From positions 38,311 through 102,310 of the IMG/VR virus record IMGVR_UViG_3300008259_000014: DNA of 64,000 nt. One strand, written 5' to 3'. Each line of letters opens with the position of its first letter. The stretch's first letter is position 1. The notes beneath the pieces are model-generated. The model saw only the letters and a program-made list of their open reading frames with translations, made no database searches and was not told the origin of the DNA. Source of the DNA: a virus. Positions 1-64,000 of the stretch are shown piece after piece. A program made the position numbers and the translations under genes.

Positions 1-118
1 ATTCTCTCTGATAATAGGCTGGAATATATTCCATACTATCGCCATACTTCATCCAAAAGGCAAACCTTGAACCAAATCCATCTCTACAATCTGCATGATA
101 TATTAAAACTGGTTTCAT
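1..118 (-). CDS. DHH-family phosphoesterase, N-terminal fragment (runs off window)
   Basis: Manual translation MKPVLIYHADCRDGFGSRFAFW...; YHxDCxDG is DHH motif I; ATG overlaps the TGA of the upstream ORF (ATGA). Confidence 0.65.
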   Translation of the reverse strand, partial: MKPVLIYHADCRDGFGSRFAFWMKYGDSMEYIPAYYQRE

Positions 119-462
119 GATATTGACTCTGGTGAGTGAGCAAAGTAAATATCCTCTACTAAATCACAATCATTTCTAATTATTAGTGTGATTGCTTTTT
201 TCATTTCTTCGATGGAGTCTGCCTGCATTAAAACTCCATTATATGTCATTTTTAGAAGATTTAAGCTTTCTAGAACGTCACACTTTGCTACTGCCAAATG
301 TGTTACCCCAGATTTATTTACAGCCTCGACAAGCTTATTCATATTCAGCCAATTAACTTTCCTTGCAATTCCGCTGGTTGCTTCACATATTTTACCTAAA
401 AAAAATCCATCCGGGCAGCCGGTATCAAAACTAATATCTAGCCTCATAAAAACACTCTCCAT
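115..462 (-). CDS. Stand-alone paralog of the PurA C-terminal subdomain
   Basis: Aligns with the last ~110 aa of the adjacent PurA (RKVNWLN/RKVNYLN, KCDVLE, VEDxY). Confidence 0.7.
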   Translation of the reverse strand: MESVFMRLDISFDTGCPDGFFLGKICEATSGIARKVNWLNMNKLVEAVNKSGVTHLAVAKCDVLESLNLLKMTYNGVLMQADSIEEMKKAITLIIRNDCDLVEDIYFAHSPESIS

Positions 463-496
463 TAAGTAATGGCAAATTATCTATATAAAAATTGAT

Positions 497-1603
497 TTAA
501 AGACTCAACCCCTCTACTACCTCTTTTGAGGAAGAATAATAGAAATCCTCAACATCAGGACACTCTATTGTGAGAATGTCGGAAATACAATCTTTCATCA
601 TTTTTAACGAATCAAATGATATTAAATTATTTTTATAATACATTTTATATATCTTTACTTCTTCCAAAACATCACACTTCGATATTATCAATTTATTTCC
701 GCCACCAGTTTTTAATGCAAAGATAAGACGATCTAGGTTAAGATAGTTTACCTTGCGGCGGCGACCAGTGGTAACACCATATTCTTGTCCAACTTCTCCA
801 ATCTTTTCCAAATCTGGATTATCAAAAAGTGTTTCTGGAAAATCAGGATCTTCACCAGAACGTGTCTCATAAATTTTAGCTACTGCATAAATGTTTTTTA
901 TTTTCTTTGGAGGAAAGCCAATAGAGCAAGCCGCATATGGAAGTGTCTCACTGGACGTGACATATGGATAATTTCCATAGTTTATATCAAGATAAAAACC
1001 CTGAGCACCCTCGCAAAGTATATTTCCATACAAATTTCCATCAAACAAGAAATCTCTCCAGGCCCTCTTTTTATCTCCAATCTTAAATGTCCGTTTATTG
1101 TCTATCCCGGCTATAGACTCAAATCTTACACCTGTTCTAGAATACTTTTCGCCGTAGGCTGGCGCAATGCCTCTTGAAGTTGTTCCTAGTTTCTTAGAAA
1201 GATTAGACTTATCAAAATCTATATGATTTTCAGACACAATGTGTGCCATTGGCGAAATTTTAACTAAGTCAATATTAAAACCGTTACTATCTAGATAGAT
1301 CAACTCACCCATTAGGGAGTCAAGATTAACAACGCATCCAGGTCCAATAAGAGACTTTATTCCATGAAAGACACCGGATGGAATCAAATGTGTCTTATAT
1401 TTTTCACCATTTACATAGACTGTGTGGCCAGCATTTGCCCCTCCACCCCATCTAGCTACAAAATCATAATACTTATTGCCAGATCCATCTTGTGATGCTT
1501 GAGGGTCTAATTGCGATGAAAGATAAGATGAAACCTTGCCTTTACTTTCATCTCCGTAGCTAGCACCATATACAATATCAACAGATACAACTTTGCCACT
1601 CAT
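497..1603 (-). CDS. purA: Adenylosuccinate synthetase
   Basis: GDESKGK P-loop, GGANAGHT, EGAQG, GNYPYVTSS, GVTTGRRR. Confidence 0.95.
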   Translation of the reverse strand: MSGKVVSVDIVYGASYGDESKGKVSSYLSSQLDPQASQDGSGNKYYDFVARWGGGANAGHTVYVNGEKYKTHLIPSGVFHGIKSLIGPGCVVNLDSLMGELIYLDSNGFNIDLVKISPMAHIVSENHIDFDKSNLSKKLGTTSRGIAPAYGEKYSRTGVRFESIAGIDNKRTFKIGDKKRAWRDFLFDGNLYGNILCEGAQGFYLDINYGNYPYVTSSETLPYAACSIGFPPKKIKNIYAVAKIYETRSGEDPDFPETLFDNPDLEKIGEVGQEYGVTTGRRRKVNYLNLDRLIFALKTGGGNKLIISKCDVLEEVKIYKMYYKNNLISFDSLKMMKDCISDILTIECPDVEDFYYSSSKEVVEGLSL

Positions 1604-2505
1604 TAATCCTCCAGAATTATTTTAAAACTTTCAATATTTATTTGCTTCTTTTTGTTATCATTAATTATAAAATGATATTTATATCCCTTTTCCTCACAGT
1701 ATTTTGTTGCCGAGGCAATTTTTGCCTCATTCTTTTCTTTATATTGTTCGTACCAATATGTACTTTTAATTTCAATTAATTTTATTTTACCATTAACATT
1801 AATTTTAAAGTCTATAAAATATCTGTGTGAATTCCCATTAAATTTATAATATAAAAAAGGACCATCTTCAATTTTTATATTGCTTTCTTCACAAAAAGAA
1901 ACAAAAAGCTTTTCGTAAGACCCTTGAACAAGTATCTTGTCGCCAAACTTTGTTTGGTAATATTCAGCCTTAGCCCTTCCGCCGCCATTTATTGCAGCGC
2001 GCTGAGCAATCTCCGGTTTAAACATTGGGTTTTCTACCCCATATTTTTCGATGTATGTCTTTCTTGCCTTGGATAAAGTTTCTTTCGACTGGCCTGGATG
2101 CTCAACGCCATGATTTTTTAGACATGTTTTTATCTTCTTATCTTTAGTCTCTTTTAGCTGCGAAGTATTCTCCACCCCATATTTTTCGAGCATTGTTTTT
2201 TTTGATTTTTGCTTTATATGATCAAGTTGAAAATTATTTGTTACACCATATTTTTTAAATAATTCATCATTCTTCATTTTGTTGGCACACTTTTTTGAAC
2301 AAGTCTTTGTGTAGCCAGAATCTAATTCTCTAAATCCTTTGAAGTTTGTTTCAGCTCCGCATATAATACACAGCCCATCTAATTCTTTTTTTAAATGTTC
2401 ATCATAATATTGTTTTAAGTTTTTATTATGTTTTAATTTTGTATGTGTTCCAAGATAATTCAACCTACAGCTAAAGCCACATTCAATGCATTCTATATTT
2501 CTCAT
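1603..2505 (-). mobile_element. Free-standing homing-type endonuclease (Zn fingers, KYGV repeats, PD-(D/E)xK C-terminus)
   Basis: CxxC pairs, repeated K(Y/H)GVEN, C-terminal YFIDF...IEIKS; stop overlaps the purA start (TAATG). Confidence 0.7.
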
Positions 2506-2554
2506 TATTACCTCAGTATAATTATACCAAGGTAGCGACAGTCATATAATCTCC

Positions 2555-2589
2555 AAAAATTAAAGGCCACCGCGATGGTGGCCTTTAAT
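2555..2589 (-). terminator. Intrinsic terminator with a competing upstream strand
   Basis: 13-bp stem ATTAAAGGCCACC/GGTGGCCTTTAAT then a T-tract; second GGTGGCC at 2592-2598. Confidence 0.75.
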
Positions 2590-2604
2590 CCGGCCACCTC
2601 TGCT

Positions 2605-2632
2605 ATGGTAACCAGGGATTAGACTGCTGCAA
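2605..2632 (-). promoter_or_regulatory. Sigma70-like promoter TTGCAG-16-TACCAT
   Basis: Shares the spacer core CTAATCCCTGGTTA with the promoter at ~55805-55830. Confidence 0.55.
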
Positions 2633-2637
2633 CAAAA

Positions 2638-4095
2638 TTAAATAACGCCCTTCTTTTCGAGCTTATCTAGGCGGTTTTGCCTTGCAGAAGTTTTTCCCAT
2701 ATTTTTACTGGCCTGATCAATCTCCCCTCCCCTAGATTCTCTTCTGAATGGAAGTCTTTTTTGCCTTCTACTTTTATTCATAAATGTTTTAAAAGCCTCT
2801 GCTCTTGCTGAAGATACTCCAGCTCCAACAAGTCTATCTGCTAATCTGGCCACCTCTAGAGGTCCCAATGCAGCTCTAACTCTTCCGTCTCCTCTTCCTA
2901 TAGGTGCTACATTTTCACTTGCTCCGTCTTTTATGTAAAACTGTGGATTTCCTGAGTTTACAGAATCTATAGTTAAGAATATCTGATCTTTTCCAAATGT
3001 TCCTATTGATACTGCTGGCCTTCCGTTTACAGTTTCAGATACTAAGCCTCCAGTTGATGCTGGTGCTGGTGTTACTGGCGCTGCTGCTGGCGTTGGTGTT
3101 ACTGCGGCTGGTGCTACTGGAGTGTTTACTGCTGGAGTTGCTTCTTTAATTTCTTCAACTTCTCCATTGCTAATTTGATTATTTAGAATTCTTGCAAAAT
3201 TGTTCCAATTTCTGTAATTGCCTGGGGTTAACTTCTTTTCTATTTCATTATCTTTGCTTACAAAAACCTCATTATTGCTAATAATTCTATATTGGTATCC
3301 ATTTCTTTGATCTTTGTAAGTTTTACCAATATATCCTGCTACTATTAGAGTTGTGGCAGGTCTTACAACCGGACTTGTTTGTGCGGCGCGACTTGAGGTC
3401 ATTCTTTCTGCTAACTGATAACCATCATCTCCAGGATGTGCAATACTTTTAGGAACTCCGTCTATAGTTTCAGGAACCCTCATTGCATTCTGTTTCTCAA
3501 TATATCTTTCTTGCAATATACTTATATATTTTAAGTTTTCAATTATCTTATCAACGTTTCTGTATAAACCGTATATACCTTTATTGTCTGCTTCATTAAT
3601 AATTTTTATTGCAAAATTTTCAGCATTAAATGGTTTTTTTAAAAGTTCTTCAGTAGCAGTATTAACAAGATATTCTACAGATTTAGAAGGTAGACCACTA
3701 AGATCTCCTCCAGGGCCTGTTACATAATCCTCATTTAAGATTGTTCTTATATGAATTCCCACCTGTCTTTTGAGATCTTCATAGTCAGATATTTTCTCAT
3801 CTTCTTGCGCAACTTTTATCAAATTCTTATAACCAATTCCGCTCAATGCATGATTTAACTTAATTAATTCTTTTTTCATTTCATATCCTATCTTATAATT
3901 AAAAAATTTATTTGAAGCCAAAACAGCCTCGCCGGAATGGTCCAAATTTTCAAAACCATCCACTTCCATTGTATTAAATCCAGATTTATTAGCAGATTCA
4001 GCGTCTTCTTCTTTGAATTCACTAACTTCTACATTTTCAGAACCAGGCACATTTTGTGCTGGCATTGATAAAAGACCTGTTGCCAACTTTCTCAT
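2638..4095 (-). CDS. Hypothetical protein, probable virion/internal head protein
   Basis: 485 aa; K-x-A motifs; Pro/Ala/Thr-rich linker. Confidence 0.5.
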   Translation of the reverse strand: MRKLATGLLSMPAQNVPGSENVEVSEFKEEDAESANKSGFNTMEVDGFENLDHSGEAVLASNKFFNYKIGYEMKKELIKLNHALSGIGYKNLIKVAQEDEKISDYEDLKRQVGIHIRTILNEDYVTGPGGDLSGLPSKSVEYLVNTATEELLKKPFNAENFAIKIINEADNKGIYGLYRNVDKIIENLKYISILQERYIEKQNAMRVPETIDGVPKSIAHPGDDGYQLAERMTSSRAAQTSPVVRPATTLIVAGYIGKTYKDQRNGYQYRIISNNEVFVSKDNEIEKKLTPGNYRNWNNFARILNNQISNGEVEEIKEATPAVNTPVAPAAVTPTPAAAPVTPAPASTGGLVSETVNGRPAVSIGTFGKDQIFLTIDSVNSGNPQFYIKDGASENVAPIGRGDGRVRAALGPLEVARLADRLVGAGVSSARAEAFKTFMNKSRRQKRLPFRRESRGGEIDQASKNMGKTSARQNRLDKLEKKGVI

Positions 4096-4622
4096 CTTTT
4101 TACTTTTCCATTTTTTTCATTAGAGAACTCGTTAGCCATTTTTCCCAATAAGCCTCTATAGTAAGCTAGCTTTACATCCTGTGGAAGCTGCGGAATAAAA
4201 GCCTTTTCTGCTGATTCTGCTCTGCCTTCTCCACCTGGAAAATCACCAGTAGATGGATTGAAGTCTTCAATGTGAGCATGCTCATGCATTAAAACTTGAG
4301 CAATTTGACCTAGCACTTGTGCAAATTGATCTTCTGATATATTCTGCGGCATATTTGGCAATACAAAATGAATCTTGTCAATTTTTCCGTTATCATTCTT
4401 ATCTGCACTTGAAACATAAGCTATTGATTCTGGCTTGTCAGATGGCTTTTGAGCATCAAAAACTATTTTATCAGCACTATTTAGAATAGTTTTTATTTCT
4501 GGCTTTAAATTCGTAATCTTTAAAAGCTCTCCCTTCATCTTCATCCAATAACTAGGAGGAGAACCCTTTGGAGGCTCATTTTGAAGCTGGGCAGTTTTAT
4601 GAATCTTAAAATTATATGACAT
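4092..4622 (-). CDS. Putative HExxH zinc metallopeptidase-like protein
   Basis: LMHEHAH motif plus downstream Glu; N-terminal KTAQ. Confidence 0.45.
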   Translation of the reverse strand: MSYNFKIHKTAQLQNEPPKGSPPSYWMKMKGELLKITNLKPEIKTILNSADKIVFDAQKPSDKPESIAYVSSADKNDNGKIDKIHFVLPNMPQNISEDQFAQVLGQIAQVLMHEHAHIEDFNPSTGDFPGGEGRAESAEKAFIPQLPQDVKLAYYRGLLGKMANEFSNEKNGKVKR

Positions 4623-4660
4623 ATTTTTTGACCTACAAAATAGATTATTTAATTAATAGA

Positions 4661-5011
4661 TCAATCTGTTTGTCTTGCAATCTTTAATAATTCTGCCAAA
4701 ATCTCTAGTCTTGACTTCTTTATTGTTGGAGCTCTTTTTGGCTTTCTTGCTCCACCGCCTGCTGACTGACTAGGCTTTGTTTTTTCTGCTTTTCTTTTCT
4801 TTCTTATTGAAGATTCTTCTTCCTTGCTAGAAAGCTCTCTTGTTGTAACTGGAGTTTCCTTAGTTACTCTCTTTGAAGGTCTGCATTTTGGATATGCGCC
4901 AGAATCAGCATCTGGTCTTCCGCACTCTTTATATTTTCCAGATTTATCCTTCTTAGATATATCAACCCACTTTTCAGAAAACCATCTGTCCAATTCTGCT
5001 TCTTTTATCAT
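4661..5011 (-). CDS. Conserved basic phage hypothetical protein
   Basis: LDRWFxEKWVD...CGR...YPKCRP pattern recalled from large-phage proteins. Confidence 0.55.
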   Translation of the reverse strand: MIKEAELDRWFSEKWVDISKKDKSGKYKECGRPDADSGAYPKCRPSKRVTKETPVTTRELSSKEEESSIRKKRKAEKTKPSQSAGGGARKPKRAPTIKKSRLEILAELLKIARQTD

Positions 5012-6204
5012 ATTTTTTTCTTACCTCTCCATCCACCACCATGCTCTTTATACCACTTTAGAGCATATCCATTGGCATAAGCACTAGGATAAACGTCGTA
5101 CTTCCTCTTAGCCTCTGCTATAGCCCTTGACCACAAAGGTTTGTTTGTTGGAGTTCTTTTCTTTTTTTTAGCTGCAACTTTATTTAAGTCTTTTAGAGCT
5201 TTTCCTAATTTCTTTAATAACGTATTTAGCCTTTCATCAGAGTACTTTATATTTTTATCATTATCTAATTCTATTTTTCCAGAATTTACAAGATACTTGA
5301 CTGTGGCATCTATATTTTCTTTTATTTTTTCATTTAACTCTTTGACGCCAAGAATATCACATATGTCTTTATATGCAGACTCTGAAGAATATTTTAATGA
5401 ATAATCAGTCATTGGCAAGATAACAATAAATTGATTTACATTGTCTAAACTTAAAATAGAATAATCAAATCCTCTTTCTAATCTTTTCTGCATAAACAAT
5501 ACAACATCTTCTGCTGTCTTGAAATTTTTGTCACCTAATACTATATTCGTAAGGTTTTGAGATGTTTTTTCAAAATTACTTTTTATTGTTTCAAAGCTTT
5601 TAGTCAAGCTATCAACCTTTGCTTCATTAAGCCTTGTTGAATAACCTTTGATTCTTGCCTTTTCCAAATCTTGTTTAGCTTTGTCTAGAGCATCTTGTGC
5701 AGAAATAAACTCAGGCTTTAGCTTTAAAAACTCTTCAAAATATGGCTTTGCATTTGTACACCAAACAGGCAAAACTCTATATTCATTATCTAGTATAGTA
5801 GGAATTTTTTCTTGTACAGGCCTTGATTCAACTTCTGCTTTTTCCTGTTTCTTTTTGGGAGTTCCATCCCATTCATTAAATATTTCACTTGGAAGGCTGC
5901 CTCCAAAAATATCTCTCATGTAGGGGTAATAATCTAGAGCTTTAAAGGCTCTTTTCCATGACTGAACTTCATTTCTATTCTCTCCCTCCATAGAGGCGGA
6001 AAGAGTTATGAATATTGGCTTTCCTATAGTTTCAGGATCGGCACCCTTTACATTTAAATAAACTGGAGATCTTTTTTCGCCATACTCATTAATATATTTT
6101 GGAGGATGATATTTATAATGCTTCCCTCCATATACCTCTTCAAATCCGGCTCTAAGCATTAAGCGTACAAAATCTGAAGAGTCTCCAGCTAATTTATCGA
6201 ACAT
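5008..6204 (-). CDS. Hypothetical protein with conserved basic C-terminal module
   Basis: C-terminal PTNKPLW...YPSAYANG...YKEHGGGW; strong RBS. Confidence 0.55.
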   Translation of the reverse strand: MFDKLAGDSSDFVRLMLRAGFEEVYGGKHYKYHPPKYINEYGEKRSPVYLNVKGADPETIGKPIFITLSASMEGENRNEVQSWKRAFKALDYYPYMRDIFGGSLPSEIFNEWDGTPKKKQEKAEVESRPVQEKIPTILDNEYRVLPVWCTNAKPYFEEFLKLKPEFISAQDALDKAKQDLEKARIKGYSTRLNEAKVDSLTKSFETIKSNFEKTSQNLTNIVLGDKNFKTAEDVVLFMQKRLERGFDYSILSLDNVNQFIVILPMTDYSLKYSSESAYKDICDILGVKELNEKIKENIDATVKYLVNSGKIELDNDKNIKYSDERLNTLLKKLGKALKDLNKVAAKKKKRTPTNKPLWSRAIAEAKRKYDVYPSAYANGYALKWYKEHGGGWRGKKKI

Positions 6205-6245
6205 TTAATCTCCTAAACTAAAACATAATTTTTAATTAATAGAGA

Positions 6246-6626
6246 CTATATAATAACTTTTGTACAACGAATTTTTCTCTTTTCCGCTTCTTTTATTTCC
6301 AAATCATTATCATCATAATGATGATCTATTTTCAACTCTAGAAGCTTTGAATATTTCAAACCTCCTGTAAAGTGAAAATCATAAAAATAATTGAGCAACC
6401 CAGACTGACTTAAGAAAGATAATACAAAATTTCTATTTTCAGTAGTGTCTGGTCTTGCAGTAACTAAATAAACTTTGCCGTTAGCATAAGCAGACATAAT
6501 CTCCTCAACTATTTTTTTATTTAGTTTTCCAGTCATTGAAGATCTAATTGTATCATCAAAATCAAAAGATGTATTTAGTGATGAGGCAATTTTAAAAAGA
6601 TTATTTATTTTAATCGCTCTATTCAA
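6246..6626 (-). CDS. HAD-superfamily phosphatase
   Basis: FDFDDT, VTAR, YDD motifs; start moved to the TTG at 6626 behind GGAG. Confidence 0.7.
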   Translation of the reverse strand: MNRAIKINNLFKIASSLNTSFDFDDTIRSSMTGKLNKKIVEEIMSAYANGKVYLVTARPDTTENRNFVLSFLSQSGLLNYFYDFHFTGGLKYSKLLELKIDHHYDDNDLEIKEAEKRKIRCTKVII

Positions 6627-6627
6627 T

Positions 6628-7362
6628 TTAACTCCAGTTTGAAAATTTCTTAGATAATCTTTGAATTTCTTCATTTGAAAGATTTGGAATCTTATCATAA
6701 GAATTATAATAATAGTGAAAATTTTCCTTAAAGAAATTTTTAAATATTTGTTTGTTTTGAGAAACCTGTTGATATTTATTTATCAATCCTTTGTCCCCCT
6801 CGACGGGGATTGATCTGTCTCTTTTCATATTTCCTTCTAGTGCCATATCCAGACTACCATCTACATATAGCATCTTTACAGAATAACCTCTTTCCATAAA
6901 AAGGTTGGCAAGCTCAATTGTCTTTGCGGAATCAGACCCAGTTATATTTATTATCAAACCCTGCCCCTTTTCGGCAGTATTTTGGTGAGCCTTGTCAATT
7001 ACCCTAAAGACGTCTTCTCTAATTCTATACATTTTCTCTAATTGCTCTTCTGAGTACTCGTTCATTTTTAATGGCATTTTTTCTTTTCTTAAGAGATTCT
7101 GAAGAAAGAAATCAGAGTCATAACTTTTAAAACCAAGACCTCCCAGCACTAAGCTAGATATGGTGGACTTACCTATACCTGGAGGGCCAGCAGTTATTAC
7201 AAGCTTTTTTGCGGCATTAAAATTATAGCTTGCATTTTTATAGATAATATTATCTATAATTTTTGACTCACTAAAATGACTCATTGCTTTTAATAATGAG
7301 GAAAGCTGAGTTAAATAACTCAAATAACCGTTATTTACAATTGCCTCATCTAACTCTACCAT
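6628..7362 (-). CDS. P-loop kinase (zeta-toxin/AAA_33/PNK-like)
   Basis: GPPGIGKS Walker A, DSD, NMKRDR lid; start placed behind GAGGA. Confidence 0.7.
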   Translation of the reverse strand: MVELDEAIVNNGYLSYLTQLSSLLKAMSHFSESKIIDNIIYKNASYNFNAAKKLVITAGPPGIGKSTISSLVLGGLGFKSYDSDFFLQNLLRKEKMPLKMNEYSEEQLEKMYRIREDVFRVIDKAHQNTAEKGQGLIINITGSDSAKTIELANLFMERGYSVKMLYVDGSLDMALEGNMKRDRSIPVEGDKGLINKYQQVSQNKQIFKNFFKENFHYYYNSYDKIPNLSNEEIQRLSKKFSNWS

Positions 7363-7396
7363 TGGTCCTCTCCAGAAATGTGCATCACCACGCTTC

Positions 7397-7426
7397 AATA
7401 TTTAGCCAGGAAAATTTTCTTGGCAA
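7397..7426 (-). promoter_or_regulatory. Sigma70-like promoter TTGCCA-16-TAAATA
   Basis: CCTGG before the -10, as in sibling promoters. Confidence 0.45.
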
Positions 7427-7509
7427 TTTTTTATTTTTGTTGACAAGGTTGCCAAATACGCTTAGTATATATTTAAGCAGCCTAGGTTTGTAAAATTCCA
7501 CCAAACGCA

Positions 7510-7704
7510 TCACCTTCTCTTGATGGAATTTACCCACTCCGGTAGCCTAAGTATTATCCTGCTTTCTAGCAGCCTTAGATTTCCGCCCTTCTTCCTGCCC
7601 TCGTTTAGTAGAGCTATGGCAAACGCTATAGTCCTGTTTAGTTCTTTTTTTGGTATTTTGTTTGCCTTTGCATTCAAGTGTATTAAACTTATTATATCTA
7701 TCAT
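7510..7704 (-). CDS. Hypothetical protein
   Basis: 64-aa ORF coupled to the upstream gene. Confidence 0.5.
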   Translation of the reverse strand: MIDIISLIHLNAKANKIPKKELNRTIAFAIALLNEGRKKGGNLRLLESRIILRLPEWVNSIKRR

Positions 7705-8111
7705 GTATAAACAACCTTTCTAGGTCCTTTTTCAGGCTTTATCCAGTTTTTAGATATGGTAATTATATCTATTGTATTCTGCCTTATTACTGAGAAAAAC
7801 ATATTAAATGCTACAGCTCTTTTTCCGCGGCTTATTGTTCTTATTTCTATAAATTCTTTTTTAGAAGGGTCTTGCTTTGAAACAAACATATGCTTTACAT
7901 TTGCTGAAGAAGCTGCAAAGTCATTTGCAATGATATCGTTTAGTTCAAAATTTCTAGTGCGACTAAAATCATCTCGGCCATTTTGGCCTGCAAAATATTC
8001 TCTGTATTTCTTTCTAACAGTTGTAGAGATCCTTATTTGTTTTCCAGAAGCACCATCTATAATGGTAGAATCTTCAATTAGTGCTGTTTTTGTAATATAA
8101 TCATTGTTCAT
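7701..8111 (-). CDS. Hypothetical protein
   Basis: Start moved to MNNDYITKTA (the longer ORF start lies inside a terminator). Confidence 0.55.
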   Translation of the reverse strand: MNNDYITKTALIEDSTIIDGASGKQIRISTTVRKKYREYFAGQNGRDDFSRTRNFELNDIIANDFAASSANVKHMFVSKQDPSKKEFIEIRTISRGKRAVAFNMFFSVIRQNTIDIITISKNWIKPEKGPRKVVYT

Positions 8112-8133
8112 AAAGACTTGAGAAAATATTAGT

Positions 8134-8161
8134 AAAAAAAAAGGAGCCATATGGCTCCTTT
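8134..8161 (-). terminator. Intrinsic terminator
   Basis: AAGGAGCC-ATAT-GGCTCCTT plus T-tract. Confidence 0.8.
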
Positions 8162-8165
8162 AATT

Positions 8166-8498
8166 TTATCCCTCTTCTTCCTCTTCCTCTTCGTTCATAC
8201 CATCCTCATAGTCAACATTGAGGGCAAGAAACTTGTAAAAGGATTCATTATCTTTTATAAAGAGATCTTTTTTATCTTTGGATAGCTTCTCGTATCCAAG
8301 AGATAGGTTTACAACCTTTTTATGATCAAGATAGCTTGAAATGGCGCTTGTTTTTACACCAATGATTGTATCATCTGGCATGATAATCAGGCTTTCTACA
8401 ACCGACTGATCTGCCTCCCAGTCATAGGCAGAATCCTTTAGAAATCTGCGAATATAATTCTTATGAATAGGTGATGTTAGCCATTTTACATTACTCAT
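8166..8498 (-). CDS. Hypothetical protein, acidic tail
   Basis: ORF with GGAG RBS, coupled. Confidence 0.6.
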   Translation of the reverse strand: MSNVKWLTSPIHKNYIRRFLKDSAYDWEADQSVVESLIIMPDDTIIGVKTSAISSYLDHKKVVNLSLGYEKLSKDKKDLFIKDNESFYKFLALNVDYEDGMNEEEEEEEG

Positions 8499-9495
8499 TG
8501 TACATTCTCCGCTTTAGTGTTTCTTTAGCTCTGTAAGATGAGAAGCTGACAAATCTCCAAATTGAGTCATCTGGAGCAAGCCTTGCTATTACATCTTGTA
8601 CATTCTCATGTCGTACATCCTGAAAGGTACTAAGTATTTCTTCTGTATTTTTATACAGAGAATAAATCTCAGGTGTGAAAAAAGTCTCAACTGCAATCAT
8701 GCAAGCTTGTGAGCTTTGCTCTGATCTAATCTTTCTAGCAGTCTTTTTATTCAAAAGTCCATGCTTAATAAAAACCGAGTATGCCTGACCGCGAGCAAAT
8801 GGAGTCTTATGCTTAAATTCATCAAAGCAAATCTTTTTCATTGCAAAAGCAACATAATCTTTTGGAAGCAATTTTATTATTCTTTCAATATTTGAAAAGT
8901 TAATAGGTGCAAACCTTTCGCTTGAAATACGAATTATATAAGTCCATATAGATATTGATAAAATCCTTTTTAAATCAAAAGATTCAGGATTATTTTCTAT
9001 TGATTTTAGTAGCAAGTTATTTTCATTGCTAATAAAATCAAGTGCAGTGTCACGATCTCCTGCTAGAAGATTGTTTAGATCAGCCTCTACAATACTCTTT
9101 AGAGAAGGTAAATTATCTACATTAATTTTATACACATTAATAATATTATTAAACCATTCTCTTTGTATGCAAAAAATATCTTTATATTTATTAAATAATT
9201 TTTCGTCACTTACAATGGCATTAATATCGCTTTTTATATTTTTGTCGTTTAAATAGCCCCAGCTAAAAGATTTTATTAGGCCAACTTTTGCAATATATTC
9301 AAACATGTCATTTGTGCTCTCAAGAATCTCATAATATGTTTTGCAACCAAAAATATGCTTTACTTCTCTAGAGCTGTCATACAGCGGCTTTGGATAAGAG
9401 TCTTCAAAAGATACTACTTCACCATCATCTTCATCTTCATCAGATGAGTCATTGCTTACTGAAACCTTTGCTGCCATGGTTAAATTTTTAATCAT
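8491..9495 (-). CDS. Hypothetical protein
   Basis: 334-aa ORF. Confidence 0.65.
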   Translation of the reverse strand: MIKNLTMAAKVSVSNDSSDEDEDDGEVVSFEDSYPKPLYDSSREVKHIFGCKTYYEILESTNDMFEYIAKVGLIKSFSWGYLNDKNIKSDINAIVSDEKLFNKYKDIFCIQREWFNNIINVYKINVDNLPSLKSIVEADLNNLLAGDRDTALDFISNENNLLLKSIENNPESFDLKRILSISIWTYIIRISSERFAPINFSNIERIIKLLPKDYVAFAMKKICFDEFKHKTPFARGQAYSVFIKHGLLNKKTARKIRSEQSSQACMIAVETFFTPEIYSLYKNTEEILSTFQDVRHENVQDVIARLAPDDSIWRFVSFSSYRAKETLKRRMYNE

Positions 9496-9736
9496 TAAAA
9501 GTACCCTTATTTTTCTTTAGTTCTGCTAATTCATAAATTAAAGAAAGATTATTATCAATAATTGTAATTTTTGTGGTAGGGTCAAGCTCAGACCAATATA
9601 TTATAATGTCTTCTACAGGAAGACTACAGAATTCTTTGTGAATCCTTTTTTCTTTTTCACTGTAAGATACTGAAAGGTTTCTTACTCCAGCTCCTACTAT
9701 ATATTTAAGACAATTTTCTTTTACTGAATCTTCCAT
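9488..9736 (-). CDS. Hypothetical protein
   Basis: GGAG RBS before MEDSVK. Confidence 0.55.
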   Translation of the reverse strand: MEDSVKENCLKYIVGAGVRNLSVSYSEKEKRIHKEFCSLPVEDIIIYWSELDPTTKITIIDNNLSLIYELAELKKNKGTFND

Positions 9737-9746
9737 GTTTATCTCC

Positions 9747-9781
9747 AAAAAAAAATGGACGGCGAAATATCAACCGTCCAT
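9747..9781 (-). terminator. Intrinsic terminator after groEL
   Basis: ATGGACGG/CCGTCCAT stem plus T-tract. Confidence 0.7.
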
Positions 9782-9811
9782 AAATTCCCACAGCCCTCGA
9801 TCAGGTTTTTT

Positions 9812-11419
9812 TTAATCCTTGGTTTGTTCCTTTTCAAAAATTGTAACTTCCGTTGTCAACAGCGTTCCGCAGGCGGAAGCAGCGTTTTGCAACGCAGATC
9901 TTACAACCTTTAATGGATCAATTACCCCAAGAGATACCATATCATCTGAAAATACATTGTTTAATGCATCATAGCCGCAATGAACATTTCCACTTTCAAT
10001 TATCTTTTCCATGACTAAAAATGGATTCTCAACACCTGCATTTTTCATTATCTGCAAGAATGGAGCCTTGATTGCCTTCTCCATTATATCAAAACCGACA
10101 GCCTCTTCGGGAGATAGCTTAGAAGCCATTTTAACCTCTTTTAGGCGCTGTACGCAGTGAAGCAGGGCAGATCCACCACCAGATACGATTCCCTCGTCTA
10201 TTGCCGCCCTGACGGCATTAATAGCGTCTTCTACTCTATCCTTTCGCTCCTTCATTTCAGCTTCGGAAACTCCACCAACCTTGACGACTGCTATTGCGCC
10301 AGTTAATGCTGATAGCCTCATCCTTAAGCTTGCTAGCTGAAAGTCAATCATAGATGGGTCTTGTAATTGGCTTTTCAAGGCATCAACTCTTTGAGCTACT
10401 GACTCTGCTGAGCCACCACCGTCTATAATTGTTGTATTATTCTTTGTAACAATAACTTTTCTTGCCGTTCCAAGTGCAGACTTATCTGCATCTCTTAATA
10501 GATCAACCTCCTCTTGGGTAAAGAATGTTGCTCCGCAAAGAACTGCTATATCAGATAGCATGTCCCTTCTTATATCTCCAAATCCAGGTGCTTTTATAGC
10601 ACAACAATGCAAAGAACCTTTGGCCCTATTGACAACTAGGGTTTGAAATGCCTCACCATCTACGTCTTTAGCAATAATTAAAATTTGCTTTCCAGACTCA
10701 GAGACTGATTGCAGTATTTTTAAAATATCTTTTGAGCTTGAAATTTTTCCATCATATACCAGAATATATGGTTTATCAAACTCTACAGTCATTTTTTCAA
10801 AATTATTTATAAAGTTTGGAGTTAGATACCCTCTATCAATATCTACGCCATCTGAGTATACAATTCTTGTCTCAGATCCAGTTGCATCTTCTACTGTTAT
10901 AGTTCCATTGTTTCCAACTGTTGAGACTACCTCTCCAACAAGAGAGCCTAAGTCTACATCGTTATTTGCAGATATGATCGCAACATTTTTAATCTCATCG
11001 TCATTAGAAACCTTACTTCTAATTGAGGAAAGCTTTTCTACTACTGCGGCAGTAGCCTTATCTATTCCTCTTTTGATTAAAACTGGATTGTGACCTGCCG
11101 CAACAAGCTTAGCTCCCTCGTTGTATATTGCTTGGGCCAAAACAGTTGCAGTGGTAGTTCCATCTCCAGCGGTTGCATTTGTAGCAGATGCTACAGCCTT
11201 AATTAGCTGGGCTCCCATATTTTTTACCTTGTCATCTAAATCTATAGCTCTTGCAACTGTTACACCATCTTTTGTAATTAAAGGTGGTCCGTATTTTCTC
11301 TCTATTGCGGCGTGTCTACCCTTTGGTCCAAGAGTTGCTTTGACTGCATTTGCTAGTATATCAAGACCCTCTTGCAGTCCGTTTCTTGCCTCTGCGGCAA
11401 ACTTTACATCTTTACTCAT
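9812..11419 (-). CDS. groEL: Chaperonin GroEL
   Basis: TLGPKG, ITKDGVTVA, GDGTTT, KAPGFGD, KDRVEDA; no GGM tail. Confidence 0.97.
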   Translation of the reverse strand: MSKDVKFAAEARNGLQEGLDILANAVKATLGPKGRHAAIERKYGPPLITKDGVTVARAIDLDDKVKNMGAQLIKAVASATNATAGDGTTTATVLAQAIYNEGAKLVAAGHNPVLIKRGIDKATAAVVEKLSSIRSKVSNDDEIKNVAIISANNDVDLGSLVGEVVSTVGNNGTITVEDATGSETRIVYSDGVDIDRGYLTPNFINNFEKMTVEFDKPYILVYDGKISSSKDILKILQSVSESGKQILIIAKDVDGEAFQTLVVNRAKGSLHCCAIKAPGFGDIRRDMLSDIAVLCGATFFTQEEVDLLRDADKSALGTARKVIVTKNNTTIIDGGGSAESVAQRVDALKSQLQDPSMIDFQLASLRMRLSALTGAIAVVKVGGVSEAEMKERKDRVEDAINAVRAAIDEGIVSGGGSALLHCVQRLKEVKMASKLSPEEAVGFDIMEKAIKAPFLQIMKNAGVENPFLVMEKIIESGNVHCGYDALNNVFSDDMVSLGVIDPLKVVRSALQNAASACGTLLTTEVTIFEKEQTKD

Positions 11420-11438
11420 AAATTCTCCTTTATATATT

Positions 11439-11633
11439 TTATAAACAAACTTCTGATGTATCTAGATTTGTTCCATCATCTATGCAAATTCCAGTATCCA
11501 ATGGTGGATTATAGCAACATGATTCTGATGTATTTATCTCACTATTACCACCAAAATTACAAGTGCTAAAAATTGAAAGTATTAACAATACTATCATAAC
11601 ATCTCTTATAAATTTTGATACAAACTCATCCAT
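11439..11633 (-). CDS. Small membrane/secreted Cys-containing protein
   Basis: Hydrophobic N-terminal stretch; AGGAG RBS. Confidence 0.5.
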   Translation of the reverse strand: MDEFVSKFIRDVMIVLLILSIFSTCNFGGNSEINTSESCCYNPPLDTGICIDDGTNLDTSEVCL

Positions 11634-11676
11634 AATAACTCCTTTTTCTAGACAATTATACCATATAGCCAAAACT

Positions 11677-11705
11677 AAAAAAGGAGGGATTTAGATCCCT
11701 CCTTT
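11677..11705 (-). terminator. Intrinsic terminator
   Basis: AAAGGAGGGAT/ATCCCTCCTTT stem plus T-tract. Confidence 0.75.
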
Positions 11706-11736
11706 GAATAATTCTATATTTTACTTAGCATCAGAA

Positions 11737-12063
11737 TCATTCTGATTCGCTCAACTCTAGCTTATCTTTCTCTTCCTTTTCCTTCTTTAGATCTTCTGCT
11801 CTTTGCATTCTTTTTAGCCTACCATTTGCTCTCTCAGCAGCAAAAACAATTTCATCTTCCGACAGAGGAAGAGCTAGAAAATAAAACAAAGACCTTGCGC
11901 CGTCATACATATTACCCTCCAGCGCCTGAATCTCCTTCTTAAGTCTATTTATGGTAAGTAAATCATTAAGTACGCCCACTGCGGCCTCAATCATTTCCTT
12001 GTCAACACACTCATCGACTGTATCTCTAAACTTGTTTAGCTCTATTGCGCTCTTGATTTCCAT
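11737..12063 (-). CDS. Hypothetical protein
   Basis: 108-aa ORF. Confidence 0.6.
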   Translation of the reverse strand: MEIKSAIELNKFRDTVDECVDKEMIEAAVGVLNDLLTINRLKKEIQALEGNMYDGARSLFYFLALPLSEDEIVFAAERANGRLKRMQRAEDLKKEKEEKDKLELSESE

Positions 12064-12096
12064 CTTGTACTCTCTTGATTTGTGGTTAATGAAAAA

Positions 12097-13197
12097 TTAT
12101 TTTTTTATTTTAAATCTTTTAAATGGTAGACTTTCAAATGTCTCTTCCACTAGAGAACTGGAAAAGTTTAAGGGTTTTTTATCTATAAAGCAATTAACAT
12201 TTTTTCTATCTAAGAAAAGTTGTAAAACGTTTTTGTAATTATCATTATTTAAAAGAAACAATATAAATGATTTATCAATATTTTCAAGATCTAAAAGTTT
12301 TAAAACCCTATCATGTGCTGTAAAGCTTCTTACAAATGCATTTAGATTTCTCTTATCAAGATAGTGCGTATCAGTTGTTGGTTCTGCAGTCCCAAATTTA
12401 ATAGTCGCAGGGGTTAGTGCTGTTAAATTTGTTATTGATGGCACTAGTATAGATAGTGGTTCATCTATAGTCTTGGAAACCTCTAGGTGATCTATACATT
12501 TCGTTAATGAACCCACCATATAATCGCACACAGCCTTTGTAGGCTCAAGATTGTATCTTGATTGATATTTTAAGTATCTAATGCAATTGTATGCAAGGCT
12601 GCCGGGATGTCCATCTAATCTTGAATTGAAATTTTCGGAGAAAGATAATTTTAAGTTGCTAAAATCATCTACAGCAGACTGGTGAACATATAATATGTTA
12701 TTATTCCAGGCAACTTTGCAAATATTCAAATCAAATTCATTAATAAGATTTTCTACAGATGTAACCTTATTTCTCATAACCTGAATGGTTTCCTTTTCGG
12801 ATTCTGAGGCTACAAGGAAGGTTGTTGCAAACTTACTCTTCTTTATGCAAGAAATAAGCATTTCTCTAGTATCTTGAGTGGTTGTTATATCAATAATATC
12901 ATCTTTATTAGATAACCTCATTACATCAAGTAATGCATATCTAGTTGTAGATTTTGCACCATCAACTAACCATACATCAATATCTCCGTATTTTATTCTT
13001 TTATTCTTGCCAAGACTTTTAAGTAGCATATTAAGATGCAAGTCATAGTTTGCATCTTTAATCATAAAGTATTCTACAAATACAGAAAGAGGAAATCCAC
13101 CGGCTACTACAATCCCCGGATCTATTAATTCTTTAGGGAGAAGATGTGTAATAAGTTTATTTACAAAATCATTTTCAATTTTTAGGACCTGACTCAT
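12097..13197 (-). CDS. Pol-beta-fold nucleotidyltransferase (CCA/poly(A) polymerase head-like)
   Basis: VVAGG, GDIDVW, FDLNICK motifs. Confidence 0.6.
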   Translation of the reverse strand: MSQVLKIENDFVNKLITHLLPKELIDPGIVVAGGFPLSVFVEYFMIKDANYDLHLNMLLKSLGKNKRIKYGDIDVWLVDGAKSTTRYALLDVMRLSNKDDIIDITTTQDTREMLISCIKKSKFATTFLVASESEKETIQVMRNKVTSVENLINEFDLNICKVAWNNNILYVHQSAVDDFSNLKLSFSENFNSRLDGHPGSLAYNCIRYLKYQSRYNLEPTKAVCDYMVGSLTKCIDHLEVSKTIDEPLSILVPSITNLTALTPATIKFGTAEPTTDTHYLDKRNLNAFVRSFTAHDRVLKLLDLENIDKSFILFLLNNDNYKNVLQLFLDRKNVNCFIDKKPLNFSSSLVEETFESLPFKRFKIKK

Positions 13198-14203
13198 GAG
13201 AACTAACTCCAAGCATTATTTGTCGAGAAAAAATGCAATAGCCTATATTGCATCCTCCAGTGGTATTATAATCAGGAGGGCCAACGTCGGCAACACATTA
13301 ACTGATGGGGAAAAGAAAAAATGGCAGAGCCTGTTAGAGGCCTGCGATAAGCCCGCTTATAGCGTTGTGCCTTTGGACAAACTTGGAGAAGAGATAAATA
13401 ATAGTATTGCAAGCGGAATCAAAAAAATCTATAACTCTCTTAAAGAGATTACAGGCTCTATAATAGATCCAGAAAACTCTTACCAAGCAAGAACTGCAAA
13501 AGTAAATAAAATAAAGGCATTCTACAATATATCAAAATATAGTGGCAGAAAAGAAGATCTGCAAAAGGAAGCTATATCATTTGGAGATATATTTGGCAAA
13601 GGTATGATGGGAATAGGTATTATTACAGATTTAATACTATTTGGTAAAAATCTTTACGAGACATATGAAAATGGAAAAAAATTATTATACTCATTACCAT
13701 TGCAAAAATGGGGAATAGATAATGCTGCAATCCCACTTCCAAATTTTGTAAAGGAAAATGGAAAAAAATTAGAAACACTTATAAATCAAAACAAAGAATC
13801 ACCAGAAGCATTGTCAGAGCTTTTAGAAATCTCAAAAACCTTGAAGGCATATAGTAGTGATTTTATAGGAATGCTTGCAAATACTATTTACTTATTTCTA
13901 GATGTTGTAGACCTGGCAGTTGCAGCAGGATCTGCAATGGTTTTAAAGCCATTGACAGGCTGGGTAAATTTGCTATTAGCACTACCTATAATAGGGTATG
14001 AGATAGCAAATGAAACTATCGTAGAGGAAAGTTTTGGCAGCCCAATTGATCTTATCAAAGATATATGCGGCAATCATTTATATCAAGAGAGCAAATCTGA
14101 GGAATATTCAGAAACACAAACCAATAAATCAGAACGCTATATAACCATAGAAGATATTGAAAGACTGAGAGCAGATAGGGCGCTTAAGACAATGGTAAAC
14201 TAA
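13196..14203 (+). CDS. Hypothetical protein with hydrophobic segments, possibly virion-associated
   Basis: 335-aa ORF ending at a bidirectional terminator. Confidence 0.6.
   Translation: MRTNSKHYLSRKNAIAYIASSSGIIIRRANVGNTLTDGEKKKWQSLLEACDKPAYSVVPLDKLGEEINNSIASGIKKIYNSLKEITGSIIDPENSYQARTAKVNKIKAFYNISKYSGRKEDLQKEAISFGDIFGKGMMGIGIITDLILFGKNLYETYENGKKLLYSLPLQKWGIDNAAIPLPNFVKENGKKLETLINQNKESPEALSELLEISKTLKAYSSDFIGMLANTIYLFLDVVDLAVAAGSAMVLKPLTGWVNLLLALPIIGYEIANETIVEESFGSPIDLIKDICGNHLYQESKSEEYSETQTNKSERYITIEDIERLRADRALKTMVN
13265..13293 (-). promoter_or_regulatory. Sigma70-like promoter TTGCCG-17-TATAAT inside the opposite-strand gene
   Basis: Near-consensus hexamers and spacing. Confidence 0.65.
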
Positions 14204-14230
14204 AAAAGGCGGGTATATACCCGCCTTTTT
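14202..14230. terminator. Bidirectional terminator
   Basis: A6-GGCGGGT/ACCCGCC-T-tract between convergent genes. Confidence 0.85.
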
Positions 14231-14231
14231 A

Positions 14232-14645
14232 TTATGAAACTTTTATAGAGACTTTTGCAGATTTTTCGGCCTTGACTTTTCTTGGAATTTTAACAGAGAG
14301 AAGTCCATCCTCTACTGAGGCAGTTGCTGATGCAAGGTCCAGCAAAGATTCAGTAAGTAGCAATCTAGAGGCAACAGGCTTTGCATCCACTCCCTTGTGT
14401 GGGCTAGCCTTTACGACTAAATAACTATTTTGAAATGAAACATCTACATTGTTTTTGTTACAGCCTGGAACATCAAGTGATGCAATAAAGATTCCATCAA
14501 CCTCTTTATATCTAAAGAGATTGGTTGAAAAAGAATCAACCAAATCTTTAAATGCTTTATCATTTTCAAGGGATTTCGAGACACCTTCAAGAATATCTTG
14601 AAAATTTCCTTGGTATGTATAGAATTTATCAAAATGTTTGTACAT
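14232..14645 (-). CDS. Small heat-shock protein (Hsp20/alpha-crystallin)
   Basis: LDVPG..., ASVEDGLLSVKIP, C-terminal IxV. Confidence 0.85.
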   Translation of the reverse strand: MYKHFDKFYTYQGNFQDILEGVSKSLENDKAFKDLVDSFSTNLFRYKEVDGIFIASLDVPGCNKNNVDVSFQNSYLVVKASPHKGVDAKPVASRLLLTESLLDLASATASVEDGLLSVKIPRKVKAEKSAKVSIKVS

Positions 14646-14706
14646 TACTACTCCTTTTTGTTTTATATTTAGACACTAATTAATCACATAAATAAAAATT
14701 AAGCAT

Positions 14707-15459
14707 CTATTTGCTATTAGCTTCTAGATACAAACTAATTATATTATGGAAAAAGTTATGAACTTTTGAGATTTCAACTATCTGCTTGTTAACTAAAACT
14801 GCCGGACAATCTATTGTGTTTATAACGCGCTTTGTACTAAATGGCGAAAAGTCTAATTCTAGTAGCGGAAGCTTGTCATGAGAAAGTACTGCCCCAATGT
14901 ATATAGGGTTACTATATATTCCCTTCATTATCTCCATAAGACCTATTACATTGTCAAATGTATTTATATGCGTTTGCGATAATACACAGATTTCTGCTGC
15001 TAGCACAACTTCATCTGGATGACTGGAAACTTTTTCCAACTTAAAACTATGTATATCTATACAAGATTCGACTGCAAAATTTATCATATCATGAAATTCC
15101 TGTTCATAATTAAATAAACTGTCAATATCATAATTGATACGTAATGTTAATTGCGCCCCAATTGAAAGACTTCCTAGAGCATTTGAATTATCAGCAATAA
15201 GCTTTTTTAAGTCACTTCTAGCGGATAAGACTCCATCTGACTCAACTACTGACAGTGCAATAAAGTTATTAGCATTAGAGCCAGATTTTTTTATAACACT
15301 AAAAGGAATCAAGATTTTTTGATTATTAAATGTACCAAAAAATACACTCTTAAGCTTATTATAAACTTGTTTTGTAGTTAGATCAGTACCTCGCAATACA
15401 ACGCCTACTTTGGATCTGTCATCTATTGATAGATACTCAACAATTCTATAATCACTCAT
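14707..15459 (-). CDS. Hypothetical protein
   Basis: 250-aa ORF. Confidence 0.6.
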   Translation of the reverse strand: MSDYRIVEYLSIDDRSKVGVVLRGTDLTTKQVYNKLKSVFFGTFNNQKILIPFSVIKKSGSNANNFIALSVVESDGVLSARSDLKKLIADNSNALGSLSIGAQLTLRINYDIDSLFNYEQEFHDMINFAVESCIDIHSFKLEKVSSHPDEVVLAAEICVLSQTHINTFDNVIGLMEIMKGIYSNPIYIGAVLSHDKLPLLELDFSPFSTKRVINTIDCPAVLVNKQIVEISKVHNFFHNIISLYLEANSK

Positions 15460-16285
15460 CTTTTATATTTTCCAAGGTGTTTATAAATGAATTAAAGTAT
15501 TTTTCATTTATCATTGATTTTAAATTTAATGATTCAAATAGATTGAAAATTTTATCGGAATCAAGAATACCATTGTAAAATAATATAGTATCTTTCTCTT
15601 CTTTTAAATCTGCAAACTTTACAAGATTATATGAATGATCGTACTCCTGCTTAAATACTGGATTTTTAAGCTTTGCATTCAAAATTGACTTGTCTTTAAG
15701 CATTTTTACAGCTCCAACTTTTCCAACTCCCTTTACACCAGGTATATTATCTGTCTTGTCACCAACAAGAGCCTTATAGCTAGTATAGTCAACATCCATT
15801 CTTTGCCTATAAGCTTTCTCTATTGGATTCCAAAGAGAGACCTTATCGGATAAATCAAGAGTTTGAATAAAGTCAGTATCCGAAGAAATAATGACTTTTT
15901 CTCCGTAAAGAGTTGTTGCCAGGTAATTAAGTATGTCGTCACACTCATGATCTGGGTGATATACAGTAATAAATGGAAAGAATTCTTTTACTGAATCAAT
16001 TATTATTCTTTTTTGTTTGTGAAAGCTTTGCCAATATTCTAATTCTTCTTTAGTTGGATCTACAAGCTTTCTATTACCCTTATACTCAGAGTCCATCTCA
16101 AGCCTTTTCTTTGGCTTTCCGTCAAGAATAAAGTAAACTCTTTCTGGGGAAAAGGTATCTAGTATTGGCTTTAAAGATTTAAAAAAGTTATATACAATCT
16201 GATTTTCGCCATCTGCTAGGCCGCCGCCCCAATTAAATCTGGAGCGATGAATTAAATTATAGCTATCTACTAGTATTTTTGTCAT
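15452..16285 (-). CDS. 5'-3' exonuclease/flap endonuclease (PolA N-terminal/T4 RNase H-like)
   Basis: LVDS, YKGNR, ECDD, SSDTDF, GDKTDNIPGVKGVG. Confidence 0.92.
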   Translation of the reverse strand: MTKILVDSYNLIHRSRFNWGGGLADGENQIVYNFFKSLKPILDTFSPERVYFILDGKPKKRLEMDSEYKGNRKLVDPTKEELEYWQSFHKQKRIIIDSVKEFFPFITVYHPDHECDDILNYLATTLYGEKVIISSDTDFIQTLDLSDKVSLWNPIEKAYRQRMDVDYTSYKALVGDKTDNIPGVKGVGKVGAVKMLKDKSILNAKLKNPVFKQEYDHSYNLVKFADLKEEKDTILFYNGILDSDKIFNLFESLNLKSMINEKYFNSFINTLENIKDE

Positions 16286-16947
16286 TTAAAATAAAGAACC
16301 TTATTTTTTGAGCCATTAATTGTCGATGCATTTCCATGGACTTTAAACATTACTACTATATCTTTTGTTTTAGAATCAACCCTGCATAAGGTACAGTCAT
16401 TACATGATATATCCTTCTTGCCTGGAACACCATGTCTAGCTGGGCATATAACTGCTTTTTTACCAGCCAGCATTGTTGATTTTGGAACATTGCCATCTGC
16501 AATAATTGTAGCGGCCCAACCCATATTTGAAGCCTCTTTTAAGTCATCTATATCATTACATGATGCTCTAAAATAATTTTTTAGAGGCTGGGAGCTTTTC
16601 TCCCTCCAGGTATGAGTATACCCAACATTTATAAGTCCGGCATTTTTAACTTCTTCACATTCTTTTATCGTCATATCAACATCGTCAACAACATCTCCGG
16701 CAACCCTATGCCTTGCAATCTTTGCAGTCTTAGCCCTAGATGTTAAAGCCTGCTTTAAAGACTTTGGCTGCAAGACTCCATTGGATATCTTTCTGCCTAA
16801 ATTTCTAAGGTAGAATAAGCCCCACGCATAACAGCCTCCAGTTTTCAACTGACATGAATCTGGACATGATTCCAATGGAGAGTAGCTTGCTAAAACTTCA
16901 CCTATTTTCTTATCACTTGACTTTGATACCCAATGTACTTTTCTCAT
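16282..16947 (-). CDS. Cys-rich putative Fe-S protein
   Basis: SCPDSC...GCYA, RHRVAGD, CPA...CNDCTLC. Confidence 0.55.
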   Translation of the reverse strand: MRKVHWVSKSSDKKIGEVLASYSPLESCPDSCQLKTGGCYAWGLFYLRNLGRKISNGVLQPKSLKQALTSRAKTAKIARHRVAGDVVDDVDMTIKECEEVKNAGLINVGYTHTWREKSSQPLKNYFRASCNDIDDLKEASNMGWAATIIADGNVPKSTMLAGKKAVICPARHGVPGKKDISCNDCTLCRVDSKTKDIVVMFKVHGNASTINGSKNKVLYFK

Positions 16948-16959
16948 TAAACCTCCATT

Positions 16960-17003
16960 AATATTAAGGCAGGCGTAGTTTTTTCTACGCCTGCCTTAAT
17001 ATT
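16960..17003. terminator. Long perfect inverted repeat (terminator or processing hairpin)
   Basis: AATATTAAGGCAGGCGTAG / CTACGCCTGCCTTAATATT. Confidence 0.7.
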
Positions 17004-17014
17004 GTTTGTGTTTT

Positions 17015-17263
17015 TTACTCTGCTGAATCTACATCTTCGCTCAAAGCCTCATTTAGGAAGGCTCTCAAAGCTCTGGCTTCGCGGATGTTCATTCTTACGG
17101 TTGGATCAACAATTCTCCAGTCTTCAGACTTCATAGTGATAGTGAGGTTGTTGCTACCAGCAGCCTTTGCAGGATTGCCGTTAACAATAGAGAATTGAGC
17201 GCCCTTGGTTGACTTGGTCTTAGAAACAATTTTTGCTTGAGTGGTTTGTACAGTGTTTGACAT
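17015..17263 (-). CDS. Hypothetical protein
   Basis: AAGGAG RBS. Confidence 0.65.
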   Translation of the reverse strand: MSNTVQTTQAKIVSKTKSTKGAQFSIVNGNPAKAAGSNNLTITMKSEDWRIVDPTVRMNIREARALRAFLNEALSEDVDSAE

Positions 17264-17273
17264 TTTTATCTCC

Positions 17274-17615
17274 TTAGTGGTTGTTTTTTAGCAATTCGGG
17301 ATCTAGTCCCCAGTGATCTTTAATAACGCCTAGCCGCTTTAGGCTTCTGAAGTTAATTTTTGCGGCAGTACCCTCTTCCTTGTCTTCAATCTTCTTAGTA
17401 GTATCCTCTCTTGAACCTAATAGACCTGGAACTGTTGCAAGTATTTCTGCAACCTTAATTCCATGCTCTGCACTTATTACGGCTAAGTGACCTAGCAGCA
17501 TTATTGCTAGCACATCTGTTTTTTGCATACCATTTAAATTTGCATCTTTGAGAACTTTAGACAATGATTCTATTAGCTCAATATATTCCTTCTCAGAAAG
17601 GATATTTTTTGACAT
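17274..17615 (-). CDS. Hypothetical protein
   Basis: Coupled ORF. Confidence 0.6.
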   Translation of the reverse strand: MSKNILSEKEYIELIESLSKVLKDANLNGMQKTDVLAIMLLGHLAVISAEHGIKVAEILATVPGLLGSREDTTKKIEDKEEGTAAKINFRSLKRLGVIKDHWGLDPELLKNNH

Positions 17616-17848
17616 TACCAGTCCAAATATACAATACTGTTTATTCCGACTGTTTTTCTTGCACCAGAGTCAGCTCGATAAGTTACTGTAAGGTAATTTT
17701 GGTCTGAAGAAACTACATTACCCCACTCTCTTTTACCATAGACTTGCGCAGCCATTCTTGAGCCTGGTGTAAAGTCTACGATATTAAAGCAGAAGTGCTC
17801 ATCCCAACCGTTTGGTAGTTCATCTTCCCATCTATCTTGTGAATCCAT
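17615..17848 (-). CDS. Small SH3-like hypothetical protein
   Basis: First gene after a promoter; beta-rich pattern. Confidence 0.5.
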   Translation of the reverse strand: MDSQDRWEDELPNGWDEHFCFNIVDFTPGSRMAAQVYGKREWGNVVSSDQNYLTVTYRADSGARKTVGINSIVYLDW

Positions 17849-17902
17849 TTTAATCACCAATTTTTATTTGTTAATTCGCTCGTGGACCCCGTCCACGACT
17901 AT

Positions 17903-17930
17903 AGTATAGTCGGGCATTTCTAGGCGGCAA
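17903..17930 (-). promoter_or_regulatory. Sigma70-like promoter TTGCCG-16-TATACT with A-tract and 5' hairpin
   Basis: Hexamers, upstream A-tract, TCGTGGAC/GTCCACGA hairpin at the transcript start. Confidence 0.65.
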
Positions 17931-17946
17931 TATTTTTTTTTGCCGC

Positions 17947-18891
17947 CTAGAAAGATTCCATTCTTGCGGGCAAAATTAGCTTTGTGTAGTTGATCAAAGC
18001 TAGCTCTTTTTCTTTTGCTTCGATCATACAGTCGAATTCATAATCATAGGTATTAATTAGACCTGTGATATAATCAGAATGAGCTTGTGGTTTTGATCCA
18101 TCATTATAATGATCACATCTGGATTCACTATAATGAGTGGCAGGGGTTATAGATCCCCATGTACTAAGAGATAGCTCTAAAGCATCTTTTTCGCTTAGAC
18201 CTCCGCTGCAAAATTTATGATGATGGTAATCAAATACAATTGGAATTCCAGATCTTGAATATATATCTTTATATAGCTCTATAGCAGAATAAAGACCTTC
18301 TTTATCATCATTTTCCACTGTTAATCTTTTTTTAACACTATCTGATAATCTATCAAAATTTGTTAAAAACGTATTTAACGCTACAGCTTTGTCATCATAA
18401 GCTGCGCCAACATGTATATTAATTTTATTATAAGGAGTCTGTGATAGACCAATTAAATCAAAGATCTTTCCATGATTTTCAAGATCCTTAATAGTGTTTA
18501 ATACTACACTTTCAGATGGAGACGATAGCTTATTAAATGGACCAGGATGTGATGTAAGCCTTTGTCCATATGAATTAGCTAAATTTCCGGCCAACTTTAG
18601 ATTAGCAGAGATTTCCTCTATATCTGGCATATCATCTATCTCATAGTGTGAAGCCCATGGAAATATGTCAGAGCTTAATCTGTAAAATTTAATATTATTA
18701 ATTTGATTCCATTTTATAATTTTAACCAAGTCTTCACAATTTTGCAAAGCTAACTTGGAGGCATATTTAATACCCTTCTCATCGAAGGTCTTTTTTATCA
18801 TAGTCCTATTTGTAGTAACTTTGTTTTTGGCCGGAACATTATTAGACAGGGTCATATTTATACAGGCATATCCATATCTATTTTTTTGCAT
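17947..18891 (-). CDS. uvsE: UV-damage endonuclease
   Basis: GYACIN, FYRLSS, HPG, ENDD, FDYHHH, HSD, EAKxKE. Confidence 0.93.
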   Translation of the reverse strand: MQKNRYGYACINMTLSNNVPAKNKVTTNRTMIKKTFDEKGIKYASKLALQNCEDLVKIIKWNQINNIKFYRLSSDIFPWASHYEIDDMPDIEEISANLKLAGNLANSYGQRLTSHPGPFNKLSSPSESVVLNTIKDLENHGKIFDLIGLSQTPYNKINIHVGAAYDDKAVALNTFLTNFDRLSDSVKKRLTVENDDKEGLYSAIELYKDIYSRSGIPIVFDYHHHKFCSGGLSEKDALELSLSTWGSITPATHYSESRCDHYNDGSKPQAHSDYITGLINTYDYEFDCMIEAKEKELALINYTKLILPARMESF

Positions 18892-19305
18892 TTATTCCTC
18901 TAATTTTATTTTTTCAACTTCAATATTGGACAATTCCAATATATTCAATCCTTCCTCTGAATATAATTCATTATAAATAACTTTATTTATATTTGCATTA
19001 ATAATTGCTTTGGCACACATTTCGCATGGCGAATGTGTGACATACATTATTTTTTTATGATTTGATCCATAATCTAGCTTTATTAGAGCATTAACTTCCG
19101 CATGAATAAATCCTGATTCACCAGGATACATAGATGCTCTTTTATTTTTACCGCCTTTTTCATCGCCATTATATCCAAGAGCCAAAACTCTTGTATTATC
19201 CTCTGAAACTATTATGCATCCAACTTTTGTTTTTTCATCAGAAGATCTTAATGAAACAAGATTTGCCATATTTATCCATAATGTATTCCAAGATATTCTA
19301 TTCAC
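18892..19305 (-). CDS. dCMP deaminase
   Basis: GYNG, HAEVNA, SPCEMC. Confidence 0.88.
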   Translation of the reverse strand: MNRISWNTLWINMANLVSLRSSDEKTKVGCIIVSEDNTRVLALGYNGDEKGGKNKRASMYPGESGFIHAEVNALIKLDYGSNHKKIMYVTHSPCEMCAKAIINANINKVIYNELYSEEGLNILELSNIEVEKIKLEE

Positions 19306-20378
19306 TTTAAGAAACCATTTCTATATACTTTTATATATTTTTCATTTGAAATTTTTTCATTTCCAGAAAAGGCGTCACTAAGCATCCATCTTAAATCTGG
19401 ATTATCAATAGCAACTTCTTTTCTACTCTTTCCTGTTTTAACTATAGATAATAAAAAGTTATAAGAGTTATCCCATTTTGATGCTTGTTTGTTAAATTCA
19501 AATGAGATATCTGTTATCTTTTGAATAACTTCTGGGTAAAACTCATCAGGAATAAAAAACTTTTTAAAATCAATTAAACCAGATATTTCGTAATCTTGCC
19601 AAATATCATGTATGTAATGATCAGAGTTTAAACTAGATATTGCTTTTGAAAGCTCAAAATACTTTAATGATTTTATTTTTAATTTAAATCCATCATCTAA
19701 GGTTACAACTATTCCTTCAAAATTGGGGTCATTATTTGCTTTTATAATTGCATAGATATCTTTTGGAGTTTTTACCAAGTATGTATTTGGCCTCTTGCAT
19801 CCGAGCAAATCTGCTAGTAGATCAGATCCTGATTGGCTTAGTTCTAAGCCAGACCCTATATTTATAGATGATAAAAGTATAAGATTGTCTTCTTTATGCC
19901 TTCTACATACTATTCGATTTGAAGGTCCCACTAGCTCAAATAGCATTGTATTGTTTTTTACAAAATTCTTGTCAGCAAAAAGATCATGCCTATCGTTCCA
20001 TATTTCTTTTGCCATCTTTGCCTGGCTAGATTCAAAAGATCCTCTTGTTGAAAAATGAACATCTCCATCTATAACAAATGAAATTATTAATGATCCATCT
20101 TCTTTTTCCTGAGCAAAGGATACCTTTCTTTCCATAAAAGAAGAGTCAACTTCTTCAATATTAAAAAACTTTGTAAAAGGAATTGCTATACACTTTTTGT
20201 TGTGAAAGACAATGCCTCTTGCCCATATATTTACATTATTCCATTTTTTATCATAAGTAACAGAATCTAAGTAATTAAACCCAACCAAATTAGGTATGGT
20301 TGGGTGAGAAAACATAACAATATTCTTCCTTTCGACTTCTATCAAGAAGTCTTCATAAGAGGGTATTTTATTTGACAT
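19302..20378 (-). CDS. RNA ligase, T4 Rnl1 family
   Basis: KFFN, EKEDGS, STRGSF, FE, EGIV, KIK. Confidence 0.88.
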   Translation of the reverse strand: MSNKIPSYEDFLIEVERKNIVMFSHPTIPNLVGFNYLDSVTYDKKWNNVNIWARGIVFHNKKCIAIPFTKFFNIEEVDSSFMERKVSFAQEKEDGSLIISFVIDGDVHFSTRGSFESSQAKMAKEIWNDRHDLFADKNFVKNNTMLFELVGPSNRIVCRRHKEDNLILLSSINIGSGLELSQSGSDLLADLLGCKRPNTYLVKTPKDIYAIIKANNDPNFEGIVVTLDDGFKLKIKSLKYFELSKAISSLNSDHYIHDIWQDYEISGLIDFKKFFIPDEFYPEVIQKITDISFEFNKQASKWDNSYNFLLSIVKTGKSRKEVAIDNPDLRWMLSDAFSGNEKISNEKYIKVYRNGFLK

Positions 20379-20379
20379 T

Positions 20380-21672
20380 TTATTCCTTTGAGTTATACTT
20401 ATTTATAAGATATCTCATATATTTTTCTCTATAATATCCGCCATATCCCATTAAGTGCATTGTCATATCTCTTTCCTTCCAGTTTACAGGATGGGAATTA
20501 AATACTGACTCAGGCAGTCTTAGGTAATCTCTATTCTCAGTTCCAAACTCTTTGCATCTATTTATTAGCATTGTTTGATCGCCTCCAAAGGCGTATACTG
20601 AGCTTTTATCTCCGGCAATTATTATATCAGAACACACTTGATTTAAGAGCTTCTTTGAAAAATCTGATTTTTTAAATATCATAAAGCCTGAATTAAAAAA
20701 ATGCTCTAATGATGGATCTTTACATACAATAAAGCTATGATCAAAATTTTTTGCTATATTTACTATAGATTTTTCTGGGTTTGTAAAGACAATATCAGAA
20801 TCAACCCATATAACAGTTTCATATTTTTTAAGTACTTCGTTTATTGCAAAAGTCTTTGACCAGTTCCCAGGCTGATTACTTAGTATTGCAAAGTTGTAAA
20901 TTTTATAAGATATTTTATGATGATCACAATAAAATTTTATTGACTCTGCAGAAAGCCTTCCTTGTGTTTTTATATTTTCTGTATACAGAGAAACAATACA
21001 CGTATCAGATCCGTAGTCTTTTTCTAGTTCAATATCCTTTGTATCAATAGATACAGGAACTTCCATATTTACATATCTAGACTCATGACTAAGATCATCG
21101 TCTCCATATGAAGCTAAAAAGAACTCTTTCATTGGAGCTATAGAACTATTAAAATAAAATAAATCACGAATAGTAAAAATTGAATATTTTATTTTTGTTG
21201 CATTTAATAGGTTTATAACGCCTTGAGAATAAGCCTGCATATCTCTTGAATTTTTCGCAGCGCATAACTCAAATGTTGTTATGGAGTTATCTATGCTTAA
21301 AATTTTTCTTAGCAGTACTTTATTTTGATCATTGTTTCTTATTGCAAGAAAATGAAGATTTAATATTTTTGAATCTTTACTTGGAGCGGATAGCACTATA
21401 TCACTTCCGCAATATGTAATATTACTAATATCGTAATCAAGGTTATTTATAGCTGTATATGGTCCGCATACAATTACCCATTCAGCTTTTGAACTGAATA
21501 AAGTAGAATATAGTGTTCCAAGCATTATTGGAATATAATCAGAATTGGAAGCTGGATAGTCAAGCTCCTGCTGAATCAATGATATATTATTTTTCTTGCA
21601 GTAGACTTTGTAAGTCTCCAGGCTTCTTTTGAAATCTTTATGATAAATGGTTATTAATTCTATATTTTGCAT
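20380..21672 (-). CDS. GT-A glycosyltransferase (GT34/MNN10-like), duplicated domain
   Basis: WSK, WVDSD, FNSG, DQ, HLMG in the C-half; degenerate N-half. Confidence 0.75.
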   Translation of the reverse strand: MQNIELITIYHKDFKRSLETYKVYCKKNNISLIQQELDYPASNSDYIPIMLGTLYSTLFSSKAEWVIVCGPYTAINNLDYDISNITYCGSDIVLSAPSKDSKILNLHFLAIRNNDQNKVLLRKILSIDNSITTFELCAAKNSRDMQAYSQGVINLLNATKIKYSIFTIRDLFYFNSSIAPMKEFFLASYGDDDLSHESRYVNMEVPVSIDTKDIELEKDYGSDTCIVSLYTENIKTQGRLSAESIKFYCDHHKISYKIYNFAILSNQPGNWSKTFAINEVLKKYETVIWVDSDIVFTNPEKSIVNIAKNFDHSFIVCKDPSLEHFFNSGFMIFKKSDFSKKLLNQVCSDIIIAGDKSSVYAFGGDQTMLINRCKEFGTENRDYLRLPESVFNSHPVNWKERDMTMHLMGYGGYYREKYMRYLINKYNSKE

Positions 21673-21685
21673 AACATATAAAATA

Positions 21686-22597
21686 TTAATTAATAGACGC
21701 TAAATCATCTTCTGTATATAAGAATCCTGACGTGTAATCTCCCCTAGTATGTAAGAATAATTTAATATCTTCATGCTTAAACAAGCCAAAAAAAGCTTTG
21801 TTTATATGTTTTTCCATATAAATAAATGGAATTATTACTGAGAAGAATTCAACCTCTTTGAGTGCATCATAGAATTCTCTCATAGCTTTGGAAAACTCAT
21901 AACACTCCTTATGTTTTTTTACATTTCCTACTTTTATATCTTCCTGCACAAATTTGTATCCATCAATCGCATAACACTCAGAGTTTCTTGAGTGCCATGG
22001 CTCATATACATCCTTTATATCAATACCAGTAGCAACAACCCAATATTCTGGATTTTCACGATCTGGAATCTCTCTTGGTGATTGTATATCATATTCAAAA
22101 TAATAATTTTCCACACCTATAGTATATTTTTCAAATTTTAATGTTTTACCATCTTTATTTAAGATATTAATAATATCGCCTTTTTTGCCCTCTCTCTTCA
22201 TCAGATCTTTAACATTTTTGTTTTTTTCTGAAAAATTTGCTTTAGATTTTTTAAAATTGGCAAGAGCATCTAAGGCAGCCTTAAAAATTACACCTTTTTC
22301 AGTAAAAAGATTTTCTGTTTTATTGTCTTTTACTGCAAGTAATATTTCTTCATGATTTTTTGCCATATCATATATATCTTTATATTTAGAGTATTTTATA
22401 AAAAAGTTTTTATATTTTCCCAAAATATATGTATAAGACCTAAGCTTAATTTTTATATTAACCTTTAGTAATTTATTTTTTAAATCTACATCTTCAAGTT
22501 CCCAAATATAAGAATCAAAGATTTCTGGTGCTAGAGTTTTTTCACCTGAAAAATCATCATCAATAACGTATGAGATTGCTTTGCTATCTGTCATCAT
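21686..22597 (-). CDS. Hypothetical protein, paralog of 22950..23864
   Basis: Shared C-terminus FxLFKHxD...YTED. Confidence 0.65.
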   Translation of the reverse strand: MMTDSKAISYVIDDDFSGEKTLAPEIFDSYIWELEDVDLKNKLLKVNIKIKLRSYTYILGKYKNFFIKYSKYKDIYDMAKNHEEILLAVKDNKTENLFTEKGVIFKAALDALANFKKSKANFSEKNKNVKDLMKREGKKGDIINILNKDGKTLKFEKYTIGVENYYFEYDIQSPREIPDRENPEYWVVATGIDIKDVYEPWHSRNSECYAIDGYKFVQEDIKVGNVKKHKECYEFSKAMREFYDALKEVEFFSVIIPFIYMEKHINKAFFGLFKHEDIKLFLHTRGDYTSGFLYTEDDLASIN

Positions 22598-22956
22598 AGC
22601 CCCTTTTTATCAAGGTAGGTATTTTCCCATTTTTTGCACAGCTTTTCTTTTTCCGTGCTTGCAACATATTCCCTCTCCCAATCAGAATCTTCCAGATTAA
22701 GAAGAATATCGTACTCTACCTCTTTGAGGTAGTTCTCGACAGAATCTACGTATTTTACAGCTTGAACTGTTAGACATTTTTGACATCTAGCTAATAATAA
22801 CTTTTGCAAAGGCTCAACTACAGCTCCATCCTCGTCAACTTTTACAAAAACCCTGCAGTTAGTTCGGCAAATTGAAACAGAAGATGGATGCAGTAACCTT
22901 GTACATTTACTGCATTTATATGTATCATTGTATGCTATACTATTTTTCACTAACAT
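22594..22956 (-). CDS. Zn-ribbon protein, paralog of 23866..24216
   Basis: NDTxxC..C..HP, CxxC, WxxEYxAS. Confidence 0.65.
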   Translation of the reverse strand: MLVKNSIAYNDTYKCSKCTRLLHPSSVSICRTNCRVFVKVDEDGAVVEPLQKLLLARCQKCLTVQAVKYVDSVENYLKEVEYDILLNLEDSDWEREYVASTEKEKLCKKWENTYLDKKGL

Positions 22957-23864
22957 GAAGAAATTTCATCCTCGGTGTAAATTGATCCCCATCCACCCTT
23001 CGTAGACATATGAACGTAAAATTTATAATCTTTATGCTTAAATAGTGCAAAATAATTATTTTTTGGAACCATTCTTGAATAAATAATTATAAGAAAACGA
23101 GAGAAAAACTCTAAATCACTTGTTAAATCATTAAATTCTCTAGAAATTTTGATGAACTCATCACACTCTTCATAGAAGTCTATTCTATTAGAATCAAATG
23201 AAACTTCACCGTAACCCATAACAGAGTAATTTTTATTCTTAATAAAGAATGAACTATTTACAGATTCTATGTTTGAGGATACTCTATATTTTGATGAATT
23301 ATCTACTTTTGAATTTGGAATAATTGCTCTTCCAAATTCATTTTCTGATATCCACAATGTATCAAAACATATAAGAGCATTTTTAATAATATCCCCATTA
23401 TAGTGTTTATATTCTGGAGCAAAATGAATTAGCTTTTGCCTAGAGGATTGTGCAATAAGTTTTTTAACTTTTTCTTCTGATTTTTTAAAAATCTCATATT
23501 CAATATTTCTTTTCTCAATCTTTTTATTGATCAAATCAAATATTGCATCTTTTCCACCAAAAACTGTGTCTAATTCATTAGACACCATCTTTTCCATAAA
23601 AGAATCAAAATTTTCGATTAGATCATGAAAACTTTTATATTTGCAAAGTTCAAAAAAAGTATCCGGTGATGTATTTACTATATCAATCATAGCTTTAGAA
23701 ACATCAAATATATCTATATTTAGAGTTTCAAAATGCGAAAGAAGATCAGATCTGTATTTATAAAAATAGGCATTAATAAATTCTGATTTTATCTTTAATT
23801 GTTTTTTACCATATCGACTATTTTCTATAAATAGATTTGGATCAATATTTTGAGAATTTTTCAT
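22950..23864 (-). CDS. Hypothetical protein, paralog of 21686..22597
   Basis: Shared C-terminal motif. Confidence 0.65.
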   Translation of the reverse strand: MKNSQNIDPNLFIENSRYGKKQLKIKSEFINAYFYKYRSDLLSHFETLNIDIFDVSKAMIDIVNTSPDTFFELCKYKSFHDLIENFDSFMEKMVSNELDTVFGGKDAIFDLINKKIEKRNIEYEIFKKSEEKVKKLIAQSSRQKLIHFAPEYKHYNGDIIKNALICFDTLWISENEFGRAIIPNSKVDNSSKYRVSSNIESVNSSFFIKNKNYSVMGYGEVSFDSNRIDFYEECDEFIKISREFNDLTSDLEFFSRFLIIIYSRMVPKNNYFALFKHKDYKFYVHMSTKGGWGSIYTEDEISSC

Positions 23865-23865
23865 T

Positions 23866-24216
23866 TTATTTCTGGTCTATTATTGTTTTGATAAATTTTT
23901 CCTTATCTACTGATGCAAGGTATTCTTTATGCCATCCATCAATATCTAAATAAAAAGTAATTATACTTTCTGCTTTCTCAAGATATTCTTGAATTGAGGA
24001 ATAGTATTCTACTACTTGAGCTTGTCCGCAAGACAAACAGGCTATAGCGAGCTTCTTTTCTATTGGAAATGAGACATGCCCTTGCTCTGTGCTCTTTAGC
24101 AAAATCCTCCTATCCCTATTGCTAGGAGAGAATACGGCTGGATGAATAACTACATCGCAGAATTTGTTAATACATCGTATTGTGTCGTTCAGCGGAGCTT
24201 GCTCTATTTTGCTCAT
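23866..24216 (-). CDS. Zn-ribbon protein, paralog of 22594..22956
   Basis: Shared Cys pattern. Confidence 0.65.
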   Translation of the reverse strand: MSKIEQAPLNDTIRCINKFCDVVIHPAVFSPSNRDRRILLKSTEQGHVSFPIEKKLAIACLSCGQAQVVEYYSSIQEYLEKAESIITFYLDIDGWHKEYLASVDKEKFIKTIIDQK

Positions 24217-24248
24217 TTCCTATGTTCGCCCTTTATTGGTTCGCGGTC

Positions 24249-24276
24249 ATTTTAACCAGGTGATTACTGGTGTCAA
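24249..24276 (-). promoter_or_regulatory. Sigma70-like promoter TTGACA-16-TAAAAT
   Basis: Consensus -35; CCTGGT before the -10. Confidence 0.7.
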
Positions 24277-24336
24277 TAAAATAAAACAGCCAGTAGTAAA
24301 AAACTACTGGCTGGATAAATAGCGCAAATATAGCCG

Positions 24337-25617
24337 CTAGTAATAGCCGACACCTGCTTTGTTTGCCTTTACCTGCTTTCCAAGATTTGACAACATTTCA
24401 TTTGCAGATTCCATTATATCATCATCTCTAATTAAAGAGATATCTTCTGCATAATTTGATTTTGAAAATGCTTTGTTTGCTGCATTTAAAAAGATACCTT
24501 TCACAAAGGCCATAGAGTGGCCTATTACCATTTTTGCAACCTTTTTTGTGCAATCTTCAGTAACAGAATCATTGTTGCAGAGCTTGATTAAATACTCAGA
24601 AATTGTATCTTCAGTTGGACAATCAAATGGTATTCTCATATCAAATCTTCCAGGCCTTAGTAAGACTTCTGGATCTAATTTTTTCGGATCATTTGCTGTT
24701 GCAATTAATATAGAATTTGTTCTTTGTGTTACGCCGTCAAGACAGTTTAATATTGCAGACAGAGAAACTTGTGTTTTAAAACTCTCTTCCTTTGAAAAGT
24801 ATCTGTCAATATCTTCTAGCAATAGAATTCTTATATTTTTTGCTGTCGTGATATTTTTATCAATCCTTGGTGGAGCACTTTCTTCAAAAGAAATTGGAAT
24901 TTCTGGAACAGCATATGAGTATGGAGGCTTTCTTGTCTCCAAATCTCCTAGCATCCATCTAGAAAATTCATTATCTGGATCTTCATATTTTCCAGAAAAT
25001 GAAAATGATTCTACAGGTCTATTGTAGTACTTTGATATAGCTCTAATTACAGAAGTCTTTCCATTTCCTGGTGGACCATAAAGTAAATATGATCTAGCAT
25101 AGGGAAGATCTCTAAGTGTGAACCAGTTTTTTGACCTTGAAAAAAACAACACATCTTTCCTCATGGATTCTGTTTTTTCATTCCAAATAACAGAATTCAG
25201 GTTGCTCTCATCAAGAATTGGTTTTTCTTTTATTTTAATAGCATTGATAAAGTTATCAAATAAAGAAATATTATTCTTGTCTATAACAAAACCATAGTAT
25301 GCAGAGTATACAATGCAATTAGTTTTTGGAATTTTGTAAGTATTATTACATTTTCTTTTTACAAAACTGCCGTCCTTAGAGATAGAAATAACATTGTCAG
25401 GAAGATACTCTTCCATATTTGAAACAATTTCTGATCTTAAATTAAATGAATAATCATAGATATCTTTTATAATTTCAATAATAACTAAATCATCAAAGTT
25501 AGAATTAGAGAATATTTTTTCTACATAAGATCTATCCTGCCTTAGCTGATCTACGGCATTTGCATCCATTATATTACTAACTATTGAATAGTTATATTTT
25601 GTAGCAATATTTAGCAT
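24337..25617 (-). CDS. AAA+ ATPase (BCS1-like)
   Basis: YLLYGPPGNGKTS, LLLEDID, LDG, LLRPGRFD. Confidence 0.88.
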   Translation of the reverse strand: MLNIATKYNYSIVSNIMDANAVDQLRQDRSYVEKIFSNSNFDDLVIIEIIKDIYDYSFNLRSEIVSNMEEYLPDNVISISKDGSFVKRKCNNTYKIPKTNCIVYSAYYGFVIDKNNISLFDNFINAIKIKEKPILDESNLNSVIWNEKTESMRKDVLFFSRSKNWFTLRDLPYARSYLLYGPPGNGKTSVIRAISKYYNRPVESFSFSGKYEDPDNEFSRWMLGDLETRKPPYSYAVPEIPISFEESAPPRIDKNITTAKNIRILLLEDIDRYFSKEESFKTQVSLSAILNCLDGVTQRTNSILIATANDPKKLDPEVLLRPGRFDMRIPFDCPTEDTISEYLIKLCNNDSVTEDCTKKVAKMVIGHSMAFVKGIFLNAANKAFSKSNYAEDISLIRDDDIMESANEMLSNLGKQVKANKAGVGYY

Positions 25618-25618
25618 C

Positions 25619-25912
25619 TCATGACTCCTTTAATATACCAAGCGCTTTTGTTTGAGCTGAAAATTTATAGTCACAATATTTATTATTACAGTCTTTATAT
25701 TTTGGTACATATTTTTCAGCTTCCTCTTTTGTCTTAAATAATTTGCATACAGTCCACCCAACTTTCGATGATTCTCTTCCATATGAGGCCCACCTAAATG
25801 GGTCGCTTTCTGATTGCGGATCTTCCGAATAATCATTTCCAACTATATCTGTATTATTTTCAACTTTAAATAAGGATAGAGTATTTGTCGGGGATTTTAA
25901 AACATATATCAT
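25619..25912 (-). CDS. Hypothetical protein
   Basis: Coupled ORF. Confidence 0.55.
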   Translation of the reverse strand: MIYVLKSPTNTLSLFKVENNTDIVGNDYSEDPQSESDPFRWASYGRESSKVGWTVCKLFKTKEEAEKYVPKYKDCNNKYCDYKFSAQTKALGILKES

Positions 25913-26298
25913 TTTACACCATTAGCACTCAATTTATCTTGAACCTCTAAGTAAAGTTTATATAAATGAACAAATTTATCTTGAGACAATAAAAATTCTA
26001 CATTCTCTATTTTTATAAGTTCTGCATTAATCTCTTCCATCTTTCCATATAGAAAATACTTTCCCCGCGTTAAATTTGAATAAAGTTTGTAATAGACCCT
26101 AATTTGCTTATTTGTTACTTTATAACCAGTTAAAACTCCAGTTGCTAAATATTTATGCCTAATACCAGCAATAGTTACAAAGCAGTCACCAATGTCTATT
26201 TCTCTTCCAAAGAAATCTTTTAATAAGAAATTAGCTTTTTTCGTTGAAAAATCCTCTATTAGATCTTCGTCGAGTTCGTCATCAATATCTAGACTCAT
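25909..26298 (-). CDS. Hypothetical protein
   Basis: KDFFGREIDIGD pattern common in phage small proteins. Confidence 0.6.
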   Translation of the reverse strand: MSLDIDDELDEDLIEDFSTKKANFLLKDFFGREIDIGDCFVTIAGIRHKYLATGVLTGYKVTNKQIRVYYKLYSNLTRGKYFLYGKMEEINAELIKIENVEFLLSQDKFVHLYKLYLEVQDKLSANGVK

Positions 26299-26318
26299 TT
26301 AATCTCCATATTATTTTA

Positions 26319-27635
26319 TTAAATATTTGTATAGCTAGATGGATTAATAAACAATCCATATAACTTTAATTTTGCAGAATTAGAAAGTCTGCTATTTTCG
26401 CTGCAAATTTTTTCCAAAAAATCTTTCAAATGAGACTCTCTGAAATCTTGACTCCTAAAGACTTCTTTTACCATTTCATAGGCATCATGCTGACCTTCTG
26501 CTTTTAAACAGATCTGAATAGCTTCGGCAATAATTGATGGATTATCTCTAATGTCTTTTTCAATCGCAATTAAATTTGCGCTTACTTTTGACAAGCCCTT
26601 CTTTAAGGAAGAAAAGGCAACCAAAGAGTGGCCGAATGGAATACCTACATTTCTCATTACAGTTGTGTCTGTAAGATCTCTTTGCATTCTTGATATTTGC
26701 AGCTTTCTACTCATAAACTCAAAAATAGAATTTGCAAATTCCAAATTACCCTCTGCATTCTCAAAATTTATTGGATTTATCTTCTGAGGCATTGTTGAAG
26801 ATCCAATTTCATTTTTTAAAGTCTCCATTTTCAAATATCCATAAGAATTATACATCCACATATCTCTTGAGAAATCTATAAGGATATTATTTATGTTGGC
26901 ACATATAGAGAACATTAATGCAAGCCAGTCATTACCGTCCACTTGTGTGGTAAGCTTGTGTCTTTGTATTTTATACATACCTACAAAGGTATCCATAAAA
27001 CTATCCCAATCTTCATCAGGATATGCAAAATAGTGCGCCGATAGGTTTCCTACCGCTCCTCCAAATTTTGCATAAATTTTATTATCAGAAAGAATTTTCA
27101 ACTGATTATCAAGCCTGTATGAATAAACTAGAAGTTCTTTCTTAAAAGATGTAACTACGGCTGGCTGTCCATGTGTTCTTGCCATCATAGGCAGGTCAAA
27201 CTTTTCATTTGCAATTTTTTCAATTAGATTTTTTAATGATTTAATTTCATTAATATAGCTTGGAATAAAACTTTCCATTGTAATGGATGTGGCAAGGCTG
27301 TTAATATCTTGGCTTGTTAAGCCAAAATGCAATAGAAATAAATACTTCTCATCTACAGCTTTACTAAGCTTTTCCTTTAGAGCATACTCTATGGCCTTAA
27401 TATCGTGATTCGTTTCCTTCTCAATTTTCTTTGCCAAAAGAACATCTGATTCTTCTATTTTTAAATCACAAATGACATCATTATCATACTTTATGTTAAA
27501 TTTATTAAGCAATGAAATAAAATAATCAAGCTCAATTTGTAACTTTAGATAAGTTAAGGATTCATCTGTAAAGAATGATTTTATCCACTTTGTATCTTCT
27601 GAGTATCTAGAATCTAATGGAGACAATGTATTCAT
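26319..27635 (-). CDS. purB: Adenylosuccinate lyase
   Basis: LSPLDSRY, TNHDIKA, HFGLTSQD, RTHGQPA, GSSTMPQKINP. Confidence 0.95.
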   Translation of the reverse strand: MNTLSPLDSRYSEDTKWIKSFFTDESLTYLKLQIELDYFISLLNKFNIKYDNDVICDLKIEESDVLLAKKIEKETNHDIKAIEYALKEKLSKAVDEKYLFLLHFGLTSQDINSLATSITMESFIPSYINEIKSLKNLIEKIANEKFDLPMMARTHGQPAVVTSFKKELLVYSYRLDNQLKILSDNKIYAKFGGAVGNLSAHYFAYPDEDWDSFMDTFVGMYKIQRHKLTTQVDGNDWLALMFSICANINNILIDFSRDMWMYNSYGYLKMETLKNEIGSSTMPQKINPINFENAEGNLEFANSIFEFMSRKLQISRMQRDLTDTTVMRNVGIPFGHSLVAFSSLKKGLSKVSANLIAIEKDIRDNPSIIAEAIQICLKAEGQHDAYEMVKEVFRSQDFRESHLKDFLEKICSENSRLSNSAKLKLYGLFINPSSYTNI

Positions 27636-27636
27636 A

Positions 27637-27984
27637 TCAATCCTCTTTTTTAAATTTTGTCCTCCATATTTTTATATCTTCTAATATGGAGGTATTTTCT
27701 CGCCTATAATTACCTAAATGTCCAAAAAATAAATGACAATTTACGCCATATTTTTTAGACTCACATAGTGCTACAAGATTTGATAAATCCAATTCTAAAG
27801 ATGGATCTAAGTGAAAAGGCTTTATATGATGAACTTCTAGGCTATCTTTTCCGCCGCAAAATGCGCAAGTTGGATTTTCTTCCAGAAAAGACTTCCTTAC
27901 TGCTGGCCACTTACTTGATCTTTTATGCTTCCAGTCGTATTTATTATCAATTAATGATTCTTTTATTTTTTTTACAATAGCCAT
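27637..27984 (-). CDS. Small HNH endonuclease
   Basis: CAFCG, EVHHI, NLVALC, CH. Confidence 0.8.
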   Translation of the reverse strand: MAIVKKIKESLIDNKYDWKHKRSSKWPAVRKSFLEENPTCAFCGGKDSLEVHHIKPFHLDPSLELDLSNLVALCESKKYGVNCHLFFGHLGNYRRENTSILEDIKIWRTKFKKED

Positions 27985-28034
27985 ACTTAGGGCATTATAA
28001 TTAATATATTGCTACTAATATTATAAAGTTAACT

Positions 28035-28730
28035 ATGGATTCAGAAAAAAAAGAAACAATAAATAAGATTTTATCTATATTTGAGACAGGCAGAGTGCCA
28101 ACTACAGCGGCATATTCAACATGCTCGATACTTAGTGATGGGGCCGGCATTTCATATGGAAAACATCAATCAACTGATAAGTCTGGCACACTTGATCTTA
28201 TCTTTAACGCGTATTGCAAAGCTGGAGGAAAATACTCAGAACAGCTAAAGCCATACTCTACATACATTAGAGATAGCGCCTCTGCAAAATATAGCTCAAC
28301 AAAATCATCACCAGACTGGTGCAAAAAGCTAATAGAGCTTTTAAAGCTTGCTGGAACTGACCCTGTTATGCAACAGATTCAAGATGACATATTCGATTCT
28401 CATTACTGGAATCCTGCATTTGAACATTACAAAAAATGCGGACTACAAACAGCAATAGGTATGCTTGTACTTTACGATACAAGCATACATAGTGGAAGCG
28501 GAAATGTAAATATAATAAGAGGTAAATTCCCAGAAGTCCCACCTTCAATGGGTGGGAGTGAGCAAGCATGGATTAAAGCCTATGTTGCTGCAAGAAAGAA
28601 ATGGCTATTATCATCTCCAAATCCACTTGTTAGAAAAACAATATATAGAATGGAAGAATTTGAAAAGATAATGGCAAACAATAATTGGGATCTTACATCT
28701 CCGTTCTATGTTAGAGGTATAAAAATATAG
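28035..28730 (+). CDS. Lysozyme-fold glycosidase (GH46 chitosanase-like), putative endolysin
   Basis: FETG, DGAGISYG..Q.T, YDTSIHSG. Confidence 0.7.
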   Translation: MDSEKKETINKILSIFETGRVPTTAAYSTCSILSDGAGISYGKHQSTDKSGTLDLIFNAYCKAGGKYSEQLKPYSTYIRDSASAKYSSTKSSPDWCKKLIELLKLAGTDPVMQQIQDDIFDSHYWNPAFEHYKKCGLQTAIGMLVLYDTSIHSGSGNVNIIRGKFPEVPPSMGGSEQAWIKAYVAARKKWLLSSPNPLVRKTIYRMEEFEKIMANNNWDLTSPFYVRGIKI

Positions 28731-28810
28731 CCGTCTGCAAACTGACGCTGTTCTGCTTTGCTTGCAATAAAAAAGGGGAAACAGCAAAAAACCTTTACCG
28801 GCTAATTTTA

Positions 28811-29476
28811 TTATACTATAATGTCTGCAATTCCTAGCTTAACAGCCTCTTCTGCTGATAAATAAATATTTACTTTTTTATTTATCATTGACTTAAGCTT
28901 CTTTTCGGTCATGCTTGTTTCAGCAGACAATGCCCTAATATAGGCGCTCTGCATGAATTTGATCTCTTCCATTTCATTCTCAATATCATGGATTGATCCC
29001 TGACTTCCAGCCATAACAGAGTGAATCATTACTCTGCAATTAGCTCCAATCTTTCTTTTACCTTTTGTTCCACTTGCCAATAGCAGAACACCTGCTGACA
29101 TAACTTTTCCTAATCCAAAAGTTACAATATCACACTTCTCTCTAACAACTCGCATTACATCGTAAAGGGCAAACATATCATCTGCATTTCCGCCAGGGGT
29201 AGAAACCAACATTTCGATTGGCCTGATTTTTCTATCAGCTTCTGGTAGCTCTACAGTATCTTTTTCTGCGTTTAATGCTGAGGGCTCCGACATATCAATT
29301 AAGGCACCAATTAGTTGCGATACCTTACCCTCCTCAATCTCTCCATATAGACCAAGAAGTCTAAGCTCCTCATCTCTTGGCAGAATTACTCCGCCGCCAG
29401 AATCTGGTGATGAATCTTCATCACCCTCTTCGTCATGGCCATGATCATCAACTTTTACACCTTTCTTTAATTTCAT
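28811..29476 (-). CDS. clpP: ClpP-like serine protease
   Basis: STPGG, GKVMSAG, RVMIH, LSAEEAVKLGIAD. Confidence 0.85.
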   Translation of the reverse strand: MKLKKGVKVDDHGHDEEGDEDSSPDSGGGVILPRDEELRLLGLYGEIEEGKVSQLIGALIDMSEPSALNAEKDTVELPEADRKIRPIEMLVSTPGGNADDMFALYDVMRVVREKCDIVTFGLGKVMSAGVLLLASGTKGKRKIGANCRVMIHSVMAGSQGSIHDIENEMEEIKFMQSAYIRALSAETSMTEKKLKSMINKKVNIYLSAEEAVKLGIADIIV

Positions 29477-29487
29477 CTTTACTCCAA

Positions 29488-30042
29488 TTATTTTTGATCT
29501 TTGCTGGCAACCATCTCTATATATCTATCTAGATACCATCTAGCTTTCTTTAAATCTTCTAACTCTGAGTTTTTCTTTCCTGCTCTTAAAATATACTTAA
29601 GAACGTTTCCAATATGGAAAGAAAGATTTAGTGCTTCAATAATTTTTATTACTTCATATGGATTACTTGCACCACCGTAATGATCTGGATGGTTTACCAT
29701 CTCAGATTTTGTTTCCTTAACCTCAATTTTCAAACCTACATTGCTAGACAAATCTGCCTCCAGTTTTAACATCTCGTTAAAGTTTTCTTTTTCGTACCCG
29801 TACATTATAAACCTGGATAACATGAAGTCAACAAAAAATAACTCGTAGCTCACAAATGCTAGTTTATTAGCACTATTCGAGGCAATTGTAAACAAATCAA
29901 TTGATAAAACTCTTGAAAGAAAAATATCATCTACTTCTTTTGTCAAGAAGATAGTTCCATTTCCCTCATCATCAAAATACCTTGAACTTTGGTAATCTCC
30001 TTCTATCAGGAATGGGTGAATTCCTTTTTTTATTTTATACAT
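29488..30042 (-). CDS. DUF3310 / T7 gp1.7-like domain protein
   Basis: VNHPDHY, GNVLKY..RAGKK, EDLKKARWYL. Confidence 0.8.
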   Translation of the reverse strand: MYKIKKGIHPFLIEGDYQSSRYFDDEGNGTIFLTKEVDDIFLSRVLSIDLFTIASNSANKLAFVSYELFFVDFMLSRFIMYGYEKENFNEMLKLEADLSSNVGLKIEVKETKSEMVNHPDHYGGASNPYEVIKIIEALNLSFHIGNVLKYILRAGKKNSELEDLKKARWYLDRYIEMVASKDQK

Positions 30043-30400
30043 CTTTTGTATGCCTTAAGACTACACTTGCTATATTCCTTAGAACATCTGAATCATTTTC
30101 AGATCCTCCAGAGGCTTTGCTAAAAGCTTCCTCAAAAGTATCACCATCTTCGATATCCAGATATTGAGATCCTAAAGCTTTTAAGTCTTCTGACTTTTCA
30201 ATATTTGATCCTAAAACTAGCAATATCTCATCTGCACTAATAGCCGGCATTATTTCAGCCAGCTTACTATAAACGACTTCGTAATTAGCCAAATCTATCT
30301 GATCAGATTCTGACTGTGAGATTTTTATAATCCTGTTTATGCTATATTCTGCATTTGTATTTTTAAGTGCAGCTTTTAGTTTTATTAATTCTTTAATCAT
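30035..30400 (-). CDS. Hypothetical protein, probable late/virion protein
   Basis: TACTAAT upstream; MIKELIKL...IIKISQ leader. Confidence 0.55.
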   Translation of the reverse strand: MIKELIKLKAALKNTNAEYSINRIIKISQSESDQIDLANYEVVYSKLAEIMPAISADEILLVLGSNIEKSEDLKALGSQYLDIEDGDTFEEAFSKASGGSENDSDVLRNIASVVLRHTKDV

Positions 30401-30424
30401 AATAGGCTTATAAAAATTAGTATA

Positions 30425-31276
30425 TCAATACTCTCTTACTTCAAACTCTCTGCCTAGAAATTTCTTAAGACGATCAAGAGCTCTAATTTCAAGCTTTCTA
30501 ACCCATTCTCTTGACATGTGAAGTCTTTTTCCAAGACTTCTCAAAGTCTCTGGCTCACCAGATAGATATCTTGCCTTTATAATTTCCTTCTCATCTTCCG
30601 GCAAAGCCTCGATGCCATCGAAAAGAAGAGTCATGTACTCATCTTCCGATGAGATCTTGAACATTGATTCTATGCTTTTTGCATCATCAGAGATTGTATC
30701 TTGAAGCTTCGTAGTCTTCTCCCCATCTCCTTGTAGGACAGGCTTATCAAGCTCTACACTATAACCGTGTAGAGCTATCATCATCTGATCTACTTCTTCT
30801 ACTTTCACACCTACAATTTCTGCGATCTTCTCATTTAGAGATCTTCCATCTAAGCCCATCGACTCTGCTTGCGCCTTTGCCTTTGCCATATTTGCAAACA
30901 AAGCCCTGCTGCCAGTGGTAGATCCAAGCTTAATGATAGATTTGTTTGACATAACAAACTTCTTTATATAAGCATTTATCCACCACCCCGCATAGGTTAT
31001 GAACACTGCGTCTAGCTTTTGACTGTCAAACTTGGCAGCAGCTTGCAATAGACCCGCAAGACCTTCCTGTAGGAGGTCTTCATACATTATATTAGGATTA
31101 GAGAGGCTTGCTTTTTTAGCCTGAGAAACTACTAGCCTCATATTAGATAGAATTAGCTTGTCTAGATACTTTTTATCTCCTGTTTCTTTCCACTTTTCAA
31201 ATAGATTAAATTGATCTTCGTGTGATAAAACCTTGTAGTTCTTACAAGCATTATCAACGAGGTCATACGTGCTCAT
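30425..31276 (-). CDS. RNA polymerase sigma-70-family factor (RpoH-like)
   Basis: LILSNMRLV, DLLQEG..GL..A..KFD, FITYA.WWI, region 4 SREWVRKLE.RAL. Confidence 0.9.
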   Translation of the reverse strand: MSTYDLVDNACKNYKVLSHEDQFNLFEKWKETGDKKYLDKLILSNMRLVVSQAKKASLSNPNIMYEDLLQEGLAGLLQAAAKFDSQKLDAVFITYAGWWINAYIKKFVMSNKSIIKLGSTTGSRALFANMAKAKAQAESMGLDGRSLNEKIAEIVGVKVEEVDQMMIALHGYSVELDKPVLQGDGEKTTKLQDTISDDAKSIESMFKISSEDEYMTLLFDGIEALPEDEKEIIKARYLSGEPETLRSLGKRLHMSREWVRKLEIRALDRLKKFLGREFEVREY

Positions 31277-31500
31277 TTAATTCTATCTCCACTCTTCTTA
31301 ATTGAATTATCAATCTTAATTCTTTGCTTATCGAATGTTACAGAATCCTGCATGTCATCCCATTCATCGCCAAAATCTTCATCATCTTCCATCAAGGAAT
31401 CATTAATATACATGTCTTCCTCGTTTGGATGGAACTTACTTGAACCCTTTTTTGTGGGCACAGTATTCATTGAAGATCTCGAATATGACTTATTTCGCAT
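31273..31500 (-). CDS. Hypothetical acidic protein
   Basis: Coupled ORF. Confidence 0.5.
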   Translation of the reverse strand: MRNKSYSRSSMNTVPTKKGSSKFHPNEEDMYINDSLMEDDEDFGDEWDDMQDSVTFDKQRIKIDNSIKKSGDRIK

Positions 31501-31503
31501 TAC

Positions 31504-31710
31504 TTAACTTTTCTCCCTAATAAATGTTATTGTTATTGTATTATCTGAATTAATTAACTTTGGACCAACTTTTGTCTTATATTTATCAACAGGATACTGC
31601 TTTAAAAATGTTTTTTTAAAGTCATCAATTTGATATTGATATCCTGTGACACAAGTAATTACTTGTGTCTTGCTTTGCTCAATCCAATTTATTCTAAAAC
31701 TATCTGACAT
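31504..31710 (-). CDS. Hypothetical protein
   Basis: GGAGG RBS. Confidence 0.55.
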   Translation of the reverse strand: MSDSFRINWIEQSKTQVITCVTGYQYQIDDFKKTFLKQYPVDKYKTKVGPKLINSDNTITITFIREKS

Positions 31711-31719
31711 TTAAACCTC

Positions 31720-31908
31720 CTAAGTCTTTTGCAAAGTTCTTGAGGAGTCTAAAATCTTAGACCATAAACCATCCCAGGTTTTGTCTTCCAGACATAATGA
31801 TTTTTTATGAAGAATAGCTATAAAAATATCGCTAACCTCATCTTCAAAGACTTCCCACTCTAAATTTGCAAATCTTCTAACTGATAAAAACTTTATATTT
31901 GTAGTCAT
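31720..31908 (-). CDS. Hypothetical protein
   Basis: GGAG before MTTNIK; hairpin at 31921-31960 upstream. Confidence 0.45.
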   Translation of the reverse strand: MTTNIKFLSVRRFANLEWEVFEDEVSDIFIAILHKKSLCLEDKTWDGLWSKILDSSRTLQKT

Positions 31909-31990
31909 AGCATCTCCATACATAGGTAGCGCACACGCGCATGTGTGTATGCTACCTATGCAGACGGTGTAATTCAACAAATATAAAGTT

Positions 31991-32443
31991 TTATGTTTGC
32001 TGTTTAAAAATTATCTTTTTAAGAGGACGCTCACCATGTCCAAGCCAACCATAAAATGGCATATCTTGAAGATAATCTTGTAATGTTGGAATCTTTCCCA
32101 TGTCTTGGATGATATGTTCTTCTGCAATTGTACGCACAGATATGGAAACATCATCTGAATTTCTAATTACAGTTCCAGATTTATTTCTAGCTAAACTAAG
32201 AATATCTGCAACCTCATCTTCTGTCCATCCCCACTTTTCTTTTAGTGAGTCAAGCTTTACATGATCTACTCCAAATACTTTTTCTGCAATAAATGGACCA
32301 AGAGTATTATGCAGAATGGCTCTATGCCTAGTGTCAGCATAGGCAATCTTTGACATATCAAGAAATTCATGAATTTCTTGATAATCAGAGGGTTTTCCGC
32401 CATGCTCTCTTGCTGATACAGATGCGTGAATAAATCCTTTCAT
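31991..32443 (-). CDS. Conserved His-rich phage protein (DUF6915-like)
   Basis: HA..SA...GG...Y..IH.F.D.SK, RHRAILH, EEHI..D. Confidence 0.65.
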   Translation of the reverse strand: MKGFIHASVSAREHGGKPSDYQEIHEFLDMSKIAYADTRHRAILHNTLGPFIAEKVFGVDHVKLDSLKEKWGWTEDEVADILSLARNKSGTVIRNSDDVSISVRTIAEEHIIQDMGKIPTLQDYLQDMPFYGWLGHGERPLKKIIFKQQT

Positions 32444-32446
32444 TTT

Positions 32447-32872
32447 TCAAGCAACCAAGACAACTTCTGTAACTTCAAAAAGCTTAAAATCTGCCTGGTC
32501 TGCAAATTCAATATAAAAATCATCTGGTGCATCTACAACTGTGTTTTTTCCAATAGTAGTAGGATACATAATGTCATTATATCCTTCTTTAAATTCTATA
32601 TTATAGATATTTTTACACTTAGCAATCCAAAGAGGGTCCAAATCAAAACATTCATTTCCGCCATATGTCATATGAGATTCTACATAACCTAATGAGTCCT
32701 TCTCAAATCTTTCTCTCATTGCTGCGGCTGTCTTTTTCTGTGCCGAAATAATGGCTAAATCATAATCCGTATAAGCTTCAGTGGCAGCTCCTCCACCACT
32801 GCCACTTCTATAGTAGTATTCGTCATTATATTCCCATCCAAGCTCATTAATTATATACATCTTTGCTTTCAT
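32447..32872 (-). CDS. Hypothetical protein, paralog of 32869..33273
   Basis: Y.I.ELGWEY.D.YY; PD.FY.EF. Confidence 0.65.
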   Translation of the reverse strand: MKAKMYIINELGWEYNDEYYYRSGSGGGAATEAYTDYDLAIISAQKKTAAAMRERFEKDSLGYVESHMTYGGNECFDLDPLWIAKCKNIYNIEFKEGYNDIMYPTTIGKNTVVDAPDDFYIEFADQADFKLFEVTEVVLVA

Positions 32873-33273
32873 GCCACCACCTCAATTTCAACGATTTCAT
32901 AAAATCTAATATCACATTGATCAATAAACTCAAGATAAAAAGAATCAGGAGTTAATTCAGCTACCGAGTCTTTTCTTCCAACTGTATAAGGAATGTGCTC
33001 TTCTGTAAATTTAATGTTATATTTTGTTTCGCACTCAGCAGCCCAATCCTCATCAAGAATTGGGCGATCATAGTTAGCTGTAAAATTTGAAACAAAACTA
33101 GCAGACGATTGCAATAATCCGCTTCTTACATGCTTTACAGTCAATCTTTCAAGACCCATCTCTGCCAACTCAAGCATAGTATAGATCTCTACTGGAATAG
33201 TACTATCTGTTTTAAAATAGTAGTTATCATCATATTCCCAGCCTAACTCCACAATTAGATACATACTTCCCAT
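32869..33273 (-). CDS. Hypothetical protein, paralog of 32447..32872
   Basis: Same motifs. Confidence 0.65.
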   Translation of the reverse strand: MGSMYLIVELGWEYDDNYYFKTDSTIPVEIYTMLELAEMGLERLTVKHVRSGLLQSSASFVSNFTANYDRPILDEDWAAECETKYNIKFTEEHIPYTVGRKDSVAELTPDSFYLEFIDQCDIRFYEIVEIEVVA

Positions 33274-33280
33274 AAAACCT

Positions 33281-33700
33281 CTACATTATTACTGGTGTTT
33301 TGAAAATTTTAAAAAAATCTGGCATAAATTTATTTGCAAAAGCATTAAGAAATTTTCTACTTGGAATATCTATTTTTTTATCATTATAAGCTTCTACCAA
33401 TAGATCGTAGGCATCAGACACTATAAAGCTTCCACAGTGAAATTCTTTTAGAATAAAATCATATTTTTCTTTGGAATTATTTTGCAAAAGAAAATAATCA
33501 AATTCTATTAGAGAAGAATAGTCCATATATTCTTGTGTATCACACAAATATTTCATTTCAGAATTGTCGAAATCAGATTTTAGAGCCTCATATATTAGCT
33601 CGTCAGCAACTTGCCTTGCAACATCTTCATCTGAAAAGATCCCAATGGGACACCCTACACCATAAACTGGATTCGTTATCACATACGCATAAGCTCCCAT
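33281..33700 (-). CDS. Hypothetical protein
   Basis: ORF; start uncertain. Confidence 0.55.
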   Translation of the reverse strand: MGAYAYVITNPVYGVGCPIGIFSDEDVARQVADELIYEALKSDFDNSEMKYLCDTQEYMDYSSLIEFDYFLLQNNSKEKYDFILKEFHCGSFIVSDAYDLLVEAYNDKKIDIPSRKFLNAFANKFMPDFFKIFKTPVIM

Positions 33701-34059
33701 TTTCCATCCCAATTTGTATAATACACTTTTTTAATGCCATACTTTTTAATAAAGTGCTGGCAGTATTTGCATGGGCGAGCCATAGTAGGCTTTCCGCCAT
33801 GTGCGGTAAATCTGGCGACATAAATCTCAGTCACCTTCTCACCCTTTAGAGCCCTTATCAAATCCATTTCGGCGTGCATGTGATAGCCCGTGGAGCCATC
33901 ACTATACTTTCTTCCAAACTTTGCGGAGCACTTCTCGGAATTAACGCCGTAAATGTATGACTTTCCCTTTCTTGCCCAGGCCGCAAGATGAAAGACATGA
34001 TTATTCTTAAGAGCTAGATTGACTGCCTGGTTAGGATAGTACACAGTCCATACGGACAC
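33679..34059 (-). CDS. Zn-dependent cytidine/deoxycytidylate-deaminase-family protein
   Basis: HAE...ARPCKYC. Confidence 0.8.
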   Translation of the reverse strand: MSVWTVYYPNQAVNLALKNNHVFHLAAWARKGKSYIYGVNSEKCSAKFGRKYSDGSTGYHMHAEMDLIRALKGEKVTEIYVARFTAHGGKPTMARPCKYCQHFIKKYGIKKVYYTNWDGKWELMRM

Positions 34060-34091
34060 TTCCCCTTTTGGTGGGCCTTCTTGCCCACCAA

Positions 34092-34119
34092 CCTATAATC
34101 GGAATAAAACCCGGATCAC
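34092..34119 (-). promoter_or_regulatory. GTGATCC-N15-TATAGG promoter (copy 1)
   Basis: One of four identically spaced intergenic copies. Confidence 0.65.
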
Positions 34120-34126
34120 CTTTTTT

Positions 34127-34414
34127 TTAATCCTCGATAATCTGGATTGTAAGGTCGTCCACTCCGGCAATCACTCTGTGCCATGAATTCTTTGGAATAA
34201 AAAACTCCATACCAACAGTCATCTTTATTGGCATAGAATTATCCATTTGATAGAACCAATTAGTTCCGCTTAAAACTTTTATTACTCGATCTTTTTCATC
34301 CCTATGCCACTTCAGCTCATCTAGTGGGACATGCCTAGAAAAAGATCGAGTAATTACATTGTTATTAGTACTTTGATGGTACGGCCTACCATCTTCCTTC
34401 AAAGGATAGTCCAA
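34127..34414 (-). CDS. Cupin-fold protein
   Basis: WHRD...IPKNSWHRV. Confidence 0.7.
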   Translation of the reverse strand: MDYPLKEDGRPYHQSTNNNVITRSFSRHVPLDELKWHRDEKDRVIKVLSGTNWFYQMDNSMPIKMTVGMEFFIPKNSWHRVIAGVDDLTIQIIED

Positions 34415-35042
34415 GCTGCTCCTTGTATCTGTGTATATTACAAGCCCAGTATCTTGCTTTTGTCTTTGGTCCAGGGCTATCGCAATTATGTCTTGCTAAA
34501 AATGATTTTCTTCTTTCTGGAGAATTTCCTTTAATTGAAAGGTTTGGATCACCAAATGTTACAGTTTTTACGTTTCCAGTAGATGGATCTTTTACATGAA
34601 CAATAAACTTCTTTCTTCCATAGCCTGGATCTCCCTTGTGGACCCTTCTTGGGCTATTTAGCTTGTGCTTCTTTTTTTCTGCGGCGGTCTTATTCATAAA
34701 ACTTTCTTCGTACAGCTCTAGTGGTATTGGCAGATCCAATGGTACCAAATTGCCATCGACCTCGGCAAATTTTCCTATATCATTTTTTAAAAACCATGCG
34801 TCGTTCTCGGAAACCGAGAGAGAACCTTCCTTCCAAAGACCCCTTGACTCATTAAATAGGTTGTAGAAGGCTTTTGAATAAATCCTGAAAATATTGTTGC
34901 CAAGTGGGATGCCAAGATTTATATGATATTGTAGCTCAGGTGAACACGGTACGGCGGATGCAATCTTTGGTGGTAAATTATCTAAACTTGTAGCTACTTT
35001 TAATATTCCAACAATAGCTTTGCTTCTTTTTACTGATTCCAT
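34386..35042 (-). CDS. Conserved large-phage protein
   Basis: KKF.V.VK...V.FGD...RRKSF.ARHNC...ARYWAC. Confidence 0.6.
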   Translation of the reverse strand: MESVKRSKAIVGILKVATSLDNLPPKIASAVPCSPELQYHINLGIPLGNNIFRIYSKAFYNLFNESRGLWKEGSLSVSENDAWFLKNDIGKFAEVDGNLVPLDLPIPLELYEESFMNKTAAEKKKHKLNSPRRVHKGDPGYGRKKFIVHVKDPSTGNVKTVTFGDPNLSIKGNSPERRKSFLARHNCDSPGPKTKARYWACNIHRYKEQLGLSFEGRW

Positions 35043-35043
35043 C

Positions 35044-35844
35044 TTATTCTCCTAATATTGTCTTTCTATATTGATTAAAATTAGCAGTTGTCCATCTCAC
35101 TGCTTCTTTAAATGTTGTAAACTTTTTAATATCAAAATTTCCAATTTTAATATAATCATCCCACTTGCTTTTTATTAATGGTATAATGTCTCTTGCTGTA
35201 TTTCCAATAAAGATAACTTGCTCCTCGTTATCTCCGTAGTGCGTAACTAATATTCCGTTTGCTTTAAATAACACTGCCTCTTCGCCGTATTTTTTACCAG
35301 TAAGGTTTTTTGTGTCTGTTGCCAAAAATGCAAAATTATAACCTTCTCCACTAGACCTTGCTGATTCTGATTCAAATCTCGTGTAAGCAATTCTAGAGGG
35401 ATCTGGGGCGCCATATTTGAAGCCCTCTTCTGCAATGCTGTTTGCATAATCAGTAAAGTGAACTAACCACTCATCTTTTACTATTCTGTTGAATGATAGA
35501 ACAGTCCATGGGGGAAGATCAGTGGATTGCATTTTTTCCCAATAATGTGATTTATAATATTCTTTGTAATACTCTTTATAATCACCTATTTCAATGTCCC
35601 AGTAATCGTTATCAATATCACTTTGATTTAAATAATCATTATTTTTTAGCCATTTAAAAAAAATAAAAATGTCTGCATTTGCAACATCTTCGCCACGAGT
35701 ATAGTCTTGGTCTTCTGATCTGCTATCTTCAATAAGATTTTTTACAATAACCATATCATTTGTTAAATATGATTTTTTTAAAATCATAGCTTCTTTTTTA
35801 AAAGAATTTTTAATTAAAAAATTAAATAATAATTTAAGCTTCAT
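35044..35844 (-). CDS. Hypothetical protein, possible ADP-ribosyltransferase fold
   Basis: LVHFT...I..EGF...YNFAF...EEQV pattern. Confidence 0.4.
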   Translation of the reverse strand: MKLKLLFNFLIKNSFKKEAMILKKSYLTNDMVIVKNLIEDSRSEDQDYTRGEDVANADIFIFFKWLKNNDYLNQSDIDNDYWDIEIGDYKEYYKEYYKSHYWEKMQSTDLPPWTVLSFNRIVKDEWLVHFTDYANSIAEEGFKYGAPDPSRIAYTRFESESARSSGEGYNFAFLATDTKNLTGKKYGEEAVLFKANGILVTHYGDNEEQVIFIGNTARDIIPLIKSKWDDYIKIGNFDIKKFTTFKEAVRWTTANFNQYRKTILGE

Positions 35845-35845
35845 A

Positions 35846-36313
35846 TTAAAACCATCTAACCTTTTCAAATTGCCACATACCATTAAAAAAGTTTTCAATA
35901 GTATCTATATCTGATTGATCTATTTTTCCATTGCTAGCAACTATAAGTTTGTCGTTACCAACGGGAGGCGCCTTGTCTGCTTTTTCATTCCAAATCTTTT
36001 TATCATCTTTTATCTTAACTATTCCAATGATATTTAAATTCTTCGTATCTCTATTGGATGGCGGCAAGATAATATCCCAGCCCATGTTATCTGCTGGATT
36101 TATCCATTCAGAAAGCTCTCCATAGTCAAATGGCAGCTCTCTTTTTTTATCTCCAAATCCTTTTTTAGATCCCATTGGGCTATCTAGAAAAACATCTGGT
36201 GTTTTATTTTCCTTTAAAAGCTTTGCAACTTCTTTATATGTTTTTACAGCTTTTGCTTTTTCTTTTGCCAATTTAAAAAATCTCCTTAATTGATTAAGTC
36301 TATTGTTATTCAT
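35846..36313 (-). CDS. Inorganic pyrophosphatase-like protein
   Basis: PFDYGE...PADNMGWDI...DKLI. Confidence 0.6.
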   Translation of the reverse strand: MNNNRLNQLRRFFKLAKEKAKAVKTYKEVAKLLKENKTPDVFLDSPMGSKKGFGDKKRELPFDYGELSEWINPADNMGWDIILPPSNRDTKNLNIIGIVKIKDDKKIWNEKADKAPPVGNDKLIVASNGKIDQSDIDTIENFFNGMWQFEKVRWF

Positions 36314-37394
36314 CTTGAAGTAATCCAGGGTTTTCTTCTATGAATAGGCTTGAATAATATCCTATGCATTCTTCATAAACTTCATTAAATTTTTGTTCAA
36401 TTTCTGGCATTGAGTTATCAACATCTTTCAGGAACTTTATAAGTGCTTTTTCTTTTTCATTTGTTAGAAATGACTCATTATTTTTAAAGCTAAAAGTTTT
36501 CCATAATTTTTTTGCAGTAGGAATTAATGATACTGCATTGGTATCAAATGCCTCATTAATTATAGCTTTTGCAAAAGTTAGCTTATCTTCAATAAGTAGA
36601 TCTTTATCTCTATCGCCTTCTTTAGACTCTGCCTCTATTAAATCTATCATAGAGTCTCTACTATCTGGACTGAGAGGCATTTCAATTCCATATCTTGATT
36701 TTAAGATATAATCCAATTGCTCCCAATCAACTGTTTTTTTCCCAGAAAAATCTTTATTATACACACTGTCGATAGAGCTTACAAGTACTTCTTCAATTAT
36801 ATCTAAGAAGTTATAGTCACCCATAATAAATCCTTTTTCAGTAAATTTTTTATATGCAACAGGGTGTGTTATTGCGTGATGCATTTCATGCAGCAAATCT
36901 TGCATAAATCTTGTTACGTTTGCACCATCTTCATAATAACTTTCCCAGTCAGCTCTTCCAAAAATTTTACTTATGCTTACGCTTGTCCATTCTATTATTT
37001 CTGGAAACTCAGAAAAGTTAATATTAAAAATATTTAAAATAAAAGGAACATAAAATTTATATATAAAGTCATCTCTAAAATAATGTGCTATATCATATGT
37101 TTTCCTTTCTGAAAAATCATATACCATTTTTTTTAGCTTATTATTTGATATAGATTTTGAAATATTGTAATTATTTAATATGTGATTAAGAAATTTGTTT
37201 CCAAAGATCCTAGACGGATTGCCATCAAAATCTCTTGGAAATGCTTGCTTCATTCTTTTATTAATATTATTGATAATATCATAAGTATTCTTGGTAAGAT
37301 TTTCTTGCCTCACCATTCTATGGACTTCTTTGGCTTCTTTTAAAAATAAATTTTTATTCAAAAAAATTTCTAATTCCTGTAATCTTGTTTGCAT
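36306..37394 (-). CDS. HExxH metallopeptidase-like protein
   Basis: LLHEMHH and downstream EE. Confidence 0.45.
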   Translation of the reverse strand: MQTRLQELEIFLNKNLFLKEAKEVHRMVRQENLTKNTYDIINNINKRMKQAFPRDFDGNPSRIFGNKFLNHILNNYNISKSISNNKLKKMVYDFSERKTYDIAHYFRDDFIYKFYVPFILNIFNINFSEFPEIIEWTSVSISKIFGRADWESYYEDGANVTRFMQDLLHEMHHAITHPVAYKKFTEKGFIMGDYNFLDIIEEVLVSSIDSVYNKDFSGKKTVDWEQLDYILKSRYGIEMPLSPDSRDSMIDLIEAESKEGDRDKDLLIEDKLTFAKAIINEAFDTNAVSLIPTAKKLWKTFSFKNNESFLTNEKEKALIKFLKDVDNSMPEIEQKFNEVYEECIGYYSSLFIEENPGLLQDE

Positions 37395-37551
37395 AAAAAA
37401 CCTCGTGCTTTCTGAAAATTAACAAATCCAAAGTTTTTGCACGGCGGCGGCTAAGTTGAATTTGTCATTCATAGTAATATCTTTTCAATATTATTGTAAT
37501 ACAAAACGCATATTTATTAATAGTTGCCATATTATATATTAGGATTATAAA

Positions 37552-38904
37552 ATGAAAAAAGCATTAAACTTGTTAAAAAATGCATTAAAAAAGATTGCAA
37601 AAAAAGAAGCAGTAAATGAAGTTGAAGACCTTATTAATGATTTTTTAAACGAAGCAGATATATCAGAGTTGATAAGCTCCAATAATGCTGACTGGGCAGA
37701 TGGAGAACAAGCTCCATCTTACTTAAGAAAAAAAGCAAATATGATCTTAGTCATTAATGACTGGGAAGATCTAGAAGATAAATTTGGACAAAATGGCGTA
37801 GAGTTAAAAAAACTTTGGGAGATTTTTGCACAATCTGATTCTAGCGGCGAATATAGCAAAGATGTCAGTTCATTTATTAAATTTTATAGAAATAAAGAAA
37901 ATGCATCTGGAAATAACAGCGCTATGTATGACAGTTTAAAACTATTAATGAAAAAACCAGAAGTTGCAAAAGAAGAACCGAAGAGTATCGAAGAAAAAGA
38001 AATGATTACTGAAGTTGGTCACCAGCCTAGCGTCCCTTACTCTTATAGCGAAGGGTCAAGCGAAGACATGTATGCCAAAATATTAGAAGGTATATCTGCT
38101 CCAGTAACTAAAAATAATATTGATTTTATGAAAGCGTGGAGAAGAGCAGAGGGAGGTAGAGCCTCATTTAATCCATTTAATACAACTCAAAAATGGAGCA
38201 ATAGTACTAACTATAACTCTGTAGGCGTTAAAAACTACGCAACAAGAGAAGACGGAATTGGTGCCACAGTAAAGACTCTTTTAAATGGAAGGTATAACGA
38301 TATAGTTAATTCGCTACAGAGGGATAACCCTCCTCATACTACCGCTGAATCAAAAAGCCTATATACTTGGGGGACCGGAGGAGGCGTTTTAAGAGTTCTT
38401 GGTCGCAGAGGCACTGTCATGGGCGAGGGATCTATTCCAAAGCCTTCAAAGGGCATCCTAGGGCTTGCAAAGCATATCCTAGGAGGTCGTGGCATAGACT
38501 GGTTTCCCAATGGCTATTCTAATGGGCCAGCGAACCACAAATCAAGATCTAGAGGCAATTGGCAATCAGATAATGCATGGGATCTTGGCGCTCCAGAAGG
38601 CACTCCAGTTTACTCAATTACAAGCGGAACAGTTACAAAGGTAAAACAAGCAACACCATCTAAAGATGGGAAGGTTTACGGAATAAGTGTAACAGTAGAT
38701 GGTGGCAAAGTCTATCCAAATGTATTTTACACACATCTTGGAAGCTCATCGGTTTCTATAGGTGACAAGATTGAATTTGGACAGCTAATAGGAACAATTG
38801 GAGCCTCTTCTGATCCAAAAATGCCAAGGCATGTTCACATAGGCTTGGATTCAGGACATATAAGTAGTCTTGTTTCAGAATCAGGAGAGATAAAAATGGC
38901 ATAA
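37552..38904 (+). CDS. Peptidoglycan hydrolase: lysozyme-like domain plus M23 peptidase
   Basis: AW..AEGG..NPFNT domain; DLGAPEGTPVY, YTHL, HVH. Confidence 0.8.
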   Translation: MKKALNLLKNALKKIAKKEAVNEVEDLINDFLNEADISELISSNNADWADGEQAPSYLRKKANMILVINDWEDLEDKFGQNGVELKKLWEIFAQSDSSGEYSKDVSSFIKFYRNKENASGNNSAMYDSLKLLMKKPEVAKEEPKSIEEKEMITEVGHQPSVPYSYSEGSSEDMYAKILEGISAPVTKNNIDFMKAWRRAEGGRASFNPFNTTQKWSNSTNYNSVGVKNYATREDGIGATVKTLLNGRYNDIVNSLQRDNPPHTTAESKSLYTWGTGGGVLRVLGRRGTVMGEGSIPKPSKGILGLAKHILGGRGIDWFPNGYSNGPANHKSRSRGNWQSDNAWDLGAPEGTPVYSITSGTVTKVKQATPSKDGKVYGISVTVDGGKVYPNVFYTHLGSSSVSIGDKIEFGQLIGTIGASSDPKMPRHVHIGLDSGHISSLVSESGEIKMA

Positions 38905-38936
38905 AAAAAGGGAGATGCAAAAGCATCTCCCTTTTT
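38905..38936. terminator. Bidirectional terminator
   Basis: GGGAGATGC/GCATCTCCC flanked by A and T tracts. Confidence 0.85.
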
Positions 38937-38937
38937 A

Positions 38938-39870
38938 TCATTCAGATTGCCAAGGACCATCCCAAGAATAGATAGGCTCTGCAATTTTTTCGTGTCTTTC
39001 TTCAATTAGATCTCTTACTGCTTTTGCCCTAGGATTGACTGAATCAGGTTTATCCTGTGCAAAAGATAGGTTTGAATCATTTGGATAAAAGAATGCGTCA
39101 AACCCCATTCCATCGCCTCCCTTTTCCTTAATCATGCCTTCAGTCATTCCATGATAAATAAAAACTTTACCATTCAGCAGAATACCAATATAAACATGAA
39201 ACTGCGCTTTCTTTCCAATATATGGAGTTAGATTATTCTTAAGCCACTTAACATTAGCTCCAACATCTTCTCCGTCAATATCCAGAGAGGTATCCTCTAC
39301 TAGGACAGATTCGCCACAGAAGGTGGCCTTATACCTGATGATAGTTTCCTTGTCTGCGTCAGGCTCTACCACATCAATTTTGGTTCGCTCAAGTCCAGTA
39401 AGTCCAAACTTTACAAACTCGGCAAGCTTTTCATCATTAGAGGTATTAATCTTCATATTATCCTTGTTCTGTTGAGTTGCAATGGTTGCAGCATTTTGCA
39501 TGAAAGTAGAAAAAGAGACAAAATTATTTTGAACAGTAATGATATGATTAAAATGATTTAGGACATAATCTTTAACCCAATCGCGTGTTACATAATTTGT
39601 AACTTGAGCATATCGTACAACGCCCCTTGATGATGGCTGTGCGCAAAGACTAGTTCCAGAAATAATATTATTAATCATGTAATCAATACATTCATCATGA
39701 GTCGATCCCTTAACAGGAATTCCATAGCAGGCCCAAGAATAATACCAAATCCAAGATTGTGGATTTGTATTTGAATATTTACTTTTAGCACTTTTTATAT
39801 CTGCGATAATCTGATTAGCCTGAGCTGGATGGTCCGTAATGGCATTGTGATATGAAATATCTCTTCTCAT
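38938..39870 (-). CDS. Ham1/RdgB-family non-canonical purine NTP pyrophosphatase with extra N-terminal domain
   Basis: TSNDEKLAEF, VEDTSL, GMGFDAFF, NPR in place of SHR. Confidence 0.78.
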   Translation of the reverse strand: MRRDISYHNAITDHPAQANQIIADIKSAKSKYSNTNPQSWIWYYSWACYGIPVKGSTHDECIDYMINNIISGTSLCAQPSSRGVVRYAQVTNYVTRDWVKDYVLNHFNHIITVQNNFVSFSTFMQNAATIATQQNKDNMKINTSNDEKLAEFVKFGLTGLERTKIDVVEPDADKETIIRYKATFCGESVLVEDTSLDIDGEDVGANVKWLKNNLTPYIGKKAQFHVYIGILLNGKVFIYHGMTEGMIKEKGGDGMGFDAFFYPNDSNLSFAQDKPDSVNPRAKAVRDLIEERHEKIAEPIYSWDGPWQSE

Positions 39871-40013
39871 TATATCTCACTAATTAAATTTTGAGGCTGC
39901 TGTATTGGTTCAATGCCAAAATAATTGCAGAGAAAAATAAATGCAAAAAGTGTAATTGCTGCAACTATTGTATAAAATATATACAGATTTCTATTTTTTT
40001 GATTGTAGATCAA
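39870..40013 (-). CDS. Small membrane protein (not in ORF track)
   Basis: TTG start, 47 aa with one hydrophobic helix; TAATG coupling to the next gene. Confidence 0.4.
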   Translation of the reverse strand: MIYNQKNRNLYIFYTIVAAITLFAFIFLCNYFGIEPIQQPQNLISEI

Positions 40014-40026
40014 AATACTTCCAAAC

Positions 40027-40057
40027 AAAAAAGGAGATACCAAAGTATCTCCTTTTT
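40027..40057 (-). terminator. Intrinsic terminator
   Basis: AAAAAGGAGATAC/GTATCTCCTTTTT. Confidence 0.8.
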
Positions 40058-40062
40058 ATTTA

Positions 40063-40461
40063 TCACTGAGCGATGGTAGGTAGTGGATAGGGAACTGAAG
40101 TAGTTGGCTGACACATCTTATCAGACATTGCATCCTCAGTTGTCTGGAAGTGCTTTGAGTCAATGCAGCCTTTGCCAGCAGACCAAGTGGAGCACTTAAT
40201 TGTTACCTTGGTCTTGGAGTCTAGATCTACAAGTTCCATGGTAGCCCATCCGTCACCCTGTGGACACTCAGGAGTTTGGCTTGAGTCACCACGAGCCATG
40301 ATGTCATATGTGCTAAACATGGTATTGGAGGCTCGCCATAGCTTTGCATTATACAAAGCATTGTCACGGGCAGTTTTAAGAGCCATATCTAGCTCTTGTG
40401 GACCTACAACTGGAGTGCTGCCACAGGCAACTAGAGCAACTAGAAGAGATAGAGTGCGCAT
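40063..40461 (-). CDS. Putative lipoprotein
   Basis: MRTLSLLVALVA-C lipobox; four further Cys. Confidence 0.65.
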   Translation of the reverse strand: MRTLSLLVALVACGSTPVVGPQELDMALKTARDNALYNAKLWRASNTMFSTYDIMARGDSSQTPECPQGDGWATMELVDLDSKTKVTIKCSTWSAGKGCIDSKHFQTTEDAMSDKMCQPTTSVPYPLPTIAQ

Positions 40462-40489
40462 TTATTTATTCCTTATTTTTTATTTCTTA

Positions 40490-40900
40490 TCAGCTCTGGG
40501 AGTCGGTGAGGCTGACATAAATACCAGTCTCATCGCAAAGAGAAAGCTCGATATCATTGTCAGCGATTGCGCGAGTTCCTTCTGGCTGATTGCGACCATA
40601 GAATGAGCGAATCTGAGTCTGAGCATTGTTAACTAGAGTGCGAACAGCCTCAGTAACAACAACTCCAAACTTCTGATCTTCTGGGGACCAGCTTACAGTC
40701 TCAGTAAGAGGTCGTCGGTTAAGCCGACCGGAAGCAATCTCTCGACCAAGAGAGCGGTCAAAGCGATCATTATTGTGGCAGAAGCTAACACCATACTTGA
40801 TAGTAATCTCGCCATTAGACGACTCAGTTGCGCGGTAAGCTACAACGGCGGGATTACGGCGACGTGGTACTTGGACAAAGACAAAGCGAGTATCGTTCAT
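40490..40900 (-). CDS. Hypothetical phage protein
   Basis: GAGGA RBS before MNDTRF; DRFD...G..IA.GR; an in-frame upstream start at 41023 is possible. Confidence 0.6.
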   Translation of the reverse strand: MNDTRFVFVQVPRRRNPAVVAYRATESSNGEITIKYGVSFCHNNDRFDRSLGREIASGRLNRRPLTETVSWSPEDQKFGVVVTEAVRTLVNNAQTQIRSFYGRNQPEGTRAIADNDIELSLCDETGIYVSLTDSQS

Positions 40901-41056
40901 TTTAACATTCCTCTTAGTTACTACGTTTTGGGCAGATTCCAACACAATTGCTGGAATCTTATTAGTTGAAAACAAGCTAAGAATACAGTAATAAATGTAT
41001 TCAAGCTGAAACATTAGCATCATTTATTTTCCTGTTCCGGTTTCTACCGGCACCCT

Positions 41057-41084
41057 ATTATACGGGGAAAATTTTTCGGATCAC
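41057..41084 (-). promoter_or_regulatory. GTGATCC-N15-TATAAT promoter (copy 2)
   Basis: Same motif and spacing. Confidence 0.7.
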
Positions 41085-41105
41085 ATTTTTTCTTATGCAG
41101 CTTAG

Positions 41106-41594
41106 CTAGGGAGTTTTGGTTCCAAAGGCGGCCATCATAACCTCCTTATTAATCTTATCTGATTCAATACGGTGAATTCTCTTTCTTAGCTCAGAAGAGG
41201 AGAAGTCATGCCTTCTTGAATTGTAAACAACTTCAATCATTCTTTCTTCACAGATATGCTTTCCTGTAAACTCTTTTCCAATATACTCATCGCCAAGAAA
41301 TCTCTTGTGTATTGGAAGAATTTGAAGCAAATCTTGTAAATCTTTCTCAGAAGAGTAGACGATAATTTCATCAATCCACTTGCAAGACTTTAGCTGAATT
41401 TGTCGCTCAACTATTGATTGCACTGGTGAATTTTTATTATCTCTATCTATAGACGGATCTACTTGAAGTCCAACAATCAAGTAATCGCATTGTAGTTTGC
41501 ACTCTTCTAACATTAATACATGCCCAGCATGTAGAAGGTCAAATGTTGAGCATGTAAACCCAACAACTCCAATATCATTTATTGGTCTTAACAT
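41106..41594 (-). CDS. HIGH-family cytidylyltransferase (TagD-like)
   Basis: STFDLLHAGH, DYLIVGL, ER, FSSSELR. Confidence 0.85.
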   Translation of the reverse strand: MLRPINDIGVVGFTCSTFDLLHAGHVLMLEECKLQCDYLIVGLQVDPSIDRDNKNSPVQSIVERQIQLKSCKWIDEIIVYSSEKDLQDLLQILPIHKRFLGDEYIGKEFTGKHICEERMIEVVYNSRRHDFSSSELRKRIHRIESDKINKEVMMAAFGTKTP

Positions 41595-41820
41595 ATTTTT
41601 CTCCCGATGATTCTTTTTTCTTATCAGCATCATCCCATGTATGTTTACAATAAGGGCATTTGCTAATATTTATTGTATCATTATTATACTGATCATAATA
41701 ATTGATTATAGTTTTTCCAGAATAAAGCCCATCATAAATAGATGGGGAGTAAGCAAATGGGCGTGGCTTTGGTGACACGTTTCCACCACACTTTGGACAA
41801 TATTCTTTTTCAGACTTCAT
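41575..41820 (-). CDS. Zn-ribbon protein
   Basis: CPKC...CPYC. Confidence 0.55.
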   Translation of the reverse strand: MKSEKEYCPKCGGNVSPKPRPFAYSPSIYDGLYSGKTIINYYDQYNNDTINISKCPYCKHTWDDADKKKESSGEKYVKTNK

Positions 41821-41858
41821 CAAGACCCCTCTTATAAGTATAATTAATTGGAGAATAT

Positions 41859-42692
41859 ATGGCAACAAATTATTATTCAGATGACCTTACAATTCAGGCT
41901 GGCAAGGAAACAAACAAGAAAACTATAAAAATAAAATCAAAATTTGCAGTAACTAGTTATGACGGAGCATCTGAATATATTAAAGTTGATGAATTAGGAA
42001 ATGTAGAAATATCTGGAACTACAACAACTATATTATCTGAGGATGGAAAAGTTTCCCATTCTGATCATTTAGAGGTTGCAGTTCCAGCGCCATTGCTTGA
42101 GCCTCCCTCTGGAGAAAGCATTCTTACTGCAAAGTATGCAGGAACCACTGTTTTATCTATAAGAGGAAAGACAGAAGGTGTTGGAGGAAGATATGCTGAA
42201 ACAAAGCTAGCAGTAAAGGGATCCAAAATTTATCATGCTGTAACATACAGGCCAAATCTTGAATCCTTAGGTGTTGACTTTGGAGTAGACCCTGTAACTG
42301 GTGTTGACTGCATTAAGGTTCTTGGGGCTGCACTTACTGGTTATGTTTATTTGCCAATAGAAGCTCCAAGTGGCTGCATACCAACAAGTTTATATTTTTC
42401 ATGCGCAACATCTCCAACTAGAACTGTTGATATATCTGGAGAAATAGTAAAAGTTGTAGAAAATAAAACAACTGGGCAGATAACCACTTCTCTTGCAGTA
42501 CCAATTACAGAGACTGCTGCTGGACCAGGAAATATCTTTATTGAAAAGGACTTCTCTCAACTTCCAGACTATGAAGCCTACAGGAATTATGATGAAAATA
42601 ATATTGAAATATCATTCTACCTAAAGCTAAATTTTCATCCTTCACACCCAAACTCATTCTTTATTAGATACTGGAAAGTTTCTTGGGTTTAG
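41859..42692 (+). CDS. Hypothetical beta-rich protein, possibly structural
   Basis: GGAG RBS; 277 aa. Confidence 0.6.
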   Translation: MATNYYSDDLTIQAGKETNKKTIKIKSKFAVTSYDGASEYIKVDELGNVEISGTTTTILSEDGKVSHSDHLEVAVPAPLLEPPSGESILTAKYAGTTVLSIRGKTEGVGGRYAETKLAVKGSKIYHAVTYRPNLESLGVDFGVDPVTGVDCIKVLGAALTGYVYLPIEAPSGCIPTSLYFSCATSPTRTVDISGEIVKVVENKTTGQITTSLAVPITETAAGPGNIFIEKDFSQLPDYEAYRNYDENNIEISFYLKLNFHPSHPNSFFIRYWKVSWV

Positions 42693-42903
42693 AAGAATTT
42701 CTCTCAATGATGAACTCGCCTGGCAATACAATTTCGTGTCTACCAGGCATTATTGCAACCATCATAAAATTTACATTATCATCAAAATGAGGAAATTTGG
42801 CTTTGGCAGCAGAGAAGGCCTTAACTCTTTCGTGAGGGCCTTCAAAAGTAGCTGCTTCAAATGTACAAGATTTGAGATTTAAAATTAAAATTGTATAAAG
42901 CAT
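42664..42903 (-). CDS. Hypothetical protein
   Basis: ORF. Confidence 0.5.
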   Translation of the reverse strand: MLYTILILNLKSCTFEAATFEGPHERVKAFSAAKAKFPHFDDNVNFMMVAIMPGRHEIVLPGEFIIERNSSKPKKLSSI

Positions 42904-42907
42904 TATA

Positions 42908-43111
42908 TTACCTTTGAGCGCACAAAATTATATATCCATTTGAGGAGTATCCACGAATCTCTTTTTCGCCAGGCCCGCAAGGACTAGTTGCTGGAAGCTG
43001 AAAGAGTAGTGCGCAAAAGATCAAAAGAAATACAATAGCAAAGAATACTACAATTGGATTAGCAGCCTTTTGGCTTGGCACATAAAAGTTATTCATTCCA
43101 AATCTATCCAT
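42908..43111 (-). CDS. Small membrane protein
   Basis: Single hydrophobic helix. Confidence 0.5.
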   Translation of the reverse strand: MDRFGMNNFYVPSQKAANPIVVFFAIVFLLIFCALLFQLPATSPCGPGEKEIRGYSSNGYIILCAQR

Positions 43112-43112
43112 T

Positions 43113-43769
43113 TTAAACCTCTACAATGTTATAATAAGTTGCTGCATTTGAAAAAGTGATATCTCCAAGAACGGTCTTGCGACCTCCTGAATTATGTACA
43201 TGGCCAAATAAATGAGCCTGAACATTGCAAAGCCTCCACTGTATTGCATTGGAAAGCTGTCTTATTCCATAATCAGAGCCATAGTTGCCTGCGGATAGAA
43301 TTCCGCGACCGGGTGCGTGAGTTACTACGACATTTGGATCTTTTGCAATGAGGTTGTCTACAATTTGATCAAATGACTCATTGTAAACTTCTCCAGCCCA
43401 CTCTCCACGAATATAGGGAATTTCTCTAAAGCCTGCAAATCTTACAAAATCAATAGTGACCGATCCATGGCAAAGATTATGAGAAGTGCAGCCGTCTTCC
43501 TTTAGCCTAAAACTTAGATCAATGTAATCGTGGTTTCCAGGCACAACAATTGCGGGGCGACCCGAAAGAAGATTTCTAAGCTTCTCTGGAAGAGATGTTT
43601 GTCGCAACCAATCATCTTGAAAACGATTTTCGATCGCAGAATCTCCGCGAGTCGAGTTTGGAAAAAAATCTCCAGAGTCAACCCAGATATCAAAATCTAC
43701 CGCATCAAGAACTTCTAGAAGCAAAGGGTAGTTTCCATGAAGATCGGACGTATGAAGAATTTTTGTCAT
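43113..43769 (-). CDS. Calcineurin-like metallophosphoesterase
   Basis: SDLH, GD, GNHD, TH, GHVH. Confidence 0.88.
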   Translation of the reverse strand: MTKILHTSDLHGNYPLLLEVLDAVDFDIWVDSGDFFPNSTRGDSAIENRFQDDWLRQTSLPEKLRNLLSGRPAIVVPGNHDYIDLSFRLKEDGCTSHNLCHGSVTIDFVRFAGFREIPYIRGEWAGEVYNESFDQIVDNLIAKDPNVVVTHAPGRGILSAGNYGSDYGIRQLSNAIQWRLCNVQAHLFGHVHNSGGRKTVLGDITFSNAATYYNIVEV

Positions 43770-43789
43770 TTATCTTTCCAAGGAATTTA

Positions 43790-44146
43790 TTAAGCTATCA
43801 CACATACTGGATTGCGCAGCTTTGTTGTCTCAGCTTTTCTGCTAGGGTCTGTCGGAATAAAGCGAACGGGAAAATTATTTTCAATCAGACTTCTTGCATA
43901 GTCTTCGCCAAGAATAATATCTGGAAATTTATCGAGGAATCCCTTCTGAGCGTTGCATGGTCTACAGCATATCGTCAAATTGTGAGGCTTTGAGCTTCCA
44001 CCTTTGGAACGTGGCATAATGTGATCAGCACTTGACTCATCATATGTCAAGGGTTGATCACAATAAGTGCAGTTAATAATTTCTAAGTTAGAAAATACCG
44101 CTTTTCTAAACTCTTTTGTCATTCTTCTTACGCTACCGCAAGCCAT
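43790..44146 (-). CDS. HNH endonuclease
   Basis: CTYC, DHIMPRSKGG, NL..CCRPCN..KG. Confidence 0.85.
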   Translation of the reverse strand: MACGSVRRMTKEFRKAVFSNLEIINCTYCDQPLTYDESSADHIMPRSKGGSSKPHNLTICCRPCNAQKGFLDKFPDIILGEDYARSLIENNFPVRFIPTDPSRKAETTKLRNPVCVIA

Positions 44147-44199
44147 TTTTACCTCAAAATATTTTTATTGAAACAATAAAACTATAGCTATTTATAGAC

Positions 44200-44514
44200 T
44201 TAGATTAGTTTTTTAAAACCCTCTCTGTAAGCGGCCATTGCCTCATCGGGTGTCAAAGTCGGAATTACCTCGACAATAATACCTTTGACGTTGGAAACCC
44301 AAATAGTGTAGTTTTGAAACTCCCACAGGTAGTGGCGAAACTCACCTGTGAATGTTCTGGTTTGTGGACCAAGACGTGATTTAACCCATTCTACAAGATT
44401 TTTTGGAGCAGTTTGATAAGCGGCATTTGCAATATCCATCATCTCTTGCAATTCATCAGATGAATTGCAAAGATTGCTCACAGGAGTTGTTTCCCTAAGA
44501 GTTGCCTTACCCAT
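44200..44514 (-). CDS. Hypothetical protein
   Basis: AGGAG RBS. Confidence 0.6.
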   Translation of the reverse strand: MGKATLRETTPVSNLCNSSDELQEMMDIANAAYQTAPKNLVEWVKSRLGPQTRTFTGEFRHYLWEFQNYTIWVSNVKGIIVEVIPTLTPDEAMAAYREGFKKLI

Positions 44515-44531
44515 ATTAACTACTCCTTTAT

Positions 44532-45338
44532 TTATTTTTGCAAATAAGCTTCTCTTTTTTCAGCAGATAAAGCTTCCAGCCACTTTTCCTTTAGCTTATA
44601 CTCTACTCCATCTAAATACCATTCTTCGATTTTACAGCGCCATTCAATGGCTGGACCGTCATCTCTGTGAAGCTTTCCATATTTATACCAAAATTTTGTT
44701 CCATCGCTGTTCTCACAAGCAGGTCCGTCCAATCTATGCCATTTTCCATCTAGAAGCCATGATTCCTTTCCATTCTCAATGATAGCAGGTCCATTCTCTC
44801 TATGTAGCTTGCCACGGAAATACCATTCATAATCACCATTTCCATATTCTACTGCGGGACCATCTACCCTATGTCGTATACCATCAATATACCACTCTTT
44901 ACTTCCATTTAACCACTCTTTTGTTTCATTTGACCACTTTAGACATTCAGTAGCCGGGCCGTCCACTCTATGAAGCTTTCCTTTTACAAACCAGAGTTTG
45001 TTGCCATTAAAAAATTCTATAGCCGGACCATCTATTCTGTGGCACTTTCCATCCTGAAACCAATATTTCACATCGCTAGAGTCAATGGCAGGGCCTCCAA
45101 CTCTATGAAGTTGTCCATGTATATACCAAGCTGTTGCACCATCTTCATATTCAATGGCAGGGCCATCCTCTCTATGCAACTTTCCTTCTTTGCACCAAAA
45201 GAGGCTTCCTGAAGAATCTTGAGTCATTCCATCTGGATAAGATGGAAAGGCCCCATTATAATAAATCATTCTTGACACTTTCATCCTACCATCTGGATAG
45301 GATGGAAAGGCCCCATTGGTATATGCAGTGTTAGACAT
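44532..45338 (-). CDS. MORN-like repeat protein (LHRxDGPA repeats)
   Basis: About eight W..GK.HR.DGPA repeats. Confidence 0.8.
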   Translation of the reverse strand: MSNTAYTNGAFPSYPDGRMKVSRMIYYNGAFPSYPDGMTQDSSGSLFWCKEGKLHREDGPAIEYEDGATAWYIHGQLHRVGGPAIDSSDVKYWFQDGKCHRIDGPAIEFFNGNKLWFVKGKLHRVDGPATECLKWSNETKEWLNGSKEWYIDGIRHRVDGPAVEYGNGDYEWYFRGKLHRENGPAIIENGKESWLLDGKWHRLDGPACENSDGTKFWYKYGKLHRDDGPAIEWRCKIEEWYLDGVEYKLKEKWLEALSAEKREAYLQK

Positions 45339-45360
45339 TTTCGCCCTATATAAAGGAGAC

Positions 45361-46899
45361 TTAGCGACTATGAATATCAGAAATAGTCTTGGTGATAAGA
45401 CTCTTCATCTCATCAGAGATGACATCAGCCTTGGCTGGCAGAGAGGTCCACTCACGATTGAGTCGGTCACGCATCTGCTGGAAAGTCTCAGGAATCCAGG
45501 TAGTAATGCCTCGATCATAGACAGTCTCAAGCATATTGAATTCAATGCGCTTATCATGCCATCCAACACCGGTCATTGGAAAGACGGTGGGAACTCCACC
45601 AACCTTATTAACCTGCATATTGCCAGGAAGAGAAACCTTACCAGAGTCAGTCTTAGGAGCCTTCATGATAGCACGCTCCTGACCAGAGACAGTAATGCTG
45701 CAAACCTTGATAGCAGCCTTGAGGGTGTCACGAGTCTGAGACTGAAGGAGTCCTCCACCCATACCGAAAGCAACATTCTGAGCCGACCAGCCATGCTGAA
45801 TGACGGCTTCGAGAATCTCCTTGACCTTGGCAAGATCAAGACCGTCTCCCTGGATTACAGCAGCGCCAGTGATAACCCTATAACCCTTGCTATTAGTAAC
45901 ATACCCAAAGGCATTAGCAAGTCCAGCAAGACCGGTAAGAACCGCATCAGTAGGATCGCCACTATCAGGGCGAAGAACAAAGAGAATACCCTTTGCCTTT
46001 GCTTCATCAACAATCTGAGGCACAATATTCCAAACAAAGTTGGTGTAGTCGTAGCTGTCTGCAACTACAGAGAGAATCTGTCCAGTGGGAGTATTTGCAA
46101 TGAGATGACGAACGGCAGTCAGCTCATCGTCATGAGTGGTCATGACAGAGTGCTCAGAGGCAATAACAGACTCGCCAATGCCAACGCCGTTATTCCACTT
46201 GGTAGCAAGCCAGCCAGCAGTCATGGTATCAGTTCCCTCGAAAGAGAGTAGATGACCCATACCAGTGGTCATAGCAGTCTCGGCAGAGGAGACGCCACGG
46301 CTACCAAAGTCATGGAAGCGGGAAGCAAGAAGAAAGTCGCAATCAGAATCAACAGTCTTGTCAAAGGCATCGCGAATAGACTGCCAGACGTGACGAGACT
46401 TAGTTGCAGTGACGCTAGGCGACCAGATGCGCATAAGCGAAGTCTCAAGCCAAGTAGTCAGCTTGGCAAACTTACCAGAGCCAGTAATGGTAAAGACAGG
46501 AACGCCAGGATAAACTACAGTTCCGTCGCGAAGTGCCTTGACAGTAAAAGGAAGATAACCATTGTGATTATCAACAATATCCTGCCAAAGATCCTTGGGC
46601 CAATTGATTCGAGACTTGGCAACACCATGCTGGGAAAGATAGCTCTCAGCCTCATCAATATCGGCCTGAGTAAAGCGACGGCTCAAGATAGTCTCAATGG
46701 CATAGCGAAGACCGAAGACCACAATACGATGATCATCGTTATTGAGAGGGCCGCGGAAAGTAAAGTAAGCAGTCATGCTATCCACATCTTCGCGATACTG
46801 GAAGTGATGAGTAGCCTTGTAGGTGTCAGTGTCAAGGATGGCGGGAACCTCGCTAGAGGTGAGGCGGCGAATAGGAAACTGAGCATTAGTGAACGACAT
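45361..46899 (-). CDS. nadV: Nicotinamide phosphoribosyltransferase (NAMPT)
   Basis: DTDTYK..H, HDFGSRG, F.GTDT, ASEHS, VADSYD, RPDSGDP, IQGDG, FGMGGGLLQ. Confidence 0.92.
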   Translation of the reverse strand: MSFTNAQFPIRRLTSSEVPAILDTDTYKATHHFQYREDVDSMTAYFTFRGPLNNDDHRIVVFGLRYAIETILSRRFTQADIDEAESYLSQHGVAKSRINWPKDLWQDIVDNHNGYLPFTVKALRDGTVVYPGVPVFTITGSGKFAKLTTWLETSLMRIWSPSVTATKSRHVWQSIRDAFDKTVDSDCDFLLASRFHDFGSRGVSSAETAMTTGMGHLLSFEGTDTMTAGWLATKWNNGVGIGESVIASEHSVMTTHDDELTAVRHLIANTPTGQILSVVADSYDYTNFVWNIVPQIVDEAKAKGILFVLRPDSGDPTDAVLTGLAGLANAFGYVTNSKGYRVITGAAVIQGDGLDLAKVKEILEAVIQHGWSAQNVAFGMGGGLLQSQTRDTLKAAIKVCSITVSGQERAIMKAPKTDSGKVSLPGNMQVNKVGGVPTVFPMTGVGWHDKRIEFNMLETVYDRGITTWIPETFQQMRDRLNREWTSLPAKADVISDEMKSLITKTISDIHSR

Positions 46900-46965
46900 G
46901 ATTATCTCCTTTGGAATTACCAGTTTTTACGCGGCTGGCCCTCGGCAATAATACAGTATTGCTCT
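46900..46965 (-). promoter_or_regulatory. Structured 5' leader, copy A (hairpin plus pseudoknot before the NAMPT RBS)
   Basis: 29-bp identity with copy B; compensatory changes in the adjacent stem. Confidence 0.8.
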
Positions 46966-47014
46966 GTTTGTAAAACCCTTAGCGTTCCTTACTGTGCGGC
47001 AACCGCCGCACCAT

Positions 47015-47042
47015 AATATAAACGGAAGGGTTCCTGGATCAC
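47015..47042 (-). promoter_or_regulatory. GTGATCC-N15-TATATT promoter (copy 3), drives NAMPT
   Basis: Same motif and spacing; GTGCGGC/GCCGCAC 5' hairpin. Confidence 0.7.
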
Positions 47043-47090
47043 GATTTTTATTATAGCTCTAACTTGGCGCAGAATTACGCCCTTAGACCG

Positions 47091-47531
47091 TCAAGAATGG
47101 CGAGGAAACTTCCGCTCTTTGATTCCAAGGCTGATGAGATATTCTCTCATTTCTTTTGGAGTCATATCGAACTCAAAGTGACCTTCCATATTATTTATAC
47201 CAAGAAATTTTTCATCTTTTGAAATAAGATGTACTTGTCTAAAAGTATCATCAATGCATTTGTTTTTATAAAAAAAATCTTCTTCACATATCCAGGCATA
47301 ACTAAGATTGGGGTATATTTGAACGCCTGATGATTCATACCACTCTTCGTCTTGCATGTATTCCATAGAAAAGCATATATGGCCATTCTTTAGGTTGGAG
47401 CACTTATTAACTACAAGTCTTGCCCAAGGAAGGGCAATATCATCTCTCCATCCATGACCAGTTTCAGAATCTCTATCTTCTATAAAAATATAATTTTTTG
47501 AAGTAACTACATTATCCATTTGTCCACTCAT
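47091..47531 (-). CDS. Hypothetical protein
   Basis: ORF. Confidence 0.55.
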   Translation of the reverse strand: MSGQMDNVVTSKNYIFIEDRDSETGHGWRDDIALPWARLVVNKCSNLKNGHICFSMEYMQDEEWYESSGVQIYPNLSYAWICEEDFFYKNKCIDDTFRQVHLISKDEKFLGINNMEGHFEFDMTPKEMREYLISLGIKERKFPRHS

Positions 47532-47542
47532 AAATAGTATAA

Positions 47543-47860
47543 CTAGTCTTCTTCAATTGGTATAAGATACTTGGTATCTCCCGAATCACTGATATACATT
47601 GGATATGAGTCGCCTACTTTTTCGTTTACAACCTGATAATAATTGAACAAATCAGACCCCTCTTCGGAGTATGGAGAATACCATCTATCTCCACAGCATG
47701 GGCAGTCTATACCCATTGATACTCCTCCAAAGTATACTCCAAAATATATTTGGGCTGCGGAGTCTGCTTTTTCTATATTTTCTGCCTCTATAAATATTCT
47801 TGTATACTCTCCTTTGAATTCACCAAAAGAGTTATTTTGACTGTAACAGTAGATGGGCAT
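47543..47860 (-). CDS. Conserved phage protein with DCPCCGDRW motif
   Basis: QNNS.G.F...IEA...GVYF...DCPCCGDRW. Confidence 0.65.
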   Translation of the reverse strand: MPIYCYSQNNSFGEFKGEYTRIFIEAENIEKADSAAQIYFGVYFGGVSMGIDCPCCGDRWYSPYSEEGSDLFNYYQVVNEKVGDSYPMYISDSGDTKYLIPIEED

Positions 47861-48108
47861 TATCTCTCCATTATATTAAATTTTATCCATAAGGACCCCC
47901 CCATAGATAGGACTGATACAGATAAGCTATCCGAATCAGACTTGAATTTTAAATCTTTAATCCTACTCATATTAAGAACCCATATCGTAGATTTATCTAC
48001 ATTCTTGATTGCCTCATATCTAAATATGACATGATCATTCTCAATCATGATTATGACAACATCACCATAGAATTCATGTATAGCCCAGCAGCCAGGATAC
48101 AAAGACAT
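47860..48108 (-). CDS. Hypothetical protein
   Basis: Coupled ORF. Confidence 0.5.
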   Translation of the reverse strand: MSLYPGCWAIHEFYGDVVIIMIENDHVIFRYEAIKNVDKSTIWVLNMSRIKDLKFKSDSDSLSVSVLSMGGSLWIKFNIMER

Positions 48109-48110
48109 TA

Positions 48111-48422
48111 TTATGTAGGCTCAATTTCTTTGGGAGTAATCATTACTTCGATAAACTTTTCATTGTAAAAAATCTTGCAAACAAATACATTGCATTCAGT
48201 TTCAGAATTAATAGAGTCATCTTCGGAAGTAAGAGTGCTGTAAGCCAAATCGCTAATGGCATTGATATTGTAAATAGAATTTTCTAGATATTTATCTGCG
48301 GAAATAAGCATACAAGGCTCGTTGTCAAGCCTCCAGCTTTCCTTTTGAGAATACCAGTAAAGTTCAGGCTTAATTACAATAAAACGACCAATGCAGGATT
48401 TAAGTCTTTCTTCGCTATTCAT
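48111..48422 (-). CDS. Hypothetical protein
   Basis: AGGA RBS. Confidence 0.55.
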   Translation of the reverse strand: MNSEERLKSCIGRFIVIKPELYWYSQKESWRLDNEPCMLISADKYLENSIYNINAISDLAYSTLTSEDDSINSETECNVFVCKIFYNEKFIEVMITPKEIEPT

Positions 48423-48437
48423 ATTAATCCTAGATTG

Positions 48438-49466
48438 TTACTTGCAAAAGCTAATGCAATCTTTTGCAATATGGAAATGATCTTCCATAAATAGCTTTGC
48501 ATTCATTGCATCAGTAAGCATGGAAATTGGAAGCCATGCAACACCGGCTGCATCGTCAGCGGCAGTAACATCAATTTCATACTTATCAGGAATCATCCAT
48601 GCAAAAGCATGGGTAATAGTTCTGCCGCGAGTAGAGCGATTAGGATGATCAAACACCTTTGAACTCTTAAGCCACTCTTCCATCATTGGAAGCTTGGCTC
48701 CAGAATTAGGATTTCTAACTGTAAACAGAGTTTCCTCTCTGAGCTCACGAAGTGCAGATTCCTTAATAAACTCACCACTCTCAATGAAGCCTCCAGGCAT
48801 AGCATAAAGGCCCTTACCAGGCATACCCTTTCTAATTACTGCAAGAAAGCTGCTTCTATGTACTACAACAGAATCGACAGTCACAAAGATGGGAGGAAAC
48901 GGAGACTTGCTCCAGGCCTGCTTATAACGCTTGATATAAGCCCACTCCTCAAAAAGGTGATTAGCAGTAGTCTTAAAAAATCTCATGGTAATGTCATACG
49001 ACTTGCTAGAAAAAGCCCAGTGAAGAGAGGTATTCTTACCTTCAAAGATTGCCTCACGAACCATGGTTGCATTGATGGTATGACCTTTTTCATCAGTATA
49101 CTGAGGGCAGTCCACAACCTCAATATCATCACCAAAGATTTTTAGATAGTAAGTGCTTTCATCCTTATTAGAGCCTACAATGCAGGAGTTCTTGCAGTCG
49201 CTAATAATCTCTTTAATCTGACTAACCCAAAGCCTATCATCATATGGATAATCGCAAATTGGTATGACAGTTACATTTGGAAACTCAGATTTAATAATCT
49301 CTGCACGCTCTTCAAAAGTAAGAGGATTCTTGATAGAGCGAGCTACGTTTGCCGAGCCAACAAGAATTGTAACTTCCTTTCCAAGCTTTAGAGCAGACTG
49401 GATAAGGAAAGCGTGTCCAATATGGAAGGGCTGAAAGCGACCAATAACAAAAGCCTTATTCTTCAT
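48438..49466 (-). CDS. nadM: Bifunctional NMN adenylyltransferase / Nudix ADP-ribose pyrophosphatase
   Basis: IGRFQPFHIGH, NPLTFEER, NATMVR, Nudix box PGG...E.......RELREET, DDA. Confidence 0.92.
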   Translation of the reverse strand: MKNKAFVIGRFQPFHIGHAFLIQSALKLGKEVTILVGSANVARSIKNPLTFEERAEIIKSEFPNVTVIPICDYPYDDRLWVSQIKEIISDCKNSCIVGSNKDESTYYLKIFGDDIEVVDCPQYTDEKGHTINATMVREAIFEGKNTSLHWAFSSKSYDITMRFFKTTANHLFEEWAYIKRYKQAWSKSPFPPIFVTVDSVVVHRSSFLAVIRKGMPGKGLYAMPGGFIESGEFIKESALRELREETLFTVRNPNSGAKLPMMEEWLKSSKVFDHPNRSTRGRTITHAFAWMIPDKYEIDVTAADDAAGVAWLPISMLTDAMNAKLFMEDHFHIAKDCISFCK

Positions 49467-49530
49467 AATATCTCCTTGGTATTACCAGTTTTTACGCGGC
49501 TGGCCCTCGACAGCAAGAAAGTGCTGCTCT
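49467..49530 (-). promoter_or_regulatory. Structured 5' leader, copy B (before the NadM-Nudix RBS)
   Basis: See copy A. Confidence 0.8.
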
Positions 49531-49539
49531 TTTAACTAA

Positions 49540-49818
49540 CTACTCAAGTGTAATGATTTTTTCTTGAACCAAGGAGCTTATTGCAGCTTCCTTTGCTTCC
49601 TTGAGGTTTTTACAGATGCCGGTATCAAGATAACCGCCATCAAAGCTGTAACTTTGCCAATAGTATATTTCATTGTAACTTGGAGAGGTGACAATAGTTG
49701 CAACATAATAGTTGCTGCAAAAAGAGCCACGAATCCTTAATGTAAACCAGGTTTGACCTGTAGTCACATCCTCTTTTTGTACCCAGAAAAGCTCCGGGTC
49801 TGGAAGAATGAGCTTCAT
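49540..49818 (-). CDS. Hypothetical protein
   Basis: ORF. Confidence 0.55.
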   Translation of the reverse strand: MKLILPDPELFWVQKEDVTTGQTWFTLRIRGSFCSNYYVATIVTSPSYNEIYYWQSYSFDGGYLDTGICKNLKEAKEAAISSLVQEKIITLE

Positions 49819-49835
49819 AGCTTTTTATCCATTCA

Positions 49836-50141
49836 TTATTTTATAGGACCGTAGATGTAGACGACCTCTTTGCCGCGTGGCCATTTCTTGGTACGGTCAA
49901 ATACTCGTTTATCAAGTGTAACCTTTTGCTCTGGATACTCAAGAAGGAGCCTGCTAATAATTTTTCGAGCCTTCTTAAGGGTCTTTGCATGGACCGTATT
50001 TGTGATGCTATAAATTAGCATACCCTCATCATTCCTGGGAATGTCGTACCAATTAACAAATTTGTTTAGATGCCTAACCCACCACAATGATTGTGTTTTA
50101 TGATAAGTAGTAATCCTATAACGAACGTGACTCCTACGCAT
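49836..50141 (-). CDS. Hypothetical basic protein
   Basis: GAGG RBS; first gene after a promoter. Confidence 0.6.
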   Translation of the reverse strand: MRRSHVRYRITTYHKTQSLWWVRHLNKFVNWYDIPRNDEGMLIYSITNTVHAKTLKKARKIISRLLLEYPEQKVTLDKRVFDRTKKWPRGKEVVYIYGPIK

Positions 50142-50247
50142 TTTTACCTCATTTTATAGCTGTAGCTGATAATCTACCTCTTGATAATGGTATTATCAAT
50201 AATGGACTTTTTAATGGCCGCCATGTATGCTCGGCCGCCAACGGTTA

Positions 50248-50275
50248 AATATATCCCGGCTAAATCCTGGATCAC
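50248..50275 (-). promoter_or_regulatory. GTGATCC-N15-TATATT promoter (copy 4)
   Basis: Shares AAAAATCGTGATCCAGGA with copy 3. Confidence 0.7.
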
Positions 50276-50335
50276 GATTTTTCTTAATCTGCTAAGATGG
50301 GCAAGATTGTCGCTAAACTGCCGCCCTATAATTAT

Positions 50336-50968
50336 TTAATAAAATCTAGATATATCAATATATTTAGCATTAACTTTTATAGCATCATCTTCAAGATAAA
50401 AATATCCAAAATGATTTGCATAAGGCTCGCAAATGTCCTCTATGTGAATTTTTATAAAACTCTCAATACACAATGGCAGTTGTATCTCTAAATTAACAGC
50501 ATCATATGCTTGGATGGCAGAGCTATATGCCTCTTGATTTTCTCTTCTGCTATGCAGCAGGCTATCATAATATGTATTTTTAGCCTTAAAGTCTTCAAAT
50601 AAATTGAAGACTTTTTCATCTATATAATTATTATCATACAAGTATTTAATTGAAACAATCCTTGATTTGCTCAAGGGTGGATCATACAAATTATCGTCTG
50701 AATCGCTATAAACTTTTGCAGCAACAATTTCATTAGTATCTAGAATCTGATAAATATATCCGTTTTCAGAAAGATATGTAGATCCAGATATAAATCTATA
50801 TTCTGTTGTGCAAGGATCTCCATCATTGAAGTCTGGGGTATAGGTATTAAACATTATTTTATTGCCTTTAATATTGGCAAGTAACTCTTTAAAGTCTTTA
50901 GTCCACTTATTTTTATTGTTGCCCCAATTTTCTTGGATTTTTTGTTCAAATTCTTTGCTTACAATCAT
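50336..50968 (-). CDS. Hypothetical protein, YTPxFNDGDPC family paralog 1
   Basis: Motif shared with two neighbours. Confidence 0.65.
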   Translation of the reverse strand: MIVSKEFEQKIQENWGNNKNKWTKDFKELLANIKGNKIMFNTYTPDFNDGDPCTTEYRFISGSTYLSENGYIYQILDTNEIVAAKVYSDSDDNLYDPPLSKSRIVSIKYLYDNNYIDEKVFNLFEDFKAKNTYYDSLLHSRRENQEAYSSAIQAYDAVNLEIQLPLCIESFIKIHIEDICEPYANHFGYFYLEDDAIKVNAKYIDISRFY

Positions 50969-50983
50969 TTCAGTCCTTTTAAA

Positions 50984-51460
50984 TTATAAATTTTTAATAT
51001 AAGAGACTGGCATAGATTTTTCTATGAAATCTCTTTTGGCTAAACCACACTGACTAACTCTAAGAAGCATTCTCTTGCCTGATTTAGTTACAGGCATTGC
51101 TTTATGCAGAAAGCTTCCATTAAACTGCCATATATTTCCAGGGTTCATAATATCATTTTCAGTTTTAGTTCCACTAGAACCATGAATATAGAGTCTGTGG
51201 ATCTCATCTTCTTTTCCCATGCCGTCAAGATGAAGCCTTCCGTGTCCAAAGCAAAAACCTTTTTCTAAGTTTTGAACCCTAAAAGTTATAAGAGGATTAG
51301 ATATATCTTTAATCATTGCTAACAAAAGAGAATGTAAATTCTTATCCATATGCATCTTGGCAAATTCTAAAGATGAGTATTTAAAATATATCTCTTTAAT
51401 TATATTAAGATTTATATCTATATCATTTATATTTAAAAGTTTTGATGTGATATTTTCCAT
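50984..51460 (-). CDS. Possible cupin/2OG-Fe(II)-like protein
   Basis: HLD...LHKA...R pattern. Confidence 0.45.
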   Translation of the reverse strand: MENITSKLLNINDIDINLNIIKEIYFKYSSLEFAKMHMDKNLHSLLLAMIKDISNPLITFRVQNLEKGFCFGHGRLHLDGMGKEDEIHRLYIHGSSGTKTENDIMNPGNIWQFNGSFLHKAMPVTKSGKRMLLRVSQCGLAKRDFIEKSMPVSYIKNL

Positions 51461-51461
51461 G

Positions 51462-52070
51462 TTAAAATGGGGCCATATATTTCGCTTTAATTTTTATAGA
51501 ATTATCATAATATATGTATCCAAAATGATTTGGATAATTGCAAACAACATCATTTATATGAATTGATATAAAATTATGAACGCTTTTTGGCAGGCCAATC
51601 TTTTCATTAATTTTTTTTCTTAATAAAGAAACCTGATCTCTATATCCTGTGTAAAAATCAGATTCTGTATAATTAAATAATAGAATATCATAATCTTTTA
51701 TAAGCTCATATAACTCTTTATCTATATAAGTGTTTAAAAGCTTATCGATTGAAACGTGCTTTGTAAGATCAAACAAAATATTTGGTGACCAATGCTTTTG
51801 TAATTCTAAAGCTTTTGCTGAGGCCACTTCACCATTATCCAGTATCTGATAAATATATCCATTGCTTTTATCAAAGAACGTAGATCCAGATATAAACTCA
51901 ACGTTTATTGGACATGGATCGCCTTCACTAATTGGCGGTGTATAAGTTTTAAACATAATCTTACCGCCCTTTATGTTGGCAAGAATTTTTTCAAAATCAT
52001 CATGCCATCTTTTATTATGGTCTGACCAAGTCTTATCTATTTCTTCTTCAATTTCCTTGCTTAATATCAT
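51462..52070 (-). CDS. Hypothetical protein, paralog 2
   Basis: FKTYTPPISEGDPC; NHFGY. Confidence 0.65.
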   Translation of the reverse strand: MILSKEIEEEIDKTWSDHNKRWHDDFEKILANIKGGKIMFKTYTPPISEGDPCPINVEFISGSTFFDKSNGYIYQILDNGEVASAKALELQKHWSPNILFDLTKHVSIDKLLNTYIDKELYELIKDYDILLFNYTESDFYTGYRDQVSLLRKKINEKIGLPKSVHNFISIHINDVVCNYPNHFGYIYYDNSIKIKAKYMAPF

Positions 52071-52108
52071 TTATGATCTTTTGTTTTATTTGAATTTATT
52101 GCAAAGGA

Positions 52109-52729
52109 TTAGTAACTATCAATCCATTCAGATTGAATTTTAATCTCATCATCCTCATCAAGATAGATGAAGCCAAAGTTATTATTTCTATCCGAAATAA
52201 AATTTAGAATATTAATTTTTAGAAAATTCTCTATTTCTTCTGAAAAATTAAATGACTTACATAATAAATGTAATTTAATTGTATAGTCATCTCTAAAAGA
52301 TTTATAGTATGAAGATTTTTCATAATTCATACTTGATATTTCATATTCATTTATGGCTTCAAGTTGATTATTGCTTATCCATCCATTAGCTATAAAATCA
52401 TCAAGACTGATAACATCGCAAGATAAAAACATTGCTTCGCCAGATGAATAATCTTTCAATTGAAAGACCCTTGTGGCTATAAAAGTACCCGAATTCAAAA
52501 CAGCTTTGTAAGCATAGCCTGAATTTATATCTAGACATACAGGGCCAGATAAAATCTCCAAAGAGGTTGTGCATGGATCACCATCATTGAAGTCTGGGGT
52601 ATAAGTTTTAAATATTATTTTTTTATCTTTAAGGCTTTTTAATAGTTTTTTTAGATCATCATTCCAATCTTTATAAAAAGATTTCCACTCTGTTCCAATT
52701 CTAATTGCTGAATCGTTATCATCAAACAT
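52109..52729 (-). CDS. Hypothetical protein, paralog 3
   Basis: FKTYTPDFNDGDPC; NNFGF. Confidence 0.65.
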   Translation of the reverse strand: MFDDNDSAIRIGTEWKSFYKDWNDDLKKLLKSLKDKKIIFKTYTPDFNDGDPCTTSLEILSGPVCLDINSGYAYKAVLNSGTFIATRVFQLKDYSSGEAMFLSCDVISLDDFIANGWISNNQLEAINEYEISSMNYEKSSYYKSFRDDYTIKLHLLCKSFNFSEEIENFLKINILNFISDRNNNFGFIYLDEDDEIKIQSEWIDSY

Positions 52730-52761
52730 AGGCCTCTCCTCATTGGTTAATATGTTTAAAA

Positions 52762-53076
52762 CTATTTATCATAACCCAAGCACTTTTTGCAGCAATTTCT
52801 ATACCAACAGATTGTAAAGAATCCAAATGACCTCATACAATGAGGTCCATCATACCAGAAGTGGTCTTCGCTCCAATTCCATTTGAGATGGAAAGCAATA
52901 GAATAAAGAGTTGTATGACTGCTGTTCCACTCTCCACCTAAATGGTATTGATGATAAAATCCAAAAACTCTTCCGTATTCATGTATTTGAAAAGTCCATC
53001 TAAAGGCACGGCAAGGAAAGCCTGGACGTGTTTCAAGCTCTTCTGGGAAAGGTATTACTATTTCATCTAATTCCAT
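52762..53076 (-). CDS. Hypothetical aromatic-rich protein
   Basis: AAGGA RBS. Confidence 0.55.
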   Translation of the reverse strand: MELDEIVIPFPEELETRPGFPCRAFRWTFQIHEYGRVFGFYHQYHLGGEWNSSHTTLYSIAFHLKWNWSEDHFWYDGPHCMRSFGFFTICWYRNCCKKCLGYDK

Positions 53077-53129
53077 GGTAGTCCTTTAAAAAAGAAAAAC
53101 TTCAAATAAAAGATATTTGAAGCTTTAAG

Positions 53130-53205
53130 TGGTGCCCAAAACCGGGTTCGAACCGATGACCTACTGCTTACAAGGCAGTTGCTCTACCAACTGAGCTATT
53201 CGGGC
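53130..53205 (-). tRNA. tRNA-Thr(UGU)
   Basis: Cloverleaf, loop CTTGTAA, CCA. Confidence 0.92.
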
Positions 53206-53364
53206 AATATTTTATTGTTGTAAATATGTTCTAAATATCATATTTATACCGCAAACAGAATTAAAAATTTGTAAATTTAATATAATCTGCGGAATAATTG
53301 ATACTAAGCTTTCTGAGTAAAGAAGCCCCTGGAATAATAAAAAATTCCAGGGGCTTTTTGTAAG

Positions 53365-53456
53365 TGGCGGATAGTGAAGGACTCGAACCTCCGGACCCCT
53401 TTCAGGGCTCATCGCATTTCAAGTGCGCGCCGTTATGACCACTTCGGTAACTATCC
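53365..53456 (-). tRNA. tRNA-Ser(UGA)
   Basis: Long variable arm, loop CTTGAAA, GCCA. Confidence 0.92.
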
Positions 53457-53468
53457 TAATATTTTAAA

Positions 53469-53544
53469 TGGTTGATAAGATAGGAATCGAACCTATAACC
53501 TACGGAGTCAGAGTCCGTCGCTCTGCCAGTTGAGCTACTCATCA
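53469..53544 (-). tRNA. tRNA-Gln(CUG)
   Basis: Loop CTCTGAC, CCA. Confidence 0.9.
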
Positions 53545-53594
53545 ATATAAATATATTATACTTAATACATTTATTAAAAACAAACTATTTTAAA

Positions 53595-53670
53595 TGGTAG
53601 TCGAAGAGGGGCTCGAACCCACGACCTAATCGGTGTAAACGATTTGCTCTCCCAGCTGAGCTATTCGACT
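53595..53670 (-). tRNA. tRNA-Val(UAC)
   Basis: Loop TTTACAC, CCA. Confidence 0.92.
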
Positions 53671-53673
53671 GTA

Positions 53674-53955
53674 TTAATCAAAATAATATTCATCGTATGG
53701 AATTCCTTTATTTGTTTTAAAGGATCTATAATGCTTTATTAAGAATGCTCTATTATTAATAGAATTAATATCTTTTTCAGTACCTTCATAAACTTTCTTT
53801 ATTGACCAAACCCTATCGTCTCCCTTTAGTTTTATATTGCTAAAATTGGAAATAGATTTTTGAATCCACAAAGACTGCGAGGCATTTCCAGATTCTATAT
53901 CTGCAAAAATATACTCTTCTGGAAAACTCATATTATCATTAAGAAATTCGTGCAT
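53674..53955 (-). CDS. Hypothetical protein
   Basis: ORF. Confidence 0.5.
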   Translation of the reverse strand: MHEFLNDNMSFPEEYIFADIESGNASQSLWIQKSISNFSNIKLKGDDRVWSIKKVYEGTEKDINSINNRAFLIKHYRSFKTNKGIPYDEYYFD

Positions 53956-54589
53956 GATTCTTTATAGCCTCTATTGTTGCCATACTTTCACCTGGTACAT
54001 GAAGAATTCCAACACCTCCTGCCTTATTCCAGGCGTCAATTGTAGAAAATTTATCATCTATTAAAATATGTGGAACAAGATCGCCGTCAACAACAGATAA
54101 AGCGTATTTATATTTCATCCTGGCTGGAGTTATATAGACATTTTTTGGATTTGGCTTTAGCCATTTTCTTGCCCAGGCAGTCTTACCTTCTATTGCTGGA
54201 GTTCCGATAAATGAAACATTCTGATCAATTGGAGCAGTAAGCATATTTACAGGTATGCCTAGAGAATTTATAAATGGCCACAATTCATTAATTCCATCCT
54301 CTAGTGGGATAAGGCTAGAGAAAAATAGTCCAGGATTACAGCCTATAGCTGTAAAAAGAAGGTCTCTTGCTCTCTGAGAGTCCATCATAAATTTTTCATG
54401 GAGATACAATTCAGAGTTTATATTTTTATTGAAGAAATCAATATTTTCATTGACAATTTTTTCTACTTCGTAATTTATAAAAATCTTCTCCTCTCCTGCT
54501 ACAATTGACTTCATTAGTTTTTCTGCAGCAGGAAAGAAATCAGCTACAACTCCGTCCATATCACAAAAAATAGAAACTGGCTTTTTCAT
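53939..54589 (-). CDS. HAD 5'(3')-deoxyribonucleotidase (NT5C-like)
   Basis: DMDGVVADF, LTA, GK..W, LIDD, W..AGG.GILH. Confidence 0.82.
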   Translation of the reverse strand: MKKPVSIFCDMDGVVADFFPAAEKLMKSIVAGEEKIFINYEVEKIVNENIDFFNKNINSELYLHEKFMMDSQRARDLLFTAIGCNPGLFFSSLIPLEDGINELWPFINSLGIPVNMLTAPIDQNVSFIGTPAIEGKTAWARKWLKPNPKNVYITPARMKYKYALSVVDGDLVPHILIDDKFSTIDAWNKAGGVGILHVPGESMATIEAIKNHARIS

Positions 54590-54599
54590 GAAAATCTCC

Positions 54600-54992
54600 T
54601 TACCAATGTTCGATTATTGTTCCGCTTTTTACAGCATAATCCATAAGCTGATCTTCTGTGGGCACAAACATCTCATTATCAAACAAATCTTTCAATCTAT
54701 TAGCCCTTCTTATTGCTTTTTCTTCTTTTTCTAATGGTCCATTTAATGATACAGCAGAATCATCAATTGAGCCAAATAATAACCTTGCGTAATAAAGGTC
54801 TTTTTGATAATCTTTAACAACACACAAGGTCGCATCGGAGCCTATCATTCCATAGTAAAACGATGCTGAATTTGGACCAACATAGAAGATTTTGGTATAT
54901 TGCGCATAAGCATCTTGCGTCGCTATCCATCTTGCCCTCTTGCTTATTTCAGAAAGCAAATCATAAGTAGGTATATTTGATAGATCTTCCAT
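54600..54992 (-). CDS. Hypothetical protein
   Basis: AGGTG RBS. Confidence 0.55.
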   Translation of the reverse strand: MEDLSNIPTYDLLSEISKRARWIATQDAYAQYTKIFYVGPNSASFYYGMIGSDATLCVVKDYQKDLYYARLLFGSIDDSAVSLNGPLEKEEKAIRRANRLKDLFDNEMFVPTEDQLMDYAVKSGTIIEHW

Positions 54993-55016
54993 AGTTTCAC
55001 CTTTTTTATTTAAAAG

Positions 55017-55103
55017 CGGATGCGAGAGGAGTCGAACCTCTGGAACCTTTTACAGTTCGCAGCTTTAGCAAAGCTGAGCAATAGACCACTCTGCCACGCA
55101 TCC
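55017..55103 (-). tRNA. tRNA-Ser(GCU), no encoded CCA
   Basis: Long variable arm, loop TTGCTAA. Confidence 0.9.
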
Positions 55104-55109
55104 TAATAA

Positions 55110-55562
55110 TTATTTGCAGTTTGCATTATACCATTCTTCATCATCAGTCTCTCCGCACTTACAGGCTTTTTGATAACTCATATCATTAAAAGACTTAAGC
55201 TCTTCTTTTTTATGATGTGTAAGAGGGATTGGAAGTGAATAGTAAAAAGCCTCAGTAGCTTCTTCTATCAAGAGCTTTAACTCTTTCTTGTCTTCGCTGG
55301 ACAATGGTTCTTTTTCAGACTTCATAATAATATCTTTTATTAAGCCAATTTTATTTTTGGTCCAGCCAATATTAAGTCCTATGTGACCTTCCCACATCTT
55401 ATAAGACTCTTTTTTTTCTTCATCGCTAGAAGCCCACTCAATATTATCTAACACCAAATCATATATATTTTTTGACATCTCTTTAAACTGAGGCTTGCTT
55501 GGCTTTCTTGGCGCTCTTTTTGCTATCTTAGTTAGCTCTAAAATTCTGCTTGCTCTACTCAT
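55110..55562 (-). CDS. Hypothetical protein, probable late/virion protein
   Basis: TGCTAAT upstream; MSRASRILELTKIAK leader. Confidence 0.55.
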   Translation of the reverse strand: MSRASRILELTKIAKRAPRKPSKPQFKEMSKNIYDLVLDNIEWASSDEEKKESYKMWEGHIGLNIGWTKNKIGLIKDIIMKSEKEPLSSEDKKELKLLIEEATEAFYYSLPIPLTHHKKEELKSFNDMSYQKACKCGETDDEEWYNANCK

Positions 55563-55607
55563 TAGAATCTCCAATAGAATCTTTTATATTAGCAAACAAA
55601 TATAAGA

Positions 55608-55679
55608 TAGGGGTACCTGGACTCGAACCAGGAAACAGAGGTTCAAAGCCTCCAGTGTTGCCAATTACACTATACCCCA
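55608..55679 (-). tRNA. tRNA-Gln(UUG), no encoded CCA
   Basis: Loop CTTTGAA. Confidence 0.88.
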
Positions 55680-55705
55680 TCAACTTTCTTTTTATTATTT
55701 ATATA

Positions 55706-55779
55706 TGGCACCGCCCCAGAGAATCGAACTCCGATCAAGTGATTTGGAATCACCTATTCTACCATTGAACTAGAGCGGT
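55706..55779 (-). tRNA. tRNA-Trp(CCA)
   Basis: Loop TTCCAAA, GCCA. Confidence 0.9.
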
Positions 55780-55802
55780 ATATTTCGCCTCCTCGTGATA
55801 AT

Positions 55803-55830
55803 ATATTAACCAGGGATTAGTTGGCGGCAA
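55803..55830 (-). promoter_or_regulatory. Sigma70-like promoter TTGCCG-16-TAATAT for the tRNA run
   Basis: Hexamers plus upstream A-tract. Confidence 0.6.
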
Positions 55831-55874
55831 TAATTTTTTTATTTTTTTTCAAAGGCCGCATTATTTGGCCTAAT

Positions 55875-56840
55875 TTAAGCCAATGACTCAAGAATCTTGA
55901 TAAGATTATTATCACTTACATCTGCAAATGTAATGTGCTGACCAGGCTTTAAGCTATTGATAATTTTGCTTGATCCAATCTGGTTGCGCTTATAAGATTT
56001 AGGGTTAAAAATTGATGAGAACTGCTTTATATATTTATCATCGTGAGGTGCAGCCACCCTTTTGAAGGTGCACTCTGCAACTCTACGCTTAACAATCTCA
56101 TTAAGGCCGTAAAGATGGATAAGCTTGTTGGACTTAGATACATCAAAGTCAAAAGGAAGTACTGCGGTGTACCCCTCCCAGTTAGCAACAATGTGGTCTT
56201 TCTTTTCTGCACCTGTAATAATAATTTTTACCCAAAAACTTGTTCCAGGCTTCATATAACGATAACCACTATTCAGTGATTCTACAATCCAATGAACATA
56301 CATTGATCTATTTAGTTCAAACAAAAAGTAATAATTATCATTATATTTTATGATTTTAGACTTCTCTAAATTATCTTTATAATTGCTTTTTTCTTTTTGT
56401 GCTTTATAGTAATTAAGAATTCCTGTATTAGCATCAACCCAGAAAATACCGCTTCTATAGTTACGAGCACCAATGTTAATGCCCTTTGAGTTATAGAGAA
56501 TATCCCCTTCTTTTACGATATCTTTCTCAACCATATAATCAAGATGCTGATGCACGTGTATCTGCAAAGTTCCATCCTTTGGAAGAACTTTGCAAATCTC
56601 AGAATAAACATCATCCCAAAGCATTTTTTTATTGCTACACTTTCTTAAAAATCCTTTAATTGGAGATAGAAAGTCGTTTAGCTGCTTTGTCTTTTTACTT
56701 TTAAGCTCAAAAGCGATAGAGGCAACCTCGTCTTCTTCTGGCTTTTTACGAAGCCTCTTTCTTACAGATATCATTCCTTTTTCGTATTTACCGCCAGTTC
56801 TTGGCCTCTCACAGATAATCTTTTTTGCGTCCTCCCTCAC
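55875..56840 (-). CDS. Hypothetical basic protein
   Basis: GTG start behind GAGGGG. Confidence 0.6.
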   Translation of the reverse strand: MREDAKKIICERPRTGGKYEKGMISVRKRLRKKPEEDEVASIAFELKSKKTKQLNDFLSPIKGFLRKCSNKKMLWDDVYSEICKVLPKDGTLQIHVHQHLDYMVEKDIVKEGDILYNSKGINIGARNYRSGIFWVDANTGILNYYKAQKEKSNYKDNLEKSKIIKYNDNYYFLFELNRSMYVHWIVESLNSGYRYMKPGTSFWVKIIITGAEKKDHIVANWEGYTAVLPFDFDVSKSNKLIHLYGLNEIVKRRVAECTFKRVAAPHDDKYIKQFSSIFNPKSYKRNQIGSSKIINSLKPGQHITFADVSDNNLIKILESLA

Positions 56841-57119
56841 AGCGTACCCCTCTATTTTTATATTATTAGACAGCTATAAGCCGTAGAAAAGTGGTATCAT
56901 TTTTTTCTAATGTATTATTATTTAGCCGGCTAATAATATATATCCTTCTAAATTAGCTGACTAAGTTCAATATGTAGAAAATCAGAATGAAGTGTAAATC
57001 TTAAAAATTGCGGGAACTAAGCCGTGCAAAAACTTTGCCCCGCTATCGAAAGGTAGATTATTAGACAGAAGTCTATTAAAAAATTACATTGGCAATGCTA
57101 GGTAAGCATCCCCAAACTA

Positions 57120-57695
57120 TTATTTCAGACTTTTAATTATTTCATTTAAATGAAAGAGAATTGGTATTCTGAAACTAATTGAGGGACCTGTAAAAAAGAA
57201 TGTATCATATTCAGGTCTTTTTGTTATAATTGCAGAAAAATCAGCTTCAAATCCATGAGAAATTAACTTTTCAGCATTGCTAATGCTATTATAAGAAATT
57301 TCATTATTACAAATTTCTCGCAACTCTTGAATTGCATCCAGCTCTTCTTTTTCAGCTGAATCATCAACCGCGTAAATAAAGAAATGCTTTGGGTTCTTAC
57401 TATCAAGATCCCATTTATAGACCTCTTCTACGTAACCAATTAAAAAGCTCCAGCTAGAGCATATGCTCTTAACATAGATACCGTTTGCAAGCTTCTCTGC
57501 GTAAAAATCAGCATCGCCAAACCAACTCTCACCCTCACAAAGTAAAGGATAGACTTTATAATATGCTTGAAACAAATCTTCAAGCAATTGACTAGTTGCT
57601 TTAGCCAGGAAGGCCCTTGTCTCTTCTGAGCTGTTTAGGTAATCTCTTGAGTAAAGCTTTTCAATCTGAATTGGTTTACTAAATTTTTCAATCAT
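57120..57695 (-). CDS. Hypothetical protein
   Basis: GAGG RBS. Confidence 0.6.
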   Translation of the reverse strand: MIEKFSKPIQIEKLYSRDYLNSSEETRAFLAKATSQLLEDLFQAYYKVYPLLCEGESWFGDADFYAEKLANGIYVKSICSSWSFLIGYVEEVYKWDLDSKNPKHFFIYAVDDSAEKEELDAIQELREICNNEISYNSISNAEKLISHGFEADFSAIITKRPEYDTFFFTGPSISFRIPILFHLNEIIKSLK

Positions 57696-57711
57696 AAAAC
57701 CTCATTTATGT

Positions 57712-57900
57712 TTATCTACTTGGGTTTGCTCCGGCATCAGTAGCAAGATTCCAGCGATTCAATCTTTCTAGATTTTCTTTTTCTACAATGCAGGAGTTAC
57801 ACATATTGCAGGGAAGAAATCCAGCATGATTATAATAATTTGAATGCTTGTGATAAGAGCATTCGTATGCTTCATACTTCTTCTTTTTAGAAGACTTCAT
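57712..57900 (-). CDS. Small Cys-containing protein
   Basis: CNMCNSC. Confidence 0.4.
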   Translation of the reverse strand: MKSSKKKKYEAYECSYHKHSNYYNHAGFLPCNMCNSCIVEKENLERLNRWNLATDAGANPSR

Positions 57901-58186
57901 AGTAGTCTGAATGTCTCACTCCCCACTTTTCCAATTCATTTTCAAGTTCATCTTCAGTCAGGATTGGACTGAAATAAACATAACATGCAGTTGTGCGACG
58001 CACACCAGTCCAATAACTATCGGTTCTTCCGATTTCTTTTAAAAACTGTTCGATTGCTTCGTATCGCTCATCTTCTAAAATGTCGACTCGTTTGTGATCC
58101 AAAACATCTGGAATAACAAGCCTGTCTTCAAGAATGGTCATTGGCTGAGCTGCCTTAACAAGTTGTCTGATTTTTTCGTAGTCCAT
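57887..58186 (-). CDS. Hypothetical protein
   Basis: AGGAG before MDYEK. Confidence 0.55.
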   Translation of the reverse strand: MDYEKIRQLVKAAQPMTILEDRLVIPDVLDHKRVDILEDERYEAIEQFLKEIGRTDSYWTGVRRTTACYVYFSPILTEDELENELEKWGVRHSDYYEVF

Positions 58187-58187
58187 A

Positions 58188-58619
58188 TTAGACTCCTGGT
58201 TGTTGTGTTTTCTTTTCAAGCTCTAAAAGAATCTCATCTTGAATTGAGCATTTTAAAATGCCGTATTCTTTTCCTACGCTATCGGGCCAGCAATCTGATA
58301 TTTTTGGACCGTGACCCCACTTTTTAAATCTTTCGTTAAAAATATCAACAAATGCAAGAAATGCTTCTTCATAAGTTTTATGAATAGAAATAATTTCTGC
58401 ATCATAAACGTATGATCCGCTGCCTCCTAAAATAAAAACTTCTTTTGCGTCATCATCTATATGACTTGCTTCAATTTCTATAACTGGTCCGGTAGTTGCG
58501 TATCTATACTTTCTAAGAAGCGGAGCGTTCTCCTTGTCCCTTAAAAGGCCACAAAGCCTGTTAGTGTCGTCCCATCCAGTTGGAGCGCCACCCGAATAAA
58601 CTGCAAATATTTTTGACAT
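58188..58619 (-). CDS. Hypothetical protein
   Basis: AAGGA RBS. Confidence 0.6.
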   Translation of the reverse strand: MSKIFAVYSGGAPTGWDDTNRLCGLLRDKENAPLLRKYRYATTGPVIEIEASHIDDDAKEVFILGGSGSYVYDAEIISIHKTYEEAFLAFVDIFNERFKKWGHGPKISDCWPDSVGKEYGILKCSIQDEILLELEKKTQQPGV

Positions 58620-58636
58620 ACTTTATCCTTTTTATT

Positions 58637-59287
58637 TTAGATTGACTTGTTTTTTTGAGAACATAACGAAAGAACTCGTGAAGCTTCAGTCTTTGCTCCG
58701 TCCATAGGGATTTCATATAAGTTAATCAAATAACCGTCGTCAAGATTAACACGAATGATTAATCTTTCAGCGTTTAGAATTGTTATTAAATCTGATGAAT
58801 TAAGATAATACATTCCAGGTATTTCGATTTTAGTTGAAAGATTGGATGTCCATTTATCAAGAGTAAGTATTCCATCATCTTCAACTCTAGAAGTCCAAGA
58901 GGATATTAGTTTTGCTGAGCTGCCGCTAACTGCATACACTGTTATTACATCATCTTCATTTTTACTAGAAATCCTTGTTTCTCGTTTTAAAAGACCCACA
59001 TCTCTTTTAGAGAATAAGGTAATGATTATACCAGGCCCATTGGACGTTACATAGCAACTATACAAAAAACTAGAATATGCGACATCTTTATATATAAAAT
59101 CTCTTGTAATTGAATAGTATGAAGTCCCATCATTCGCAATCCCGTTTTTTAGCTCCCAGTAAGGCTGGGTTGGCTTCCATTCAGAGTCTTTGACTAGCGG
59201 TTGCGTAATTGAAGTTGAAGAATGATTATCATCTGCAATTGCGTTTGCAAATAGCAAGGACAGCGTCAGCAAAATAGACGAAAGCAT
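58637..59287 (-). CDS. Secreted protein with signal peptide
   Basis: MLSSILLTLSLLFANAIA-D. Confidence 0.6.
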   Translation of the reverse strand: MLSSILLTLSLLFANAIADDNHSSTSITQPLVKDSEWKPTQPYWELKNGIANDGTSYYSITRDFIYKDVAYSSFLYSCYVTSNGPGIIITLFSKRDVGLLKRETRISSKNEDDVITVYAVSGSSAKLISSWTSRVEDDGILTLDKWTSNLSTKIEIPGMYYLNSSDLITILNAERLIIRVNLDDGYLINLYEIPMDGAKTEASRVLSLCSQKNKSI

Positions 59288-59328
59288 AAAGTCTCCTATT
59301 TTTAATTATAGACAGCGTCAAATTAAAA

Positions 59329-59405
59329 TGGTACGAGTGGATGGATTTGAACCAACGACCCTCACGGTATCAGCGTGATGCTCTAACCAACTGAGCTACA
59401 CTCGT
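59329..59405 (-). tRNA. tRNA-Ile(GAU)
   Basis: Loop CTGATAC, CCA. Confidence 0.9.
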
Positions 59406-59410
59406 ATAAA

Positions 59411-59485
59411 TGGTGGGAACGAACGGACTTGAACCGATATCACCTGAGCTTCAGTCAGGGGCTCTACCAATTGAGCTACAATCCC
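59411..59485 (-). tRNA. tRNA-Phe(GAA)
   Basis: Loop CTGAAGC, CCA. Confidence 0.85.
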
Positions 59486-59527
59486 ATAGATTCCGTTTTT
59501 TTTGGAACGGTTTTCAGAAACCCTAGA

Positions 59528-59602
59528 TGGTACACCTAACGGGAATCGAACCCGTCATTCCGGCGTGAGAGGCCAGCGTCTTAACCGATTGACCATAGGT
59601 GC
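59528..59602 (-). tRNA. tRNA-Glu(CUC)
   Basis: Loop CTCTCAC, CCA. Confidence 0.9.
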
Positions 59603-59608
59603 AAGAAA

Positions 59609-60037
59609 CTATCCCATTATTCCATATCCACCAATATCTATCCCCTGCTCTTGTTCGCAAAACTCATAAGCAAGCTGTGGATTTCCGACTTTTGCAATTT
59701 TCAGCCAAAGATTTATATAGTCATCACTGAAAATATCTTCACCAAATCCATAATCACCCTCATCATAATCATCATCATCAAGATTAGGCACATGATCTGC
59801 TAGATCATCAAAACCCGTGTCAAAGAATTTTGACATTTTTTTAATCATGTCAGGGGGAAGCTGCCTACTATCATACTCTGAAAACTGATCTGCAAATCTT
59901 ATTCCAATAATTTCTTCGCCCTTTTTAAAAGCAGCCTCTAACTCTTTAGAGGTTAAATTACATGAGATCCTTACATTACTATGTATTCCGTGGCCATCAC
60001 CACCTGGATCCCCAACAGATAATACAACTACATTCAT
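59609..60037 (-). CDS. Hypothetical acidic protein
   Basis: GD..GDGHG...IGGYG pattern. Confidence 0.6.
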   Translation of the reverse strand: MNVVVLSVGDPGGDGHGIHSNVRISCNLTSKELEAAFKKGEEIIGIRFADQFSEYDSRQLPPDMIKKMSKFFDTGFDDLADHVPNLDDDDYDEGDYGFGEDIFSDDYINLWLKIAKVGNPQLAYEFCEQEQGIDIGGYGIMG

Positions 60038-60063
60038 TTGTAATTCCTATTTATTTGTAAAAA

Positions 60064-60139
60064 TGGAGCGAGAGATGGGACTCGAACCCACAACAGCAAC
60101 CTTGGAAGGGTTGAACTCTACCAATTGAGTTACTCTCGC
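60064..60139 (-). tRNA. tRNA-Gly(UCC)
   Basis: Loop CTTCCAA, TCCA. Confidence 0.92.
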
Positions 60140-60741
60140 ATTTTGTTAGTACTTTCTAAATTCTTTTCATAAAATTTTATCCACTTTCTTACTGCATTAT
60201 CTGAAACACCATATTTCCTTGCAACAGAGCAGTAGTTTCCCTCTTTCAATTCTAAAATCAAATCTTCATAAGTTGGTCTTTCAACTTTCCTTGCCCTTAT
60301 CTTTGAGCAGCTTACTGAGCACGTAGAAAGTTTATTATCTTTTTCAGAATTACATATGGGGCAGTATGTTTTTTCCTTTTCCTTTTCTTTTGTTAAAACT
60401 TTCTTGTTTTTATTTTCTAGTCTAGATGGAGGTATATATTCTGAGTTAAATTTTGGAATCTCAGATGGAATACTTACCACTCCTGCATGAAACTCTCTAT
60501 GACAATTAGCACAAAGAAGTATGCATTTTTTTGCTTCGTCTAGAATCTTACCCCAGCTAACTATAGAGCCTCTAGCTCCACCAAGACCAAACTCTTTTTC
60601 GGCTGGATTTATATGGTGAAATTCAAGTGCATCCATACATTTCAAATATTTACATATTGCACATTTACCACCAAATCCTTCCACCAATCTTTTCTTAGTA
60701 TTCTCTCTCCACTTTTTTACCCGTTCCGAACTCTTGGACAT
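60130..60741 (-). mobile_element. HNH homing endonuclease with C-terminal HTH
   Basis: CAIC, LEFHH, LLCANCHREFH, KYGVSDNAVRKW; start behind GGAG. Confidence 0.85.
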
Positions 60742-60797
60742 ATTAACTCCATATGATAATACATCCTTATTAGTATATTTATACTTATATTTTGAAA

Positions 60798-60874
60798 TGG
60801 CGGCCACGGCAGGGTACGATCCTGCGACCTAACGATTAACAATCGTTCGCTACTACCAGCTGAGCTACATGGCC
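60798..60874 (-). tRNA. tRNA-Asn(GUU)
   Basis: Loop TTGTTAA, GCCA; atypical T-loop ATCGTAC. Confidence 0.88.
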
Positions 60875-60886
60875 ATTTAAACTTTA

Positions 60887-61198
60887 TTATGTTAAACCTA
60901 ACTCTTTCAACTCTTTATTGCTAATAAGCTCTCCACCTTCTTTCCCCGGAAGTAGCCTGTAAGCATAATAGATTTTTTTATAACTAATATTTCTCATATG
61001 CTCTATTAGAGGAATACAATCAAAAATTCTCTCTGTATTCCCATTATCCATCTTTCCCTTCTCTATTCTCTTCCAATTCTTTATCAACTTTGCAGGATCA
61101 GCAGATTCTCCACTATCAAATTGATCCGTTACAATAGAGGGGTTGTTAATCACCATCTTTGTTATTTCTACCTTGCACATGACGCTAGATACGCTCAT
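60887..61198 (-). CDS. Hypothetical protein
   Basis: AAGGA RBS. Confidence 0.55.
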   Translation of the reverse strand: MSVSSVMCKVEITKMVINNPSIVTDQFDSGESADPAKLIKNWKRIEKGKMDNGNTERIFDCIPLIEHMRNISYKKIYYAYRLLPGKEGGELISNKELKELGLT

Positions 61199-61283
61199 TC
61201 TAAATCCTTTGGTTATATTGTTTTTTCTAACTATTGAAGCCAGATCTCTGACTTGAGCATGGATCTACGAGATTTGATATGAA

Positions 61284-61395
61284 TTCCCACCCTCAACCCT
61301 ACTAATGGAGCATAGACTCCAAACTTTCTGACCGTGCTAGTGTAGGATGTCCCCGGTTGCGAGGGATGCTGGTTATCCAGCGGTTTGGATGGGAA
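61284..61395 (-). ncRNA. Candidate structured ncRNA of unknown family
   Basis: GC-rich non-coding island; 9-bp closing stem enclosing several helices. Confidence 0.55.
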
Positions 61396-61398
61396 AAG

Positions 61399-61487
61399 TG
61401 GTGGGATGGAGAGGATTCGAACCTCTGATGGTATTTCTACGTCGGATTAAAAGTCCGCTCCCTTCGGCCAACTCGGGACACCAACCC
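61399..61487 (-). tRNA. tRNA with Lys(UUU) anticodon and long variable arm
   Basis: Loop CTTTTAA, ~14-nt variable region, ACCA. Confidence 0.8.
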
Positions 61488-61498
61488 ATTATATAAAG

Positions 61499-61575
61499 TG
61501 ATATGAGTGACAAGACTTGAACTTGAAACCTTTGCGGTATCAGCGCGAGGCTCTAACCAATTGAGCTATATTCGT
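61499..61575 (-). pseudogene. Degenerate tRNA-Ile(GAU) copy
   Basis: Similar to 59329..59405 but acceptor stem mismatched, ends ATCA. Confidence 0.65.
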
Positions 61576-61593
61576 ATGTTACTTTTAATATAG

Positions 61594-61670
61594 TGGCGGT
61601 GTTAACGGGACTTGAACCCGTGGCCTTCGGCGTGACAGGCCGACGTTCTAACCAACTGAACTATAACACC
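61594..61670 (-). tRNA. tRNA-Asp(GUC)
   Basis: Loop CTGTCAC, GCCA. Confidence 0.93.
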
Positions 61671-61681
61671 GTTATACTAAC

Positions 61682-61756
61682 TGGTGGAGCGAATGGGACT
61701 TGAACCCATAAGAACGCCGTGCAAAGGCGCCAGTTTTCCAATTAGCTTATCACCCC
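61682..61756 (-). tRNA. tRNA-Ala(UGC)
   Basis: Loop TTTGCAC, G3:U70, CCA. Confidence 0.88.
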
Positions 61757-62551
61757 AGTTTTATATTTTTCATCCCAATTTTTTATTCTATCTAATAATT
61801 CTTCATAACTAATAATATTTTTCTTTCCTTTTGAAACATTTTCATTATGCTTAATCAATCTGCAATTTGCAGGATGTGCTATTATTAAAGGATCTATATT
61901 ATTCTCATAGCCATATATTACAGACACCATATGATCTCTAGACACTCCATCTAGATTGTTTCCTCTGTTTTTAGCTTTGTACCACCCAAGTTCATTTAAA
62001 ATTGAAAAGTCAAACTCATCAGGATATAAGTATACTGAAAATTTAAATGAACATTTTGATCTGTAATTTTTCTTTACATCAGATCCTTTTTTCGACTCTT
62101 TTAATTTTGTGAGACAATAGTTATCACAAGTCTTTCTTTTTAATTTTAAATTAATTATCTTCTTGCATACTATACACTTCTTCTTTTTAAGACCCCTTTC
62201 TTCTGCTGCTTTTTCTAATGAAGCGCTTATTTTTTGTTTTGTAGATTCTGATACACTCTCTCTTGTATTTGAACAAGATCTGCTGCAGAAATATGCTTTT
62301 TTTTCTGTAAATATATTTTTATGCTCAAATATTTCAAAAGATTTATTGCATATATTGCAGAAAACAACGTATTTCTCTATACATCCAAATAATTTAATCT
62401 TTCTATTAAATTTTGCATTAGAAATACTTTTTGATCCCTTATCACCATTGGTTATGTTTTTTACACACCATCTTACATGGTTTGAAAAAACCCTTCCCTC
62501 TTCGTTTTCAAATATTTTATTACAATATATACATAACCTATCTTTCTTCAT
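61742..62551 (-). mobile_element. HNH-like homing endonuclease
   Basis: Zn fingers, FCSRSC, SRDH...HPANC...EN..KG. Confidence 0.8.
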
Positions 62552-62572
62552 CTACAATTCCCCAGAATTAAA

Positions 62573-62646
62573 TGGTCGAAGCAGCCAGATTTGAACTGGC
62601 ATCCACCTGTTTCCAAAACAGGGACTTTGCATTAAGCTACGCCTCG
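62573..62646 (-). tRNA. tRNA-Pro(UGG), divergent D-loop
   Basis: Loop TTTGGAA, C1:G72, ACCA. Confidence 0.8.
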
Positions 62647-62692
62647 ATTTATTTTTAGAAGCTTTTACGCTGAAAATTTCAAATAACTAAAA

Positions 62693-62769
62693 TGGTCCTC
62701 TTGCTGGGACTCGAACCCAGTTTTTTCCTGTGAAAGAGGAAGGTCCTAAACCGCGTAGACGACAAGAGG
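62693..62769 (-). tRNA. tRNA-Glu(UUC)
   Basis: Loop CTTTCAC, CCA. Confidence 0.88.
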
Positions 62770-62817
62770 TTATTTATTAATAATACTTTAAAAAATATTA
62801 ATTATCAAATTTTATTG

Positions 62818-63513
62818 TTATTCATCACCATTTTTTTGGTAATTTTTAATCCACTTTCTAATTGCATTATCTGAAACACCATACTTTTTCCCAACTGCCA
62901 AGAAGCTCGATTCTTCAATTTCAAGCATTAAATCTGCAAACTTAGGCCTTGCAGCTTTTCTAGCCCTCTTATTTATCCTTGCCATATATTTTGAAGAACA
63001 CTCCATTGTACAAAATTTCTCATTTATACCGTGATACTGCTCGCTACATTCTTCACAAGTTTTGTATTTTCTTAATTTCTTTCCACCGTGAGTATCCAGT
63101 GTAGCATTGCAGTTTGGACAAAGCAACCTTAGATTTTCTAATCTGTTGTCATTGTTTACACCATTTATATGATCAAGGATGAGGTGCATTTCCTTTCCTC
63201 TCCATAATTTTCCCTGACCACACTCCTCACATTCTTCTTTTTTCATGCCAAGCTTTACAAGCTTTTCTTTTAAGTGGCCCCTATTAAATGTTGAATTCTC
63301 CACCATTACTTCGCTAAGCTCTCTTTTCTTTTTAAAGATTCTCTTCTTTTTCAGCAAGAGTTTTGATATATCAATTTCATTCTCTTTTGAAAACTTAATG
63401 AATACCTTGTAAGCATCACCGCTTTTGGCGTAGTCCATCTTTGTGAGAACTTCTGAAATTGATTCTGAACTATTTACGAACTCTATAATATTTTCTTTTG
63501 TAAATTCTTTCAT
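62818..63513 (-). mobile_element. HNH homing endonuclease with C-terminal HTH
   Basis: CEECG, LDHING...DNRLENLRLLCPNC, KYGVSDNAIRKW. Confidence 0.88.
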
Positions 63514-63529
63514 TTTGCACCCATATCTT

Positions 63530-63558
63530 ATTATACCACAATAAAGAGTTGGGTGCAA
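63530..63558 (-). promoter_or_regulatory. Sigma70-like promoter TTGCAC-17-TATAAT with extended -10
   Basis: TGTGGTATAAT. Confidence 0.65.
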
Positions 63559-63576
63559 ATTATCAAAATTTATTTA

Positions 63577-63927
63577 TTATTTTTCGTAAATAGCCTTTAA
63601 TCTTTCCAATTCTCGAAGTTGAGACTGCTTGATCCTTTCTGCCTCTTTCTCTCTACTCTCTGTCATAGATTTGATTAGTAGAGTTTGTGCATCGGCATAG
63701 GCTTTTTCCATTAGAGTTTCGGTCTTTACAGAGTCGCTAATCTCAAAAATATCTATCAAGTCAAATTGATGGACATCATAGTCTTCAATGTCCTCATCAT
63801 AATATTGATCATTATTTTCATCATAAAAAATGTGATTAGCAATCATATTCGCAAGATCATCTAAAGATTCAATAATGTAATAACTGTTTTCTTCTCTATT
63901 CAAACTGTAGGTTACAATGTAGGCCAT
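63577..63927 (-). CDS. Hypothetical acidic protein
   Basis: ORF. Confidence 0.55.
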   Translation of the reverse strand: MAYIVTYSLNREENSYYIIESLDDLANMIANHIFYDENNDQYYDEDIEDYDVHQFDLIDIFEISDSVKTETLMEKAYADAQTLLIKSMTESREKEAERIKQSQLRELERLKAIYEK

Positions 63928-63948
63928 GCTATTTCCATTATTTTAAAT

Positions 63949-64000
63949 TGGTGCCCAAGGAGAGACTCGAACTCTCACTCCCTAACGGGAACAGGATTCT
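63949..64000 (-). tRNA. tRNA-Leu(NAG), 3' part (truncated by window)
   Basis: ..AG-AA loop end, long variable arm, T arm, ACCA. Confidence 0.75.

Follow-up and report, generated by a model that had tools for sequence, protein, structure and literature searches.

The two NAD+-rebuilding genes of an uncultured giant phage share a small pseudoknotted leader RNA

Introduction

NARP2, composed of a nicotinamide phosphoribosyltransferase (NAMPT) and an NMN adenylyltransferase-Nudix hydrolase fusion (NMNAT-Nudix, or NadM-Nudix), was recently recognised as a phage counter-defence against immune systems that deplete NAD+, among them Thoeris, DSR, SIR2-HerA and SEFIR. According to published work the pathway overproduces NAD+, consumes PRPP, is metabolically costly and is toxic when cloned, and feedback control would therefore pay. 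A literature search found no account of how phages regulate NARP2. The DNA analysed here, a stretch of 64,000 nucleotides (the window; positions 38,311 to 102,310 of IMG/VR record IMGVR_UViG_3300008259_000014), comes from an uncultured giant phage in which two NAD+-rebuilding genes each begin with the same small knotted RNA. We ask what this RNA is, how far it is conserved, and what might read it.

Leader copies and their gene setting

The NAMPT gene (45361-46899, minus strand, 512 aa) matches Pfam PF04095 (E 1e-34) and PF18127, and the NadM-Nudix gene (48438-49466, minus strand, 342 aa) joins an NMNAT-like cytidylyltransferase (PF01467) to a NUDIX domain (PF00293). Between them lie four ORFs, three without a Pfam match and one belonging to DUF7296. 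Leader copy A, in the 5' UTR of NAMPT, occupies 46900-46965 and copy B 49467-49530, both on the minus strand and matched by our covariance model R1 at 71.6 and 68 bits, respectively. The two share an identical 29-nt block, CGAGGGCCAGCCGCGTAAAAACTGGTAAT, at 46916-46944 and 49481-49509 of the minus strand, placed 8-9 nt 5' of the ribosome-binding sites of the two genes; the core is the same in both copies, and P1 and the spacer differ. No third match was found within the window with up to three mismatches allowed, none of 100 shuffles gave two matches, and the whole 102,310-base phage record holds only these two copies. The Shine-Dalgarno sequence of NAMPT, AGGAG (46906-46910, minus strand), lies outside the fold, and that of NadM-Nudix, GGAG, is at 49472-49475 on the same strand; CUGG and AGGAG are 9 nt apart in copy A and 8 nt apart in copy B. 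The original prediction had described both genes with four ORFs between them, an identical block at these positions, a leader element not noticed elsewhere in the window, and a distance of 8-9 nt to the Shine-Dalgarno sequence, and on all of these points Pfam and the sequence agree with it.

Copy B is found within the operon and not at its 5' end, directly after the stop codon of the ORF at 49540-49818, where it fills most of the 73-nt gap that follows. Upstream of copy A, alignment of four sites points to a putative promoter-like box, GTGATCC-N15-TATA (47015-47042, minus strand), with further boxes at 34092-34119, 41057-41084 and 50248-50275. Just 3' of the first of these boxes a GC-rich hairpin, GUGCGGC-GGUU-GCCGCAC (46994-47011, minus strand), lies where the NAMPT transcript is predicted to begin.

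Fold of the element

The core, whose pairing was compared across copies, is 25 nt long (46920-46944 in copy A and 49485-49509 in copy B, minus strand). Along the mRNA, copy A consists of the S1 5' strand (46940-46944), a single G as L1 (46939), the S2 5' strand (46935-46938), the S1 3' strand (46930-46934), the loop L3, UAAAAA (46924-46929), and the S2 3' strand (46920-46923); the same parts of copy B are at 49505-49509, 49504, 49500-49503, 49495-49499, 49489-49494 and 49485-49488. S1 joins CGAGG to CCGCG through C1-G15, G2-C14, G4-C12 and G5-C11 with a central A3.G13 mismatch, and S2 joins CCAG to CUGG through C7-G25, C8-G24, A9-U23 and G10-C22. L1 is the one base G6, L2 is zero, and L3 is U16 followed by A17-A21, lengths that are feasible for an H-type pseudoknot, with 1 nt of L1 over a 4-bp S2 and 6 nt of L3 over a 5-bp S1. 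A G6.U26 pair added by RNAalifold was rejected for the knotted state, where L1 would be left with zero length. The core is followed by UAA, which is conserved, and by A-rich single-stranded sequence; the ribosome-binding site is carried here, 8-11 nt on.

On its 5' side core base C1 is abutted by a hairpin, P1, which in copy A pairs GCAAUA with UAUUGC around the loop CUGUAU (46945-46962, minus strand) and in copy B pairs GCAGCA with UGCUGU, including a closing G.U, around CUUUCU (49510-49527, minus strand). Compensatory pairs and a G-C to G-U exchange had been predicted for this stem, and two double changes and one change from G-C to G.U are indeed seen between the copies; a further double change, A-U to C-G, separates copy A from a copy in a related phage (L093b). 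Of the ten copies, nine have a P1-type hairpin, unrelated in sequence, directly against the core; the tenth has one only when a U.U mismatch is allowed. The G.U pairs of P1, among them the closing pair of copy B, are compatible with the mRNA strand only. In a per-copy shuffle test the counts ranged from 24 to about 700 of 2000 shuffles, which is only moderate significance, and the crude contiguous-stem measure that was used fails on L096. Together these parts form an uncatalogued leader RNA acting in cis, in which a P1 hairpin of free sequence is stacked on a sequence-constrained 25-nt H-type pseudoknot.

Conservation and covariation in related phages

The same element recurs in six more lineages among related metagenomic phage contigs, for which 16 JGI loci were read and whose NAMPT proteins are 73-78% identical to that of the window; NAMPT relatives as a whole span 73-82%. 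In the related contigs its place is always immediately 5' of NAMPT, and one contig has a further copy before NadM-Nudix; across the clade every NAMPT carries the motif and NadM genes carry it in only two of six cases. Ten distinct copies are present in six lineages, each directly 5' of one of the two genes. The original prediction had linked the element to NAD+ salvage genes and proposed a covariance-model search with a check of gene context. Model R1 gave 12 matches in the 1.19 Mb searched, and all 12 lie directly 5' of NAMPT or NadM-Nudix.

Third-position synonymous identity between lineages is 0.30-0.46, which is saturated, and despite this five of the six lineages keep an identical 25-nt core. 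The sixth lineage, L087, has seven core changes, every one of them at a predicted paired position, with both-sided exchanges at three pairs (the top S1 pair and two S2 pairs), and its unpaired core positions are all unchanged. The pseudoknot as proposed, with an A.G mismatch in S1, a 1-nt L1, S2 and a UAAAAA loop, is supported by these exchanges in both stems, and all double changes in the core come from this one divergent lineage. No variation is seen at the four lower S1 positions or anywhere in the A-rich loop, even in L087 with its rewritten S2. Across the core alignment 97.5% of cells are paired, against 22-33% when partners were slid as a control.

NAMPT and NadM are the only window genes common to the related contigs, so no conserved regulator gene accompanies them, and a search for such a gene beside the motif in the related contigs found none. 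The ORFs between NAMPT and NadM in this comparison are mutually unrelated and lack Pfam matches.

Database searches and distribution

Rfam 15 gave no relevant match in the whole window at the gathering score. Both leaders were run through cmscan at E ≤ 10 without a match, the NAD+-I, NAD+-II and preQ1 models included, and four related loci at E ≤ 5 matched no NAD+ family; the expectation that the element is unlike NAD+-I and NAD+-II holds at the gathering score and at E ≤ 10 alike. Given the compensating mutations in related phages and the absence of a match to a catalogued family, this is very probably a new control element, and we are confident that the leader is a real, uncatalogued cis-regulatory RNA.

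A pattern of the full core had no match in IMG/VR, where CGAGNNNCNNNCGCGTAAAAAC occurred in four stretches, all within coding sequence and without the pairings, and CCAGNNNNNTAAAAACTGGTAA in seven, none of them with an S1 partner. A 28-nt pattern searched in 185,579 prokaryote genomes returned eight stretches, of which one came from a gut MAG and the other seven from a single site shared by related Pseudomonas genomes, where both S1 and S2 are disrupted and no start site follows; we took all eight for chance matches. A single NAMPT protein search of IMG/VR returned no close relatives, and an alignment search of the same database returned 80 NAMPT loci of at most 60% identity, none with the motif. 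Cultured phages gave no match by megablast of the 4.6-kb region or blastn of the leader, and their nearest NAMPT is 38% identical. Over IMG/VR, the 185,579 prokaryote genomes and the cultured phages, the motif is confined to one phage clade.

Other clades of NAMPT phages carry a different leader. A hairpin with an AUAGA loop was found in 26 of the 80 loci and in none of 80 control windows. This AUAGA/AGAGA-loop two-hairpin leader, likewise uncatalogued, resembles the pseudoknot in standing on both genes, just before the ribosome-binding site and often in two copies per genome, but it is built of two hairpins, one closed by G-C around a conserved loop of 5 nt and the other presenting GGAG. No such G-C closed hairpin stands close to the NAD genes in the window or in L083-L096, model R1 has no match in the other-clade NAMPT loci at E ≤ 5, and the two leader types replace each other. 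Unrelated leaders on the same genes in sister clades point to repeated, independent invention of RNA control.

Comparison with known RNA systems

The NAD+-II riboswitch, or pnuC motif, was described by Panchapakesan et al. 2021 (PMC7749635). In its crystal structures an A5 strand forms a minor-groove triplex and is followed by a C that pairs with the G before the 3' strand of the helix (G33:C46), holding the nicotinamide, and the mutation G33A abolishes binding (PMC10085692). The phage element likewise lies in the leader of an NAD-related gene and has a short helix, rich in G and C, whose 5' strand contains GAG, then a U turn, exactly five A's and a C, as well as a coaxially stacked second helix and an A-rich tract leading to GGAG; in the sequence, the place of G33:C46 is taken here by G10:C22. 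The layout CCAG-CCGCG-U-AAAAA-C is present in all ten copies, as is, at the level of sequence, the NAD+-II arrangement of a helix, A5 and a C pairing with the G before the 3' strand. The phage element differs in that it has no P1a stem and neither of the two base quadruples, and it lacks the bases that NAD+-II conserves in its internal loop (GUUGCGUCC...ACG). Compared with the sequences in PMC10085692, the bases G6 U7 U8 G9 C10-C14 ... A31 C32 G33 are absent, and only G6 and CCAG stand between the S1 strands. In the phage RNA the second helix has just four Watson-Crick pairs and excludes the ribosome-binding site, the leaders have no CUCC or UCC partner for the long-range pairing of NAD+-II with that site, an extra hairpin stands 5' of the knot, and the genes are NAMPT and NadM-Nudix in phages instead of pnuC in Streptococcus. 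NAD+-I (the nadA motif) has tandem ADP-binding domains where the phage leader has a single 25-nt knot, and no Rfam match connects them.

PreQ1-I is a very small H-type pseudoknot near the ribosome-binding site whose A-rich third loop lies in the minor groove of the first stem. Both RNAs have a first stem of 5 bp, a third loop rich in A and, near the ribosome-binding site, a second stem that is short. The phage knot, however, has no L2 and hence no preQ1-pairing cytidine, its second stem stops 8-11 nt short of the ribosome-binding site, it stands before unrelated genes, and there is no Rfam match. The gene 32 operator of T4 and RB69 has an H-type pseudoknot on its 5' side, and the A/U-rich stretch 3' of it, which is unstructured and holds the ribosome-binding site, is coated cooperatively by gene 32 protein, a single-strand-binding protein. 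The phage element shares the setting in a phage mRNA leader and the order of pseudoknot and unstructured ribosome-binding-site stretch, and differs in its metabolic enzymes, a spacer of only about 20 nt and an unrelated sequence. On the E. coli thrS operator, bound threonyl-tRNA synthetase competes sterically with the 30S subunit. There too the structure ends just upstream of a free ribosome-binding site, which makes thrS a model for control by a bound protein, but its pair of hairpins resembles a tRNA anticodon and its reader is a natural RNA-binding protein, and nothing tRNA-like is seen here.

Possible functions of the leader

With a conserved leader RNA on both genes, expression is very probably controlled after transcription, and we infer that the element sets the translation level of NAMPT and, in some phages, of NadM-Nudix as well. 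Our tentative reading, quite possibly correct, is an OFF-type sensor of a nicotinamide nucleotide, either NMN or NAD+. The ligand would sit at the S1/S2 junction beside the G10:C22 pair and under an A5 minor-groove triplex; its binding would lock the pseudoknot and the A-rich tract would be lost as a landing site for the ribosome. Once host defences had destroyed NAD+, the knot would loosen and translation of the costly pathway would rise, a tie to host NAD+ depletion that is suggested by the published NARP2 work. A small ligand is favoured by the fact that both target genes encode enzymes of one pathway, by the lack of a conserved regulator gene beside them in the related contigs, by the benefit that feedback control would bring and by the local layout shared with NAD+-II, and a conserved aptamer in the leaders of one pathway's genes is what is expected of a riboswitch. 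Against the sensor, a 25-nt knot with no L2 has few unpaired bases for a selective pocket, L087 has A.C at the proposed ligand-holding G:C position, the motif is confined to one clade with covariation from one divergent lineage, and the 5-nt-loop hairpin of the sister clades looks, by analogy, more like a protein site. There is no terminator 3' of the motif and no conserved alternative pairing of the Shine-Dalgarno sequence with it (one such pairing in copy A is absent elsewhere); with that sequence 8-11 nt outside the fold, a classical expression platform is lacking. A bound nicotinamide nucleotide would make this a new class of NAD+ riboswitch, which are unexpectedly rare, and the first case of a phage sensing a metabolite that host immunity destroys. 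We are more doubtful of the full proposal, that this is a third, structurally distinct NMN/NAD+ riboswitch class by which the phage switches on NARP2 only upon immune NAD+ depletion; if true, 25 nt and a stacking hairpin would be the smallest natural aptamer known, and a virus-encoded RNA sensor of host immune state.

A protein reader fits about as well as metabolite sensing, and we regard a protein-bound translational operator as a realistic possibility. The protein could be NAMPT itself, which is simplest, NadM-Nudix, or a regulator elsewhere in the roughly 330-kb genome; bound at about position -20 it would, by analogy with ThrRS on thrS, sterically block the 30S subunit from the ribosome-binding site, and the substrate or product of the enzyme could relieve repression. 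Base-specific reading would account for the invariant lower S1 positions and A-rich loop, and the bulk of a protein explains repression better than a small ligand where the fold stops 8-11 nt short of the ribosome-binding site. Presence of the motif on every NAMPT of the clade but on two of six NadM genes also suits an operator, as does the AUAGA-loop hairpin on the same genes in sister clades, the kind of site that proteins read; phage precedents exist in the T4 gene 32 pseudoknot operator and the gp43 and RegA operators. However, neither NAMPT nor NadM-Nudix has an RNA-binding domain that Pfam recognises, and no conserved extra gene travels with the motif in related contigs. A protein-read leader would add a new example of a metabolic enzyme that controls its own mRNA. 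The leader might instead sense nothing, with the P1-pseudoknot rod shielding the mRNA 5' end or intercistronic junction from nucleases, or enhancing translation by positioning the ribosome. The free ribosome-binding site agrees with such a role, and so does a TATAAT box about 7 nt before P1 in L084, L086, L092 and L096, which may place P1 at the very 5' end of the mRNA. This is nonetheless unlikely: a generic stabiliser needs no invariant 25-nt sequence across saturated divergence, in the roughly 150 kb searched of related phage DNA the motif is limited to two genes of one pathway, copy B lies within an operon and not at a 5' end, and a consensus scan did not confirm the sigma-70 promoter. Least probable by far is an element acting as DNA, either a phage promoter or the operator of an NAD-responsive repressor (NrtR, NiaR or NadR), although the motif is short, conserved and upstream of NAD genes, and NrtR boxes are known to precede bacterial nadM-nadV operons. 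The core is not palindromic, and its interleaved pairing sets cannot be explained by a pair of repressor half-sites; moreover the G.U pairs suit one strand only, there are just two copies per genome, downstream of promoter-like boxes, and copy B comes right after a stop codon within an operon.

For the nicotinamide-nucleotide sensor and the operator alike, the leader of about 70 nt is a directly testable object.

Other features of the locus

A leader peptide was rejected, the region having no conserved start codon and stops in two frames, and so was a frameshift stimulator, copy A having no upstream ORF. The antisense ORF at 46252-47016 was also set aside, its similarity elsewhere merely mirroring NAMPT on the opposite strand. 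In some NAMPT loci the Shine-Dalgarno sequence forms a small hairpin with codons 2-4, which is specific to NAMPT and not part of the motif.

Genomic context of the leader element

The window encodes both enzymes of the NARP2 pathway of NAD+ rebuilding on its minus strand. Nicotinamide phosphoribosyltransferase (NAMPT; 512 aa, Pfam PF04095 and PF18127) lies at 45361-46899, and an NMNAT-type cytidylyltransferase fused to a NUDIX hydrolase (NadM-Nudix; 342 aa, assigned by Pfam matches) lies at 48438-49466. The four intervening genes of the original prediction are present as small ORFs, one a DUF7296 protein and three with no Pfam match, and the genes around both NAD genes are likewise carried by the minus strand. 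Read as mRNA, the sequences upstream of the two genes are those first described, and the 29-nt block CGAGGGCCAGCCGCGTAAAAACTGGTAAT is indeed identical at 46916-46944 (copy A, before NAMPT) and 49481-49509 (copy B, before NadM-Nudix). These are also the only two sites: the window holds no third copy of CGAGGGCCAGCCGCGTAAAAACTGGTAAT at up to 3 mismatches, 100 shuffled sequences never yielded a pair of matches, and the whole 102,310-base IMG/VR record contains just these two copies. A 254-aa open frame on the plus strand (46252-47016), antisense to NAMPT, passes through leader A; it is very unlikely to be a gene, as its 36-51% similarity to other loci mirrors the 73-78% of NAMPT on the opposite strand.

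CheckV rates the record as 31% complete, which implies a phage genome of about 330 kb, and an array of 18 tRNA genes, all on the minus strand and spread over 10 kb at 53133-62769, is in keeping with a jumbo phage. Additionally, Rfam matched a CyVA-1 RNA (RF02965) at 28728-28804 on the minus strand, scoring 59.2 bits where the gathering threshold is 41.4.

Relatives and distribution

A single-protein search of IMG/VR found no close relative of the NAMPT, and a large protein collection contained relatives 69-82% identical. An alignment of the eleven closest NAMPT proteins served as the query of a metagenome scan that returned 16 loci. Wherever NAMPT is 73-78% identical to that of the window, the element lies directly 5' of its start codon (loci L083, L084/L085, L086/L088, L087, L092, L093 and L096), and it was found in none of the loci with NAMPT at most 60% identical. 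L093 repeats the arrangement of the window, with a second copy (L093b) 5' of a NadM-Nudix gene whose product is 67% identical; L083, L084 and L086 have a NadM gene without a copy. In two of these loci (L084 1920-2120, L086 6150-6345), an apparently tRNA-like sequence and a conserved hairpin, GUGACAA(A/G)CUUGUCAC, precede NadM-Nudix in place of the pseudoknot leader.

A covariance model was built from the ten distinct copies, which represent six lineages. Across 1.19 Mb (the window and 96 loci) it matched those copies only, all directly before NAMPT or NadM-Nudix. Degenerate patterns of the element gave only chance matches, mostly within coding sequence, in IMG/VR and in 185,579 prokaryote species represented by one genome each. 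Cultured phages contained nothing like the element, and the nearest NAMPT there is 38% identical. On these results the family is real, yet limited to one uncultured phage clade.

Structure and conservation

The element consists of a hairpin, P1, and a 25-nt pseudoknot core. P1 stems have eight unrelated sequences among the ten copies, and the shuffle test is only moderate for each single copy. The 3' end of the hairpin adjoins core base C1 in nine of ten copies; that of L096 reaches C1 only with a U.U mismatch permitted, and its computed fold stops 4 nt short. The compensatory variation first seen between copies A and B extends to L093b, the three homologous stems differing through double changes.

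At four-fold codons whose encoded residue is shared, the third positions show identities of only 0.30-0.46 between the six lineages, which amounts to saturation, and despite this the core is wholly unchanged in five lineages. In the L083 core, G6 is replaced by A and one G is missing from the second stem. L087 differs at seven positions, every one of them originally predicted as paired: 5/11 G-C to C-G, 7/25 C-G to U-A, 9/23 A-U to G-C and 10/22 G-C to A.C, with positions 1-4, 6 and 12-21 unaltered. On alignment A3, 97.5% of pseudoknot cells are paired and three pairs are swapped on both sides, a score reached by 1 of 500 shuffles; sliding the partners by 1-3 columns lowers pairing to 22-33% with zero double changes. 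The predicted H-type pseudoknot of stems S1 and S2 is thereby upheld, its covariation contributed by one lineage, L087, of the six. An alternative register (5-12/6-11) is excluded by the C5-G11 pair of L087 and A6 of L083. The loop lengths (L1, 1 nt over the 4-bp S2; L2, 0; L3, 6 nt along the 5-bp S1) fit a classical H-type knot with coaxial stems. We consider the element very probably a functional cis-regulatory RNA.

Comparison with known RNA families

The Infernal search of Rfam, including the NAD+-I, NAD+-II and preQ1-I models, gave no match for the element, and none of these families includes it. It lacks the internal-loop bases and the ribosome-binding-site pseudoknot of NAD+-II. It also lacks the L2 cytidine of preQ1-I. 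In its presumed mode of working it resembles preQ1-I, SAM-II and NAD+-II, all small H-type-pseudoknot leaders, among riboswitches, and the operators of T4 gene 32 and thrS among protein-bound leaders. The element is classed with the structured translational-control leaders, outside NAD+-I, NAD+-II and preQ1-I. In nicotinamide site 1 of NAD+-II, a helix whose 5' strand carries GAG is followed by a U turn, then by an A5 strand that forms a triplex, then by a C that pairs with the G before the 3' strand of the helix (PMC10085692); judged by sequence, the element appears to share this layout. No paper tying phage NAMPT, nadV or NARP2 to a leader RNA or riboswitch came up in full-text literature searches.

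Transcription and ribosome binding

Alignment revealed, on the minus strand, four copies of GTGATCC-N15-TATA, a box with an A-tract before it and a GC-rich hairpin after it (34092-34119, 41057-41084, 47015-47042 and 50248-50275). These look like a phage-specific promoter class, two members of which would drive the NAD genes. NAMPT would then have a separate transcript, with the GC-rich hairpin at its 5' end, about 105 nt upstream of the start codon, and NadM-Nudix would be third in an operon, making copy B intercistronic and starting just past a stop codon. In L084, L086, L092 and L096, a TATAAT box precedes P1 by about 7 nt, although a consensus scan called no full sigma-70 promoter. No terminator was found 3' of the motif, and control therefore most probably acts on translation or mRNA stability rather than through attenuation.

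A distance of 8-11 nt separates the knot from the downstream Shine-Dalgarno sequence, which sits in an A-rich single strand, and ensemble folding of nine copies found no conserved pairing between motif and ribosome-binding site. The knot ends at about -19 to -21, the edge of the 30S footprint. In a small predicted hairpin, the NAMPT Shine-Dalgarno pairs with codons 2-4 (AUG UCG UUC CC; L084 3866-3895, L086 7983-8012, L096 2077-2106); it is absent from NadM leaders.

Possible modes of control

We tentatively prefer to regard the element as a small-molecule sensor, with a nicotinamide nucleotide as the proposed ligand. The ligand would lock the knot, and the locked knot would make the A-rich tract unavailable as a ribosome landing site. 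This reading is favored by the two targets being enzymes of a single pathway, one reported as costly in published work, by the absence of a conserved regulator gene beside the motif in related loci, and by the apparent likeness to nicotinamide site 1 in the NAD+-II riboswitch structure. It is weakened by the very small size and narrow distribution of the element, the absence of an expression platform, and the A.C of L087 at the pair proposed to hold the ligand.

A nearly as likely alternative is that a protein on the knot blocks the 30S subunit. At the thrS operator, the bound protein sterically blocks 30S in this way. The invariance of the lower part of S1 and the loop, the free ribosome-binding site, the presence of the motif at every NAMPT of the clade, and the resemblance of the small-loop hairpin of sister clades to a protein site all suit such an operator, although neither NAMPT nor NadM-Nudix has a known RNA-binding domain in Pfam. 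A constitutive stabilizer or enhancer is unlikely; a DNA-level site is highly improbable for a motif in which several P1 stems have G.U pairs compatible with the mRNA strand only.

An alternative leader on the same genes

The regions upstream of NAMPT in 80 IMG/VR loci contain a different, widespread element, a hairpin closed by G-C whose loop reads AUAGA or AGAGA; a second hairpin, which presents GGAG, often comes after it. Of the 80 viral loci, 26 have this element, versus 0 of 80 control windows, and it lies 20-120 nt before NAMPT or NadM (L003, L005, L016, L027, L031, L053, L089, L090, L097, L098 and others). In the nearest outgroups (L089, L090, L097, L098 and L003) it precedes both NAD genes, and it is missing from every pseudoknot-bearing locus, so the pseudoknot clade has swapped one leader type for another on the same genes.
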